From Burkholderiales bacterium (GTDB taxonomy: Bacteria > Pseudomonadota > Gammaproteobacteria > Burkholderiales > SG8-39): a stretch of 35,619 nt of DNA. Positions 1 through 35,619 of the stretch are shown here, one piece after another. Position numbers and translations under genes: made by a program. The DNA lies in NCBI GenBank assembly GCA_919902965.1, contig CAKKSJ010000059.1, positions 1 to 35,619 on the forward strand, read 5' to 3'. The notes beneath the pieces were generated by a model. The model was not told the origin of the DNA. It saw nothing but the letters and a program-made list of their open reading frames with translations, and searched no databases. The first letter of the stretch is position 1; the number at the start of each line of letters is the position of its first letter.

Positions 1-3
1 GGT

Positions 4-612
4 TCAATATTTCCAGCCGCCGCTGGCGAGCCACTTCTCGATCTGTTCAAGACGGTCGGCGCCCCAGAAGGCTTCGCCGTCGACCACGATATAGGGCGAG
101 CCGAACGCGCCGCGGGCGATCGCCTTGTCCACCTCGGCCTTGACCAGTTCCTTGATCGCCGCAGCGTTGATCGCGGCGCGCACCTCGTCCGCATCCAGCC
201 CGAATTTGGCGCATACCGCAACGGTGTCGTCCGGGTTGGATATGTTGATGTCGTCGACGAAATAGGCGCGATACAGCGCCGCTACCAGTGCCTTGGCCTG
301 CCTGGGGTCCTTGCCGTTCAGCCAGTAGAACGCGCGCGCCGGGGCTTGCGAGGATATCGGGAAGGCGGAGGGCAGCTTGTACTCCACAGCGTAGTATTTC
401 GCGCTGCGGGCGAAGTCGCGCTTGGCGTAATCGCCTTTCATCGGCACCTGGGGCAGCGGCAGGCCGCCGGTAATTTTCATTGCGGCGCCGAGCAGGAACG
501 GGCGCCAGATGACCTCGCGCCCGTATTTGGCGCCGAGCGCGTCGATTTTGGTGCTGGCGAAATAACCGTAGGGAGAGGAAAAGTCGAAGTAGAAATCGAT
601 CGGTGTTGCCAT
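4..612 (-). CDS. 2-hydroxychromene-2-carboxylate isomerase / DsbA-like thioredoxin-fold protein
   Basis: 202-aa ORF. The N-terminal IDFYFDFSSPYGY and C-terminal GSPYIVVDGEAFWGADRL resemble the HCCA-isomerase/DsbA-like family as I recall it. Confidence 0.8.
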   Translation of the reverse strand: MATPIDFYFDFSSPYGYFASTKIDALGAKYGREVIWRPFLLGAAMKITGGLPLPQVPMKGDYAKRDFARSAKYYAVEYKLPSAFPISSQAPARAFYWLNGKDPRQAKALVAALYRAYFVDDINISNPDDTVAVCAKFGLDADEVRAAINAAAIKELVKAEVDKAIARGAFGSPYIVVDGEAFWGADRLEQIEKWLASGGWKY

Positions 613-642
613 ATTGGCTCCTTCGTCCTGGTCAGCTTCCGC

Positions 643-1161
643 TCACGCGGCCGTCTTGGACTTGATCGACAGTTCGAGCGACACCGGCACCTTGTTGGCG
701 AGCATGTCCAGCACCGGGCAATGCGCGTCCACCACGGCGCGCAATCTCTGCAGCTCCGCCGCACTCGCGCTCGATTCGATATTTACCGTGCCGCGTATGT
801 TCTGGAAGCCTGAGCGCACCGCATCATCCACCCCGAAGAATCCGCGCAAATCGATGTCGCCGTACAGTTCGACCGCCACCGAATCCAGCGGAATTCCCAG
901 GGCAGTCGCATAGGCGCGATAGGTGATTTCCTGGCAGGAGCCCAGCGCAGCAAGAATCAGCTCGACCGGGTTGGGGCCCGAATCGGCGCCACCGAGCGCA
1001 GCTGGCTCGTCCGCCGCCAGGCGGTGCTGCCGTATCGAAATCTCCGAACGGAACCCTTCCGTCAGGCGCGAGGACGACTTGAAAGTCGCCTTGGCCGCAT
1101 CCGGCTGGGAGCGGAAGGCCGACTGGGTATCGGCGATCAATTGTTTAAGTTTGACGCTCAT
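643..1161 (-). CDS. OsmC/Ohr family peroxiredoxin-like protein
   Basis: 172-aa ORF with GPNPVELILAALGSCQ and CPV motifs typical of OsmC-family proteins. Confidence 0.8.
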   Translation of the reverse strand: MSVKLKQLIADTQSAFRSQPDAAKATFKSSSRLTEGFRSEISIRQHRLAADEPAALGGADSGPNPVELILAALGSCQEITYRAYATALGIPLDSVAVELYGDIDLRGFFGVDDAVRSGFQNIRGTVNIESSASAAELQRLRAVVDAHCPVLDMLANKVPVSLELSIKSKTAA

Positions 1162-1294
1162 TGCTTGCTCCTCGGGTGGTTTGGCTGTTTTGTCGGGCTG
1201 TATGCCGTATATGTCCTGACCCGCTGGTCAGGGCAGGGCGTAGTGTAGCGCCTGGCAGCCGCATGCGCGCGGCGGCAGGCCAGCCTGGACTTGC

Positions 1295-1603
1295 CTATTT
1301 GGACAGTGTTCGGCCGAGCCGGCCCTCCACGGCCGCGATCTTGCTCTTCAGGCGCCCGCTCTTTCCCGCCCGATAATCGATGCGTATCGAGGTGGAAATC
1401 CTGTCGCAGTCCTGGCTCATCCTTTGATAGCAGGCCGTGACCAGCGCCATCACCTGCTCCCACTCGCCCTCGACGATGGTTCCCATGGGCGTCAACTGAT
1501 ACGGCAACCCGCTCTTGTCGATGATGTCCAGCGAGCGCGCCACGTAGGGACTAAGGCTTACGCCCTTGTCCAGGGGAGACATGGAAAATTCGAGCAGAAC
1601 CAT
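1295..1603 (-). CDS. MTH1187/YkoF-like (DUF77) thiamine-binding family protein
   Basis: 102-aa ORF starting MVLLEFSMSPLDKG with an internal TPMGTIVEGEW, the pattern of the small DUF77 family. Confidence 0.7.
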   Translation of the reverse strand: MVLLEFSMSPLDKGVSLSPYVARSLDIIDKSGLPYQLTPMGTIVEGEWEQVMALVTACYQRMSQDCDRISTSIRIDYRAGKSGRLKSKIAAVEGRLGRTLSK

Positions 1604-1734
1604 CTGAGACTCCTCTACTATGACGGGAAATCTGGCGGGAAGCCGGGGTCGATAAACGCCTTGCCGCTCGATTTGGTGATAGGTTCTTTCATGGCTGGTC
1701 CCGTATCTACCTGTTGCGCCGGCTGTTCACGAAT

Positions 1735-2109
1735 TCAGGCTGCGCGCTTCAATTCATACCCGCGAATCAGGACGTCGGCCGGCAGATTCAACCCTGATGC
1801 GAGCCTGCGTATCATGTCCAGCGTGAGCGGGCGAACGCGGTTCAGCACCTCCGCGACCCTGGCGCGTGAGCCGATGTAGGGTTCCAGGTCCTTTCTCGTC
1901 ATCCCGCGCGCTTCCATGACGTGTTGCAGGAAGTCGATCGGATCGGGCGCCTCGATCGGGTAGTGCTCGCGCTCGTACGCTTCCACCAGAAGCGTGAGCA
2001 CTTCGAGCCGGTCGGCCGCGTGCGAGCCGCTGGGCGCTTCCCACAGCGCTTCGATTTCCTTGAGCGCAGCCTGATGCTCGCGCTTGGTTCGGATCGGACG
2101 CAGTGTCAT
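1735..2109 (-). CDS. higA: HigA-family antitoxin (HTH, Xre-like)
   Basis: The ORF track gives 1735..2136. I prefer the internal Met at 2109 (MTLRPIRTKREHQAALKEIEAL), which matches the usual HigA N-terminus and removes the overlap with higB. An HTH region lies at the C-terminus. Confidence 0.75.
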   Translation of the reverse strand: MTLRPIRTKREHQAALKEIEALWEAPSGSHAADRLEVLTLLVEAYEREHYPIEAPDPIDFLQHVMEARGMTRKDLEPYIGSRARVAEVLNRVRPLTLDMIRRLASGLNLPADVLIRGYELKRAA

Positions 2110-2119
2110 CTTTGTCACC

Positions 2120-2407
2120 TTAAATGGTTCCGGCATCGATCTTGTCGTATTCGCGGTGCGTGCCCACGAACCTTATGAACACCATGCCGTAGTGCACCGC
2201 CGCGACCAGACGGTAATCGTTGCCCTTGGCGTTGAACACGATGCGCTTGTTCGCGACCACGCTTGCGTTCCGGTATGCCGCCTTTACGTCGGCCGGGCGC
2301 CGCCAGTCCGAGCGGCTTGCGAGCGTGTACCAGGAACGCAGCGGGATTTCGGCGTCGGGGTGCCTGTTCCAGAAATCCCGCAACGTGGCCAGCGCGATGA
2401 TCCGCAT
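2120..2407 (-). CDS. higB: HigB-family type II toxin (mRNA interferase)
   Basis: 95-aa ORF (MRIIALATLRDFW...RLVAAVHY...IRFVGTHREYDKI) typical of HigB toxins. It lies directly upstream of higA in toxin-first order. Confidence 0.8.
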   Translation of the reverse strand: MRIIALATLRDFWNRHPDAEIPLRSWYTLASRSDWRRPADVKAAYRNASVVANKRIVFNAKGNDYRLVAAVHYGMVFIRFVGTHREYDKIDAGTI

Positions 2408-2499
2408 GTAAAGACTTTACCATGTTCCCAAAACGGGAGCAATGTTGAGGGCAGCGATCGGTTTCGAACCCACGTGGATCGGGTGTTTCTTTGGACTAT

Positions 2500-3315
2500 T
2501 CAGCGCTTTCTCGCAATCACATCCATGCCGCAGCGGTAGCGCGGGCTCACGGCGTAGTGTAGCGGCTCGAAGCCGCAGTCCTCGAGCAGCGCATACAGGC
2601 GGGCGCGGCTGAAGCAATGGGAGTGCTCCAGTTCGCCCCAGTAGGGATTGGCCTGCTGTGCATCCAGCGCTTTCCATACCGCGGTGTCCATATTCGGCGT
2701 GGACACGAACAGCAGGCCGCGCGGCGCCAGCAAAGTTGCTGCGTGCGCCAGGGCGGGGCGCGGGAAGGGCATATGCTCGATCACATCGGCAAGCGAGACC
2801 ACCTGGAATGCCCCGGGCTCATTCACCTGCAGAATATCGCAGCGGCGCGCTTCGAATCCCAGCGCCTGCAGCTTGGCGACGCTGGACGCGCGCAGGTCGA
2901 TCCCGAGCGGCTGGTAACCCCATTCGGCTGCGGTGAATACCAGCGAGCCGTTGCCGAAGCCCACGTCCAGCCAACGCGCAGGAGCGGCATCGGCGCGTAC
3001 GGGCGCACGGTCCAGATGCGCGGTAACGCGCTCGACCACTTCGGCCCAGAGCGCGCGCTGGCGCTCCACGTCCTCCCCCGTCTCCTGCCCGGGCGGCGTG
3101 GCCGCGAACAACAATGCCTCTGCGGACGGGTTGAAATAGCCTTCGGCGAATACATGGCCGCAGCCGTGGCAGCGGCACCAGCTTATGGTCGGGGGCAGGG
3201 CGGCTTGATAGAGGAGATGCCGCGTGCAATCGGCCTGGTGCAAATCGAGTATGGCCGCATCGCCGCATAGCGGGCAGACGGCATAGGCGATGCGCCCGGG
3301 CTCGATCTCAGCCAC
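2500..3315 (-). CDS. class I SAM-dependent methyltransferase with N-terminal Cys4 zinc-ribbon
   Basis: 271-aa ORF. CPLCG...CRCHGCGH forms a Cys4 knuckle, followed by the SAM motif [11 protein letters not shown] and a DVIEHMP motif. Its start overlaps the stop of the upstream acyl-CoA dehydrogenase by 8 nt. Confidence 0.75.
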
Positions 3316-4441
3316 CGGCGAGCGAGCGTCCGATCACCATGCGCTGGATGTCGCTCGCACCCTCGTATATCTGCGCCACGCGCACATCGCGATAAATGCG
3401 CTCCACCGGGAAATCGCTGAGATAGCCGTAGCCGCCGTGGATCTGGATCGCATCCGAACACACTTGCTCCGCCATTTCGGAGGCGAACAGCTTGGCCATC
3501 GAGGCTTCCTTCAGGCAGGGCAGTTCGGCGTCGCGCAGGGTGGCGGCGTGCAGCACCATCTGGCGCGCGACCTCGATTTGCGTCGCCATGTCGGCGAGAC
3601 GGAAATTCACCGCCTGGTGCTCGAAAATGGGTTTGCCGAAAGTTTCGCGTTCGTGCGCGTATTTCAAGGCCGCCTCGAATGCGGCGCGCGCCATGCCCAC
3701 CGACTGGGCGGCAATGCCGATGCGCCCGCCCTCCAGGTTGGCCAGCGCGATGCGATAGCCCATGCCCTCGCTGCCGAGCAGGTTGGCAACCGGCACGCGG
3801 CAGTTTTCCAGCATGATTTGCGCGGTGTCCGAGGCATGCTGGCCGAGCTTTTCCTCGATGTGGGAAACCACATAGCCGGGGTTGTCGGTGGGAACGATGA
3901 AGGCGCTGATGCCTTTCTTGCCCGCGGCCTTGTCGGTCACCGCGAATACCACGCCTACCTGCGCGTTCTTGCCGCTGGTGATGAACTGCTTGACGCCGTT
4001 GAGCACGTAGTCGTCGCCGGCGCGCTCTGCGCGCGTCCTGATCGCCGCGGCGTCCGAGCCCACGTGCGGCTCGGTGAGGCAGAAGCAGCCGAGCATGTCG
4101 CCGCGCGCCAGCGGTTTGAGGAAACGCTCCTTTTGTGCGTCCGAGGCGTAGCCGTTGAATATATTGCACACCAGGGATTGCACGCTGGTGATGGTGGAGG
4201 TCGCGCCATCGCCTGCTGCGATTTCCTCCAGTGCCAGGGCCATGCACACATAGTCCAGTCCCGCCCCGCCCCATTGTTCCGGCACGGTGATGCCGAGCAG
4301 ACCCAGTGCGGCCATTTCCCTGAGTTGCTCGTGGGGAAACGCGCAGTCCCGGTCCCATTGCGCCGCGTTTGGGGCGAGGCGCTCGGACGCGAAAGCGCGC
4401 ACCGAGTCGCGGATCATCTGCTGTTCTTGGCTGAGTATCAC
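3308..4441 (-). CDS. acyl-CoA dehydrogenase (short/branched-chain type)
   Basis: 377-aa ORF with full-length ACAD architecture ([28 protein letters not shown]). The long antisense ORFs on both strands here are high-GC shadows. Confidence 0.9.
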
Positions 4442-4472
4442 GGGCGGCCCTGGTCGCGTTAAGCAGTTTGGT

Positions 4473-5654
4473 TCAAACCAGCTCGATCGCCATTGCCGTG
4501 GCTTCGCCGCCGCCTATGCACAGGCTGGCGACGCCGCGCTTGCCGCCGGTCTTGCGCAGGGCGCCGATCAGCGTGACCACGATGCGCGCGCCGGATGCGC
4601 CGATCGGATGGCCCAGGGCGCAGGCGCCGCCGTGGATATTGACCTTCTCATGCGGCAGGCCGTGCTCCTTCATCGCCGCCATGGTCACCACGGCGAAGGC
4701 CTCGTTGATTTCGTACAGGTCCACCTGCCCTGAGCTCCAGCCGGTTTTTTCATAGAGCTTTTTGATCGCGCCGACCGGGGCGGTGGTGAACCAGCCGGGT
4801 TCCTGCGCATGGGTGCTGTGGCCGACGACAATTGCCAGCGGCGCCAGGCCGAGTTTCTCCGCCGTCGAGCGGCGCATCATCACCAGCGCCGCGCCGCCGT
4901 CCGAGATCGAGCTCGAGTTGGCCGCGGTGATGGTCCCGTCTTTCTTGAACGCGGGTTTGAGCGCGGGAATCTTTTCGAAATTGGCCTTGAAAGGCGATTC
5001 GTCCATTTCCATGAAGCGCTCATCCTTGCCGGTCTTCACGTTCAAGGGCGTGATCTCCCAGGCGAAAGCGCCGTTCTTGTTCGCGCCTTGCGCGCGCTCC
5101 AGCGATGCGACCGCGAACTTGTCCTGTTCGGCGCGCGTGAACGTGTACTTGGCAGCGCAATCCTCGGCGAAGCTGCCCATCAGCCTGCCTTTGTCATAGG
5201 CGTCTTCGAGTCCGTCGTAGAACATATGGTCGAGCAGCTGGCCGTGACCCAGGCGATAGCCGCCGCGCGCCTTGGCGAGCAGATAGGGCGCATTGGTCAT
5301 GGACTCCATGCCGCCCGCGACCATGATGTCATTGGTCCCGGCGGCGAGCAGGTCATGCGCGAGCATCGCGGCCTTCATGCCCGAGCCGCACATCTTGTTA
5401 ATCGTGGTGCAGCCGGTCGCGAGCGGCAGGCCCGCGGCCAGCGAGGCCTGGCGCGCAGGCGCCTGACCCTGGCCTGCGGGCAGCACGCAGCCCATGATGA
5501 CTTCGTCCACCTGCTCGGGCTTGATCCTGGCGCGCTCTACGGCCGCGCGGATTGCGGCCGCACCCAGTTCGGCGGCTGCGAATTGCTTCAGTTCTCCCTG
5601 AAACGCGCCCATGGGGGTGCGCGCGGCAGACACGATGACTATGGGATCGTTCAT
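4473..5654 (-). CDS. acetyl-CoA C-acyltransferase (thiolase)
   Basis: Thiolase motifs are present (NKMCGSG active-site Cys region, [24 protein letters not shown]). The start is set at ATG 5654 because AAGGAG lies 6 nt upstream on the coding strand; the ORF-track start at 5669 sits inside that RBS. Confidence 0.9.
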
Positions 5655-5733
5655 GGCAGCTCCTTTCAACTATTACACGTGATTATCGCAGCTGGCGCAG
5701 GCGCAGGAACGCGCCGCGCCGCCCTGTACGCTA

Positions 5734-6912
5734 TTACTTGGTTTCAACGAATAATTCGCGCCCGATCAGCATCCGGCGGATTTCCGAGGTGCCGGCGCCG
5801 ATTTCGTAGAGCTTGGCATCTCGCCACAGACGCCCGGTCGGGGATTCGTTGATATAGCCCATGCCGCCCAGGGCCTGGATCGCCTCGCCCGCCATCCAGG
5901 TGGCTTTCTCCGAAGCGTAAAGGATGGCGCCGGCGGCGTCCTTGCGCGCGCCGGTGCCTTTGATTTTGCCGCCGTCCAGCGCCTTGCCCACCGCATACAC
6001 ATAAGCGCGGCAGGCGTTCATGGTGGTGTACATGTCGGCGAGCTTACCCTGCATCAATTGGAATTCACCGATAGCCTGGCCGAACTGCTTGCGCTCGTGC
6101 ACATAGGGGATGACCACGTCCATGCAGGCGGCCATGATCCCGAGCGGGCCCCCGGACAGGACCGCGCGCTCATAGTCCAGGCCGCTCATGAGCACGTTCA
6201 CGCCCCGGCCCATGCCGCCGAGGATATTGTCTTCCGGCACTACACAGTCGCGGAACACCAGTTCGCAGGTGTTGGAGCCGCGCATGCCCAGTTTGTCCAG
6301 TTTTTGCGCAGTGGAAAAGCCGGGAAAGCCTTTTTCGATCAGAAAGGCGGTAATGCCGCGCGCTCCCGCCGCGCCGTCGGTCTTGGCATACACCACCAGC
6401 ACGTCGGCATCCGGCCCGTTGGTGATCCACATCTTGTTGCCGTTGAGGATGAATTTGCCGCCTTTGAACTCGGCTTTGAGGCGCATGCCGACGACGTCGG
6501 AACCGGCGCCGGGTTCGGACATGGCGAGCGCGCCCACGTGTTCGCCGGAAATCAGCCTGGGCAGATACTTCCTGCGTTGCGCTTCGCTGCCGTTGCGGTT
6601 GATTTGATTCATGCACAGGTTTGAATGGGCGCCGTAGGAAAGCCCGACGGAGGCGGAGGCGCGGCTGATTTCCTCCATGGCCACAATGTGGGCGAGATAA
6701 CCCATATCGGTACCGCCGTATTCTTCGCCGATGGTGATGCCGAGCAGACCGAGCGATCCGAACTTGCGCCAAAGATCGGCGGGAAACTCGTTGGCGCGAT
6801 CGATCTCGGCCGCGCGCGGTGCGATTTCCTTCACTGCGAAGGCGCGCGCCGTGTCGCGCAGCATGTCGATGTCTACGCCCAGATCGAAAGGCAGGGAAGG
6901 AAAATCGGTCAT
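5734..6912 (-). CDS. liuA: isovaleryl-CoA dehydrogenase
   Basis: 392-aa ACAD whose sequence ([42 protein letters not shown]) matches the IVD subfamily as I recall it. It lies 4 nt downstream of a MerR/LiuR-type gene. Confidence 0.85.
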
Positions 6913-6916
6913 TGTT

Positions 6917-7348
6917 CTACCTTTTCAGTTGTCCGTTCTTGCGCCCCGCGCGGCGGTCGCCGGCAAGGATTTTGCGGCTCTGTGCCTCGAATACCGCGAT
7001 TTCCCCGAGCATTTCGTCGATGTCGGCGCGCTGCCGCTCGAGTTGCTCGCGCCGTTCCGCCAGCGCAGCAAGGAATTGTGCCAGTTGGGGCTTTTCGTCC
7101 CGGGCGGAATCGTATAACTCGAACATCGCAGCCACTTCGGACAGCGACAGGCCCAGGCGCTTGCCGCGCAGGATCAGTTTCAGGCGCACATAGTCGCGCT
7201 TGGCATAAATGCGCCGGCTGCCCGCGCGCTGTGGTGCGAGTAGACCCTGATCTTCATAGAAGCGGATCGCCCGCGGCGTGACATCGAATTCGTGTGCCAG
7301 GTCGCTGATGCTGTAGGTTTCTTCGTGGTAGCCGGGTGCGGTGCTCAT
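6917..7348 (-). CDS. liuR: MerR-family transcriptional regulator (LiuR-like)
   Basis: [26 protein letters not shown] is a MerR HTH. The start is set at the Met of [10 protein letters not shown] (cat at 7346-7348); the ORF-track upstream extension has no family support. Confidence 0.8.
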
Positions 7349-7375
7349 ATTGCGTAGCAACATAAATGGCGGGAA

Positions 7376-7391
7376 TCGCAAATATTTGCGA
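7376..7391. promoter_or_regulatory. perfect 16-bp palindrome TCGCAAATATTTGCGA in the liuR / MBL-hydrolase divergent intergenic region; candidate MerR/LiuR operator
   Basis: Read directly from the sequence. It lies 28 nt upstream of the liuR start on the minus strand. The assignment to LiuR is inference only. Confidence 0.35.
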
Positions 7392-7464
7392 AAATTGCGC
7401 TCTTTCGGCGCTGGTCTGGTCTTGCTTTGGCTGCATTCTAGCCCAAGGCGGGTCGGGCACAAAC

Positions 7465-8553
7465 ATGGACCCACAGCAAATCCTGCAGTTTCCACATGCC
7501 GCGGCGCCCGCCGCCGGTCTCAGCCTGGAGATCGTTTCCGGGCTGCGCTGGCTGCGCATGCCGCTGCCGTTCGCGCTCGATCATATCAACCTGTGGCTGC
7601 TGCAAGACGGGGACGGGTGGACCATGGTCGATTGCGGCATCGCCAACGATGCAAGCCGGGCGCAGTGGGAGCAAATCTTCGCCACCCCGCTGGCCTGCGG
7701 GCCGGGCGCGGCGGGCGGCCGCGCGTTTGCGGCGACGCGCGTGCTGGTGACCCACTATCACCCGGATCATGCCGGCCTTGCGCAATGGCTGTGCCAGCGT
7801 TTCGGCGTCAGGCTGTGGATGTCGCAGGCAGATTATCTGACCGCTCATGCGATCCGCGAGGGGATTGCCGGCTACACCCCGGACAACCTGCTCGGCATGT
7901 ACCGCCGCAACGGCCTCGTTGGCGACGCGCTGGAAAAAATGGCCGTACGCGGCAACCGCTATCGCTTCGTTGTGCCGGAATTCCCGCCGAGCTACCACCG
8001 CATCATGGACGGCGATCAAATCGCCATCGGCGGTCGCGACTGGCGCGTGATCATGGGTTACGGCCACGCGCCCGAACACGCCGCGCTTTATTGTTCCGAA
8101 CTGGGCGTGTTGATTTCGGGGGATATGGTGCTGCCGAAGATCTCGACCAATATCAGTGTCTGGTCGGTCGATCCGGACGGCAATCCGCTGCGACAGTTTC
8201 TCTACTCTCTCAAGCGCTATGCCGGGCTGCCGGCCGACACGCTGGTGCTGCCCTCGCACGGCCTGCCGTTTCGTGGATTGCGGGAGCGCGTCGAGCAGCT
8301 GGAAGAACATCACCGTCAGCGCTGTGCGGAACTGCTGGAGGCCTGCACGCGGCCGCTATCGGCTTTCGAGGTGATTCCGACCCTGTTCCAGCGCGAACTC
8401 GACACGCATCAGCTATTCTTCGCCATGGGCGAGGCGATGGCGCACTTGCATTACCTCTACTATCAGGGCACGCTCAAGCGCGAAACCGGCAGCGACGGCG
8501 TCATCCGTTATCTGCAGGACGCGGAATCGCGCCAGGCGCCCGCAGCAATATGA
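7465..8553 (+). CDS. MBL-fold metallo-hydrolase
   Basis: THYHPDHAG (HxHxDH) motif plus downstream His/Asp ligands. The start is set at ATG 7465 (MDPQQILQF). Confidence 0.8.
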   Translation: MDPQQILQFPHAAAPAAGLSLEIVSGLRWLRMPLPFALDHINLWLLQDGDGWTMVDCGIANDASRAQWEQIFATPLACGPGAAGGRAFAATRVLVTHYHPDHAGLAQWLCQRFGVRLWMSQADYLTAHAIREGIAGYTPDNLLGMYRRNGLVGDALEKMAVRGNRYRFVVPEFPPSYHRIMDGDQIAIGGRDWRVIMGYGHAPEHAALYCSELGVLISGDMVLPKISTNISVWSVDPDGNPLRQFLYSLKRYAGLPADTLVLPSHGLPFRGLRERVEQLEEHHRQRCAELLEACTRPLSAFEVIPTLFQRELDTHQLFFAMGEAMAHLHYLYYQGTLKRETGSDGVIRYLQDAESRQAPAAI

Positions 8554-8674
8554 GTTCTGTAATGCACGGATTCGAAAAGGCAGGAACCTGCCGCGGAAGA
8601 GGACGGGACGCCGTCCGTTCCCGGCCGGACACTATTAGGCCACTTCAGGCAGGCAGGTTTAGCGGAGCTGCACT

Positions 8675-10504
8675 ATGAGCAAGGAACAAGCCAAACCCGA
8701 GACCGCAGTTGCTGACTCGGCAAAAATTTTCGCCGAAGTGGCCGAGCGCTCCAGTCGCATCATGGGCGATTTCCTCGAGCGCCAGGCCGAAGCGAAAGAC
8801 CCGGGCCTCAGCGACGAGTTCGGCATAGGCAAGGCGTTCATGGACATGTCGGCGCTGATGCTCGCCAAGCCGCAGCAGCTCGCCGAGGCGCAGATGAACA
8901 TGTTCCGGGATTACACGCGTCTGTGGCAAAACAGCTGGATGCAGATGATGGGGCAGAAAACCGAGCCGGTCGCCGCGCCGCGCAAGGGCGACAACCGTTT
9001 TCGCCACGAGGACTGGGAAAACCATTTTCTGTTCGACTATGTCAAGCAATCCTATCTGATCGCCGCGCGCCACATCCACCAGGCCGTGTCGCAGGTCGAG
9101 AACCTGCCGCCGGAGGATCGCAAGAAAGTGGATTTTTTCACGCGGCAGTACATCGACGCCTTGTCGCCTTCGAATTTTGCGCTGACCAATCCGGAAGTCG
9201 TGCGCGAAACCCTCGCTTCGGGCGGGCAGAACCTGCTGCGCGGCCTGAACAACCTGCTCGCCGACATCGAGCGCGGAGACGGACAGCTGCAGATCAGCAT
9301 GACCGACCCCAAGGCGTTCAAAATGGGCAAGAACATCGCCACCACGCCGGGCAAGGTGGTATACCAAAATGATTTGATGCAGCTGATCCAGTACCAGCCG
9401 AGCACCAAAAAAGTTTACAAACGGCCCTTGCTGATCATTCCGCCCTGGATCAACAAATACTACATACTCGACCTGCGCGAGTCGAATTCCTTCATCAAGT
9501 GGGCGGTGGATCAGGGGCACACGGTGTTCGTGATTTCCTGGGTGAATCCGGGCGCGGAATTCGCGGGCAAGGGCTTCGAAGATTACCTGCACCAGGGCCC
9601 CGACGATGCGCTGGCCGCGATCGAAAAGGCCAGCGGCGAGAAACAGGTCAATGTGATCGGCTACTGCCTCGGCGGGACCCTGCTAGGCGCCGCACTGGGG
9701 GCGATGGCCGCGAAAAAGGACACGCGCGTCGCCAGCGCGACTTTCTTCGTTTCGCTGCTCGATTTCTCCATACCCGGTGAACTGGGCGTATTCATCGACG
9801 AGAAACAGGTGGAGAACCTGGAGCGGCGCATGAATGAGCGCGGCTATCTCGAAGGTTCGGAGATGGCGGGCACCTTCAACATGCTGCGCTCGAACGACCT
9901 CGTCTGGTCCTTCGTGGTGAACAACTACCTGATGGGCAAGGATCCGTTCCCCTTCGATCTGCTCTACTGGAACTCGGATTCGACGCGCATGCCGGCGAAA
10001 ATGCACAGCTTCTACCTGCGCAATATGTACCTGGCCAACAAGCTGAAGGATCCGGGCGGTATCAGCCTGGACGGCGTGCCTGTCGATATCAGCAAGATCA
10101 AGATTCCGGCCTACTTCATTTCTACCGCCGAGGATCACATCGCGCCGTGGAAATCGGTGTACAAGGGCGCGCGCGTCCTGTCCGGAAAAGTACGTTTCGT
10201 GCTCGGCGGCTCGGGCCATATTGCCGGTATTGTCAATCCACCCGCCGCGAAAAAATATTGCTACTGGATCAATCCGGAGTTTCCGGAAACTTCCGATGCG
10301 TGGTTGAGCACCGCTACGCGCCACGAAGGCTCATGGTGGCCCGACTGGCAGGCCTGGATGGACGCGAACAGCGGCGCTGCCAAGGTCGCGGCGCGCGTGC
10401 CCGGGGACGGCAAACTCAAGGTGATCGAGGACGCGCCGGGCAGCTACGTCAGCCTGCGCCTGGGTGCGGAAAAAACAAAGCGAAAAACCGCGCCCAAGAA
10501 ATAG
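8675..10504 (+). CDS. phaC: class I poly(R)-hydroxyalkanoate synthase
   Basis: 609-aa ORF with the lipase-box-like GYCLGG, the conserved RFxxxxW N-terminal region and the C-terminal GGSGHIAG motif. GCGGAG lies upstream of the ATG. Confidence 0.9.
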   Translation: MSKEQAKPETAVADSAKIFAEVAERSSRIMGDFLERQAEAKDPGLSDEFGIGKAFMDMSALMLAKPQQLAEAQMNMFRDYTRLWQNSWMQMMGQKTEPVAAPRKGDNRFRHEDWENHFLFDYVKQSYLIAARHIHQAVSQVENLPPEDRKKVDFFTRQYIDALSPSNFALTNPEVVRETLASGGQNLLRGLNNLLADIERGDGQLQISMTDPKAFKMGKNIATTPGKVVYQNDLMQLIQYQPSTKKVYKRPLLIIPPWINKYYILDLRESNSFIKWAVDQGHTVFVISWVNPGAEFAGKGFEDYLHQGPDDALAAIEKASGEKQVNVIGYCLGGTLLGAALGAMAAKKDTRVASATFFVSLLDFSIPGELGVFIDEKQVENLERRMNERGYLEGSEMAGTFNMLRSNDLVWSFVVNNYLMGKDPFPFDLLYWNSDSTRMPAKMHSFYLRNMYLANKLKDPGGISLDGVPVDISKIKIPAYFISTAEDHIAPWKSVYKGARVLSGKVRFVLGGSGHIAGIVNPPAAKKYCYWINPEFPETSDAWLSTATRHEGSWWPDWQAWMDANSGAAKVAARVPGDGKLKVIEDAPGSYVSLRLGAEKTKRKTAPKK

Positions 10505-10552
10505 ACGCGAGATGCGGAGATCAGACGTTCTGGCGTGGTGCGATGGCGCCGG

Positions 10553-10747
10553 CTAGACCAGCCTGCCGAGCAGGGTCAGCGCGACTGACAGCAGAATGGT
10601 GGTGGTAAAAGGCAGGTAGTAGTCTCTGCCCTTGTGTCTCAGGGTAATGTCGCCGGGCAGGCGCCCCAGGCCCAGTTTCCTGAGCCAGGGCGTGCACAGG
10701 GTCAGCACCGACAGGGCGACCAGCAGGGTCAAAATCCACTTCAGCAT
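10553..10747 (-). CDS. DUF2905-family small membrane protein
   Basis: 64-aa ORF with two hydrophobic segments flanking LPGDI...G...YYLPF, the pattern I associate with DUF2905. Confidence 0.65.
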   Translation of the reverse strand: MLKWILTLLVALSVLTLCTPWLRKLGLGRLPGDITLRHKGRDYYLPFTTTILLSVALTLLGRLV

Positions 10748-10798
10748 CGAATCATTGTAAACTCCCCCGCTGCAGGAATGATCCGGCAGGGAGAAAAA

Positions 10799-11416
10799 AT
10801 GATCGATCTATACACCTGGAAGACGTCCAACGGCCGCAAGGCCTCGATAATGCTGGAGGAGTGCGGCCTGCGCTACAACACGCACCCCATCGACATCGGC
10901 AAAGGCGATCAGTTTACGCCGCAGTTCCTTGCGCTCAATCCGAACGGAAAAATTCCTGCCATTGCCGATTCCGAGGGCCCGGACGGAAAACCCATCGTAT
11001 TGTTCGAATCGGGTGCGATCCTGGTCTATCTCGCCGGCAAAACCGGCAGATTCCTGCCCGCGTCCGACCGCGGCAAGTACCTCGCCTTGCAGTGGCTCAT
11101 GTTCCAGATGGGCGGCGTCGGCCCGATTTTCGGCCAGGTGCACCATTTCCTGCGGGCAGCCAAGGAACAAGTGCCTTACGCAATCGAGCGCTACTCCAGG
11201 GAGAAAGACCGGCTTTACGGCGTGCTCGATAAGCGCCTGGGCGAGGCCGCGTATCTTGCCGGTGAATATTCCATTGCCGATATTGCCACCTATCCCTGGG
11301 TGGCGCGCCACGAGTGGCAAAAAACCGAGCTAGGCGATTTTCCTAATGTCAAACGCTGGTACGACGCCATCAGTGCTCGCCCGGCGGTGCAGCGCGGCAT
11401 GGCGGTTCCGGCCTAG
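10799..11416 (+). CDS. glutathione S-transferase (YfcG/Nu-class-like)
   Basis: The start is set at MIDLYTWKTSNGRK (ATG 10799). GST N- and C-domains are recognisable (NPNGKIPAI, ESGAILVYLA). Confidence 0.85.
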   Translation: MIDLYTWKTSNGRKASIMLEECGLRYNTHPIDIGKGDQFTPQFLALNPNGKIPAIADSEGPDGKPIVLFESGAILVYLAGKTGRFLPASDRGKYLALQWLMFQMGGVGPIFGQVHHFLRAAKEQVPYAIERYSREKDRLYGVLDKRLGEAAYLAGEYSIADIATYPWVARHEWQKTELGDFPNVKRWYDAISARPAVQRGMAVPA

Positions 11417-11428
11417 GCGCGCGCTTCG

Positions 11429-12238
11429 GTGGACGCGTCTTCGGAGTCCGGACTCGAGCAGCAACTCGAAATACTCGAATCCCGCCCGCGTGGACGCGGC
11501 AAGGGGCGGCCGCTGCTGTTCGTGCACGGCGCGTTCGCGGGGGCTTGGTGCTGGTCCCGGCATTTCCTCCCGTATTTCTCCACGCAGGGTTTTCGCGCCT
11601 GTGCCCTGAGCCTGAGCGGACACGGGGGCAGTCCCGGACGCGAGCGGCTGGACTGGCTTTCGATCGCCGATTACGTGCGTGATCTGGAACAGGCGGTCGG
11701 CATCGTCGGTGGTGATCCGGTACTCGTGGGCCATTCTATGGGTGGCTTCGTGGTGCAGAAGTACCTGGAGCGCGCCCGCGCGCCGGCGGCCGTGCTCATG
11801 AGCGCGGTGCCGCCGCAAGGATTGCTCTCGTCCTCTATCGCGCTGGCGTTTTCCAACCCGGGCCTGTTCTCCGACCTGAACGCGATGCTGCATCGCGGCC
11901 GCGCTTCGCTCGACGCCCTGCAACATGCCTTGTTCGCCTCCCCTGTCGCGCCGGAAGAGCTGCGCGCCTATTACCGTCTGATGCAGCCCGAATCGCAACG
12001 CGCCATGTGGGACATGACCTTTTTCGATCTGCCGCGCTTAAAGCGCGAGCGTTGTCCGCCGCTGCTGGTCCTGGGCGCCGAGTGCGACATCCTGGTGCCG
12101 CCGTCGCAGGCCGAACAGCTGGCGCAGGCCTATGGGACGCAGGCAGAGATTTTTGCCGGCATGGGGCATGTCATGATGCTCGAAGTCGGCTGGCAGGCGG
12201 TGGCCGACCGCATTATCGGCTGGCTGCGCGAGCTCTAG
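11429..12238 (+). CDS. alpha/beta-fold hydrolase
   Basis: GTG start. It has the nucleophile elbow GHSMGG, an HGAF oxyanion region and a late His (GMGHVMM). Confidence 0.75.
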   Translation: MDASSESGLEQQLEILESRPRGRGKGRPLLFVHGAFAGAWCWSRHFLPYFSTQGFRACALSLSGHGGSPGRERLDWLSIADYVRDLEQAVGIVGGDPVLVGHSMGGFVVQKYLERARAPAAVLMSAVPPQGLLSSSIALAFSNPGLFSDLNAMLHRGRASLDALQHALFASPVAPEELRAYYRLMQPESQRAMWDMTFFDLPRLKRERCPPLLVLGAECDILVPPSQAEQLAQAYGTQAEIFAGMGHVMMLEVGWQAVADRIIGWLREL

Positions 12239-12278
12239 CTCGATCCGGTCCGGGCCGCTGGCTGAGCCGGCGCCTTCT

Positions 12279-12431
12279 AAGAGCGGGCGCCATGGTTCGA
12301 AGCAGTCCTTGACGTGTGCCGCTGTCGGCGAGAAAACCTTGCGCGCTGGCGCGCGCCAGCCGTGATTTCCGAACGGATGAAAAGCGCATCCGTTCGGAAA
12401 TCACGGTTCTGGTTAACACCAAATACGGCGT
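12279..12431. repeat. 153-bp intergenic repeat unit, copy A, containing a 20-bp perfect stem-loop (12360-12379 / 12387-12406)
   Basis: Near-identical to 12522-12674 by direct comparison. It carries the internal palindrome GCGCGCTGGCGCGCGC and the long hairpin CCGTGATTTCCGAACGGATG-AAAAGCG-CATCCGTTCGGAAATCACGG. Confidence 0.85.
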
Positions 12432-12521
12432 CGGGTTTTAATTGAGATCACCGATCGCGCGCGGATGTGCTTTTCATCCGCACGCAATCGGCGATCGGCG
12501 CGGACGGGACGCCGTCCGCGC

Positions 12522-12674
12522 AAGAGCGGGTGTTACGGTTCGAAGCAGTCCTTGACGTGTGCCGCTGTCGGCGAGAAAACCTTGCGCGCTGGCGCGCGCC
12601 AACCATGATTTCCGGGCGGATGAAAAGCGCATCCGTTCGGAAATCACGGTTCTGGTTAACACCGAATATGGCGT
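12522..12674. repeat. 153-bp intergenic repeat unit, copy B, in direct orientation; its hairpin arm carries several mismatches
   Basis: Direct comparison with copy A. The spacer between the copies (about 12449-12493) holds a third, imperfect hairpin with the same GGATG...CATCC core in inverted orientation. Confidence 0.85.
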
Positions 12675-12677
12675 AGC

Positions 12678-13274
12678 TTAGCGCGGCAGCTGTGCGACAA
12701 AGCTTGCCGCACCGGCAAGCAGCATTTCGACCGCAATCGCGGTGAGCACCAGCCCCATCAGGCGCTCGATCGCAATCACGCCGCGCCTGCTGATCCAGCC
12801 GCTGATGCGCTGAGCGGAAACCATCACCACGGTCGAGACCAGCATGGCAAGACTGAGCGCCGCGACCCAGTCGAGCACGCGCTGCGGCTCGCGCGATACC
12901 AGCAGCAGCACTGTGGCCAGCGCAGACGGGCCGGCGATGGCGGGGATCGCGAGCGGCACGATGAAGGTGCCGGTATCGCCGCTGTCTCCGAAGATGCCCT
13001 CGGCATGCGGAAATACCATGCGCAGCGCGATCAGGAACAGGATCAGTCCGCCGGCGATCGCCAGCGCATTATCCGACAGGCGCAGCAAATGCATGAACTT
13101 GTCGCCGCCGAACATGAATGCGAGCAGTACTGCGTAGGCGATGGCGCATTCGCGCAGCACCACGCGCGTGCGCATCGGTGCCGCGACGTTCTTGAGCACT
13201 GAAATGACCAGCGGCATATTGCCGAACGGGTCCATCACCAGGACCAGCAGTATGGTGGCGGAGATGATATCCAC
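12678..13274 (-). CDS. MarC-family (UPF0056) integral membrane protein
   Basis: ILLVLVMDPFGNMP is the MarC signature N-terminus, followed by multiple TM segments. A GTG at 13274 avoids overlap with the upstream gene, but the ATG at 13313 is an alternative start. Confidence 0.75.
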   Translation of the reverse strand: MDIISATILLVLVMDPFGNMPLVISVLKNVAAPMRTRVVLRECAIAYAVLLAFMFGGDKFMHLLRLSDNALAIAGGLILFLIALRMVFPHAEGIFGDSGDTGTFIVPLAIPAIAGPSALATVLLLVSREPQRVLDWVAALSLAMLVSTVVMVSAQRISGWISRRGVIAIERLMGLVLTAIAVEMLLAGAASFVAQLPR

Positions 13275-13281
13275 GGCGGGG

Positions 13282-14430
13282 CTAGAGTGAAGCGCGCCGG
13301 TCGCCGCTGGCAAAACCGATCAGCGCTGCGGCGTAATCTTTTCCGAAGGCGATGACTTTGAACAACTCCCCCATCTCCGCGGGCGAGAGCAGTTGTTGTG
13401 CCGCCGCCGCCTGCGGCAGATAGGCTGCCGCGTTCTCGGGCGGCGTGCGCAGCATAATGTCGGTAATGCCGCAATTGATCAGAAACTGCGCCTGCCCGGC
13501 GTAGCCGAGCAATTCCAGGCCGGCGACTTGAGCCGCGCGCGCCACTGCGCTGAAATCGATATGGCTGGTGATGTCCTGCAGCCCGGGGAGGAAAAACGGA
13601 TCGGCGTGTGCGCGATGGCGGTAGTGGCACATCAGCGTACCTTCGCTGCGCTGCGGATGGTAGTACTCGTGCGCCGGAAAGCCGTAGTCTATGAGCAGGA
13701 TCACGCCGCGCGCCATCGTCTGGGCGAGTGTGCTCACAAAGGCGCAGGCCTGCAGCTGGATTTCGGTCCGGTAAGAGTGTGGCAGTTGCAGTGCATCGGC
13801 CGCGCAACGCAAGTGCGCGTCCGTCGGCCGCCAGGCCCAGGCAAAAGCCTGATCCTGCAAACTTACCCCGGCCTCTTCCGGGCCGGCAGCACCGCTTCTG
13901 ACCAGATGTGCCGGCATCGCGTCCAGCACCTCGTTGGCGATGATCAGGCCCTGATAAAGCGTCGGCAAGCGGTTGAGCCAGATCACGCGCTCCAGCAGGT
14001 GTGGCACCTGCAGTGCGAGCAGGTCGCGCTCGCGCTCGCGCAGGTCCGGACTGACTTCGAGAATGTAGTAAGCACGTGGCAAACGCTCAAGGCGCTCGAG
14101 CTCGGTCAGCAAGGCGGCGGCAAGCGCACCTGAACCGGCGCCGATTTCCAGGATCTGGTCGAAACCTGAATCCAGCACCTCGGCCGCCTGCTGCGCCAGT
14201 GTCTGGCCAAACAGCGGGGTCATTTCGGGAGCGGTGGTGAAGTCACCCTCGCGCCCGAGCTTTCTCGCGCCTGCGGTGTAATAACCCAGACCGGGCGCGT
14301 ACAGCGCCAACTCCATATAACGCACAAACGGGATCCAGCCGGCATGGGCGGCGATCTCGTCGCGGATCAGCGCGGCGAGCTTTTCGCTGTGCGCCAGTGC
14401 TTCGGCCGGGGGGGTCGGCAGCTCGGTCAT
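13282..14430 (-). CDS. class I SAM-dependent methyltransferase, DUF185 / NDUFAF7-MidA-like
   Basis: The start is set at MTELPTPPAE (cat at 14428-14430). It has FVRYMELALYAPGLGYY, FTTAPE and EIGAGSG motifs. The ORF-track extension to 15294 is antisense to the SDR gene and is rejected. Confidence 0.8.
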   Translation of the reverse strand: MTELPTPPAEALAHSEKLAALIRDEIAAHAGWIPFVRYMELALYAPGLGYYTAGARKLGREGDFTTAPEMTPLFGQTLAQQAAEVLDSGFDQILEIGAGSGALAAALLTELERLERLPRAYYILEVSPDLRERERDLLALQVPHLLERVIWLNRLPTLYQGLIIANEVLDAMPAHLVRSGAAGPEEAGVSLQDQAFAWAWRPTDAHLRCAADALQLPHSYRTEIQLQACAFVSTLAQTMARGVILLIDYGFPAHEYYHPQRSEGTLMCHYRHRAHADPFFLPGLQDITSHIDFSAVARAAQVAGLELLGYAGQAQFLINCGITDIMLRTPPENAAAYLPQAAAAQQLLSPAEMGELFKVIAFGKDYAAALIGFASGDRRASL

Positions 14431-14469
14431 ATGGGGAATAGTGCGCGAATCCGGTAAAATCTTCAAATC

Positions 14470-15219
14470 ATGTCTGCGCCACTGCACAATAAGACCATCC
14501 TCGTCACCGGCGCAGCCAAGCGCGTTGGGGCGGCGATTGCGCGGCGGCTGCATCAGGCCGGCGCCAGCCTGGCAATGCACTACCATGCGTCGGAACGCGA
14601 AGCGCACGCCCTGCAATCCGAACTCAACTTGCAGCGTGCCAAGTCGGTGATCCTGGTCAAGGCCGATTTGCTGGAAACCGCCGGTCTCGCAGAAATCGTG
14701 AAAACCTGCGTAGAACACTTTGGTGCCCTGGATGCGCTGGTCAACAACGCTTCGGCATTCTACCCCACGCCCGTGGGGACGATAGACGGGCGCAACTGGG
14801 ACGAACTTATGGGCACCAATCTGAAGGCGCCCTTGTTCTTGTGCCAGGCGGCAGCGCCGCATTTGAAAAGAAACACCGGCTGCATAGTCAACATCACCGA
14901 CATCCACGCCGAGAGGCCGCTGAAAAACTATGTGGTCTACAGCATCGCCAAGGCCGGGTTTGCCGGCCTCACACGGTCGCTCGCGCGCGAGCTGGGGCCG
15001 GAGGTGCGCGTGAACGGCGTCGCACCCGGGCCGATCGCCTGGCCCGAAGACGGGTCCTTCGATGAGGTAACGCGCCAGCGCGTGATCTCGCATACCCTGT
15101 TGAAGCGCATCGGCGAGCCCGACGATGTTGCCCGTGCGGTGTACTACCTGATCGCCGAAGCGCCCTACGTTACCGGGCAGATCATCGCGGTCGATGGCGG
15201 CAGGAGCGTCAACCTTTGA
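14470..15219 (+). CDS. pteridine reductase-like short-chain dehydrogenase
   Basis: TGAAKRVG cofactor motif, NNAS, and YxxxK (YSIAKAG). It is divergently paired with the DUF185 gene. Confidence 0.75.
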   Translation: MSAPLHNKTILVTGAAKRVGAAIARRLHQAGASLAMHYHASEREAHALQSELNLQRAKSVILVKADLLETAGLAEIVKTCVEHFGALDALVNNASAFYPTPVGTIDGRNWDELMGTNLKAPLFLCQAAAPHLKRNTGCIVNITDIHAERPLKNYVVYSIAKAGFAGLTRSLARELGPEVRVNGVAPGPIAWPEDGSFDEVTRQRVISHTLLKRIGEPDDVARAVYYLIAEAPYVTGQIIAVDGGRSVNL

Positions 15220-15247
15220 GCGATGATCTGGACCGATTTGGGGGATT

Positions 15248-15271
15248 AACAAGGGGGCGTGCCCCCTTGTT
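15248..15271 (+). terminator. GC-rich hairpin AACAAGGGGG-CGTG-CCCCCTTGTT downstream of the SDR stop
   Basis: 10-bp perfect stem read from the sequence. There is no clean T-run after the stem, so terminator function is uncertain. Confidence 0.35.
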
Positions 15272-15283
15272 CGTCGATCCTGC

Positions 15284-15328
15284 GGGCAGATCATCGCGGT
15301 CGATGGCGGGCGCAGCGTGAACCTCTGA
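15284..15328 (+). repeat. orphan duplicate of the last 14 codons plus stop of the SDR gene (copy of 15175-15219)
   Basis: Both copies translate to GQIIAVDGGRSVNL*. The only differences are at synonymous codons (ggc/ggg, agg/cgc, gtc/gtg, ctt/ctc). Confidence 0.85.
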
Positions 15329-15376
15329 TTGACAGCCTAGACGCTACCCCGCAGGCTGTCGCAACGTGGATGACCG

Positions 15377-16261
15377 ATGCAACTAAACTGGCCATATGAA
15401 GCTGCGACGCCGCCGCGGGCAGGCATCGCCCGGTTTACCCAGCCGGAATCGAATATCTGCCTCGATTTTCACGGCGACCCGCGGGCGGCGCGGCTCGTCG
15501 TGTTCTCAGACGGCAATCATCACATGGCGCTGGCTGAGTCGCTGGCGCTGTTTCGCGCGCGGTATCCGGCGGTCGACGACATTTTCTATACCACCACCCC
15601 GCCGCGCGTGATTGTGGAGGCGTTCGCGTCGGGCGCGCTGTTGCTGGGCAATCTCAAATTGTCACTTGCTCCGCATGTGTTCATCAGCCCGGCGCCGGTA
15701 CTTGAGCGCCTGCGCAAAGACGGTCGCCTGCGCGAGCATGTGCCATTCGTGACCAGCCGCGGCAGCGTGATGTTGCTGCGCAAAGGCAATCCAAAGCGCA
15801 TTTTGGACGCCGCCGATCTTGTGCGCGAGGATGTGCGCATCTTTCTTTCCAACCCGGTGAACGAAAGCGTGAGTTTCGAGGCGTATGTGGCGACGCTGCG
15901 CGCCATCGCAGCCAGCCGCGGGCTCGACTACGGATTTATCGACCCGGCGCCGGGCTCATCGAGGCGCGTGGTGTATGGCGACTGTATCCACCATCGCGAG
16001 GCACCGCAATGCCTGGTCGACGACCGCGCCGATGTAGCGATCGTCTATTATCACCTCGCGTTGCGCTATGTCCGAATATTTCCGGAGTTGTTTGATTTCA
16101 TCGCGTTGACCACCGACGGCGATCCGGCTCAGGTCGTCAGCCCTGCCCACCTGGGACTGGTCGGTGACGGTGGGGAGTGGGGCGTGCGTCTGAGCGAATT
16201 CCTGCTTGGCGACGAGGTTGCCGCGGTGTACCGGTACCACGGCCTCGACCCTGTCCGCTAG
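15377..16261 (+). CDS. periplasmic-binding-protein-fold (ModA/anion-binding-like) protein without a signal peptide
   Basis: 294-aa ORF. LVVFSDGNHH...FISPAP...ADVAIVYYHLA resembles the layout of type II PBP (molybdate/sulfate-binding) proteins. No hydrophobic leader is present. The functional call is weak. Confidence 0.5.
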   Translation: MQLNWPYEAATPPRAGIARFTQPESNICLDFHGDPRAARLVVFSDGNHHMALAESLALFRARYPAVDDIFYTTTPPRVIVEAFASGALLLGNLKLSLAPHVFISPAPVLERLRKDGRLREHVPFVTSRGSVMLLRKGNPKRILDAADLVREDVRIFLSNPVNESVSFEAYVATLRAIAASRGLDYGFIDPAPGSSRRVVYGDCIHHREAPQCLVDDRADVAIVYYHLALRYVRIFPELFDFIALTTDGDPAQVVSPAHLGLVGDGGEWGVRLSEFLLGDEVAAVYRYHGLDPVR

Positions 16262-16299
16262 AACGCGTGCAAGGGCAGCGACGCGCGCCACCGCCCCTG

Positions 16300-18720
16300 C
16301 TATTTCTTGAACTCGATGAACATCGCCGAGGTCCAGACTTTCGCATCGTCCGTCTGGCGGCCGTAGAAGTAAACCGGCCGGAAGCCGTGAGGGCCGTTGC
16401 GCGGCTCGATTTCGAGCGTGCCCGTGACTTCGCGCGGCGTCGGAGCAGCGGCGATCCGCTCTATCGAAACAAAGAGTTCGCAGCCGCCGAGTTCCAGGCG
16501 CAGCCTGCCCTGGCTGGCGAGCAGTTCCGCGCCGCTCACCTCCCAGTCGAAGCTCGGGCAGTGCACGAAGGGATTGCCGGCGGTCGGATCACCGACCTTG
16601 ACGTAGCTGTCGATGCGACCCGCGACACGGATGCGGCAGCGCGCGAGATTGCTGATATCGACCACCACAGAATCCGAGTCGCCGTAGGTGTCGGTGCGAA
16701 AGCCGATGTCGGTCGGCCCGGCGCGCCAGCACGATTCTTCCGGATGCTCGAAACCGCCGCCGGCGAATGCGTTGATGGTGCCGTTGATGACGCTGACCTT
16801 GCCGCGCCATTCGGCCCAGCGATAGCGGTCGGGGATGCGCGCCCCGCCCCAGCGTATGCGGACTTTACGCGCGCAGAAGCCGGTTTCCTTCTGCAAGTCG
16901 CGATGCCAGATCATGCCGCTGTGGTCGTAGGCCGCGATTTCGTCCCAGCCTTGAAGCCCGAGGAAGCGATAGTCGATTTTCGCCGCAGCTTTCATGGTGA
17001 ACGCGTCGCCCTGAAGGTGCTTGCCGCAGCGGGCGAGGCCGACCAGGCGCTCGCCGCTGGCAGCGAAGGTATGGCGCGCACGCAGCGCGCGCCCCACGGT
17101 GCGGCGGTCGAGCCGGTCGGCGATGATGCCGGTGATGCCGCCCTTGGTGCCGAACACCTGCGTTCCAGGCAGACCGCCGCCGGGGCGGCCGCGGTGCTCG
17201 TCACCGCTGGCCGAGGCGCCGAGCTTGTAGCCGCGCGCGATCACGTCCTGGTAGAGCCAGCCGAAGTGGCCCCAGGCCGAGGTGATCTCGATCAGGCGCT
17301 CCAGTTCGGGGTGGTGCCAGTCCGGGATACAGCGGCGGCCGCCGACGTGCGGCATGATCAGATGGTTCTCGGGATCGTCTATATAGGCGAGCCACAACTC
17401 CTCGATCGGCCAGCGGCCGAGGTCGACCCCGCTGCCCTTCATGTCCTCGTTCCAGGTGAAAGTGCGGTTGTGCTCGCCTTTGGCGTTATACGGGAAGTCG
17501 GGCGTGTCGTCGCCGAGGAACACCACGTTGTGGTCGCCGCCGGCGGTGGAGCTGCCGCACCATTCCTGCACCGGATAGCAGACGAACTCGCCGTCCTTGT
17601 GCAGGGTATGCATGGTCTTCACGCCTAGCTCCCAGTTGGCGTCGGTGATCTGAAAATCATTGGCGGTGTAAGCCATGACGTCCAGACCCGCGATGTCGCG
17701 CCCGTAGCGCGTGTTGTAGTCCGGGCTGTTGGTGCCGACGGTGTCGTGCGCATGAACGTGCAAGTCGCCATAGAATATGCGTGCGCAGGGCGCGTTCTTG
17801 TCCACCGTGACGTAATGCACTGCGCGCAGAACATCCAGCGTACCCGGCATGGCGGCCGTCACCGTCAGTTCGCCGGGCTCGCAGGGCAAATCCCCGATCG
17901 CCGTGGTGGCCCAGCCAGCGGCGTCGAACTCGGCCGCGCCGCGGTAGACTTCCTTGCCCCCGCGCTCTGCCACGATCTCGACTTTGCCGCCGCAGTCGGC
18001 GCAAGCATTGCCCCAGCGGTCGTGCGCGGACAGCCGCAGCTTGATCGGCGTACCCGGCCGCACCAGGCGCGGGCCCATCAGGGACAGGTTTTCGATCGGG
18101 CCGGGGACGATGTCGATCACCACATCGCCGGGCACGGCGACGAAGCGTGAAGTGCCCAAGGGATCGACGTAACAGCGAAAGCGGAACTTGTCTTCGACGA
18201 ATGTCTGGATGCGCGTTCCGGGACCGCCGGCGCGCCGGTCGCCAAGCCGGATGACAATGTGATCGCCGGCATTGAGGTAGCCGTCGACGGTGTCGACGAT
18301 GACGGCTTTCTGAAACGGCCGCTCGTGGCCTTTCTGGTCGAAGCGCACTTTGAGCGACTGCACGCTCGCCGGGCTCTGGCCCGCGACTAGCGCGCCGGCG
18401 TGGTATTCCGCGGAAACGTAGTTCGCGCCGGCCGGATCGACGGTCTGAAACAGCGCCCAGTCCGAGTAGAACTTGAACGTTGCCTTGAACCACGCCCCGT
18501 CGGCCACGCCCGAAGCGCCGATTTCGTAGTCTAGGACAATCTCGGTCCATTGTCCGGCGACCAAGCGCTCGACATTGCAGGTCACCTTGCCGACAAAGGG
18601 CCTCGCCTTGTCCCGGTCGTACAGGCCCGGCGGCGCGACGTAGCGGCCGAGCCGCTTGCGCAGTTCTTTCTCGGTGAGGGCTTGCTTGGCCGTCTGGTGG
18701 AGGTCAGTCATCTTGTTCAC
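16300..18720 (-). CDS. large PHP/CehA-McbA-like metal-dependent hydrolase with an N-terminal beta-sandwich region; function unknown
   Basis: 806-aa ORF with metal-ligand-like motifs FYGDLHVHAHD, GGDHNVVF, MPHVGG and SGDEHRG. The GTG start has AAGGAG 8 nt upstream. There is no signal peptide. Confidence 0.6.
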   Translation of the reverse strand: MNKMTDLHQTAKQALTEKELRKRLGRYVAPPGLYDRDKARPFVGKVTCNVERLVAGQWTEIVLDYEIGASGVADGAWFKATFKFYSDWALFQTVDPAGANYVSAEYHAGALVAGQSPASVQSLKVRFDQKGHERPFQKAVIVDTVDGYLNAGDHIVIRLGDRRAGGPGTRIQTFVEDKFRFRCYVDPLGTSRFVAVPGDVVIDIVPGPIENLSLMGPRLVRPGTPIKLRLSAHDRWGNACADCGGKVEIVAERGGKEVYRGAAEFDAAGWATTAIGDLPCEPGELTVTAAMPGTLDVLRAVHYVTVDKNAPCARIFYGDLHVHAHDTVGTNSPDYNTRYGRDIAGLDVMAYTANDFQITDANWELGVKTMHTLHKDGEFVCYPVQEWCGSSTAGGDHNVVFLGDDTPDFPYNAKGEHNRTFTWNEDMKGSGVDLGRWPIEELWLAYIDDPENHLIMPHVGGRRCIPDWHHPELERLIEITSAWGHFGWLYQDVIARGYKLGASASGDEHRGRPGGGLPGTQVFGTKGGITGIIADRLDRRTVGRALRARHTFAASGERLVGLARCGKHLQGDAFTMKAAAKIDYRFLGLQGWDEIAAYDHSGMIWHRDLQKETGFCARKVRIRWGGARIPDRYRWAEWRGKVSVINGTINAFAGGGFEHPEESCWRAGPTDIGFRTDTYGDSDSVVVDISNLARCRIRVAGRIDSYVKVGDPTAGNPFVHCPSFDWEVSGAELLASQGRLRLELGGCELFVSIERIAAAPTPREVTGTLEIEPRNGPHGFRPVYFYGRQTDDAKVWTSAMFIEFKK

Positions 18721-18751
18721 CTGTGATGCTCCTTATTCGTCGCTCGATAAA

Positions 18752-18790
18752 CCGTGACCGCCGGAGGCAGCCGTCCTCCGGCGGTCACGG
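18752..18790. other. 16-bp perfect stem-loop CCGTGACCGCCGGAGG-CAGCCGT-CCTCCGGCGGTCACGG in a divergent intergenic region
   Basis: Read directly from the sequence. It is flanked by AAA on the left and CTTT on the right. Confidence 0.7.
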
Positions 18791-18847
18791 CTTTACACCG
18801 CTGGCAGCGCTCGGCTACCATTCCAGCAGAGTTTCCACAGGATTGTC

Positions 18848-18863
18848 TGTCAGCCAGCTGACA
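18848..18863. promoter_or_regulatory. palindrome TGTCAGC-CA-GCTGACA ending 8 nt before the first crp-family gene
   Basis: 7+7 inverted repeat read from the sequence. A role as an operator is inference. Confidence 0.25.
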
Positions 18864-18871
18864 TCGCCTCC

Positions 18872-19627
18872 ATGAACCAGAAAGTTATCGCGATATCCAC
18901 GGCGCCGCAGCTTGCGGCCGCCGCAGACGGGACGCACGCCGCCCCGACGCTGATCGCCCCGTCCAATTTTCTGGCCCAGCTCGACGCGAACGAGGCAGCC
19001 GGCCTGCAGGCGATTGCGATAGCGCGCCATTACGCCAAGGGCGACTATGTGTTTCGCTGCGGCGGTCCGGGCCATAACGTCTATTTCCTGCGCAGCGGGA
19101 GGATCAAGATCCATCAGCTTTCGCCGCTCGGGCGCGAGGTGATTCTGTGGTTCTGCTTTTCGGGCGAAATATTCGGGCTCGCCGAAGCGGCGCGCGGCGG
19201 CGAGCGCGCCGTCAACGCGCAGGCTTGCGAGGCGTCCGAAGTGCTGGCGGTCGCACAGGACAAATTTGGGAACTATCTAGACCATCATCCGCATGTGGCG
19301 AAGCTGAGCATGCAGGTGCTGTCCTCGCGCTTGCGCGTGCTGGGCGAAATGTTTGTGAATCTGGTCGCCGATGACGTCAACACGCGCATCGGCAAGCTGA
19401 TACTGCGCTTGAGCGCACGCTACGGAACGCGTGTGGGCAAGGAGATTTTCCTCAACATCCCGCTGACGCACCAGGAGATCGCCGACATGATCGGCACCTC
19501 GCGCCAGACCGTGACCAGCGCGCTGGGCGCGCTGAAGCGGCAGGGGGTGCTGAGCATAGACAATCGCCGCATCCACATCGAAAGCGAGGAACTGTTGAAC
19601 GAGCTTGCGCGCGACGGCGCTCGCTAG
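18872..19627 (+). CDS. Crp/Fnr-family transcriptional regulator (high-GC paralog)
   Basis: A cNMP-binding-like beta-roll (YVFRCGGPGHNVYFLRSGRIKI) plus a C-terminal HTH (LTHQEIADMIGTSRQTVTSAL). There is no FNR-type N-terminal Cys cluster. Confidence 0.85.
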   Translation: MNQKVIAISTAPQLAAAADGTHAAPTLIAPSNFLAQLDANEAAGLQAIAIARHYAKGDYVFRCGGPGHNVYFLRSGRIKIHQLSPLGREVILWFCFSGEIFGLAEAARGGERAVNAQACEASEVLAVAQDKFGNYLDHHPHVAKLSMQVLSSRLRVLGEMFVNLVADDVNTRIGKLILRLSARYGTRVGKEIFLNIPLTHQEIADMIGTSRQTVTSALGALKRQGVLSIDNRRIHIESEELLNELARDGAR

Positions 19628-19711
19628 TGTTTCGGGGGTTCTGCCGGACTGTTTTTTCGGTCGCTCCGGCACGCGCATACCCGGCAACAGGCGCATAATG
19701 GCCGGATAACT

Positions 19712-20392
19712 ATGGACGCTCTGTGGTATCTGCATGAACAAGATTTCTTTTCCGGCTTGAACGCCGAAAAGAAGGCGTTCATCTCTCATTCAAAAAAGAG
19801 ATCCATCAAGAGAAATGTATATCTGTTCAGTCAGGGAGAGGCCGGTGATTCCGTCTTTTATCTCGAGAGCGGCGAGGTGCGGATTTCCCGCCTGACTCCG
19901 CATGGAAAAGAGTCGATTGTATTCATACGGCATGCCGGTGAACTATTCGGTCTGGCCGAAGCCATAGGCGGCGTAGCAAGGACTTGCAGCGCCCAGGCCA
20001 TAAGCGCGTGTCGTTTGTATGAGATTCAGCGAATGGAGCTCGAAGAACTGCTTTCACGGCACTGGGCTCTCTCCAGGCGGGTGATGGAAGTTCTCGGAGG
20101 CCGCTTGAGGTATCTCGGAGAACAGTTGGGCAATTTGATGTCCTGCGACGTGACTACCAGATTGTCGAGACTGCTTTTTTACTTGAGCTGCTATAAGCAG
20201 ATGGATCCCGAAGTCTGGAATGCGTCTGATGCCATCCCGGTGAAACTCACCCAGGAACAAATGGCGTCGATGATAGGATCATGCCAGCAAACCGTAAGCG
20301 CGGTTCTCAAGCAATTCGAGATGGAAGGCCTGATCCGAGTTTCCCGCAATCGTCGGGAAATCATCATCCTCAAACCCGTAAGCCTGGTCTAA
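19712..20392 (+). CDS. Crp/Fnr-family transcriptional regulator (low-GC paralog, first gene of the island)
   Basis: A beta-roll (YLFSQGEAGDSVFYLESGEVRISR) plus an HTH (LTQEQMASMIGSCQQTVSAVL). There is no FNR Cys cluster. It is AT-richer than its neighbour. Confidence 0.85.
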   Translation: MDALWYLHEQDFFSGLNAEKKAFISHSKKRSIKRNVYLFSQGEAGDSVFYLESGEVRISRLTPHGKESIVFIRHAGELFGLAEAIGGVARTCSAQAISACRLYEIQRMELEELLSRHWALSRRVMEVLGGRLRYLGEQLGNLMSCDVTTRLSRLLFYLSCYKQMDPEVWNASDAIPVKLTQEQMASMIGSCQQTVSAVLKQFEMEGLIRVSRNRREIIILKPVSLV

Positions 20393-20719
20393 AGTTATCC
20401 ATAGCGGTTGAGTCAGCTTCTGCCGGTTCCTAATCCGGCAACTATCGTCCAAGCGATAGAACCCACTTGTCAATTAGGGTTATCGTACCGCCAACTTCGG
20501 AGTCCACTGAAATCGTTTTGCGATGATTGGCGACCCGTTCCTGCGTAAAAGATTACCGTCTATCAATCGTCAATCGGCACGGTCTGAGCTCCGGCACTGT
20601 GCATGAGATGCGTTCCAGTCACCCCGGCCCACGCCTTCCGGTCGAAATCCCGGACGGCACGCCGGCCTGAGAGATTATTACCGGCAGGACCTTCCAGATT
20701 CGTCTAAGGAGAAAAGCAT

Positions 20720-21271
20720 ATGAAAAACGCGTTGGTTTCAGCAGTCATGGCCGTATTCTTTTTGGGCATGGGGGGAGTGGCGTCTGCAGCAGACATCACG
20801 CCGAAGATGCAGCAGAAAATCGATGTCTACAAGAAGAAGGCGGTCGAATGGGCCGCTGATGCGAAATTGATAGAAGCGGTGAAGCAGAGCAATGCCAAAG
20901 GCCCGGTGACGGCGAATGCCAAGTGGCGCGAACTGAAGGAAACAGACCCCGTTGTTCAGGGTTTGGTAAGCAGCCCGACAGGCCAGCTTTTGACCCAATG
21001 GATGAATGCCGACGCCAAGGGCATCAACAAAATCGTGCTTAGCGGCGACAAAAGCCACCGCGTCGCATTCACCTCTATGCCGGCCATCTACATCGGCAAG
21101 ACCAAGCCCAATTTCGACGAGTCCTTCGGCGGCAAGGTGTGGCAGCAGGGCGAGTCCAAGCCAGATCCGAGCACTAACATCGATACGGTGCAAATTTCCG
21201 CACCGGTGAAAGATGGAAACAAAATAATCGGCGTGCTTCTTGTCAGCCTCACCGCGGCGAACTTGAAGTAG
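20720..21271 (+). CDS. secreted single Cache/PDC-like ligand-binding protein
   Basis: 183-aa ORF with AAGGAG 8 nt upstream and a signal peptide (...GMGGVASA/AD). The C-terminal ISAPVKDGNKIIGVLLVSL is typical of Cache-fold beta strands. It has no TM or output domain. Confidence 0.6.
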   Translation: MKNALVSAVMAVFFLGMGGVASAADITPKMQQKIDVYKKKAVEWAADAKLIEAVKQSNAKGPVTANAKWRELKETDPVVQGLVSSPTGQLLTQWMNADAKGINKIVLSGDKSHRVAFTSMPAIYIGKTKPNFDESFGGKVWQQGESKPDPSTNIDTVQISAPVKDGNKIIGVLLVSLTAANLK

Positions 21272-21319
21272 GTGGCGATGAAAACGTCCGCAGGAGTAAT
21301 CAATAGAAAGGGAGCGGTT

Positions 21320-22840
21320 ATGAACAAATTGGATACGCCGATTTCCGTCCCGGCCAGTGGCTTCTTCGGCCGGTTCGTAGATAACATTCGTGCACGTGAG
21401 GGCACGCCGGCCAAGACATTGATCGGGTTTTTTGCCGCTTGGGCGGCGTTTTTCTTCATTCTCTGGGTCATGCCGCTACCCGCAGGCATGACCCCCGCCG
21501 GAAAAGCGACCCTGGCGGTTCTGGTATGGGCCACGATCATGTGGATAACCGAAGCCATACCCGTCGGTGTATCAGGACTGATTATTCCCATGCTTCTGGT
21601 TATGGGCGGGGCGGCCGCCAAGTTTCCGGCAGCCGCAAGCGGTTTCGCTCAACCCGTTGCTTTCCTGACCCTGGCGGCGTTCTTGTTTGCCGCCATCATT
21701 CAAGCCGCCGGACTCGATCGGCGTATTGCCATCACGCTGATGAAAAAATTTCGCGTAAAAGAAGTCGGCGGTGTGATTTGGGCGATGTTCGGCGTCAACC
21801 TGGTGCTGTCGTTCATCATCCCGGCGGCGAACGCCAGGGCTGCCACTTTGCTGCCGGTCGTGAACGGCATTACCAGCTTGTTTGGCGACACGCCGGAGGA
21901 GCGCGCCGGAAAGAAAGCGATAGTCATACAGTCGCTGGTGTACGGCTCGATGATCAGCGGCATGTGCATCATGACCGCGCATCTGCCCAATCTGATTCTG
22001 GTGGGGCTGTTTGACACGGAACTGGGCTACACCCTCTCGTATTTCAACTGGTTCCTGCTGCAATGGCCTTACCTGGGCATGTTTGTCATAACGCAGTGGT
22101 GGGTGCAACACTACTTCAAGACGCGCGGAGTCATGATCCCCGGCGGTTTGGAAAAAGTAAGGGAAATGCACACACAACTGCCCAAAACCAGCCAGACGGA
22201 ATGGTTGATATTGGCGGTATTCGCGCTGGTCGGGCTGCTGTGGATGACGGAGTCCGTTCATCACATTAAGGCGCAGAACGCGGCCTTGATGGGCATTGCG
22301 ATTGCCTTCATTCCGGGGATGTTCGACTTCAAATGGAAAATGCTCCAGGACCGGACGATCTGGGGGACATGGTTGCTGCTGGCCGGCGCCTTGTCCATGT
22401 CCGCCACCATGGGGACCTCCGGTCTGGCGGGATGGCTGGCCGACGTGATTCACCCTGTTGCCGCAGGGCGTTCGTGGTGGCTAATCCTGCTCATACTCAT
22501 GGTTGGCACGCATATCATCCGGCTGGGAATGCTGTCCAATATCGCGGCCATCGCCATGCTGGCACCCGTGCTGATAGCGCTGGGGCCCAAGTTCGGGCTG
22601 CATCCGGTTGCTTTCACCATGCTCATTTCCGATACGGATACCTTTGCCTATATCCTGCCGACGCAGATTACCGCCGCGGTTATCGCCTACAGCAGCGGCA
22701 CCTTCAGCATGGCGGATTATGCCAAGGTGGGATGGGTGTCTGTGCTCATCGCCATTGCCTACGGCATCCTGGTCATGGCGCCCTGGTACGCGTTTATGGG
22801 TATTCCGGTCTGGAATCCTTCAGCACCCTGGCCATTCTGA
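21320..22840 (+). CDS. SLC13/DASS-family anion:cation symporter
   Basis: The start is set at ATG 21320 (AGGGAG 5 nt upstream; the ORF-track start at 21272 directly abuts the previous stop codon). It is a polytopic protein with duplicated hairpin motifs (PAANARAATLLPV and LPTQITAAV) of the kind seen in DASS/ArsB-NhaD superfamily permeases. Confidence 0.8.
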   Translation: MNKLDTPISVPASGFFGRFVDNIRAREGTPAKTLIGFFAAWAAFFFILWVMPLPAGMTPAGKATLAVLVWATIMWITEAIPVGVSGLIIPMLLVMGGAAAKFPAAASGFAQPVAFLTLAAFLFAAIIQAAGLDRRIAITLMKKFRVKEVGGVIWAMFGVNLVLSFIIPAANARAATLLPVVNGITSLFGDTPEERAGKKAIVIQSLVYGSMISGMCIMTAHLPNLILVGLFDTELGYTLSYFNWFLLQWPYLGMFVITQWWVQHYFKTRGVMIPGGLEKVREMHTQLPKTSQTEWLILAVFALVGLLWMTESVHHIKAQNAALMGIAIAFIPGMFDFKWKMLQDRTIWGTWLLLAGALSMSATMGTSGLAGWLADVIHPVAAGRSWWLILLILMVGTHIIRLGMLSNIAAIAMLAPVLIALGPKFGLHPVAFTMLISDTDTFAYILPTQITAAVIAYSSGTFSMADYAKVGWVSVLIAIAYGILVMAPWYAFMGIPVWNPSAPWPF

Positions 22841-23005
22841 GTGGCGATTCGAGTTGAAGTCCTCCGCGCAACCATGGCCGGAGGACTGCAAGGGGAAATT
22901 AAATCCAGCAAGTGCCATTCGGGTTCAAGGTCATCGCTACCTGTCGGTTCCCGGACTTAGTGCTTCCAGCACGGCTACGAAATAAATTTGACGGAGCTTG
23001 AAACA

Positions 23006-24841
23006 ATGAAAAAAGATCTCCCAAAAACCATCGCCGAGGTTGAAGAGATAAGGATAGAGACCGATCTCCTTATCATCGGCGGAGGCAACTCCGGTTGCTT
23101 TGTCGCGATCGAGGCGAAGGAGAAGAACCCCAACATCGATGTGACCATCATGGAAAAGGCGCACATCGACCGCAGCGGCGCCCTGGCCGCGGGCATGGAT
23201 GCCATCAATACCTATATCGGCGAAGGCGAGACGCCGGAATCGATCGTCGCCTGGAGCCGGGCGCAGGTCGGTGGCGGCCCCCTGAGAGAAGACCTTGCCC
23301 TGAGCAATGCCGCTATCCTGAACCAGTGCGTGGAGTCTCTCGAAGCCTGGGGAGTGCCGTTCAAAAAAGACGAGAAGGGTAGATACAAGAGAAGGGGAAG
23401 ATTCGATATCTCCATTCATGGAGAACAGTTGAAGCCGATCATCGCCGAGAAGACGAAGAGCTACAACCCACGGATATTGAACCGGGTTGCGGCGACCAAT
23501 TTGCTCAAAGACGGAGACCGCGTCATCGGCGCCACGGGCTTCGGCATCAGGGACGGCAAATTTTACGTAATCAAGGCCAAGGCCACCATCGTGTCTACCG
23601 GCGGCGCCGCCGGCCTGTACCGTTCGGCGACCAACGACGGCACAACCTCGCACCACCAGATGTGGATGAACCCTTTCAACGTGGGCACGGGATATGCCAT
23701 AGGCATCAGGGCCGGTGCCGAGTTTACGCTCATGGAACAGCGCTGGTGCGCGACCAGGGTGAAGGATTTCTGCGGACCGGTGGACACCATCTCCGTAGGC
23801 TACAAGGCGAAAATGATCAACGCCAAGGAAGAGTTGATCCTGGATTCACCGCGATACCGCGGTCTCGGAGGCGACACGGCGCCGCGTTACATACGGGCCA
23901 ACGCGCCCATGAGCGAATGGAGCGAAGGCAGAGGGCCGACCTTCGTGGATACGCGCCAACTCTCTCCGGGCCAGGTCAAGGACCTCAAGATCGACTATCT
24001 CAACGAACGGCCTACCTATGTGCTTTTCCTGGCGGCACGGGGGCAGGATCCGGCGAAAGAGCCCCTGGAAATCTACGGCAGCGATCCCTACATCGTCGGC
24101 GGTCACACGGCCAGCGGCTACTGGGTCGATGGCGACAGAATGGCGACCCTTGCGGGCCTGTTCGCGGCCGGCGAGTGCGCGGGCGGGATGCCGAACAAGT
24201 TTGTCGGCGGATGCGCGGCGGAGGGAGTCCTCGCCGCGCGCGGGACGCTAAAGCATATCTCGGGCATGGATCACGGCAACGTCGATCAAAATCAGGTCGC
24301 GGCGGAAAAGGAAAGGGTGTTCGCGCCGCTCTTGCGCGGCGCGACCATGGAAGCCAAATACACCCTGCCCGTCGGGCAGGACCCGCGCTGGCAGTATGAC
24401 GCAGTCACGCCGGAGGAGATGGAGGAGCGGCTGCAAAGACTCATGGACGAGTACGCCGGCGGGGTGGGCCAGTTCTTCAAGTGCAACGAGGAGCAGCTCA
24501 ACTACGCCCTCAAGCATATCGGGATGATGAAGAAACAGGTGAACAAGCTGTTTGCGACCAGCCTGCACGATCTCGTCCTTGTCCACGACGTTGTCGACCG
24601 TCTCGACGTCGCCGAGGTGGTGGTCCTGCATTTGCGCGAGAGAAGGGAGTGCAGATGGCCCGGTTGGCAGACGCGGAGCGATTACCCCGAGGTCGATCCG
24701 AGCCTCGACTGTTACATCAACTCGAGAAAGAATCTCGAGACGGGCGAGATCGAGATGCTGAAACGGCCTTACCAGCAGGTTCTTCCCGGGGACCGGACGA
24801 AGGCTCCGTCGCCGATTCCGCTTTCCGCAGAGAAGGCATAA
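23006..24841 (+). CDS. adenylylsulfate (APS) reductase alpha-subunit-like FAD flavoprotein, divergent
   Basis: The start is set at ATG 23006 (GGAG upstream; the ORF track begins at TTG 22988). It has the dinucleotide fold DLLIIGGGNSG. Blocks SGALAAGMDAINTYIG, MEQRWCATRVKDFCGPV, EGRGPTFVDT, DPYIVGGHTASGYW, DEYAGGVGQFF and ERRECRWPGWQTRSDYP...KRPYQQVLPGD align by eye with AprA blocks I remember, including the AprA-specific C-terminal domain. Confidence 0.75.
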   Translation: MKKDLPKTIAEVEEIRIETDLLIIGGGNSGCFVAIEAKEKNPNIDVTIMEKAHIDRSGALAAGMDAINTYIGEGETPESIVAWSRAQVGGGPLREDLALSNAAILNQCVESLEAWGVPFKKDEKGRYKRRGRFDISIHGEQLKPIIAEKTKSYNPRILNRVAATNLLKDGDRVIGATGFGIRDGKFYVIKAKATIVSTGGAAGLYRSATNDGTTSHHQMWMNPFNVGTGYAIGIRAGAEFTLMEQRWCATRVKDFCGPVDTISVGYKAKMINAKEELILDSPRYRGLGGDTAPRYIRANAPMSEWSEGRGPTFVDTRQLSPGQVKDLKIDYLNERPTYVLFLAARGQDPAKEPLEIYGSDPYIVGGHTASGYWVDGDRMATLAGLFAAGECAGGMPNKFVGGCAAEGVLAARGTLKHISGMDHGNVDQNQVAAEKERVFAPLLRGATMEAKYTLPVGQDPRWQYDAVTPEEMEERLQRLMDEYAGGVGQFFKCNEEQLNYALKHIGMMKKQVNKLFATSLHDLVLVHDVVDRLDVAEVVVLHLRERRECRWPGWQTRSDYPEVDPSLDCYINSRKNLETGEIEMLKRPYQQVLPGDRTKAPSPIPLSAEKA

Positions 24842-24930
24842 GGAATAGAAACGCAGGAATTCGTGTCCAGGATTTCATTCTGCCCTGCCGGTCTCGGCCG
24901 CGGATTGCTTAACTTACAGAGGACAAACAC

Positions 24931-25257
24931 ATGCCGGTCTATGTCGTAAAAGATAAATGCGATGGGTGCAAGGGAAAGGACGAACCCCTGTGCGAGCAGA
25001 TATGCATCGGCGACCTCATGACCTTGAACGCGGACACGGGAAAGGCGTACTGCCGCTCCCTCAGGGATTGCTGGGACTGCATGTCCTGCACCAAGATATG
25101 CCCCAAGGGGGCCATAGAGCAGCGCATTCCCTATCAGCTCGGATACCACGGCGCGAAGCTCATTCCCATGATGGGCACCGACTCCATAACCTGGACCTGC
25201 GTCGACATCGACGGCAAGGTGGAGAGATTTTCCTTTCGCACGAGAAACAAACACTGA
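24931..25257 (+). CDS. APS reductase beta-subunit-like 2x[4Fe-4S] ferredoxin, short form
   Basis: 108 aa with AGAGGA 7 nt upstream. MPVYVVKDKCDGCKGKDEPLCEQIC and CWDCMSCTKICPKGAI mirror the two AprB cluster motifs, including the Trp in CW(E/D)C. It lacks the long C-terminal tail of canonical AprB. Confidence 0.7.
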   Translation: MPVYVVKDKCDGCKGKDEPLCEQICIGDLMTLNADTGKAYCRSLRDCWDCMSCTKICPKGAIEQRIPYQLGYHGAKLIPMMGTDSITWTCVDIDGKVERFSFRTRNKH

Positions 25258-25272
25258 ACCGCCTGCCGCCCT

Positions 25273-27381
25273 ATGAGCGATATCACAATCGGCGTCTTCC
25301 TCTGCAGCTGCGCAGGCGAAATTGAAAAGACGATCGCTCTCGACGTGCTCGCACAGGAGGCATCCGGGCGACCCGGGGTGGTCTCCGTCAGCAAGGATTC
25401 CTGTCTCTGTTCGGAACGCGGAATAGACGCCATACGGGAAGACATCAACAAGTACGAACTCGATCGGGTGCTGATCGCGGCCTGTTCGCCTGCCCTGAAA
25501 ACCAGAGAATTCGCGGATCTCGGCATCAACAAATATCTGGTCGAGCGCGTGAACTTGCGCGAGCAATGCAGCCGGTGCCATCCCGATAGTCCCGAAAATG
25601 CGACAAAAAAGGCAAGGGCGATGCTGGCGATGTCTTTGGAGAAAATCAGGCACTCCAAAGCCCTCGAACCGGTAGTGGTGCCCGCGGTCAAGACGGCGCT
25701 GGTGGTGGGCGGAGGGGTTGCCGGCATCAATGCCGCTCTTGACCTGGCGGGAGCGGGCGCCGAGGTGTTCCTGATCGAAAAGAACCCTCATCTCGGCGGG
25801 AAGGTATCCGAACTGCACCGCTATTATCCCCGCCTGTGCCCGCCGTCCTGCGGACTGGAACTCATGTATTCCAGGCTGGAGAGTAACCCGCACATTCATG
25901 TCCTTACCTCGTCCGAGGTTGAGAACCTGAGCGGCTCGCCGGGTAATTTTTCTGTTTCAATAAAGACCACCTCGTCCGACGCAATCAAATCTCCGGAAAA
26001 GGATCAGGTGCGTACGATCATCGCCGGTGCCGTTGTTGTCGCAACCGGATGGGAACCTTTTGATCCGACGCCGCTTAGCGAATACGGCTACGGCAGACTC
26101 GCAAAGGTCATCACGAACCTGGATTTCGAAAGAAACGCCCGGGAACAGGCGCAATTCCTCGGGCAACGGAAGAAAACCGCCTTTATACAATGCGTCGGCA
26201 GCCGCGATGAACGCCATCTGCCGTACTGCTCCGATGTCTGCTGCATGGTAAGCATCAAGCAAGCGCTTTTGCTCAAACAGGCCAATCCCGATAACGAGGT
26301 AACTATTTATTACAACGATATCCGGACGCCGGGCGAGTACGAAGCTGTGTACCGACAGGCGAGAGCCAGCGGGATACATTTTGTTAAAGGCATCCCTTCC
26401 GAACTGCGACAGGACGCGCAGGGAAGAATAAGCGTTGCCGTATTCGACCTCATAGCAGGCGAAAGGACCGAATTCGCCGCCGACCTGGTTGTACTCGCGA
26501 CCGGTATGAAAGCTTCCCGCGGAACGACGGCGCTGAAGAACGCAATCGGCCTGGCCACGAACAAAGACGACTTCATCGAGTCGCACTTGCAATGTCATCC
26601 CCAGGACAGCCAGCGGGAGGGCATATTTACCGCCGGCTGCTGCCGCGCGCCCATGGACGTCTCGAGGTCGATCGAGAGCGCAGGAGCGGCGAGCGCCAAG
26701 GCGCTGCGCTATCTTCAAGGCGAAATTGCGGTCAGTCCCGATTATCCGGTCGTCGATATCCTGAAGTGCGACCGCTGCAAACGCTGCGTGGAGGAGTGTC
26801 CGTTCAAGGCCTACGCCTACGATGACAAGGGATTTCCGCAAGTTGATATTCTCAAGTGCCGCGCCTGCGGCATCTGCATGGGGGGCTGCCCCATCGGCGC
26901 GATTTCGCTCGGCGAACTCGGCATAGAGCAACTTTCGGGAATGTTAGACGTCCTGGACACGTCCTATCTTGGAGAGGATGAACCGGTAATCCTCGGATTT
27001 CTGTGCAAGAACGACGCCTACCGGGCGGCGGATGACGCGGGACTGAACAGCATCTCCTACCCACCAAACCTGATCAGCGTCATGGTCCCCTGCTCGGGCG
27101 CCGTGAACGGCATGATCATCTCCGAGGCCATTTCAAAAGGCGTGGACGGGATTCTGCTCGCCGGATGCGCCGATAACCAGTGTCATTATCTGCACGGGAG
27201 CACGCTGGCAAAAACGAGATTGGCGGATGTCTCGAACAAGCTCAAGGAGATGTATCTGGAGCCTGAAAGAGTCCGCTTCGCGAGCATAGGCAGGGACGAT
27301 CCGGAGAAGTTTGCCGCGACGGTAAAGGAATATGTAGAGGAGCTGAAGCAGTTGGGGAAAAATCCGCTGAGGATCCAGTGA
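25273..27381 (+). CDS. HdrA/QmoB-like FAD and FeS protein with a C-terminal MvhD-like domain
   Basis: 702 aa. It combines an HdrA N-domain (IGVFLCSCAGEI...AACSP...REQCSRCH), an FAD motif (VVGGGVAGINAALDLAG), the HdrA cluster motif QCVGSRDERHLPYCSDVCC, a 2x[4Fe-4S] ferredoxin (CDRCKRCVEECP, CRACGICMGGCP), and an MvhD-like end (FLCKNDAY...VPCSGAVN...LLAGC...CHY). No inserted ferredoxin domain is present. Confidence 0.8.
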   Translation: MSDITIGVFLCSCAGEIEKTIALDVLAQEASGRPGVVSVSKDSCLCSERGIDAIREDINKYELDRVLIAACSPALKTREFADLGINKYLVERVNLREQCSRCHPDSPENATKKARAMLAMSLEKIRHSKALEPVVVPAVKTALVVGGGVAGINAALDLAGAGAEVFLIEKNPHLGGKVSELHRYYPRLCPPSCGLELMYSRLESNPHIHVLTSSEVENLSGSPGNFSVSIKTTSSDAIKSPEKDQVRTIIAGAVVVATGWEPFDPTPLSEYGYGRLAKVITNLDFERNAREQAQFLGQRKKTAFIQCVGSRDERHLPYCSDVCCMVSIKQALLLKQANPDNEVTIYYNDIRTPGEYEAVYRQARASGIHFVKGIPSELRQDAQGRISVAVFDLIAGERTEFAADLVVLATGMKASRGTTALKNAIGLATNKDDFIESHLQCHPQDSQREGIFTAGCCRAPMDVSRSIESAGAASAKALRYLQGEIAVSPDYPVVDILKCDRCKRCVEECPFKAYAYDDKGFPQVDILKCRACGICMGGCPIGAISLGELGIEQLSGMLDVLDTSYLGEDEPVILGFLCKNDAYRAADDAGLNSISYPPNLISVMVPCSGAVNGMIISEAISKGVDGILLAGCADNQCHYLHGSTLAKTRLADVSNKLKEMYLEPERVRFASIGRDDPEKFAATVKEYVEELKQLGKNPLRIQ

Positions 27382-27382
27382 G

Positions 27383-27823
27383 ATGGACAATGCACTCATT
27401 GACGGAGCAAGCCTGAAATCCTGCTATCGCTGCGGAAAATGTACTTCCGGCTGCGAGGTGAACCGCATCGATCCTTCATTTCAACCGCACAGGCTGCTTC
27501 AGCTCATCGCCAGGGGCGCGGTGGATGAACTCATCGATGGCGACGCAATTTGGAAATGCACGACCTGTTTCACCTGTGCCGAGAGATGTCCGCAGGGAAT
27601 AGCGGTAACCGATATTCTCTGGAGCTTGAGGGCGCTGGCGTTTAGATCCTGCCGTAACTCGGGGCTGCTCGAGGCGCAAAAGGCTGCCCTGTTCAAGACC
27701 GGCAGGCTGTATCCGGTGACTGGCCTTGACCATAAGAAACGCGAGAAGGCGGGGCTTCCTCCTCTGGCGGAGAACGCAACTCTCATAAGCCGCATATTTG
27801 ATGCAGCGAAAGCGGGCGGATAG
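27383..27823 (+). CDS. heterodisulfide reductase subunit C-like 2x[4Fe-4S] protein
   Basis: 146 aa with CYRCGKCTSGCE and CTTCFTCAERCP motifs. The start is 2 nt after the upstream stop. Confidence 0.8.
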   Translation: MDNALIDGASLKSCYRCGKCTSGCEVNRIDPSFQPHRLLQLIARGAVDELIDGDAIWKCTTCFTCAERCPQGIAVTDILWSLRALAFRSCRNSGLLEAQKAALFKTGRLYPVTGLDHKKREKAGLPPLAENATLISRIFDAAKAGG

Positions 27824-27828
27824 TTATT

Positions 27829-28692
27829 ATGAAATACGCCTTATACCTGGGCTGTGCAACGCCGGTCAGGGCCCTGAAATACGAAATATCGACCAGAAAC
27901 GTGGCCAAACGTCTGGGCATAGAACTCGTCGACCTTCCTGAATTCAGCTGCTGCGGGTTTCCGGTCAAGTCTATGGATCTGTTTGCCGCGCTGCTCATGG
28001 CTGCCCGCAATCTCGCCCTGGCGGAAGAGCGCGGTCTGGACATCATAGGCTTGTGCACCGGATGCGTAGCGGTCCTGTCGGAAGCGAAACTGCAATTGGA
28101 AGATGAGAAGCTGAGGGACAGGGTCAACGAGAAGCTGAAGACGCTGGGAGTACCGGAATACCGCCAGGGGGTCGGCGTCAAGCATTTTGCGAGATTCTTG
28201 AACGAGGATTACGGACTTGATGCGCTGAGCAAAGAGATCGGCGCCCCGTTAAAGTCTTTGAAGTTTGGCATTCATTATGGCTGCCATTATGCGAAGCCGA
28301 GCCATGCGCATGATCACTTTGATGACCCGTCAAACCCTGTCTCGCTTGACAAACTGATACAGGGCGCCGGCGCAGAGACGATCGACTACCCGGAGAAAAA
28401 CCTCTGCTGCGGCCTGACGATCCGGGGCGCAGCCGAAGATGTAAGCGTGAAGCTCGCCGCGGAAAAGCTCGAAGCCCTGTCGAACAGAGGGGCCGACGCC
28501 ATGGTGGTCGCTTGTCCCTCCTGCTGCATTGCCTATGAAAACAATCAACAGCTGGCCGGAAGAAAAATGGGAAAAGAATTCAAGCTCCCGGTCGTTTATT
28601 TTACCCAGGTACTCGGCTGTGCCCTGGGGCTGAAGGAAGAGGATCTCGGGTTTGAGTTCAACCGGGTTGAATTTCACCCGGCTGCGCGCTAA
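27829..28692 (+). CDS. heterodisulfide reductase subunit B-like protein with two CCG domains
   Basis: 287 aa with two Cys-rich CCG repeats (GC...SCCGFP...CTGC and GCHY...LCCGL...CPSCC). Confidence 0.8.
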   Translation: MKYALYLGCATPVRALKYEISTRNVAKRLGIELVDLPEFSCCGFPVKSMDLFAALLMAARNLALAEERGLDIIGLCTGCVAVLSEAKLQLEDEKLRDRVNEKLKTLGVPEYRQGVGVKHFARFLNEDYGLDALSKEIGAPLKSLKFGIHYGCHYAKPSHAHDHFDDPSNPVSLDKLIQGAGAETIDYPEKNLCCGLTIRGAAEDVSVKLAAEKLEALSNRGADAMVVACPSCCIAYENNQQLAGRKMGKEFKLPVVYFTQVLGCALGLKEEDLGFEFNRVEFHPAAR

Positions 28693-28862
28693 AGATCACC
28701 TGCTAGCCTGCAGCTTTTCTTAAAAATCAGCGCTTGCCGTTTGCAGTGGTGAGAGCAGACCCTCCTCGAGCGAATTCCGCCCCCGGAAATCGGGCTTGCA
28801 GTGCAGGCCGCGGGGCGGTATCGTCGCTCGACCTTGCAGTTCGAACCGGCCAATTCTTTCCC

Positions 28863-29765
28863 ATGAACGCCCCCGACCACAAGCAATTGGAAAAACAGCG
28901 CTACGAAGCGAACAAGCTGGAGAAACGCCTGTGCCGCCTCGCCGGGCAGGCGATCGCCGATTTCAATATGATCGGCGCGGGCGAGCGCGTCATGGTCTGC
29001 CTGTCCGGCGGCAAGGACAGTTACGGCCTGCTCGACGTACTGTTGAAGCTGCGCGCGCGCGCGCCGGTCGAGTTCGACATCGTCGCCGTGAATCTCGACC
29101 AGAAGCATCCGGGCTATCCGGCGCATGTGCTGCCCGATTACCTGAAGTCGCTGGGCATCGAATTTGTGATCGCGGAGCAGGACACTTATTCGACGGTCAA
29201 GCGCCTGATACCCGAAGGCAAGACCATGTGCTCGCTGTGCTCGCGCCTGCGCCGCGGCGTGCTCTACCGCCTGGCGGGTGAACTCGGCGCCACCAGGATC
29301 GCGCTGGGCCATCATCGCGACGACATCCTGGAAACCTTTTTCCTGAATCTGTTCTTCGGCGGCAAGCTGAAAGCCATGCCGCCGAAGCTCGGCTCGGACG
29401 ACGGCAAGCATGTGGTGATCCGCCCGCTCGCCTATGTGAAAGAAAAAGACCTTGCGCGCTACGCCGAGGCGCGCGCCTTTCCCGTCATACCCTGCGACCT
29501 GTGCGGCTCGCAGGACCAGTTGCAGCGCAAGCAGGTGAAACAACTGCTGCGGCAGTGGGAAAAGGAATTTCCGGGCCGGGTTGAAACCATATTTAACAGC
29601 CTGCAGCGGGTCGCGCCCTCTCACTTGCTGGACCGCACTCTATTTGATTTTCCAGCGGTTTTCGCCACCGGTGTGGTGGTGGATGGCGGAGATAAAGCCT
29701 TTGATGCAGAGGACTTTTCCGCTTTTGCGACCGCCATGCCGAGGCCCACGCCGACAGCCGACTAG
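28863..29765 (+). CDS. ttcA: tRNA 2-thiocytidine(32) synthetase
   Basis: The start is set at MNAPDHKQ (ATG 28863). It has the PP-loop CLSGGKDS, the [10 protein letters not shown] and CDLCGSQ Cys motifs, and a HHRDD motif. The antisense 311-aa ORF is rejected. Confidence 0.9.
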
Positions 29766-29784
29766 TCCGGCCATCAATTGCAGT

Positions 29785-29813
29785 TTGTCAAACTCAGTTT
29801 GCCATGCTAGAAT
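29785..29813 (+). promoter_or_regulatory. sigma70-like promoter TTGTCA-17 nt-TAGAAT, placing the transcription start at about the ATG at 29820 (leaderless)
   Basis: Hexamers and the 17-nt spacer were read directly (-35 at 29785-29790, -10 at 29808-29813). The ATG lies 7 nt after the -10 element and no SD is possible. Confidence 0.5.
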
Positions 29814-29819
29814 TTGTGC

Positions 29820-30080
29820 ATGAATTGCGCTGAGCGATTGGTATCGATTTTCGGCAGCCAGGCCGAGGTGGCGCGGCGCTTGCGCCTGGATCGCGCAGTC
29901 GTCAATAACTGGGTCAAGTCCGGTTATGTTCCGGCGCGCTGGGCGATGGAAGTCGAGCATGCCACCGAGGGCAAAGTGGCCGCGGTCGAAGTGCTCAACG
30001 AAGCCAATGCGAAAAAACCGGTTCGAGTCAAATCGCGCCCCGACGATCTGTTCGGGTCGCATCTTCCAGGGAGTGACAGC
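29820..30080 (+). CDS. Cro/YdaS-like (DUF1019-type) HTH segment with no stop codon of its own; reads in frame into the aminotransferase
   Basis: MNCAERLVSIFGSQAEVARRLRLDRAVVNNWVKSGYVPARWAMEVEHATEGKV...RPDDLF resembles YdaS/Cro-type small repressors. There is no stop before ATG 30081. It may be a fusion, a lost stop, or a sequencing issue. Confidence 0.5.
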
Positions 30081-31337
30081 ATGAGCGATTTCGCACCAGC
30101 GAAACGGATTTTTTCCTTCCACCCGCCGCAGCGCACGCTGATGGGGCCCGGACCCTCTGAAATCAACCCGCGCGTAATGGCAGCGATGGGTCTGCCGGCG
30201 ATCGGCTATCTGGATCCGATTTTCGTCGAAATGATGGAAGAACTGAAGTCCTTGCTGCGTTACGCCTATCAGACCAAGAACGCGCTCACGTTTCCCATTT
30301 CGGGCCCGGGTTCGGTAGGCATGGAGTACTGCTTCGTCAATCTGGTTGCTCCGGGTGACAAGGTGGTCGTCTGCAGGAACGGCGTATTCGGCGGGCGCAT
30401 GATAGAGAACGTGCAGCGCGCCGGCGGCACGCCCATCATTGTCGAGGACGCCTGGGGCGAGGCGGTCGATCCGCAGAAACTGGAAGACGCGCTAAAGAAG
30501 AACAAGGACGCGCGCCTGGTGGCGTTCGTGCATGCCGAGACCTCGACCGGTGTGCAGTCCGATGCGAAGACGCTGGTGGAAGTTGCACACAAGCACAAGG
30601 CGCTCGCCATTGTCGATGCCGTGACTTCGCTGGGCGGCACGCCCGTGCTGGTCGACGAATGGAAGATCGACGCGATTTACTCCGCCAGCCAGAAATGCCT
30701 GTCGTGCACGCCGGGTCTGTCGCCGGTTTCCTTCAGCGACCGCGTGGTCGATCACGTCAAGGCGCGCAAGGACAAGATCCACTCCTGGTTCATGGACATG
30801 AACCTGCTGCTCGGCTACTGGGGCGCGACCAACCGCACCTATCACCACACCGCACCGACCAACAGCCTGTACGCGCTGCACGAGGCGCTGCTGATACTCA
30901 AGGAAGAGGGAATAGAAAACGCCTGGGCGCGGCATACGCGCCATCACCTCGCGCTGAAAGCGGGCCTCGAGGCCATGGGCTTGAAATTCCTGGTGAAGGA
31001 AGAGTCGCAGTTGCCGCAGATGAACGCGGTGTACATACCCGAGGCGGCCAAGGCGCGCGAAGCGGAGGTGCGCAAGACCCTGCTGGACGAATTTAACCTC
31101 GAGATCGGCGCCGGCCTGGGGCCGCTTGCCGGCAAAATCTGGCGCATCGGCCTCATGGGCTATTCATGCAAGCCGGAGAACGTGATGCTGTGCCTTTCTG
31201 CGCTCGGTTCGGTGCTCTCGGACATGGGCTTGCCGATCCACGTGGGCGACGCCGAAGCGGCCGCGCACAGCGCCTACGCCGCGCTGCATGCAACGGCGGC
31301 GAAGCAGAAGCAACAGCAGAGAAAGCGCGTGGCCTGA
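30081..31337 (+). CDS. class V aminotransferase (serine/alanine-glyoxylate aminotransferase family)
   Basis: AGGGAG lies 7 nt upstream of ATG 30081. It has the LMGPGPSEINPRV N-terminus, a PLP-lysine context (SASQKCL), and the typical AGXT-family length. Confidence 0.85.
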   Translation: MSDFAPAKRIFSFHPPQRTLMGPGPSEINPRVMAAMGLPAIGYLDPIFVEMMEELKSLLRYAYQTKNALTFPISGPGSVGMEYCFVNLVAPGDKVVVCRNGVFGGRMIENVQRAGGTPIIVEDAWGEAVDPQKLEDALKKNKDARLVAFVHAETSTGVQSDAKTLVEVAHKHKALAIVDAVTSLGGTPVLVDEWKIDAIYSASQKCLSCTPGLSPVSFSDRVVDHVKARKDKIHSWFMDMNLLLGYWGATNRTYHHTAPTNSLYALHEALLILKEEGIENAWARHTRHHLALKAGLEAMGLKFLVKEESQLPQMNAVYIPEAAKAREAEVRKTLLDEFNLEIGAGLGPLAGKIWRIGLMGYSCKPENVMLCLSALGSVLSDMGLPIHVGDAEAAAHSAYAALHATAAKQKQQQRKRVA

Positions 31338-31733
31338 GGCGAATTATTTCGCGCGCCGCGCCAACTGACGCGGTGCGCCGAACACGCGGGCATGCGCGGG
31401 GTCTCCTGTGCATCCCACGAGCGTACGCCGCGTCCGCGCAGACGCTGTTCCTATAGCGCTGGTCGAGTGCCATTCCGCATTGTGAAAAACGGCGGAGCGC
31501 ATCTTTCGGGCAAATTATTGCGTTCGATCAATGCTCCGAAATAGCAAAGCCTGTATCAAGCTAGCTTGAGTTTGCAGATCAGGCCGGCGGGCACTGGAAT
31601 GGTGTGTCACAGTTTGCGCCGCTACCACCGGTTGAACAACACCCTGGACCTGAACCGCACTGGGACCGAAGCCGCGACCCGGATTCGACCTCCCTGACAT
31701 TTTTTCCACATGACCGGAAAGAGGAGTTTCTTT

Positions 31734-32801
31734 ATGGCTAGCATCTACAAGATACTGATCATGGGCGCGTCCTATGGTTCCTTGCTGGGAACCAAGCTGG
31801 CGCTTGCCGGACATACGGTGAAGCTGGTGTGTCTTCCCGCAGAGGCGGAGCTGATCAACCAGGAAGGCGCCATCGTGCGCCTGCCGGTCAAAGGCCGCGC
31901 GGGCCTGGTTGAAATCAATTCGAAGAAACTGTCCGGACAACTGTCTGCCGGCGGTACCACGGCATTCAATCCTGCCGATTTCGATCTGGTCGCATTGGCC
32001 ATGCAGGAGCCGCAGTATCGTTCGCCTGGCGTGCGTGAACTGCTCGATGCGGTCGCGAAAGCCAAAGTTCCCTGCATGTCGATCATGAACATACCGCCGC
32101 TGCCCTATCTGGCGCGTATTCCCGGCCTCGATCCCGCCGCGTGCAGGGGCTGCTATACCGATCCCACCGTGTGGGACAACTTTGATCCCAAGCTGATGAC
32201 CCTGTGCAGCCCGGATCCGCAGGCATTTCGCCCGCCGGAGGAAAAGATCAACGTGCTGCAGGTCAGGCTGCCGACCAATTTCAAATCGGCCCGCTTCGAT
32301 TCGGACGTACACACCGCCATCCTGCGCCAGCTGGAGTCGGATATCGAGGCGGTGCGCTTCGACGCGGGCGACGGCAAGATCGAACTGCCGGTCAAGCTCA
32401 AGGTGCACGATTCCATTTTTGTGCCGCTGGCGAAATGGAGCATGCTGCTAGCCGGGAACTACCGCTGTGTGCAGAAGGACGGGATGATCCCGATCAAGGA
32501 TGCGGTGCACGGCGACATAGATGCATCGCGCGCGGTCTACAACTGGGTGGTGAAGTTGTGCCTGTCCATGGGTGCGGACGAGAAAGACCTCGTGCCGTTT
32601 GAAAAATACGCCGCCGCGGCGCAATCGCTGGGGAGTCCGTCCTCCGCAGCGCGGGCCCTGGCTGCGGGCGTGCCCAATATCGAGCGCACGGACCGCCTGG
32701 TGCAGACCATCGCCGCACAGAAAGGCATGCACTCCGATGTGGTCGACCGCACCGTCGCCTTGGTCGACGGCTGGCTGGAGAAGAATCGGAGCAAAGCCTG
32801 A
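31734..32801 (+). CDS. NAD(P)-binding ketopantoate-reductase (ApbA/PanE)-like oxidoreductase; function unknown
   Basis: The start is set at MASIYKILIMGASYGSLLG (a Rossmann GxxxGS-type motif) with AGAGGA upstream. The remainder has no motif I can assign. Confidence 0.55.
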   Translation: MASIYKILIMGASYGSLLGTKLALAGHTVKLVCLPAEAELINQEGAIVRLPVKGRAGLVEINSKKLSGQLSAGGTTAFNPADFDLVALAMQEPQYRSPGVRELLDAVAKAKVPCMSIMNIPPLPYLARIPGLDPAACRGCYTDPTVWDNFDPKLMTLCSPDPQAFRPPEEKINVLQVRLPTNFKSARFDSDVHTAILRQLESDIEAVRFDAGDGKIELPVKLKVHDSIFVPLAKWSMLLAGNYRCVQKDGMIPIKDAVHGDIDASRAVYNWVVKLCLSMGADEKDLVPFEKYAAAAQSLGSPSSAARALAAGVPNIERTDRLVQTIAAQKGMHSDVVDRTVALVDGWLEKNRSKA

Positions 32802-33563
32802 CTACGACTTGCGGCGCTCGTCGCCGAACTCGATGACGAACCGGCCAAGGAGTGCGTCTATACCTTCGGGTTCGCCGAGAAATTTCACGCCGGAGCGCTG
32901 CGCGAGGCTGCCATCGGGCTGCAATACAGATGCGGTGTAGCGCACTTCGACGTCGGCAAGGATCGGTTTGCTGCCAGACATCATTATCTTGCAATCCCTG
33001 AGTATGGTGCCGGGAGCGAGCTTTATTCCCGGGTCATAGATCATGCCGCCCATGCCGCCCCGGCTGATGTCAACGATACGCGCCTCGAACGGCACGACGC
33101 CGGTGCTGTCAGCGATGCAGCGCAGCGATGCGTCCAGAGGGATCTTGAATCGCGGGTGTTCGCGCAGCTGTGATCTGACCAGCGCCTGAGGAAGCGCGAA
33201 CCGAACCGCAGGGTCGCCCGCAAACACGGCTTCCGACGGCGCGGTTGCCGCGAATTCGATGCGCCCCCGCTTGTCGCTTGCGTGAAACACCACGGATAGC
33301 TGCTCCAATAGCGCGGTGTTGGCACGTCGTTCCTCACTGTAGTCGACAACGAAAAATTCCCCGGCCGGGTCGACCTGCAGCAGCCGCGTCAGAAACAGCT
33401 GCCCGGCATCTCCGATTTCGGCCGAAAGCACCGCGCGATCACGGGCGAGCTGCTGCAGGATGCGCGTGATCTCGATGCGGGAACGAAACAGCACCCCGGT
33501 GGCGTGCGCGCCGTCTTCCCGTGTGTGCTCCGAATATACTGCCTTGATCATGTCCGGCCTCAA
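32802..33563 (-). CDS. ycgR: YcgR-like flagellar brake protein (PilZN + PilZ, c-di-GMP binding)
   Basis: An RxxxR-like motif (QLREHPRFKIP) and DISRGGMG (D/NxSxxG) are PilZ signatures. The N-terminal half resembles the YcgR N-domain. The start could be Met5. Confidence 0.7.
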   Translation of the reverse strand: MRPDMIKAVYSEHTREDGAHATGVLFRSRIEITRILQQLARDRAVLSAEIGDAGQLFLTRLLQVDPAGEFFVVDYSEERRANTALLEQLSVVFHASDKRGRIEFAATAPSEAVFAGDPAVRFALPQALVRSQLREHPRFKIPLDASLRCIADSTGVVPFEARIVDISRGGMGGMIYDPGIKLAPGTILRDCKIMMSGSKPILADVEVRYTASVLQPDGSLAQRSGVKFLGEPEGIDALLGRFVIEFGDERRKS

Positions 33564-33623
33564 CTGGCCATAGCATATCCCGGACGCCGCTCGCGCGTGG
33601 CCCCTGGGCTGGCTGCCGGCGGT

Positions 33624-34274
33624 TCATTTTCGCCGCGGCGGCCGGTGATCCTGCAGCTTCTGCGCTTCGCGCTCCAGCGGATCGCGCAGGCGCAGCAGCT
33701 TCGTTTGTTTTTTCGTGACCAGCGGGTAGTGCCGCGCCGCATCCAGCGCCCGGCCTACGTCCCAGCAGCTTTTCTTCTGCGTCACCCAGGTCTTCGGATC
33801 GAGCCGGCGCATGTCGAAAGCGACCGAATAGCTGCGCAGCGTTTTCTGGTGGCGCTTGTTGCAGTACTCATGAAAATAAGACATCGCGAGTTCGCGCAGG
33901 CTGCGGTACACAGGATCGCGCCAGCGCAGCACCGGGTGGTTGGTCTTGGAAATCGCCCCCCAGCAGCCGTTGCGGCGAAACAGCGTCACGATATGGTCGT
34001 AGTCGCGCGTCGCTTTCAGGTCCATCAGCAGCGGCGGTTCCCCCTGCACCCACAAAGCGGCGGCGGCGATCATGGCGCCCTCGATGCACAGCGCGCGGCG
34101 CTGGCTCAGGACTTCGCGCACCGACAGGCAGGTTTCGCCCCCGACCTCGAAGTTCTGCGGAATCGCATCGAGGTAAGTCTGGATTTTATCCGGGGTGTTG
34201 AGGCGCTTAAGGACCGCAAACTCGGCCTTGCTCAGGCCCAGATCCTCGCGCCTGGCAAAACGCCGTTTGTTCAT
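33624..34274 (-). CDS. conserved hypothetical protein (possible Cys/His hydrolase fold)
   Basis: 216 aa from MNKRRFARRED. The ATG overlaps the TGA of the upstream gene (ATGA at 34271-34274). The ORF-track extension to 35141 is rejected. The fold guess rests only on spaced C...H...D residues. Confidence 0.55.
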   Translation of the reverse strand: MNKRRFARREDLGLSKAEFAVLKRLNTPDKIQTYLDAIPQNFEVGGETCLSVREVLSQRRALCIEGAMIAAAALWVQGEPPLLMDLKATRDYDHIVTLFRRNGCWGAISKTNHPVLRWRDPVYRSLRELAMSYFHEYCNKRHQKTLRSYSVAFDMRRLDPKTWVTQKKSCWDVGRALDAARHYPLVTKKQTKLLRLRDPLEREAQKLQDHRPPRRK

Positions 34275-34753
34275 CTCGCCCGCTTGCCGCGCTGCAGCGG
34301 CGCTTTCGGGCGGGCAGGCTTTTTCACGGCTGGGCTTTTTTTCGCGGGTTTCCCAGGGGAGGGCTGTGCAGGCCGGCTCTGGCGCGCGATTTTCCTGGCG
34401 GCCTGCGCCTGGCCGGCCACTTGCTTTTTCGCGTTCGCGCGCAAAGCCGCAGCATAGGCGGTGCGCGCCCAGGGCAGCATCAACTCTGCGGATTCCATCG
34501 CATCTTCCGGTGCGCGAAAGAAATTGAGCGTGGCGCGCCTGCCCTTGCGCGCGTAAGCGAAAATCCCGCAGCCGGCCTGCTCGAACTCGATGCGGTTCAT
34601 TTCGTCGGCCTTGAGGTAGAGGGAGTCCCCGGAGATGATGGCGAACATCAGGCCGTCCAGATATACGCCGTGGCCGCCGAACATGCGGCGCGCCGCGACC
34701 GTGCCGAACGGGCCGAACAACTCCAACACGTAATCGACGAATTCGTCGGACAT
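34271..34753 (-). CDS. TfoX/Sxy N-terminal-domain protein with a Lys/Pro/Ala-rich basic tail
   Basis: RRMFGGHGVYLDGLMFAII is the TfoX_N signature. The C-terminal 50 aa or so are a low-complexity KPA-rich stretch. Confidence 0.7.
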   Translation of the reverse strand: MSDEFVDYVLELFGPFGTVAARRMFGGHGVYLDGLMFAIISGDSLYLKADEMNRIEFEQAGCGIFAYARKGRRATLNFFRAPEDAMESAELMLPWARTAYAAALRANAKKQVAGQAQAARKIARQSRPAQPSPGKPAKKSPAVKKPARPKAPLQRGKRAR

Positions 34754-34857
34754 CGCAAGGTTCCGCCTGCTGTCGAACTCTTGCGGCGCATTGTAGGGCC
34801 TGCAGCCGGTTCAGCCAAGCGCCGCCGCTTTGCGGCTGGCGTGTCCGTAGCGCGCGT

Positions 34858-35379
34858 TCAGGCCGTTGTGACGGGCGGCGCCGAATCCAGGCGCCGCCTG
34901 AAAAGGGGATAGGGCCGCTCCACCGAGGCCTGGTAGGTTTCGCCGAAATCGTCAAAGGCGTGCAGCGCTTTATCGGGATCCTGATCCGCGCGCAGAGCAA
35001 AGGCGTCGAAGCCGCAGCGGGAAAGATAAAAGAGCTGGTCGCGCTGCACGTCGCCGATGGCGCGCAGTTCGCGGCGATAGCCGTAGCGTTCACGCAGCAG
35101 GCGCGCCAGCGAATAGCCGCGGCCGTCGGTGAAGCGAGCAAGGCGGATGGCGATCAGGTGAAAATGCGCCAGATCGGGCGCGATCGCAGCGGGGTCTGCG
35201 TCGGCCTCCAACCAGACGCCGACGCGGCCGAGGCGGAACGACAGCGCGTCGCGCTCCTTCGCCCACAGATCGAGCGGCACGATCACATCGCCGCTGAACG
35301 GCAGCGCCCCAGGCGCATTCTGCTCAAGCAGCTGCCAGCTGTCTTGGATTACGATGCGGTGTTTGATGAGTCGTTGCAT
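34858..35379 (-). CDS. DUF934-family protein (sulfite-reductase-associated)
   Basis: 173 aa. FTDGRGYSLARLLRERYGY...LRAIGDV is the DUF934 core as I recall it. It lies immediately downstream of a sulfite reductase gene. Confidence 0.75.
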   Translation of the reverse strand: MQRLIKHRIVIQDSWQLLEQNAPGALPFSGDVIVPLDLWAKERDALSFRLGRVGVWLEADADPAAIAPDLAHFHLIAIRLARFTDGRGYSLARLLRERYGYRRELRAIGDVQRDQLFYLSRCGFDAFALRADQDPDKALHAFDDFGETYQASVERPYPLFRRRLDSAPPVTTA

Positions 35380-35619
35380 ACGCGTGGTCCCTGAAAGCTT
35401 CGATGCCGATGCGGCGCACCGTGTCGATGAAACGCTCTGCGTCGTGTTCGCGCTCGGCGAGATAGACTTCGATCAGCCTCTCGACGATCTCGGGCACCTG
35501 CTCCTGCGCAAACGCGGGGCCGATTACTTTGCCGAGCGAGGCGTTCGCGCCCTGCGCGCCGCCTATGGAGATCTGGTAGAACTCCTCGCCCTGCTTGTCC
35601 ACGCCGAGAATGCCGATGT
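35324..35619 (-). CDS. cysI: ferredoxin-type nitrite/sulfite reductase hemoprotein, C-terminal fragment (5' end outside the window)
   Basis: The frame is open to the window edge (...IGILGVDKQGEEFYQISIGGAQG...). The context with DUF934 supports the call. Its 3' end overlaps the DUF934 start by 56 nt. Confidence 0.6.
   Translation of the reverse strand, partial: IGILGVDKQGEEFYQISIGGAQGANASLGKVIGPAFAQEQVPEIVERLIEVYLAEREHDAERFIDTVRRIGIEAFRDHAYATTHQTPHRNPRQLAAA

What the first reader, a model, noticed from the sequence alone, without database searches (positions are those of the whole stretch)
19712..28692. Orphan AprA/AprB-like pair wired to a soluble HdrA(MvhD)-HdrC-HdrB module, a DASS anion permease, a secreted Cache-like protein and its own Crp-family regulator: candidate undescribed redox system
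- **What is there:** eight co-directional genes. Gaps are small inside the redox module (about 2-90 nt) and larger only in front of the first structural gene. The products are a Crp-family regulator, a signal-peptide Cache/PDC-like protein, an SLC13/DASS permease, a 611-aa AprA-like flavoprotein, a 108-aa AprB-like di-cluster ferredoxin, a 702-aa HdrA/QmoB-like protein with a fused MvhD-like domain, an HdrC-like protein and an HdrB-like (2xCCG) protein.
- **How it differs from known loci:** known dissimilatory APS reductase loci are aprB-aprA, usually with sat and a membrane-coupled partner (QmoABC or AprM). Some Gram-positive sulfate reducers instead have qmoAB-hdrCB.
- **What is missing or unusual:** the order here is A then B. 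The window holds no sat, qmoA, qmoC/aprM or dsr, and the module has no membrane-anchored redox subunit. A dedicated importer, a periplasmic ligand-binding protein and a regulator are attached to it.
- **Alternative reading:** the flavoprotein + FeS + CCG-type HdrBC logic also recalls thiol:fumarate reductase and type-E succinate dehydrogenases. The substrate may therefore not be APS.
- **Working hypotheses:** (a) a cytoplasmic sulfite/APS-type enzyme coupled to a thiol/disulfide or bifurcating Hdr module rather than to quinone; (b) a reductase or oxidase for an imported sulfonated or carboxylated anion that reuses the AprA scaffold.
Basis: partly seen in the sequence, partly recalled or inferred. 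Interest (0 to 1): 0.88.

Follow-up and report, generated by a model that had tools for sequence, protein, structure and literature searches.

The report
Hdr-coupled APS-reductase-like operon with importer
A horizontally acquired operon joins a distinct, uncharacterised relative of the sulfate-respiration enzyme APS reductase to a soluble heterodisulfide-reductase electron module, an anion importer and its own regulator; the same unit recurs in many anaerobic sulfur bacteria and its substrate is still unknown.

Summary
All eight genes are present as described. They form a real unit: in 44 related loci with full flanks, the AprA-like/AprB-like pair sits beside an anion importer in 43 and a Crp-family regulator in 43. 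An HdrA-MvhD gene follows in 38 of 63 loci. A palindrome, TATCG-N6-CGATA, marks the promoters (55 exact sites against about 1 expected), with one perfect copy in the window.

The flavoprotein is not a canonical AprA. Its closest solved relative is the PAPS reductase of a methanogen (45% identity). It belongs to a separate, tight subfamily:
- It keeps the catalytic Asn/Arg/His/Trp and the adenine-stacking Arg.
- It has two invariant aspartates (D134, D260) found in neither APS nor PAPS reductases.
- It is never linked to sat or cysC.

The locus is a lower-GC island in a Burkholderiales contig, and its closest relatives are in Nitrospirota.

Most likely function: an imported-anion-dependent, Hdr-fed, soluble reductase that makes sulfite from an APS-like sulfuryl donor. 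The substrate is unproven. The "Cache-like" protein is not a conserved part, and the fumarate-reductase analogy is unsupported. This is a new variant of a known kind and is worth biochemical study.

The parts
19712..20392 (+). Crp/Fnr-family regulator (226 aa, 'Crp#2'); no FNR-type N-terminal Cys cluster
   Evidence: Pfam cNMP_binding plus HTH_Crp_2; sequence. It is 83% identical to the regulator of Nitrospirota locus L006 and 50-60% identical to regulators of the same loci in other phyla. A Crp-family gene lies within 6.5 kb of aprA-like in 43 of 44 fully flanked loci.
20443..20458 (.). Perfect palindrome TATCGTCCAAGCGATA, candidate operator of the locus regulator, 262 nt upstream of the first transport gene
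   Evidence: It is the only exact TATCG-N6-CGATA match in the 35.6-kb window. Across 81 loci (1.42 Mb) there are 55 exact sites against 1.09 expected. Forty of them lie within 350 nt upstream of the importer or aprA-like genes. The consensus is TATCGTCCAGCCGATA.
20720..21271 (+). 183-aa secreted protein of unknown fold. Its stop codon abuts the DASS ORF. Possible periplasmic accessory of this DASS subtype.
   Evidence: Signal peptide MKNALVSAVMAVFFLGMGGVASA|AD. No Pfam or NCBIfam hit; weak MCP-like_PDC_1 at E = 0.079. AlphaFold single-sequence model has pLDDT 50.5. Homologues occur only in L006 (87%) and L013 (73%), always directly upstream of the same DASS subtype.
21272..22840 (+). DASS (SLC13-type) anion permease
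   Evidence: Pfam Na_sulph_symp at 3e-63; TIGR00785 scores 202.5 against 198.6. Nearest solved structure is VcINDY at 2e-24. DASS is present in 37 and a TctCBA transporter in 6 of 44 fully flanked loci.
23006..24841 (+). AprA-like FAD flavoprotein (611 aa) of a distinct subfamily (called 'W-type' here)
   Evidence: NF005331 scores 584.5 against 557; TIGR02061 aprA scores 378 against 642. PDB hits: 8A8O_A at 7e-145, 1JNR_A at 2e-97, FrdA at about 1e-11. Foldseek top hit is 8A8O, TM 0.70/0.76.
24931..25257 (+). AprB-like 2x[4Fe-4S] ferredoxin subunit (108 aa); Trp48 conserved, C-terminal tail absent
   Evidence: TIGR02060 scores 93.6 against 135.65. PDB hits: 1JNR_B at 1e-25 over residues 1-105 of 150; 8A8O_C at 7e-15. 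It follows aprA-like in essentially all loci.
25273..27381 (+). HdrA-like flavo-FeS protein with a C-terminal fused MvhD domain (702 aa, HdrA2-like architecture)
   Evidence: Pfam FlpD at 9.5e-38 (residues 573-695), Pyr_redox_2 and Fer4. NF040770 HdrA2 scores 585 bits, below its cut-off of 1100. PDB HdrA 8RVU_a at 5.5e-105 and MvhD 8RVU_F at 3e-23.
27383..27823 (+). HdrC-like 2x[4Fe-4S] subunit (146 aa)
   Evidence: TIGR03290 at 3.8e-26, below its cut-off. Two CX2CX2CX3C motifs.
27829..28692 (+). HdrB-like subunit (287 aa) with two complete CCG motifs
   Evidence: Pfam CCG x2 at 6e-25; TIGR03288 scores 238 against 345. PDB HdrB 5ODC_B at 2e-62, full length. Cys pattern C9/C41C42/C76xxC79 and C152/CC(193-194)/C229xxC232.
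18872..19627 (+). Second Crp/Fnr-family regulator ('Crp#1') directly upstream. Host-like GC3. Membership in the unit is uncertain.
   Evidence: Pfam cNMP_binding plus HTH_Crp_2. It is 35-39% identical to the regulator that sits directly upstream of aprA-like in Nitrospirota loci. GC3 is 0.81 against 0.61 for Crp#2. It lies outside the stretch homologous to L006.
15377..16261 (+). Cytoplasmic SBP_bac_11-fold protein (294 aa, no signal peptide); possibly associated
   Evidence: Pfam SBP_bac_11. Weak partial CysP/Sbp hits. It is 46-49% identical to the protein encoded next to tctA in the TTT-type loci L030, L033, L035 and L057. Sequence.

Best explanation
The locus (about 19.67-28.69 kb) is a self-contained, horizontally transferable operon set.

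**Proposed mechanism**
1. A Crp-family regulator acts at a TATCG-N6-CGATA operator and switches on an anion importer. Here the importer is DASS plus a small periplasmic protein.
2. The same regulator switches on a soluble two-subunit flavo-iron-sulfur reductase, AprA-like/AprB-like.
3. The reductase uses the AprA mechanism: flavin N5 attacks a sulfuryl sulfur. This releases sulfite from an activated S(VI) donor.
4. The donor is most probably APS or a closely related nucleotide sulfate, not PAPS. It would be made from imported sulfate by a sulfurylase encoded elsewhere.
5. Electrons reach AprB through the MvhD domain of the HdrA-like protein.
6. HdrC/HdrB (here), or a Flx-like NAD(P)H module (in other hosts), feed HdrA. 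HdrA's flavin may bifurcate, so that exergonic S(VI) reduction is coupled to ferredoxin reduction.
7. The sulfite goes to the host's sulfite reductase.

**Shown**
- Gene content and intact cofactor motifs.
- Subfamily identity of the flavoprotein.
- Conserved synteny and a shared operator motif.
- Island character of the locus.

**Inferred**
- The substrate.
- The direction of the reaction.
- The electron path and any bifurcation.
For: **One functional unit**
- Importer in 43 of 44 and Crp in 43 of 44 fully flanked loci. HdrA-MvhD in 38 of 63 loci with enough downstream sequence.
- The operator palindrome is about 50-fold enriched and sits upstream of the importer and aprA-like genes. The window has one perfect site.

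**AprA-type chemistry is retained**
- N68, W220, R251, R297 and H367 (A. fulgidus N74, W234, R265, R317, H398) are invariant in 120 of 120 subfamily members.
- The best sequence and fold matches are the PAPS and APS reductases.
- AprB-like keeps both clusters and Trp48.

**Probably not PAPS**
- The PAPS-reductase subfamily has [RK]-G-[KR]-R-[SN] in the loop that PMC10322725 proposes accommodates the 3'-phosphate. It is encoded next to APS kinase and ATP sulfurylase.
- The window subfamily has R-G-x-[WF]-D instead, with an aromatic residue as in canonical AprA and an acidic D134.
- No neighbourhood cluster of the W-type loci was annotated as cysC or sat.

**Hdr as the electron-input module**
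- The genes after aprB are interchangeable. They are HdrA-MvhD plus HdrCB, HdrA-HdrC plus a Flx-like NAD-binding/FeS set, an MvhD-ferredoxin protein, or nothing.
- AprA-like stays 60-92% identical while HdrA varies over 36-69%.
- HdrA, HdrC and HdrB motifs are intact.
- PMC10322725 states that the physiological electron-donating partner of the related enzyme is unknown.

**Hosts**
- They are mostly sulfate/sulfite reducers and sulfur disproportionators.
- This host has cysI-DUF934 6 kb away.
Against: - No sat or cysC was found in the neighbourhood of any of the 81 loci, so a nucleotide-sulfate substrate must come from elsewhere.
- The importer is replaced by a TctCBA (TTT) system in about 6-10 loci. 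To my knowledge that family carries organic carboxylates or sulfonates and is not known for sulfate.
- Several unrelated DASS lineages (27-89% identity) were recruited.
- The nearest solved DASS structures are dicarboxylate carriers.
- Two invariant aspartates (D134, D260) in the presumed ribose/adenine pocket have no counterpart in either characterised enzyme. The leaving group may therefore not be AMP.
- The reaction direction, the AprB-MvhD contact and bifurcation are untested.
- The AlphaFold model is poor in the capping domain, so no pocket geometry could be examined.
- Assignments of substrate-contact residues rest on the published A. fulgidus and M. thermolithotrophicus descriptions and on my recollection of them.
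Confidence: 0.5

Rival explanations
1. The enzyme acts directly on the imported anion. This would be a non-nucleotide S(VI) or organosulfur compound, such as a sulfate ester or a sulfonated/sulfated carboxylate. Reductive release of sulfite would bypass ATP-dependent sulfate activation. Hdr/Flx would supply the electrons.
For: - Near-universal linkage to organic-anion-type importers: DASS, or TctCBA in 6 of 44 loci.
- PhnD/SsuA-like oxyanion-binding proteins lie beside DASS in about 11 loci.
- A sulfotransferase gene lies inside three loci.
- No neighbourhood cluster was annotated as sat or cysC.
- Subfamily-specific invariant D134, D260 and V264 sit in the leaving-group pocket.
Against: - The adenine-stacking Arg (R297) and the aliphatic partner position are kept.
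- Flavin-N5 attack needs a good leaving group. Plain alkyl sulfates and C-sulfonates are chemically poor substrates for it (inference).
- No such activity is known in this enzyme family.
Confidence: 0.25
2. It is simply a bacterial PAPS reductase for assimilatory sulfate reduction, like the M. thermolithotrophicus enzyme. DASS would be the sulfate importer.
For: - The closest solved relative is the PAPS reductase 8A8O.
- PMC8477390 proposed an assimilatory role for AprAB-like complexes and noted Na:sulfate symporters nearby.
- R130 is shared with the PAPS-reductase subfamily.
Against: - The basic K/R-R pair and the S/N of the 3'-phosphate loop are replaced by x-[WF]-D.
- APS kinase is adjacent in all three PAPS-type loci examined, but no neighbourhood cluster of the 81 W-type loci was annotated as APS kinase.
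- Hosts are mainly sulfide-producing organisms that need no assimilation.
- This host already has cysI-DUF934.
- A dedicated bifurcating-type Hdr module is unusual for an assimilatory step.
Confidence: 0.08
3. It runs oxidatively: sulfite plus a nucleotide gives APS, and the electrons pass to the Hdr module. This would be a sulfite oxidation or detoxification route, as in AprBA-QmoAB-HdrCB systems of sulfur oxidisers.
For: - Canonical AprBA is reversible, and qmoAB-hdrCB accompanies it in some sulfur oxidisers (PMC4148979).
- The host is a Burkholderiales bacterium.
- The HdrB site is intact and could reduce a disulfide.
Against: - The related PAPS reductase showed no reverse activity (PMC10322725).
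- The sulfite/APS couple (about -60 mV, textbook value) is too positive to drive Hdr-type bifurcation.
- Most hosts are reducers or disproportionators.
- A Flx-like NAD(P)H module replaces HdrB in some loci, which suggests electron input.
Confidence: 0.08
4. It is a non-sulfur enzyme: a soluble reductase for an imported unsaturated di- or tricarboxylate, analogous to thiol:fumarate reductase, built on an AprA-like scaffold.
For: - The importer families typically carry carboxylates.
- AprA belongs to the fumarate reductase superfamily.
- HdrB-type CCG proteins occur in TfrB and type-E SDH (one search lists weak TfrB and SdhE hits).
Against: - TfrA scores 113 against a cut-off of 718. SdhA/FrdA hits are at 1e-12 against 1e-145 for the PAPS reductase.
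- The AprA-specific sulfite-binding residues are invariant.
- The AprB-like partner is specific to the Apr family.
Confidence: 0.05
5. It is an artefact: the contig is a metagenomic chimera, or the island is a decaying, non-expressed acquisition in this host.
For: - The window is a whole 35.6-kb metagenome contig.
- The locus has lower GC (0.53-0.61) than the left flank at 11-19 kb (0.63-0.67); the right flank at 29-33 kb is only slightly higher (0.605-0.615).
- It is homologous at the nucleotide level only to Nitrospirota loci.
Against: - Neither flank matches the Nitrospirota loci at the nucleotide level. The left flank has a PhaC 91% identical to Burkholderiales MAG proteins. The right flank (ttcA, cysI-DUF934) was not taxonomically tested.
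- All eight ORFs are intact, with intact cofactor motifs.
- The identical AprA-like protein occurs on an independent contig.
- In any case, the unit itself is real in 80 other genomes.
Confidence: 0.04

Closest known systems
PAPS reductase of Methanothermococcus thermolithotrophicus (PDB 8A8O; PMC10322725) and its bacterial relatives in cysC-aprA-like-aprB-like-sat operons
   Same: - Alpha-then-beta gene order, a short beta subunit without the AprB tail, and the same fold.
- Best sequence match (7e-145; 45% identity).
- Catalytic Asn/Arg/His/Trp and the stacking Arg are shared, and Arg replaces A. fulgidus E141 in both.
- Soluble, with no membrane partner.
   Different: - A different subfamily. 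The 3'-phosphate loop reads R-G-x-[WF]-D rather than [RK]-G-[KR]-R-[SN]. D260 replaces G246, and V264 replaces Q250.
- Not seen next to APS kinase, ATP sulfurylase, small sulfite reductase, or TusA/ThiF genes (against 30).
- Linked instead to Crp, DASS/TTT and Hdr/Flx modules.
Canonical dissimilatory APS reductase AprBA with QmoABC (or qmoAB-hdrCB in Gram-positive sulfate reducers and some sulfur oxidisers)
   Same: - FAD plus 2x[4Fe-4S] heterodimer.
- The catalytic residues are the same, and an aromatic residue sits at A. fulgidus W144.
- An HdrA-family flavoprotein with an MvhD domain plus HdrC/HdrB lies next to it, as in qmoB-hdrCB.
   Different: - Fails the aprA and aprB equivalog models.
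- 38% identity to A. fulgidus AprA.
- The APS-pocket residues E141, Q145, G274 and L278 are replaced.
- No AprB tail, and reversed gene order.
- No QmoA, no QmoC/AprM membrane link, and no sat.
- Has a dedicated importer and regulator.
HdrA2B2C2 of Methanosarcina acetivorans and MvhAGD-HdrABC of methanogens (electron-bifurcating heterodisulfide reductases)
   Same: - HdrA fused to MvhD, as in HdrA2 (best NCBIfam hit).
- HdrB has two CCG motifs and HdrC has two clusters.
- Strong matches to solved HdrA, HdrB and MvhD.
   Different: - Scores lie below the equivalog cut-offs (585 against 1100; 238 against 345).
- The bacterial host has no CoM/CoB, so the thiol/disulfide partner is unknown.
- It is partnered with an AprAB-like enzyme rather than a hydrogenase or F420 module.
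FlxABCD-HdrABC of Desulfovibrio (NADH-linked Hdr; from my own knowledge, not checked in a paper here)
   Same: In Desulfocapsaceae-type loci, the aprAB-like-hdrA-hdrC genes are followed by two FeS proteins and an NAD-binding/2Fe-2S protein resembling FlxCBA. The logic is a soluble NAD(P)H-to-HdrA-to-acceptor chain.
   Different: The proposed acceptor is the AprAB-like enzyme rather than DsrC. This variant is not present in the window.
'AprAB-like alternate complex' defined by the DiSCo HMMs (PMC8477390)
   Same: It covers this family. The paper notes the missing AprB tail, gaps in the AprA capping and helical domains, and nearby Na:sulfate symporters. It lists Deltaproteobacteria and Nitrospira among the hosts.
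   Different: In the text read:
- The two subfamilies are treated together, and sulfur assimilation is proposed as the role.
- The Hdr/Flx modules, the Crp regulator and operator, the TTT alternative and the double-Asp signature are not described.

Membership tests
Canonical dissimilatory AprA (TIGR02061) | Score at or above the curated equivalog cut-off | tested here: not met
   378.3 bits against a cut-off of 641.75.
Canonical dissimilatory AprA | Catalytic/sulfite-binding residues N74, R265, H398 and FAD-side W234 (A. fulgidus numbering) | tested here: met
   N68, R251, H367 and W220 are invariant in 120 of 120 subfamily members.
Canonical dissimilatory AprA | APS ribose/adenine pocket residues E141, Q145, V273-G274, L278 | tested here: not met
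   The window has R130, D134, V259-D260 and V264. The stacking R317 is kept as R297. Residue roles are taken from PMC10322725 and my recollection of the A. fulgidus structure papers.
Canonical dissimilatory AprB (TIGR02060) | Equivalog score, and the C-terminal tail that wraps AprA | tested here: not met
   93.6 bits against 135.65. The protein is 108 aa and aligns to residues 1-105 of the 150-aa A. fulgidus AprB.
Canonical apr locus | aprB-aprA order with sat and QmoABC or AprM | tested here: not met
   The order is A-B. None of these genes was seen in the window or in the 81 related loci.
NCBIfam NF005331 'adenylyl-sulfate reductase subunit alpha' (PRK06854-type, short AprA-like) | Score at or above the curated cut-off | tested here: met
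   584.5 bits against 557.
AprAB-type PAPS reductase (MtPAPSR type) | Basic 3'-phosphate loop [RK]118-G-[KR]120-R121-[SN]122 | tested here: not met
   The window has R130-G-R-F-D134. The subfamily has R-G-x-[WF]-D in 120 of 120 members, against [RK]-G-[KR]-R-[SN] in the 120 PAPS-type members.
AprAB-type PAPS reductase (MtPAPSR type) | Genomic linkage to APS kinase (cysC) and ATP sulfurylase | tested here: not met
   cysC is adjacent in 3 of 3 PAPS-type loci examined; sat or cysD/N is in the same loci. No such cluster was seen in the 81 W-type loci.
AprAB-type PAPS reductase (MtPAPSR type) | PAPS-dependent activity; alpha2beta2 assembly | not testable with these tools
   Needs purified protein.
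HdrABC heterodisulfide reductase | HdrB with two CCG motifs (CX31-39CCX35-36CXXC) | tested here: met
   C9...C41C42...C76xxC79 and C152...CC...C229xxC232. PDB HdrB 5ODC_B at 2e-62, full length.
HdrABC heterodisulfide reductase | Equivalog scores for HdrA, HdrB and HdrC | tested here: not met
   HdrA2 scores 585 against 1100. HdrB TIGR03288 scores 238 against 345. HdrC TIGR03290 scores 92 against 160.
HdrABC heterodisulfide reductase | HdrA flavin/FeS domains plus MvhD contact (fused here, as in HdrA2) | tested here: met
   GxGxxG motif, CxGSRD...CS.VCC motif, 2x[4Fe-4S] ferredoxin domain, and FlpD domain at residues 573-695.
HdrABC heterodisulfide reductase | Reduction of CoM-S-S-CoB, or electron bifurcation | not testable with these tools
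   Needs biochemistry.
QmoABC | QmoA, QmoB and membrane-bound QmoC | tested here: not met
   There is one HdrA-like gene only. The 146-aa HdrC-like protein scores 51.9 against the 300 cut-off of the qmoC model, matching model positions 14-98 of 360 only, so the rest of QmoC is not covered.
Thiol:fumarate reductase TfrAB / SdhA-FrdA | Equivalog score for the flavoprotein | tested here: not met
   TfrA scores 112.6 against 718. sdhA_frdA scores 108 against 567. PDB FrdA/SdhA hits lie at 1e-11 to 1e-12.
DASS (TC 2.A.47) anion symporter | TIGR00785 subfamily score | tested here: met
   202.5 against 198.6. Substrate class cannot be assigned.
Crp/Fnr regulators | cNMP-binding-like effector domain plus C-terminal HTH | tested here: met
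   No FNR-type N-terminal Cys cluster in the sequence. All equivalog models score far below their cut-offs.
Cache/PDC extracytoplasmic sensor fold (for the 183-aa protein) | Significant profile or fold match | tested here: inconclusive
   MCP-like_PDC_1 at E = 0.079 over 34 residues. The AlphaFold model has pLDDT 50.5, showing helices followed by C-terminal strands.

The most novel reading that the evidence does not exclude
The AprAB-like/HdrA(MvhD)CB assembly is a soluble, flavin-based electron-bifurcating S(VI) reductase. A mid-potential donor feeds HdrA: a thiol at HdrB, or NAD(P)H through the Flx-like variant. HdrA splits the electrons between the high-potential sulfuryl substrate on AprA-like and ferredoxin. 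This would add an unrecognised energy-coupling step to sulfur respiration. A stronger version is that the sulfuryl substrate is the imported anion itself, a sulfate ester or sulfo-carboxylate. Sulfite would then be produced without ATP-dependent sulfate activation.
Probability: 0.2. Interest if true: 0.88.

Novelty: new variant of a known kind. Interest (0 to 1): 0.62.

Why it matters
- How electrons reach APS reductase, and whether Qmo/Hdr-type partners bifurcate or confurcate at that step, is as far as I know still an open question in sulfate respiration. For the related PAPS reductase, its authors state that the partner is unknown.
- This operon offers an entirely soluble AprAB-like plus HdrA-MvhD-HdrCB set. 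The set is conserved across Nitrospirota, Thermodesulfobacteriota, Bacillota and Acidobacteriota MAGs, and it can transfer to a Burkholderiales host. That makes the question testable with purified proteins.
- Genome annotation currently labels the protein 'adenylyl-sulfate reductase subunit alpha'. That may inflate predictions of sulfate reduction or sulfur oxidation in metagenomes.
- The subfamily signature (W83, R130, D134, D260, V264) and the operator motif give simple markers to separate it from true AprA.
- If the substrate is the imported anion, this would be a new entry point of organic or esterified sulfur into sulfite respiration.

Tried and rejected
- **Exact-match lookup of the AprA-like protein.** It returned only a 5-kb fragment, which was uninformative.
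- **Fold of the 183-aa protein.** The single-sequence AlphaFold model was too poor for a fold search (pLDDT 50.5). No homologue search was left to build an alignment. A relaxed Pfam scan gave only E = 0.079.
- **AlphaFold model of AprA-like.** Built from an 11-sequence alignment, it has mean pLDDT 63.5 and the capping domain is below 50. It served only for a fold search, not for pocket analysis.
- **Literature.** Eight full-text searches were run (plus one rejected for a malformed term), and seven papers were read. None describes the Crp-DASS-AprAB-like-Hdr arrangement.
- **Mobile-element signs.** No tRNA, Rfam family, long flanking repeat or transposase lies at the island borders. The transfer mechanism is unknown.
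- **Promoter and terminator scans.** Counts were at the level expected by chance.
- **DASS substrate class.** Similarity to solved structures only reflects bacterial against human origin.
- **Empty site in related genomes.** Two related Burkholderiales contigs share synteny only up to phaC, then diverge, so no precise empty site was found.
- **Rejected readings.** These were canonical AprBA, QmoABC, thiol:fumarate reductase, and FNR-type oxygen sensing (no Cys cluster).

Full report
**1. Observation**

The eight co-directional ORFs are present as described. Pfam and NCBIfam identify the following:
- A Crp-family regulator (19712-20392).
- A DASS permease (21272-22840; TIGR00785 scores 202.5 against a cut-off of 198.6).
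- A 611-aa AprA-like flavoprotein (23006-24841).
- A 108-aa AprB-like di-cluster ferredoxin (24931-25257).
- A 702-aa HdrA-like protein with a C-terminal MvhD/FlpD domain (25273-27381).
- An HdrC-like protein (27383-27823).
- An HdrB-like protein with two CCG domains (27829-28692).

The 183-aa product of 20720-21271 has a clear Sec signal peptide but no family hit. A relaxed scan gives only MCP-like_PDC_1 at E = 0.079. A single-sequence AlphaFold model is unreliable (pLDDT 50.5). The 'Cache-like' label therefore remains a guess.

Cofactor motifs are intact:
- Both CCG motifs of HdrB.
- Two CX2CX2CX3C motifs of HdrC.
- The FAD and FeS motifs and the MvhD cysteines of HdrA.
- Eight cluster cysteines and Trp48 of AprB-like.

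Solved methanogen HdrA, HdrB and MvhD match strongly (5.5e-105, 2e-62 and 3e-23).

**2. What the flavoprotein is**

- It passes NCBIfam NF005331, a short 'adenylyl-sulfate reductase alpha' model (584.5 against 557). It fails the canonical aprA equivalog TIGR02061 (378 against 642). AprB-like fails TIGR02060.
- Against the PDB, the best match is the alpha subunit of the PAPS reductase of Methanothermococcus thermolithotrophicus (8A8O, 7e-145). A. fulgidus AprA follows at 2e-97, D. gigas AprA at 7e-66, and FrdA/SdhA at about 1e-12.
- A Foldseek search with a medium-confidence model gives the same order.
- Identity is 45% to the PAPS reductase and 38% to A. fulgidus AprA.
- The thiol:fumarate reductase idea is not supported (TfrA scores 113 against 718).

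**3. A distinct subfamily**

I aligned 120 close relatives of the window protein with 120 relatives of the PAPS reductase and with A. fulgidus AprA.

All three groups keep N74, W234, R265, R317 and H398 (A. fulgidus numbering; N68, W220, R251, R297 and H367 in the window). These are the sulfite-binding and catalytic set plus the adenine-stacking arginine.

They differ in the nucleotide pocket:

| Group | Loop at Af 141-145 | Segment at Af 273-278 |
|---|---|---|
| Canonical AprA | E141-G-Q-W-Q145 | V273-G274-A-W-F-L278 |
| PAPS type | [RK]-G-[KR]-R-[SN] | T-G-T-I-A-Q |
| Window type | R130-G-x-[WF]-D134 | V259-D260-T-I-S-V264 |

- In the window type, D134 and D260 are invariant in 120 of 120 sequences.
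- PMC10322725 attributes PAPS specificity to the basic loop, and says Q145 would clash with the 3'-phosphate.
- The window type lacks the K/R-R pair and has an acidic residue at that spot. PAPS is therefore unlikely.
- The E141-to-R and Q145-to-D changes look like a charge swap. A carboxylate could still reach the ribose hydroxyls (inference).
- A full HMMER scan of 1.84 billion representatives found 179 relatives at E <= 1e-30. Of the 71 full-length proteins among the best 150 hits, only one (P0361, 60% identical) carries the window-type signature.
- The subfamily is therefore tight. Its members are at least about 60% identical to the window protein.

**4. Genomic context elsewhere**

A scan of GTDB species representatives returned 80 loci. 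I clustered all neighbourhood ORFs without prior labels and annotated the recurrent clusters.

| Loci counted | Feature | Count |
|---|---|---|
| 44 with at least 6.5 kb on both sides | importer | 43 (37 DASS, 6 TctCBA) |
| same 44 | Crp-family gene | 43 |
| 63 with at least 4.5 kb downstream | HdrA-MvhD | 38 |
| same 63 | MvhD-ferredoxin protein | 4 |
| same 63 | no extra redox gene | 21 |
| 35 HdrA-positive with at least 7 kb downstream | HdrC | 28 |
| same 35 | HdrB | 20 |
| same 35 | Flx-like set (two FeS proteins plus an NAD-binding/2Fe-2S protein) | 5 |

- No recurrent neighbourhood cluster corresponded to sat, cysC or a sulfite reductase in any of the 81 loci.
- By contrast, three bacterial loci of the PAPS type all read cysC-aprA-like-aprB-like. 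They carry ATP sulfurylase (or cysD/N), a small sulfite reductase, TusA and ThiF, and two of them an ABC importer. That is a plain assimilatory operon.
- AprA-like is far more conserved (60-92% identity to the window protein) than HdrA (36-69%), HdrB (30-72%) or the DASS genes (27-89%, at least three lineages).
- So the catalytic pair is the constant element. Importer and electron-input modules are exchangeable.

**5. Regulation**

- The palindrome TATCG-N6-CGATA occurs exactly 55 times in the 1.42 Mb of loci, against 1.09 expected from composition.
- Forty of 81 loci have at least one site.
- Forty sites lie within 350 nt upstream of the importer or aprA-like genes. The consensus is TATCGTCCAGCCGATA.
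- The window has a single perfect site at 20443-20458, between the regulator and the first transport gene.
- This supports a dedicated regulator-operator pair.
- The regulator lacks an FNR-type cysteine cluster, so a small-molecule effector is more likely (inference).

**6. Host and origin**

- The window is an entire 35,619-bp contig.
- Its left flank (DsbA-like, OsmC, acyl-CoA dehydrogenases, thiolase, MerR, PhaC) is syntenic with Burkholderiales MAGs, and PhaC is 91% identical to theirs.
- The right flank carries ttcA, an aminotransferase, ycgR, tfoX, DUF934 and a NIR_SIR fragment at the contig end. That fragment is an assimilatory cysI-type sulfite reductase.
- Nucleotide homology to Nitrospirota loci (81-85% to L006, where AprA-like is 92-93% identical) covers the locus only. 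It starts at 19672; the match to L006 stops where that contig ends, and matches to other loci run to about 28668.
- GC is 0.53-0.61 inside the locus, 0.63-0.67 in the left flank (11-19 kb) and 0.605-0.615 in the right flank at 29-33 kb. GC3 shows the same contrast between the locus genes and their neighbours.
- The locus is therefore most simply a horizontally acquired island in a variable region.
- No tRNA, transposase or flanking repeat marks it.
- A chimeric assembly is unlikely because neither flank matches the Nitrospirota loci, but it was not excluded.

**7. Mechanism proposed**

- The retained AprA chemistry points to reductive release of sulfite from an activated sulfuryl donor.
- The interchangeable downstream modules all carry an MvhD-type or ferredoxin-type connector. 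They end either in a thiol/disulfide site (HdrB) or in an NAD(P)H site (Flx-like). They are best read as electron-input modules for AprB.
- PMC10322725 notes that the related PAPS reductase needs an unidentified partner to use F420H2 or NAD(P)H. These operons supply candidates.
- HdrA is a bifurcating flavoprotein in methanogens, and the APS/sulfite couple is high-potential (about -60 mV, textbook value). Coupling of S(VI) reduction to ferredoxin reduction from a donor near -250 to -320 mV is thermodynamically plausible. This part is speculation.

**8. Main uncertainty: the substrate**

- For a nucleotide sulfate (APS-like): R297, the aliphatic V264 and an aromatic residue at the A. fulgidus W144 position are kept.
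- Against it:
  - sat is absent everywhere.
  - TTT importers replace DASS in some loci.
  - PhnD/SsuA-like oxyanion-binding proteins sit beside many DASS genes.
  - A sulfotransferase gene lies in three loci.
  - Two aspartates are unique to this subfamily.
- I rate the APS-like reading at 0.5, a directly imported sulfur anion at 0.25, and the other readings low.

**9. Novelty**

- The family is known in outline: 'AprAB-like' in PMC8477390, and PAPS reductase in PMC10322725.
- In the papers I could search, none of the following is described: the subfamily split, its pocket signature, the Hdr/Flx coupling, the regulator-operator pair, or the importer alternatives.
- I class it as a new variant of a known kind, with moderate to high interest.

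Noticed in passing
window 16300-18720 (-): An 806-aa ORF that looks truly coding (GC3 0.84). It has no Pfam hit at E <= 0.01 and no homologue in any of the 80 related loci. It contains an HVHAHD metal-site-like motif. It lies between the SBP_bac_11-like gene and Crp#1.
   Followed up: partly
window 15377-16261 (+); L030 4574-5482, L033 4436-5446, L035 5399-6307, L057 8927-9868: A signal-peptide-less SBP_bac_11-fold protein. It is 46-49% identical to one encoded next to tctA in the TTT-type aprAB-like loci. This cytoplasmic 'binding protein' recurs with the system, and its role is unknown.
   Followed up: partly
window 18872-19627 (+): A second Crp/Fnr-family gene lies directly upstream of the locus regulator. 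It has host-like codon GC. It is 35-39% identical to the regulator type found directly upstream of aprA-like in Nitrospirota loci. Locus L023 carries both types.
   Followed up: partly
window 34858-35379 (-) and 35327-35617 (-): DUF934 and the C-terminal end of a NIR_SIR protein lie at the contig edge. DUF934 usually accompanies cysI in Proteobacteria (my own knowledge). The host therefore has a conventional sulfite reductase 6 kb from the island.
   Followed up: partly
window 19672-28692 against flanks: Island character. GC is 0.53-0.61 inside, against 0.63-0.67 in the left flank and 0.605-0.615 in the right flank. Nucleotide identity of 81-85% is only to a Nitrospirota MAG. Related Burkholderiales contigs lack the locus and diverge right after phaC.
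   Followed up: yes
window 20720-22840; L002 5508-7851; L023 2590-3420 and others: DASS permeases in these loci are repeatedly paired with a periplasmic protein. The partner is the 183-aa protein for one DASS lineage and a PhnD/SsuA-like binding protein for another. Binding-protein-dependent DASS transport is, to my knowledge, not described.
   Followed up: partly
L002 7868-9007; also L028 and L047: A Sulfotransfer_3-family gene sits between the DASS and Crp genes of some loci. This could point to sulfuryl-group transfer in the pathway.
   Followed up: no
L030, L035, L038 (full three-gene set); L033, L037 (partial), downstream of hdrC: HdrB is replaced by two FeS proteins (Fer4_22 type) and an NAD_binding_1/DHODB_Fe-S protein resembling FlxCBA.
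   Followed up: partly
L013 about 2735 and L070 about 3975: Second, divergent AprA-like paralogues lie near the main copy. The two outlier rows in the alignment, presumably these copies, lack the catalytic N/W/R/R residues.
   Followed up: no
window 29814-31337 (+): The class-V aminotransferase ORF carries an N-terminal Cro/YdaS-like HTH segment (residues 8-61; 'carph-isopro' domain). This is either a fusion or an over-extended TTG start.
   Followed up: no

Follow-up and report, generated by a model that had tools for sequence, protein, structure and literature searches.

The window, meaning the whole 35,619-nucleotide stretch of the Burkholderiales contig that was analysed, encodes an AprA/AprB-like pair which, on its profile scores, is a paralogue and not the canonical AprBA. 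What was found undescribed in the literature searched is that the AprA-like FAD subunit (alpha) belongs to a separate clade, hereafter called window-type, with its own pocket and with an importer and Hdr genes as neighbours; the gene order, the loss of the tail of the AprB-like subunit (beta) and the compaction of alpha are not new. The function favoured, with moderate confidence, is that of a tail-less AprAB-like enzyme that would use the sulfite chemistry of FAD N5 on a sulfonucleotide resembling APS, with Hdr as the route of its electrons, and that would be part of a transferred module (Table 1).

Table 1. Features of the putative sulfur-oxyanion module and of one possibly associated gene, in window coordinates
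Feature	Position	Strand	Remarks
Cytoplasmic PF13531 oxyanion-binding-type protein, possibly associated	15377..16261	+	SBP_bac_11, E = 1.6e-15; outside the presumed transferred block
Crp/Fnr-family transcriptional regulator	19712..20392	+	cNMP_binding and HTH_Crp_2; first gene of the presumed transferred module
p183, secreted protein of 183 aa, function unassigned	20720..21271	+	Signal-peptide-like N-terminus
DASS-family anion importer (Na+/sulfate or dicarboxylate symporter type)	21272..22840	+	PF00939, E = 3e-63
Stem-loop in the DASS-alpha spacer	22854..22891	+	Directly after the DASS stop; 13-nt arms, 92% complementarity
AprA-like FAD subunit (alpha)	23006..24841	+	611 aa from ATG; window-type clade
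AprB-like ferredoxin subunit (beta), 108 aa	24931..25257	+	Two [4Fe-4S] motifs, DCWDC, beta-hairpin, no C-terminal tail
HdrA-like flavo-iron-sulfur protein with fused C-terminal MvhD, 702 aa	25273..27381	+	Starts 15 nt after beta
HdrC-like protein	27383..27823	+	Fer4_8, Fer4_17; both CxxCxxCxxxC ([4Fe-4S]) motifs intact
HdrB-like subunit	27829..28692	+	Last module gene; two PF02754 CCG stretches, E = 6e-25

The classification as a paralogue follows from the failure of both subunits to reach the cut-offs of their equivalog models, as alpha scored 378.4 against 641.75 for TIGR02061 (aprA), and beta scored 93.6 against 135.65 for TIGR02060 (aprB), with model positions 1-106 of 132 aligned. This agrees with the paralogous family proposed in an earlier, sequence-only reading of the same DNA. 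Alpha passed the cut-off of NF005331 (584.5 against 557), and together with the ferredoxin-core beta, the gaps in alpha and the adjacent alpha-beta order on one strand, this score assigns the pair to the "AprAB-like" family described in 2021 by Neukirchen and Sousa with DiSCo (PMC8477390). In that description, AprB-like proteins are without the terminal tail, AprA-like proteins are gapped in their capping and helical domains, and members are reported from Clostridia, Deltaproteobacteria and Nitrospira with sodium:sulfate symporters as neighbours; a role in sulfur assimilation is proposed there for the complexes, whose further neighbours are sat, cysC, cysD, asr and TusA. In this family it was already known to be normal for A to precede B, for beta to lack the tail and for alpha to be compacted. 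The one characterised relative, the PAPS reductase of M. thermolithotrophicus (MtPAPSR, PDB 8A8O; Jespersen et al. 2023, PMC10322725), is encoded by a 562-aa alpha followed by a 104-aa beta. Since this enzyme and the 2021 description have the same architecture, the novelty that the sequence-only reading had attached to a short AprB in A-B order is essentially lost.

Beta aligns with A. fulgidus AprB (1JNR_B) from residue 1 to residue 105 in both chains (E = 1e-25), and is closer to it in sequence than to the Mt beta (94 against 59 bits). Its 108 aa compare with 150 in 1JNR_B, 166 in 3GYX_B and 104 in the Mt beta (8A8O_C); because the canonical chains were solved at 150 and 166 aa, the tail is truly absent. 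The two 4-Cys motifs and the Trp, said earlier to be retained, are indeed in place. Among the 84 beta ORFs recovered from window-type loci, including that of the window, lengths range from 101 to 115 aa. The alpha gene precedes the beta gene in the window and in 83 of the 84 loci, the contig of the remaining one (L066) ending at alpha, and the Mt locus and that of Clostridium intestinale share this order. In the window the genes are separated by 89 nt, with an AGAGGA whose end lies 8 nt before the beta start codon (ATG) and no significant RNA structure in the spacer (z = 0.62). Thus both the inverted order, with its gap and ribosome-binding site, and the tail-less beta stand as observations, whereas their supposed rarity does not: each is a family norm, and the short beta is shared with MtPAPSR.

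The alpha ATG has GGAG 9 nt upstream, and a start at the in-frame TTG at 22988 would lengthen the protein to 617 aa; the stop codon, TAA, occupies 24839-24841 in the raw sequence. The motifs AINTY, ATRVKD, W-MNPFNVGTGY, GGHTASG and GVPF, named in the earlier reading, were all found. The best match among solved structures is MtPAPSR (8A8O_A, E = 7e-145), with A. fulgidus AprA (1JNR_A) at E = 2e-97; the Foldseek TM-scores are 0.77 and 0.66, and the identities 45% and 37%, respectively. The shortening relative to A. fulgidus AprA consists mainly of five deletions, about 41 aa in total, at approximately A. fulgidus (Af) positions 79-84, 302-308, 339-345, 358-361 and 407-423, so that the earlier remark on a short alpha was correct as a description, but what it took for an oddity is standard across the AprAB-like family. 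The AlphaFold2 model has pLDDT below 50 precisely in the capping and pocket loops; the residue correspondences given below are taken from HMMER and MAFFT alignments.

It is scarcely probable that the pair is instead a dicarboxylate oxidoreductase of the fumarate/succinate type, fed by a carboxylate transporter. Alpha does belong to the fumarate reductase superfamily, with Foldseek TM-scores of about 0.6 to SDH/FRD flavoproteins, and the DASS and TctABC families, according to their descriptions, typically carry di- and tricarboxylates. The best FRD/SDH model, PRK08275, however, gave 292 bits against a cut-off of 587, the others gave at most 194 bits against cut-offs of 528-1196 (e.g., 108 against 567), the identity to FRD/SDH proteins is about 17%, against 45% to MtPAPSR, and neither the Asn nor the Trp specific to Apr varies.

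A neighbor-joining tree and motif classes divide the homologues into three groups, which are the canonical enzymes (xGxWQ and VGL), the Mt-type (RG[KRP]RS and TGQ) and the window-type (RGx[WF]D and [VI]DV), and in this tree the window alpha is placed in a separate, monophyletic clade. No description of this clade was found in the literature searched. It is widespread among sulfate reducers and in Nitrospirota, and includes Desulfocapsaceae and Dissulfurispiraceae, taxa rich in thiosulfate and sulfur disproportionators. As far as is known, the sulfate reducers that possess the window-type pair also have canonical aprBA. Synteny was examined in 84 window-type loci, neighbour counts being out of about 80, and residues in 120 members of the clade.

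The residues suggested earlier to be catalytic proved to be homologous positions: N68, W220, R251 and H367 align with Af N74, W234, R265 and H398, R297 aligns with the AMP-contacting Af R317, and none of the five varies in any of the 120 clade members; MtPAPSR shares them with the window alpha. The pocket is another matter, as the same reading had supposed. Af E141, V273/G274 and L278, which we take to be APS-binding positions (their roles were reportedly set out by Schiffer in 2006 and Fritz in 2002), correspond to R130, V259/D260 and V264, fixed across the clade, and Q145 is replaced by D134. The combination R130/D134/D260, including both Asp, is invariant in the 120 members, and so is the GPV.T..V segment. 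In the dissimilatory enzymes the APS-coordinating residues, Q145 included, are invariant (PMC10322725). In MtPAPSR, K120, R121 and S122 (loop 104-123) were proposed to accommodate the 3'-phosphate and so to confer PAPS specificity (PMC10322725); their counterparts here are R132, F133 and D134, of which, across the clade, the first is variable, the second W or F and the third an invariant D. Likewise, T245/G246/Q250 of Mt are V/D/V in the window alpha; Mt R118, equivalent to R130, is Arg in both. The signature fits neither the APS reductases nor the PAPS reductase. This unlikeness to both characterised types (Q145/S122 to Asp, G274 to Asp, E141 to Arg) was counted against an APS-type substrate.

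The same residues bear on the simplest interpretation, a bona fide dissimilatory AprBA that is only mis-ordered and truncated. Automatic annotation points that way, since NF005331 carries the PGAP-style name "adenylyl-sulfate reductase subunit alpha", and so do the conserved catalytic residues, the bit scores of beta, and the occurrence of truncated AprB in canonical enzymes of several orders (PMC12998232). Nevertheless, this interpretation is highly improbable given the failed equivalog models, a clade apart from canonical AprA, the replacement of E141, Q145 and G274, the A-then-B order, the lack of linkage to qmo, aprM and sat, and the co-occurrence with canonical aprBA noted above.

Upstream of alpha lie a regulator, a small secreted protein and an importer. 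Of about 80 related loci, 66 have a Crp-family gene adjoining alpha. The stop codon of p183 abuts the DASS start codon; p183 matched no Pfam or NCBIfam family, has homologues only in L005 and L012, at the same position, and gave an unusable AlphaFold2 model (pLDDT 50). The DASS protein exceeds the TIGR00785 (dass) cut-off with 202.5 bits, and a DASS gene closely precedes alpha in 53 of about 80 loci, TctCBA taking its place in 10-11. Hairpins equivalent to the one that follows the DASS gene, with changed inner stems, occur in L005 (9906-9941) and L012 (9025-9061). Among the related loci, NMT1/phosphonate-type binding proteins and the cytoplasmic PF13531 protein also accompany the importers. 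The latter has weak CysP/Sbp matches and no signal peptide, and its homologues sit directly beside DASS or TctA in six loci (L009, L028, L031, L033, L056 and L080); its link to the module in the window is uncertain because its GC content equals that of the host. The variation of the transporter (DASS, TctCBA, NMT1/phosphonate-type, PF13531), with TctCBA being no known sulfate system, was also counted against an APS-type substrate. Neither ATP sulfurylase (ATPS), APS kinase (APSK), PAPP nor CysD was found within about 10 kb of alpha in the 84 loci, so that the synteny reveals no connection to activated sulfate; qmoC, aprM and sat were likewise absent from the window and the related loci.

It is quite unlikely that the pair works in assimilation as a PAPS reductase of the MtPAPSR kind, which would reduce imported sulfate, activated elsewhere to PAPS, to sulfite for biosynthesis. 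In Mt-type loci APS kinase is directly adjacent (APS kinase and ATP sulfurylase are present in L088 and L089), a linkage that the window and all 84 window-type loci lack; moreover, an Asp occupies the modelled position of the 3'-phosphate in place of S122, with R and F for K120 and R121, and the clade is found chiefly in dissimilatory sulfate reducers, organisms that already form sulfide in excess. On the other side stand the closeness to MtPAPSR, the shared Arg at R118/R130, the assimilatory role and symporter neighbours given in the available DiSCo text (PMC8477390), and a PAPS-type sulfotransferase (PF13469) in 4 related loci.

Downstream of beta, the genes HdrA(MvhD), HdrC and HdrB follow with gaps of 15, 1 and 5 nt. 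The HdrA-like protein matches methanogen HdrA (8rvu_a) with E = 5.5e-105; its FlpD/MvhD domain (residues 573-695) has E = 9.5e-38, and the stretch 567-700 aligns with MvhD chains from solved Hdr complexes (E = 1e-18 to 3e-23). Both CX(n)CCX(n)CxxC motifs of HdrB are intact. The Pfam domains, the matches to HdrA and MvhD in the PDB and the intact Cys motifs identify a module of the HdrABC-MvhD type. The proteins do not class as a CoB-CoM heterodisulfide reductase proper, as HdrA (585 against 1100, HdrA2), HdrB (238 against 345, TIGR03288) and HdrC (91.8 against 160, TIGR03290) all scored below their equivalog cut-offs. Downstream of beta, an MvhD-domain protein is encoded in about 49 of about 80 loci; in 44 it is HdrA-like, and in five, all of Bacillota, it is a 397-aa FeS-MvhD protein. 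An HdrA(MvhD)-HdrC-HdrB module is present in about half of the window-type loci, and about half are without Hdr genes, so Hdr is not obligatory. These Hdr genes, the DASS importer and the Crp regulator, which the sequence-only reading missed, hold most of the remaining interest.

The Hdr genes and the transporters could also point to a different substrate, namely a sulfo-anion that is not a nucleotide (e.g., thiosulfate, a sulfate ester or a sulfonate). The linked transporter would bring it in, and low-potential electrons from Hdr would serve to reduce it, with sulfite as product. Such a substrate is rather unlikely. The interchangeable DASS and TctCBA transporters and the NMT1/phosphonate-type and PF13531 binding proteins are consistent with it, as are the missing sulfate-activation genes, the two invariant Asp that re-shape the pocket, and the disproportionator-rich taxa of the clade. 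The couples served by the MvhD arm of solved Hdr complexes (H2, formate) lie near -400 mV, and the reduction of thiosulfate to sulfite and sulfide lies at about -400 mV; this argument from thermodynamics lacks specificity, because the canonical APS reductase, at about -60 mV, is served by Qmo/HdrA-like proteins. Furthermore, the invariant AMP-contacting Arg and GPV.T..V argue for a retained nucleotide site, half of the loci do without Hdr, and no superfamily member is known to act on thiosulfate, sulfate esters or sulfonates. That the window-type clade would not reduce nucleotide sulfates at all but would be a cytoplasmic, Hdr-coupled (confurcating) reductase for imported sulfo-anions, thiosulfate or a sulfate ester for example, is improbable. 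If it were true, the same FAD-N5 chemistry would release sulfite without ATP-dependent activation, giving sulfate reducers and disproportionators an ATP-free entry into sulfite reduction, here moved into a Burkholderiales genome.

In the favoured APS-type reading, the heterodimer of alpha (FAD) and beta (two [4Fe-4S]) would be the catalytic head of the roughly 9-kb module. Since alpha keeps the full catalytic set of APS/PAPS reductases, reduced FAD would attack the sulfuryl group via N5; by homology, an FAD-N5-sulfite adduct would form and sulfite would be released, or the reaction would run in reverse. The substrate would be an APS-type sulfonucleotide held in a re-shaped ribose/adenine pocket, in which the Arg equivalent to Af R317 is kept. 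Electrons may pass from the beta clusters to the HdrA-fused MvhD, to the HdrA flavin and on to the HdrBC thiol/disulfide site, to ferredoxin or to both, a path suggested by the synteny and by solved Mvh/Fdh-Hdr complexes. The anion would presumably be supplied by the DASS protein, sulfate being the simplest guess. The APS/sulfite couple lies at about -60 mV and needs no bifurcating partner, which was counted against the coupling to Hdr.

The module, from the Crp gene through p183, DASS, alpha, beta and HdrA(MvhD) to HdrC and HdrB, looks horizontally acquired. Similarity to Nitrospirota loci is limited to 19672-28690; at the nucleotide level it begins at 19672 for the closest locus, L005, and ends at about 28665 for L012 and L013. 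The GC content is 0.52-0.60 in the module against 0.59-0.66 in the flanking host genes. PhaC is 91% identical to proteins of Burkholderiales MAGs, and syntenic Burkholderiales contigs have no copy of the module in the 10 kb that follow phaC downstream, which is where it is situated in the window.

Thousands of window-type proteins in the databases are automatically named "adenylyl-sulfate reductase subunit alpha", and since this happens in sulfate reducers that have the canonical enzyme as well, sulfur-cycling surveys based on aprA can miscount. The only characterised relative is a methanogen PAPS reductase whose specificity residues the clade does not share. The substrate of the clade and its possible docking to Hdr would show whether flavin-based Hdr serves a sulfur-oxyanion step outside Qmo/Dsr, and its function might explain the mobility of the module into a Burkholderiales genome.

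Among known systems, MtPAPSR shares with the window pair the alpha-then-beta order, the short beta, the catalytic N/W/R/R/H and the Arg at R118/R130, and forms an alpha2beta2 tetramer without a beta tail; it is a sulfite-forming enzyme, with 0.114 U/mg on PAPS against 0.007 on APS (PMC10322725). It differs in its clade and in K120/R121/S122 and T245/G246/Q250, and its locus reads ATPS, PAPP, APSK, TauE, alpha, beta, whereas that of the window reads Crp, p183, DASS, alpha, beta, HdrACB. The AprAB-like proteins of DiSCo resemble the pair in the tail-less beta, the shortened capping/helical region of alpha and the order of the genes, but their assimilatory neighbours (sat, cysC, cysD, asr, TusA) are absent from window-type loci, and Hdr genes, Crp regulators and TctABC are not mentioned in the available text of that description. 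Canonical AprBA (1JNR/2FJA; M. gigas 3GYX) agrees with the pair in its cofactors, FAD and two [4Fe-4S], in the catalytic residues and in the Trp of CWxC, and its beta aligns with residues 1-105 of the window beta end to end; it differs by a longer beta, the reversed order, E141/Q145/G274 and links to Qmo, AprM and Sat, and by an alpha without the five deletions.

The nearest parallel for the Hdr genes is the aprBA-qmoAB-hdrCB arrangement of Gram-positive sulfate reducers, in which Apr genes stand beside HdrA-like proteins (one of them MvhD-like), HdrC and HdrB (in part PMC10504309). Like this arrangement and QmoABC, the window places an Apr-type enzyme beside a soluble HdrA-HdrC-HdrB electron-supply module, but a single HdrA(MvhD) stands for QmoA plus QmoB, and the partner is the tail-less paralogue. 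In Mvh/Fdh-HdrABC and HdrA2B2C2, the HdrA, HdrB, HdrC and MvhD components are homologous, with MvhD fused to HdrA as in HdrA2; in place of the hydrogenase or formate dehydrogenase that occupies the MvhD arm of the Mvh/Fdh complexes, the window would have a putative sulfite-forming flavoenzyme.

The AprA-like FAD subunit gene (alpha) and the gene for the AprB-like ferredoxin subunit with two [4Fe-4S] clusters (beta) lie in that order, separated by an 89-nt spacer in which beta has its own AGAGGA ribosome-binding site, as the sequence-only reading had it; open reading frames and raw sequence bear this out, and all the motifs quoted at that time are present in the two proteins. An in-frame TTG at 22988 is the less likely start of alpha, because GGAG sits 9 nt before the ATG. 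The spacer itself has no significant structure, folding no better than shuffled sequence (z = 0.62), and the promoter and terminator scans examined with it gave background level only. Alpha matches the alpha chain of MtPAPSR, the PAPS reductase of M. thermolithotrophicus (8A8O_A, E = 7e-145), and A. fulgidus AprA (1JNR_A, E = 2e-97), from which it differs by five deletions that mainly account for its shorter length (about 41 aa in total), a shortening also noted in the sequence-only reading. Beta, correctly described as tail-less, aligns with residues 1-105 of A. fulgidus AprB (E = 1e-25) and ends at the point where canonical chains (150 aa, 166 aa) run on into tails.

Alpha scores below the cut-off of TIGR02061 (378 against 641.75) and beta below that of TIGR02060 (93.6 against 135.65); alpha exceeds the cut-off of NF005331 (584.5 against 557), a second NCBI model also called "adenylyl-sulfate reductase subunit alpha". 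Judged by these curated models, the pair is set apart from true AprBA, and it almost certainly belongs to the AprAB-like family. According to Neukirchen and Sousa 2021 (PMC8477390), "AprAB-like" paralogues occur in 63 complete genomes, have an AprB-like subunit without the terminal tail and an AprA-like subunit with gaps in the capping and helical domains, and are proposed to act in sulfur assimilation. MtPAPSR was characterised as an alpha2beta2 tetramer that prefers PAPS (0.114 U/mg, against 0.007 U/mg with APS), a preference ascribed to K120, R121 and S122 on loop 104-123 (Jespersen et al. 2023, PMC10322725); its locus runs ATP sulfurylase, DHH PAP-phosphatase, APS kinase, TauE, alpha (562 aa), beta (104 aa). 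The AprAB-like literature and this locus thus make the headline features of the pair real but family-typical: alpha-beta order, tail-less beta and compacted alpha had been presented as surprising but are what the literature describes as standard in AprAB-like enzymes, and the first two do occur in a characterised member, MtPAPSR. Canonical AprB is also C-terminally truncated in several orders, as a 2026 survey reported (PMC12998232). Two other identities were rejected, canonical AprBA on curated model scores and clade placement, and a fumarate-type reductase on curated model scores and low identity to FRD/SDH.

Positions of the genes and elements discussed in the text
Feature	Position	Strand	Remarks
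670-aa gene	13282-15294	-	Methyltransf_28 match confined to C-terminal part
PF13531 solute-binding-type protein	15377-16261		no signal peptide; host-like GC
806-aa gene	16300-18720	-	no family match; no homologue in fetched loci
First tandem Crp/Fnr-family regulator	18872-19627		GC 0.63 (host-like)
Second tandem Crp/Fnr-family regulator	19712-20392		GC 0.52 (putatively transferred module)
p183	20720-21271		secreted, 183 aa; no family match; stop abuts DASS start
Stem-loop	22854-22891		directly after DASS stop codon
Alpha	23006-24841	+	611 aa from ATG; TAA stop 24839-24841
Insertion in alpha	~24344-24397		residues ~447-464
Beta	24931-25257	+	108 aa; AGAGGA ends 8 nt upstream of ATG at 24931
Cys42 of beta	25054-25056		motif KAYCRS
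507-aa ORF	29814-31337		Cro/YdaS-type HTH (residues 8-61), class-V aminotransferase (108-497)

The Asn, Arg, Trp and His that had been put forward as catalytic proved to occupy homologous positions in HMMER and MAFFT alignments, where N68, W220, R251, R297 and H367 of the window protein correspond to N74, W234, R265, R317 and H398 of A. fulgidus (Af) AprA. By homology, alpha has the complete catalytic set of the FAD-N5-sulfite adduct enzymes, including the AMP-contacting Arg, and beta retains its two clusters together with the Trp to which a part in electron transfer is ascribed; the use of sulfite-adduct chemistry by the pair is likely. The AF2 model of alpha, built from 14 sequences, is mediocre (pLDDT 67, pocket loops below 50) and therefore served for fold-level comparison only, not for residue geometry. 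Beta also contains a ninth cysteine, Cys42, six residues ahead of the cluster-binding C48, which window-type beta subunits keep at a frequency of at least 95%; the AprB of A. fulgidus and that of M. gigas have Asn there, and Mt beta has Ile.

A protein search with alpha returned thousands of relatives, and 179 clusters were obtained at E <= 1e-30 against 50%-identity representatives. An alignment and NJ tree of representatives gave three classes, all with the catalytic N, W, R, R and H: canonical AprA (motifs xGxWQ and VGL), the Mt-type of MtPAPSR (RG[KRP]RS and TGQ) and the window-type, the clade of the window protein (RGx[WF]D and [VI]DV), which is monophyletic in the tree. Three positions never vary among 120 window-type sequences: R130 (Af E141, Mt R118), D134 (Af Q145, Mt S122) and D260 (Af G274, Mt G246). 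In the same sequences the equivalent of K120 is variable and that of R121 is W or F. V273, G274, L278 and E141 of Af AprA are among the positions that we take to bind APS. The invariant residues and the K120 and R121 equivalents thus indicate a pocket that matches neither characterised type, and the suggestion of a paralogue whose chemistry is related but whose pocket differs was right. D134 stands at the position of Mt S122, the Ser placed as accommodating the 3'-phosphate (Jespersen et al., PMC10322725); an Asp here argues against PAPS, and it could bind a free ribose diol.

The closest relatives of alpha (80-93% identity) come from Nitrospirota, Thermodesulfovibrionia and Dissulfurispiraceae MAGs, and a large block at 60-67% identity consists of sulfate reducers and their relatives, including Desulfobaccales, Desulfocapsaceae, Desulfarculus, Solidesulfovibrio, Desulfocurvibacter africanus, Desulfovirgula, Desulfofundulus and Desulfosporosinus. 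The window alpha carries a 16-18-aa insertion, TMEAKYTLPVGQDPRWQY, that is missing from MtPAPSR and from the 595-aa protein P0075 in direct comparison with these two, and which probably explains the 610/611 aa of the window and Nitrospirota subclade against the 583 aa of other window-type proteins.

Neighbouring genes were mapped in 80 species-representative loci and four others. Beta (101-115 aa) lies 3' of alpha on the same strand in every locus but one, whose contig stops at alpha. A Crp-family gene is found in 66 loci and a DASS symporter directly upstream in 53. Of the loci without DASS, 10-11 have a TctC/TctB/TctA transporter instead; binding proteins of the NMT1/phosphonate type are encoded in 11 loci. 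Homologues of the window PF13531 protein, which is of the sulfate, thiosulfate or molybdate-binding type, are cytoplasmic and adjoin the transporter (DASS or TctA gene) in six loci; the window gene lies 3.4 kb upstream of the putatively transferred block and 4.3 kb from its first gene, crp. On the 3' side of beta, 44 loci have an HdrA-like protein that ends in an MvhD domain and five Bacillota loci a 397-aa FeS-MvhD protein, followed by HdrC and HdrB in 21-23 loci and by FloxA-like NAD-binding proteins in seven. Beside the transporter of window-type loci in four genomes there is a PAPS-type sulfotransferase (PF13469; L001 7868-9007, also L021, L026 and L046), which, speculatively, could work in reverse and form PAPS from a sulfate ester.

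With Mt and Clostridium queries, tblastn detected no ATPS, APSK, PAPP or CysD in the roughly 10 kb around alpha at any of the window-type loci, unlike the Mt-type loci, where APS kinase adjoins. That the pair is a PAPS reductase for assimilation is thus contradicted by synteny as well as by the specificity residues, and we regard it as improbable. The absence of activation genes near alpha would suit, together with the transporters that vary between loci, the oxyanion-binding protein and the re-shaped pocket, a reductase of a non-nucleotide sulfo-anion (thiosulfate, sulfate ester or sulfonate); however, such an enzyme is without known precedent and the nucleotide-site Arg is invariant, and this alternative seems unlikely, if less so than the PAPS reductase.

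In the window, beta, HdrA, HdrC and HdrB are separated by 15, 1 and 5 nt. HdrA resembles methanogen HdrA (E = 5.5e-105), with a match to MvhD chains over residues 567-700. Both CCG motifs of HdrB and both cluster motifs of HdrC are intact, and none of the three proteins reaches the equivalog cut-offs for heterodisulfide reductase. Conservation of the secreted p183 is limited to L005 and L012, the closest two Nitrospirota loci with the same DASS type, and the protein may assist the importer in the periplasm; its single-sequence AF2 model (pLDDT 50) is too poor for classification. The stem-loop after DASS is conserved in the same two loci (9906-9941 and 9025-9061, respectively), with constant outer arms (TGAAGTCCT...AGGACTTCA-like) and an inner stem and loop that vary, and, as no T-run follows it in the window, it may serve mRNA processing or mRNA stability in the stretch that separates importer and alpha. 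The FNR-box TTGAT-N4-ATCAA gave 18 matches with up to two mismatches (8.5 expected), none of them in the Crp-p183 or DASS-alpha spacers, so that no regulator site can be assigned, and in 18700-29000 an Rfam scan by E-value detected neither a riboswitch nor any other RNA family from which a ligand could be deduced. The aminotransferase part of the 507-aa ORF resembles PhnW or BhcA, and the ORF is either a true fusion or the product of an over-extended TTG start.

The window flanks belong to Burkholderiales: PhaC shares 91% identity with MAG proteins of this order, and the OsmC, ACAD, thiolase, ACAD, MBL, PhaC block shows synteny with two contigs of Burkholderiales, from which the module is missing within 10 kb downstream of phaC, its side in the window. 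Nucleotide similarity to the nearest Nitrospirota locus starts at 19672, that to other loci stops at about 28665-28690, and the GC content of the module genes is 0.52-0.60 against 0.59-0.66 for most flanking host genes. Because of flank synteny, similarity limits and GC, the ~9-kb module, from Crp through HdrB, looks horizontally acquired; its closest relatives are Nitrospirota (L005, alpha 93% and beta 95% identity), which, with the lower GC, indicates transfer between phyla. The remaining interest lies in an uncharacterised clade with an invariant R130/D134/D260 signature, in the association of this clade with DASS or TctABC, Crp and HdrA(MvhD)CB, and in its transfer into a Burkholderiales genome. 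A limited literature search, with the supplement of the DiSCo study (Neukirchen and Sousa 2021) outside its scope, found no specific description of an Hdr-linked AprAB-like locus.

In the mechanism that we propose, an anion would be imported, presumably by the DASS protein, and the alpha-beta pair would interconvert sulfite and an activated sulfuryl compound, in the simplest case an APS-like sulfonucleotide, although an APS-type substrate can be put forward only tentatively. Electrons would pass, in either direction, between beta and the MvhD domain that HdrA carries as a fusion; in complexes of solved structure, MvhD links either a hydrogenase or a formate dehydrogenase to the flavin of HdrA. 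HdrBC would then join the path through beta, MvhD and HdrA to a thiol/disulfide couple, and a physical coupling of the pair to Hdr is somewhat favoured. For such wiring, the aprBA-qmoAB-hdrCB arrangement found in Gram-positive sulfate reducers (PMC10504309) offers the nearest precedent.

Follow-up and report, generated by a model that had tools for sequence, protein, structure and literature searches.

The HdrA/MvhD, HdrC and HdrB genes of a Burkholderiales bacterium (SG8-39) are read here as encoding a soluble electron-transfer partner dedicated to AprA'B', an AprAB-like pair, within a transferable sulfite-linked cassette (probability about 0.55, slightly better than even). The cassette probably lets Dsr bacteria release sulfite from an imported sulfur compound. 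Window: the whole stretch of DNA analysed, 35,619 nt (GCA_919902965.1, CAKKSJ010000059.1, positions 1-35,619, forward strand). The observation behind the original prediction is confirmed and its interpretation is partly supported: a soluble module without quinone link, coupled to the AprAB-like pair, is retained, but the module is not an isolated oddity; it is half of a cassette found at about 57 loci in four phyla.

Gene content of the island

The module is the back half of a low-GC island of about 9 kb, not an orphan. The GC content is 0.52-0.60 in the island, versus 0.61-0.67 in its flanks and 0.625 in the genome. Gene order: Crp, Cache-like protein, DASS permease, AprA', AprB', HdrA/MvhD, HdrC, HdrB. 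The last three gaps are 15 nt (AprB'-HdrA), 1 nt (HdrA-HdrC) and 5 nt (HdrC-HdrB); the tight coupling described earlier thus stands, with its 2-nt HdrA-HdrC gap corrected to 1 nt. Direct repeats, tRNA genes and an integrase were looked for at the island borders and none was found. The insertion site is the same in a close relative (L112), whose island includes a TauE-family gene.

The regulator gene, Crp2, has a GC content of 0.515, versus 0.63 for the adjacent host-like Crp1 (18872-19627), and is 45-61% identical to cassette Crp genes of other phyla. The secreted protein has 73%-identical orthologues in L011 and L019; these two loci give a weak dCache_1 match. The permease scores 214.8 bits with PF00939 and 202.5 with TIGR00785 (cut-off 198.6).

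Features of the island and of the proteins that it encodes (positions in the window)
Feature	Position	Strand	Basis
Compositional island with whole cassette	19630..28733	.	GC shift versus flanks
Crp-family regulator (Crp2), first island gene	19712..20392	+	Pfam cNMP_binding and HTH_Crp_2
Secreted 183-aa protein, Cache-like in relatives	20720..21271	+	Hydrophobic N-terminal signal, residues 3-27
DASS (Na:sulfate/dicarboxylate symporter family) permease	21320..22840	+	PF00939, TIGR00785
AprA' (AprA-like FAD subunit)	23006..24841	+	NF005331 584.5, above cut-off 557
AprB' (tail-less 2x[4Fe-4S] subunit, 108 aa)	24931..25257	+	10 Cys, Trp48, no C-terminal tail
HdrA-MvhD fusion, 702 aa	25273-27381	+	ORF exactly as originally placed
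HdrA N-terminal domain, aa 1-140	25273..25692	+	Aligns to HdrA residues 11-150
HdrA thioredoxin-reductase-type FAD domain, aa 141-485	25693..26727	+	GGGVAG motif
HdrA C-terminal 2x[4Fe-4S] ferredoxin domain, aa 492-545	26746..26907	+	Pfam Fer4 families
Fused MvhD domain, aa 570-695	26980..27357	+	PF02662 FlpD 129.4 bits (residues 573-695)
HdrC-like subunit, 146 aa, 2x[4Fe-4S], soluble	27383..27823	+	Two CxxCxxCxxxC motifs, no TM segment
HdrB-like subunit, 287 aa, two CCG domains, soluble	27829..28692	+	PF02754 matches twice

The HdrA/MvhD-HdrC-HdrB module

Three same-strand ORFs (702, 146 and 287 aa) occupy exactly the stretch 25273-28692 originally given for the module. The domain plan proposed for the 702-aa protein, without the inserted ferredoxin, is borne out by Pfam (Rossmann/FAD domain from residue 142), by alignment with methanogen HdrA (PDB 8rvu_a, 355 bits) and by a 54-column alignment gap opposite the insert of its relatives. 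Residues 3-231 align with 8rvu_a 11-243 and residues 237-559 with 8rvu_a 315-650; because these blocks skip 8rvu_a 244-314, the inserted ferredoxin domain has no counterpart. The deletion point lies between aa 233 and 234 (nt 25971 and 25972), exactly where relatives of 751-756 aa have an 8-Cys, 54-aa insert. Most cassette relatives (750-800 aa) retain this insert; the window's sub-clade has precisely lost it.

The cluster cysteines are invariant across 18 homologues: C11, C13, C46 and C71 ([4Fe-4S], N-terminal domain); C499/502/505/509 and C529/532/535/539 (C-terminal ferredoxin); C578, C607, C632 and C637 ([2Fe-2S] ligands, MvhD domain). The CxGSRD...YCSxVCC cluster motif of the HdrA FAD domain is formed by C307, C319, C323 and C324. 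The MvhD domain matches the MvhD chains 8rvu_F and 5odc_D. The best NCBIfam match of the whole protein is the HdrA2 model (585 bits); HdrA2 is reportedly an HdrA-MvhD fusion.

HdrC and HdrB score below the cut-offs of their models (TIGR03290, 91.8 versus 160; TIGR03288, 238.1 versus 345.15). Both CCG motifs of HdrB are intact (C9...C41C42...C76xxC79 and C152...C193C194...C229xxC232) and are predicted to hold two non-cubane [4Fe-4S] sites, in agreement with the thiol/disulfide co-substrate proposed earlier. All three proteins are soluble, as originally predicted: a 19-residue hydropathy scan detected no TM segment, and a value of 1.6 is exceeded only in HdrA, at its GGGxxG Rossmann strand (residues 134-152). 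As claimed, the window has no second HdrA-like or QmoA gene and no QmoC, and no membrane anchor was found near the module.

AprA' and AprB'

AprA' scores 378 with TIGR02061 (aprA), below the cut-off of 641.75. Its best match among solved structures is the alpha subunit of MtPAPSR (8a8o_A, 487 bits). N74, W234, R265, H398 and R317 are invariant; eight changes (Y95W, E141R, Q145D, F261W, G274D, F277S, L278V, H446N) are fixed in 50/50 sequences of the clade. AprA' proteins from the cassettes group in a single clade (support 100) whose sister is MtPAPSR, a proven PAPS reductase. AprB' scores 93.6 with TIGR02060 (aprB), below the cut-off of 135.65, and covers model positions 1-106 of 132; it is 88-96% identical in Nitrospirota cassettes.

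Distribution of the cassette

Cassettes were found in Nitrospirota, Thermodesulfobacteriota, Bacillota and Chloroflexota. Counts over the 57 non-redundant loci: AprA', 54; HdrA/MvhD, 53; AprB', at least 44; Crp, 43; DASS, 39; HdrC, 32; HdrB, 25, plus 6 loci where only an antisense ORF was clustered. Conservation of the proteins and of synteny at more than 50 loci speaks for more than a chance assemblage. In 6-7 cassettes a TctCBA (TTT) importer takes the place of DASS, some cassettes lack HdrCB entirely, and Bacillota variants encode a 396-aa polyferredoxin-MvhD protein in place of HdrA; MvhD is the constant neighbour of AprB'.

The cassette is almost confined to bacteria with dissimilatory sulfite reductase: dsrA is found in 48/50 cassette-bearing genomes versus 0/14 control genomes. 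Its main hosts reduce sulfite or sulfate or carry out disproportionation. In L052, L054 and L055, the cassette is followed directly by dsrAB-dsrC. A link to sulfite is suggested by these associations, by the invariant AprA catalytic residues N74, W234, R265 and H398, and by the TauE gene of L112. It is argued that the cassette is not simply APS/PAPS-dependent, since Sat and CysD are both missing from 12/50 hosts (a count weakened by the many incomplete MAGs, although two of these hosts, Neomoorella stamsii DSM 26217 and Moorella naiadis, are isolates), since no sat, cysC or PAP phosphatase gene was found in any of the 57 loci, and since some cassettes have a TTT importer and the nucleotide pocket is altered clade-wide.

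Candidate lipoyl and NAD(P)H partners

GcvH and/or dihydrolipoyl dehydrogenase (Lpd) genes occur at 7/9 insert-less loci versus 0/~45 insert-bearing loci (Fisher p = 2e-7, loci treated as independent of phylogeny). GcvH (149-155 bits, cut-off 117) adjoins the cassette in L112, L113, L114 and L116; Lpd (TIGR01350, 527-538 bits, cut-off 408.8) is encoded directly after hdrB in L014, L021, L115 and L113. Two GcvH types are found, at two different positions. In the Desulfocapsaceae variant, an NAD(P)H pair resembling sulfhydrogenase beta/gamma (AsrAB) is encoded instead. The association is confined to one sub-clade, so that it represents few independent events (at least 3 different arrangements), and the lipoyl link is indirect for the window copy, as neither its island nor L009 has GcvH or Lpd. 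The original statement that lipoate-binding proteins are absent thus holds for the window but not for most of its closest relatives. Since these genes lie beside hdrB in 7/9 of the closest cassettes, a lipoyl protein is the leading candidate for the thiol co-substrate predicted for HdrB. An Hdr-like complex works with a lipoate-binding protein in sHdr-LbpA systems (PMC6067878, PMC11094781).

Host and origin of the cassette

The host had been taken for a plain respiratory proteobacterium. Its assembly encodes a dsrA of oxidative type, with 83-87% identity to sequences from Burkholderiales, Rhodocyclaceae and Sulfuritalea, together with sat, dsrC and canonical aprBA, these three on C461 and C220; aprBA, dsrC and a second dsrA are on short contigs (GC 0.594) of a MAG that is 93% complete and 6.6% contaminated. 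Judged by these genes, it is a Dsr/Apr sulfur-oxidising betaproteobacterium that carries the cassette as a foreign island. The genome search for partners proposed earlier identified dsrC and the GcvH of gcvTHP (contig C175), and no QmoA, QmoB or QmoC orthologue in the assembly.

The proposed phylogenetic placement was also carried out. The tree separates HdrA/MvhD from the QmoB clade (SH-aLRT 98) and joins it to classic HdrA (99): its resemblance to QmoB is one of architecture, not of phylogeny. The AprA' and HdrA trees are concordant at the level of major clades, and both place the window copy as sister to L009 inside a Nitrospirota sub-clade (support 100). The cassette is absent from 300 genomes of the host's order. 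As far as sequences can tell, it is horizontally acquired from a Nitrospirota-type source.

Comparison with known systems

Qmo systems (aprBA-qmoAB-hdrCB of Gram-positive sulfate reducers, e.g. Desulfocucumis palustris, L065; Desulfovibrio QmoABC) share an MvhD-fused HdrA-like protein of QmoB architecture, soluble HdrC and HdrB replacing membrane QmoC, an adjacent Apr-type flavoenzyme and presumed electron exchange with it. In contrast, the window cassette has no QmoA, its HdrA/MvhD is outside the QmoB clade, its partner is the paralogous tail-less AprA'B' (A-then-B order) rather than canonical AprBA, and it has its own regulator and importer.

Methanogen Hdr systems (HdrA2B2C2 of Methanosarcina acetivorans, NF040770; MvhADG-HdrABC of hydrogenotrophic methanogens, 5odc and 8rvu) are the closest sequence relatives (585 bits with the HdrA2 model, 355 bits with 8rvu_a). 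They share the HdrA plan with fused (HdrA2) or bound MvhD, the two [4Fe-4S] clusters of HdrC and the two CCG non-cubane sites of HdrB. They differ in that the window proteins score below the cut-offs (585 versus 1100, 238 versus 345, 92 versus 160), lack the inserted ferredoxin domain and have their MvhD side wired to an AprAB-like enzyme where the methanogen systems use hydrogenase or F420H2. A bacterial host would not be expected to have CoM-S-S-CoB.

sHdr-LbpA systems (Hyphomicrobium denitrificans, Aquifex; PMC6067878, PMC11094781) are likewise soluble bacterial Hdr-like complexes of sulfur metabolism; their GcvH-like lipoyl protein recalls the GcvH and dihydrolipoyl dehydrogenase of cassette relatives. 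The window lacks their sulfur transferases and, as originally noted, their hdrC1B1A-hyp-hdrC2B2 order, having a single HdrCB pair; its island lacks lbpA and gcvH; sHdrA is a 349-aa FAD core only, without AprAB-like partner.

AprAB-like paralogues (Neukirchen and Sousa 2021, DiSCo, PMC8477390) also have a tail-less beta and a shortened alpha subunit with catalytic residues kept; MtPAPSR (Methanothermococcus thermolithotrophicus, PDB 8a8o, PMC10322725) represents the sister clade of AprA', which scores above the NF005331 cut-off. AprA'B' differ in forming a clade apart, in which distinctive pocket residues are fixed, and in being linked to HdrA/MvhD, Crp and DASS/TTT instead of sat, cysC or asr. 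Neither the DiSCo paper (PMC8477390) nor the MtPAPSR paper (PMC10322725) was found to mention Hdr coupling.

Alternative explanations and proposed mechanism

It is doubtful whether AprA'B' acts as a (P)APS reductase of the MtPAPSR kind in an assimilatory or auxiliary cassette for sulfate uptake and reduction. A nucleotide-sulfate substrate is conceivable because AprA' is sister to a PAPS reductase and keeps the adenine-clamp Arg317; the loop 104-123 is similar in 8a8o, the DASS family includes sulfate carriers, CysP/Sbp-like binding proteins are encoded nearby, the L114 cassette has a sulfotransferase gene, and sulfur assimilation was proposed for AprAB-like proteins by the DiSCo authors (PMC8477390). 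The carriers without Sat and CysD, the lack of sat, cysC and PAP phosphatase genes and the TTT importers argue against this, as do G274D, Q145D, H446N and F277S, fixed in the nucleotide channel, and the little need for sulfate assimilation in sulfide-producing Dsr organisms. Hdr would here supply thiol-derived electrons as thioredoxin does for CysH. An oxidative direction is unlikely: AprA' would oxidise rDsr-derived sulfite with an acceptor and electrons would flow from MvhD through HdrA to HdrBC. In Mvh-Hdr, electrons enter HdrA from MvhD (PMC9012536), the host is an rDsr/AprBA oxidiser and sHdr-LbpA is an oxidative Hdr/lipoate system (PMC6067878); a reverse flow from sulfite to lipoamide or DsrC could operate in a sulfur oxidiser. 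But an APS-type couple (-60 mV, PMC3333476) is unable to reduce lipoamide or NAD+, the main hosts are reducers and disproportionators, and uptake of an external substrate is suggested by the importer and the periplasmic binding proteins. In an oxidative chain, the disulfide reduced by HdrBC would be lipoamide or DsrC, and NAD+ would be reduced in the end.

A soluble Qmo substitute (QmoB and HdrCB) serving the canonical AprBA of the host in sulfite oxidation to APS is improbable. The host has aprBA, sat and dsrC without QmoABC, the architecture is that of QmoB, and Gram-positive SRB use aprBA-qmoAB-hdrCB (PMC3333476, PMC8477390). Yet AprM or Qmo may be missing from an assembly that is only 93% complete, the trio is passed on together with an AprA'B' of its own at more than 50 loci, HdrA/MvhD branches apart from QmoB, the order of the host is not native to the island, and there is no QmoA, which reportedly is the subunit in contact with AprAB (PMC3333476); in Peptococcaceae, the AprA'B'-HdrA/MvhD set adjoins a canonical aprBA-qmoAB-hdrCB set as a separate system. 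Slightly more improbable again is a flavin-based bifurcating or confurcating complex like MvhADG-HdrABC or HdrA2B2C2, coupling AprA'B', a disulfide and ferredoxin, as the original prediction had allowed. Membership of the HdrA family, the HdrA2 match and the insert kept by most relatives favour it, and relatives without HdrCB may use ferredoxin; but the window copy and its sub-clade have lost the ferredoxin-exit domain and the sub-clade gained NAD(P)H/lipoyl partners instead, and the cassette has no hydrogenase or formate dehydrogenase-type donor. An sHdr-type system oxidising sulfane sulfur is very improbable: Hdr-like proteins, a sulfur-oxidiser host and GcvH-like genes in relatives recall one, but sHdrA (6tjr_A, 349 aa) matches residues 140-479 only, the other HdrA domains being extra, and no DsrE, TusA or rhodanese gene is present in the cassette. 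Gene order and architecture already contradict it.

In the preferred reading, HdrA/MvhD-HdrCB and AprA'B' would form a physical complex; the lipoyl substrate, direction of electron flow and sulfite product are putative. Proposed path: NAD(P)H, lipoyl-protein, HdrBC, HdrA, MvhD, AprB', AprA'. A dithiol, most probably a GcvH-type dihydrolipoyl protein that dihydrolipoyl dehydrogenase keeps reduced with NAD(P)H, would be oxidised at the two non-cubane clusters of HdrB; HdrC would pass electrons on to HdrA, at its [4Fe-4S] cluster and FAD, and from there they would go through MvhD to tail-less AprB' and finally to the FAD of AprA', which would reductively free sulfite from an imported sulfo-anion. 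The inserted ferredoxin domain of HdrA is the electron exit to ferredoxin (PMC9012536); because it is deleted, the insert-less chain is read as linear and non-bifurcating. The window copy would need host proteins, e.g. the GcvH on C175. The Crp regulator and the anion importer belong to the same transferable cassette.

Architecture of the module

The three genes encode what, by sequence and gene context, is an Hdr/Qmo-type electron module with a partner enzyme defined by its neighbours: an AprAB-like pair (AprA' and AprB') distinct from canonical AprBA. The original observation is confirmed and its interpretation is partly supported. Domain content and gene positions were as predicted; the HdrA-HdrC gap, given as 2 nt, measures 1 nt (AprB'-HdrA, HdrA-HdrC and HdrC-HdrB gaps: 15, 1 and 5 nt).

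According to Pfam, the HdrA/MvhD protein has an FAD/Rossmann domain starting at residue 142, then a ferredoxin with 2x[4Fe-4S] (492-545), then MvhD (FlpD; 573-695). Its top NCBIfam models are HdrA2, HdrA and, for the tail, VhuD. Every score lies below the cut-off (HdrA2, 585 versus 1100), as do those of HdrB (238.1 versus 345.15) and HdrC (91.8 versus 160). The top solved-structure match is methanogen HdrA (8rvu_a, 355 bits), aligned in two blocks (query 3-231 with chain 11-243; query 237-559 with chain 315-650); MvhD chains align to residues 570-695. Residues 244-314 of chain 8rvu_a, the inserted ferredoxin domain of HdrA, are unmatched. In an alignment of 18 homologues, relatives of 751-756 aa have there an insert of 54 residues and 8 cysteines that is exactly missing in the group of the window, which bears out the claim that the archaeal inserted ferredoxin is absent. 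The other cluster cysteines are invariant in the 18 homologues (N-terminal domain, CxGSRD...YCSxVCC, two ferredoxin motifs, four MvhD cysteines). No membrane-spanning segment was found in HdrA/MvhD, HdrC or HdrB, the lone hydropathy peak being a Rossmann strand; all three proteins are soluble, as proposed.

Features of the cassette and of related or neighbouring loci. Loci, number of the 57 non-redundant cassette loci in which the gene was found. Strand is given in brackets.
Feature	Location	Loci	Remarks
Crp-family regulator	window 19712-20392	43	same strand as the module, upstream
DASS permease		39
AprA'		54
AprB'		at least 44
HdrA/MvhD	window 25273-27381	53	702 aa; co-directional with HdrC and HdrB
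HdrC	window 27383-27823	32	146 aa; two CxxCxxCxxxC motifs
HdrB	window 27829-28692	25, plus 6 detected solely as antisense ORFs	287 aa; both CCG motifs; PF02754 x2
SBP_bac_11 protein	window 15377-16261 (+)		periplasmic, CysP/Sbp/ModA-like; host-like GC
DUF934-size ORF and NirA/CysI-type reductase	window 34858-35617 (-)		C-terminal part of a sulfite/nitrite reductase, truncated by the window end
Chimeric ORF	L112:1122-1583		153 aa; front part a DDE-transposase-like remnant
TauE/SafE-family gene	L112:4288-5031 (-)		sulfite/sulfonate exporter-type
Sulfotransfer_3 gene	L114:3802-4950 (-)		between two Crp genes
Cytochrome b-ferredoxin-MvhD-like fusion	C332:8940-10715 (-)		591 aa; cytochrome b ExtP/b6-like
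Double-HdrA system	C401:1-3342 (-)		short contig

Conservation of the cassette

Upstream of the module, on the same strand, lie the Crp regulator, a secreted 183-aa protein, the DASS permease, AprA' and AprB'. Looking up gene contexts and scanning one genome per species yielded 57 non-redundant loci with a common gene order: Crp, in some loci a periplasmic binding protein, an importer of the DASS or TTT (TctCBA) type, AprA', AprB' and HdrA/MvhD. The cassette ends in one of three ways: HdrC-HdrB; an HdrC-like protein with a sulfhydrogenase beta/gamma (AsrAB)-like NAD(P)H pair; no tail. No sat or cysC gene was found within the 57 loci. Carriers belong to Nitrospirota (Thermodesulfovibrionia, Dissulfurispiraceae), Thermodesulfobacteriota, Chloroflexota and Bacillota (including Neomoorella stamsii DSM 26217 and Moorella naiadis). 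In four Bacillota loci, a 396-aa polyferredoxin-MvhD protein substitutes for HdrA, so that AprB' keeps an MvhD domain beside it throughout.

In Peptococcaceae, an AprA'-AprB'-HdrA/MvhD trio lies about 2 kb upstream of the canonical aprB-aprA-qmoA-qmoB-hdrC-hdrB operon; the two are distinct, coexisting systems. This trio (L059-L067, e.g. Desulfocucumis palustris, L065:101-14662) is more distant, its AprA' being 41% identical to that of the window; a sat-size gene, aprB, aprA, qmoA, qmoB, hdrC and hdrB follow directly downstream on the same strand.

Phylogeny

A maximum-likelihood tree was built from 84 HdrA-type proteins; sHdrA and BamE lay outside this set, and sHdrA was compared through its PDB match alone. 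QmoB forms a separate clade (SH-aLRT 98) that includes Gram-positive QmoB and a further set with an Archaeoglobus veneficus protein. Every cassette HdrA/MvhD falls in the sister group of this clade (99), with classic HdrA. The proposed resemblance to QmoB therefore holds for architecture and fails for tree placement. The window protein belongs to a Nitrospirota sub-clade (100), beside loci L009 and L014. In the AprA' tree, the cassette proteins form a single clade (100), sister to the PAPS reductase MtPAPSR, and both the Nitrospirota sub-clade and the nearest neighbour of the window recur. These matching trees indicate that both halves of the cassette travelled together. Identity to the Nitrospirota counterparts is 82-90% for AprA' and 51-75% for HdrA.

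The partner enzyme and its probable link to sulfite

AprA' scores above the cut-off of NF005331 (584.5 versus 557) and below that of canonical aprA (TIGR02061, 378 versus 641.75); its top structure match is MtPAPSR (8a8o). AprB' is a tail-less AprB-like ferredoxin of 108 aa, matching TIGR02060 over positions 1-106 of 132. In APS reductase, the sulfo group and the flavin are held by the equivalents of Asn74, Trp234, Arg265, His398 and Arg317 (PMC2211403), all retained in AprA'. Changes in the nucleotide channel are fixed in the AprA' clade (50 of 50): Y95W, E141R, Q145D, F261W, G274D, F277S, L278V and H446N.

The gene dsrA was detected in 48 of the 50 genomes with a cassette (in 46 of them with a score above the cut-off), those of Chloroflexota and Bacillota included, versus 0 of 14 controls. 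In three loci (L052, L054, L055), dsrA-dsrB...dsrC lies immediately downstream of the cassette. Sat is absent from 13 of the 50 carriers, 12 of which, including both isolates (N. stamsii DSM 26217 and M. naiadis), also lack CysD. Some cassettes have an importer of the TTT type. From the dsr association, the retained residues, the altered channel, the absence of Sat and CysD from some carriers and the TTT importers of some cassettes, we infer that AprA' would make (less likely, consume) sulfite from an imported sulfo-anion that is not necessarily APS or PAPS.

Proposed electron supply to the module

Nine distinct loci without the insert (HdrA of 700-705 aa) were compared with about 45 insert-bearing loci. 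GcvH, scoring above NCBIfam cut-offs and of two different types, is encoded in four of the nine, upstream of Crp (L112, L113) or directly after hdrB (L114, L116). Dihydrolipoyl dehydrogenase (Lpd) is also encoded in four, directly after hdrB (L014, L021, L115, L113; TIGR01350 527-538 bits, cut-off 408.8). One or both occur in 7/9 insert-less versus 0/~45 insert-bearing loci (Fisher p = 2e-7, shared ancestry being ignored). GcvH and TauE were considered as general features of the cassette and rejected, being confined to the insert-less sub-clade and to L112.

In HdrA, ferredoxin receives electrons via the inserted ferredoxin domain (PMC9012536); so, in the lineage of the window, the ferredoxin branch would have been lost and a lipoyl-protein/NAD(P)H branch gained. 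Loss of the insert and gain of GcvH/Lpd point to a linear chain into AprA', in which electrons would pass from NAD(P)H to Lpd, dihydrolipoyl-GcvH, HdrB, HdrC and the FAD of HdrA, then through its C-terminal ferredoxin and MvhD to AprB' and AprA'. The Desulfocapsaceae variant connects to NAD(P)H through another adaptor, which supports a reductive role of AprA'. That an Hdr-type complex can work with a lipoyl protein has a precedent in sHdr-LbpA (PMC6067878, PMC11094781), and such a protein is a plausible substrate of the module.

Neither GcvH nor Lpd is encoded in the window island or in L009, so the window copy would depend on host proteins. The suggested search for partners elsewhere in the genome found dsrC; the only GcvH of the assembly (G000) is the housekeeping gcvTHP copy on contig C175. 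The claim that lipoate-binding features are absent thus stands for the window and not for most of its closest relatives.

Comparison with known systems and proposed function

As in QmoB, an HdrA core is followed by a C-terminal MvhD domain. Unlike Qmo, the window has no second, shorter HdrA paralogue: QmoA queries (tblastn) matched nothing in the assembly except the module itself and a double HdrA on contig C401, which is unrelated. There is also no QmoC; soluble HdrC and HdrB are present instead, as in the Gram-positive variant. The top match to NF038018 (QmoC) in the assembly scores 115 bits against a cut-off of 300 and is a TcuB-like FeS/membrane protein beside a TcuA-size gene (contig C344), unlinked to the cassette and rejected as QmoC. 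The predicted lack of QmoA and QmoC is thus upheld by the window ORFs and the genome searches. The module adjoins AprA'B', canonical aprBA being on a separate contig (C461), and its HdrA/MvhD lies outside the QmoB clade. It would, as Qmo does, connect an Apr enzyme with the reductant of the cell, yet by membership it is probably not Qmo. Methanogen HdrABC/HdrA2B2C2 provides the closest sequences and shares the two CCG motifs of HdrB and the two [4Fe-4S] motifs of HdrC; the window HdrA differs in lacking the inserted ferredoxin (the bifurcation exit), and family scores are below the cut-offs throughout. CoM-S-S-CoB is not expected as a substrate in a betaproteobacterium.

By gene order and architecture, the module is not sHdr either: a single HdrC and HdrB follow the 702-aa HdrA, in agreement with the original prediction, and not the order hdrC1B1A-hyp-hdrC2B2; the sHdrA structure (6tjr_A) aligns to residues 140-479 alone. 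No lipoate-binding protein or sulfur transferase gene was found in the window, and no DsrE or TusA in the nine closest cassettes. AprA'B' belongs to the AprAB-like paralogues already described (PMC8477390, PMC7174415, PMC10322725): its alpha subunit exceeds the cut-off of NF005331, and its beta subunit has no tail. The loop 104-123 is similar to that of MtPAPSR; Q145D, G274D, H446N and F277S, on the other hand, are fixed in the AprA' clade, and 12/50 carriers have neither Sat nor CysD. The literature search found no description of AprAB-like proteins coupled to HdrA/MvhD-HdrCB.

The cassette may encode a cytoplasmic 'sulfo-anion reductase', a tentative reading (probability about 0.3): the AprAB-like flavoenzyme would free sulfite from an imported compound that is neither APS nor PAPS (an organosulfonate, sulfate ester, thiosulfate or polythionate, for instance), driven by the soluble Hdr proteins and, in the lineage of the window, by NAD(P)H via lipoyl-GcvH. 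If true, sulfur compounds would have a new way into Dsr-based metabolism, and the lipoyl protein would be the second of its kind known as thiol substrate of an Hdr-type enzyme, after that of sHdr-LbpA. Bacterial Hdr-like modules are common and the substrate is known for few of them; here, conserved gene order defines partner enzyme, importer, regulator and candidate thiol carrier (GcvH and Lpd), hence a testable pathway. Carriers include dozens of sulfite/sulfate reducers, disproportionators and at least one sulfur-oxidiser lineage, with a nearly perfect tie to dsrAB; the cassette may mark a missing reaction, the supply of sulfite from an overlooked substrate. Loss of the insert coinciding with gain of NAD(P)H/lipoyl genes offers a natural contrast of a linear Hdr with one that may bifurcate. 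Cultured carriers such as N. stamsii DSM 26217 make experiments feasible.

Two other candidates for a membrane anchor were rejected, being unlinked to the cassette: an HdrD/DsrK-like protein (C219) and a cytochrome-b/ferredoxin/MvhD-like fusion in an oxidase-type cluster (C332). This cluster also encodes a cytochrome-b/Fer2/FAD/NAD fusion, a COX1-like oxidase subunit, SCO1 and a UbiA-family prenyltransferase. The double HdrA on C401 belongs to a second Hdr-type system of the assembly, in which a frame of 1009 aa or more, encoding two HdrA-like FAD domains in tandem (HdrA2 model, 897 bits), comes after the terminal part of a CCG (HdrB-like) gene.

Host and genomic island

G000 is a metagenome-assembled genome (514 contigs, 93% complete, 6.6% contaminated). 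Its oxidative-type dsrA is 83-87% identical to Burkholderiales, Rhodocyclaceae, Sulfuritalea and Gallionellaceae sequences; a second dsrA, dsrC, canonical aprBA and sat are also encoded. With oxidative-type dsrA, dsrC, aprBA and sat, the host is a betaproteobacterial sulfur oxidiser and not the generic respirer originally assumed. PhaC was rejected as a guide to the host: its top matches in a plasmid database were from Azospirillum (61%), a misleading outcome of what that database contains, and the betaproteobacterial assignment comes from DsrA. The two dsrA (contigs C146 and C370) score 531 and 504 bits. The second, as well as aprBA and dsrC (C461), lies on short contigs of GC 0.594, which may reflect a strain mixture or the 6.6% contamination.

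GC is 0.52-0.60 in the block at 19.6-28.7 kb, 0.61-0.67 in its flanks and 0.625 in the genome. Downstream of the island are TtcA and host-like genes. Neither direct repeats nor an integrase were found at the island borders in the window, and a promoter and terminator scan gave no signal above shuffled sequences. The cassette HdrA/MvhD has no orthologue in 300 other genomes of the order of the host, the top matches being 36-37% identical and of QmoB size.

The closest relative of the window, L112 (GCA_900218045), carries the island at the identical site (92% identity for both HdrA and Crp1). Its extra genes encode GcvH, a TauE-family protein and a response regulator; an IS remnant joined to a second copy of the aprB' 3' end is present as well. 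The last 40 residues encoded by the chimeric ORF duplicate the AprB' C-terminus (92% identity), and this chimera is the sole mobility trace found near such islands. The TauE/SafE-family gene of L112, between Crp and the secreted protein, and the Sulfotransfer_3 gene of L114 are both lacking in the window.

The SBP_bac_11 gene lies 3.5 kb upstream of the island, past an opposite-strand gene of 806 aa; its product is 47-49% identical to binding proteins in TTT-type cassettes of Desulfocapsaceae (L050, L058) and in L079. The NirA/CysI-type gene is 6 kb downstream of hdrB. A complete 584-aa copy occupies the matching place in L112, which assigns this gene to the host flank, outside the island.
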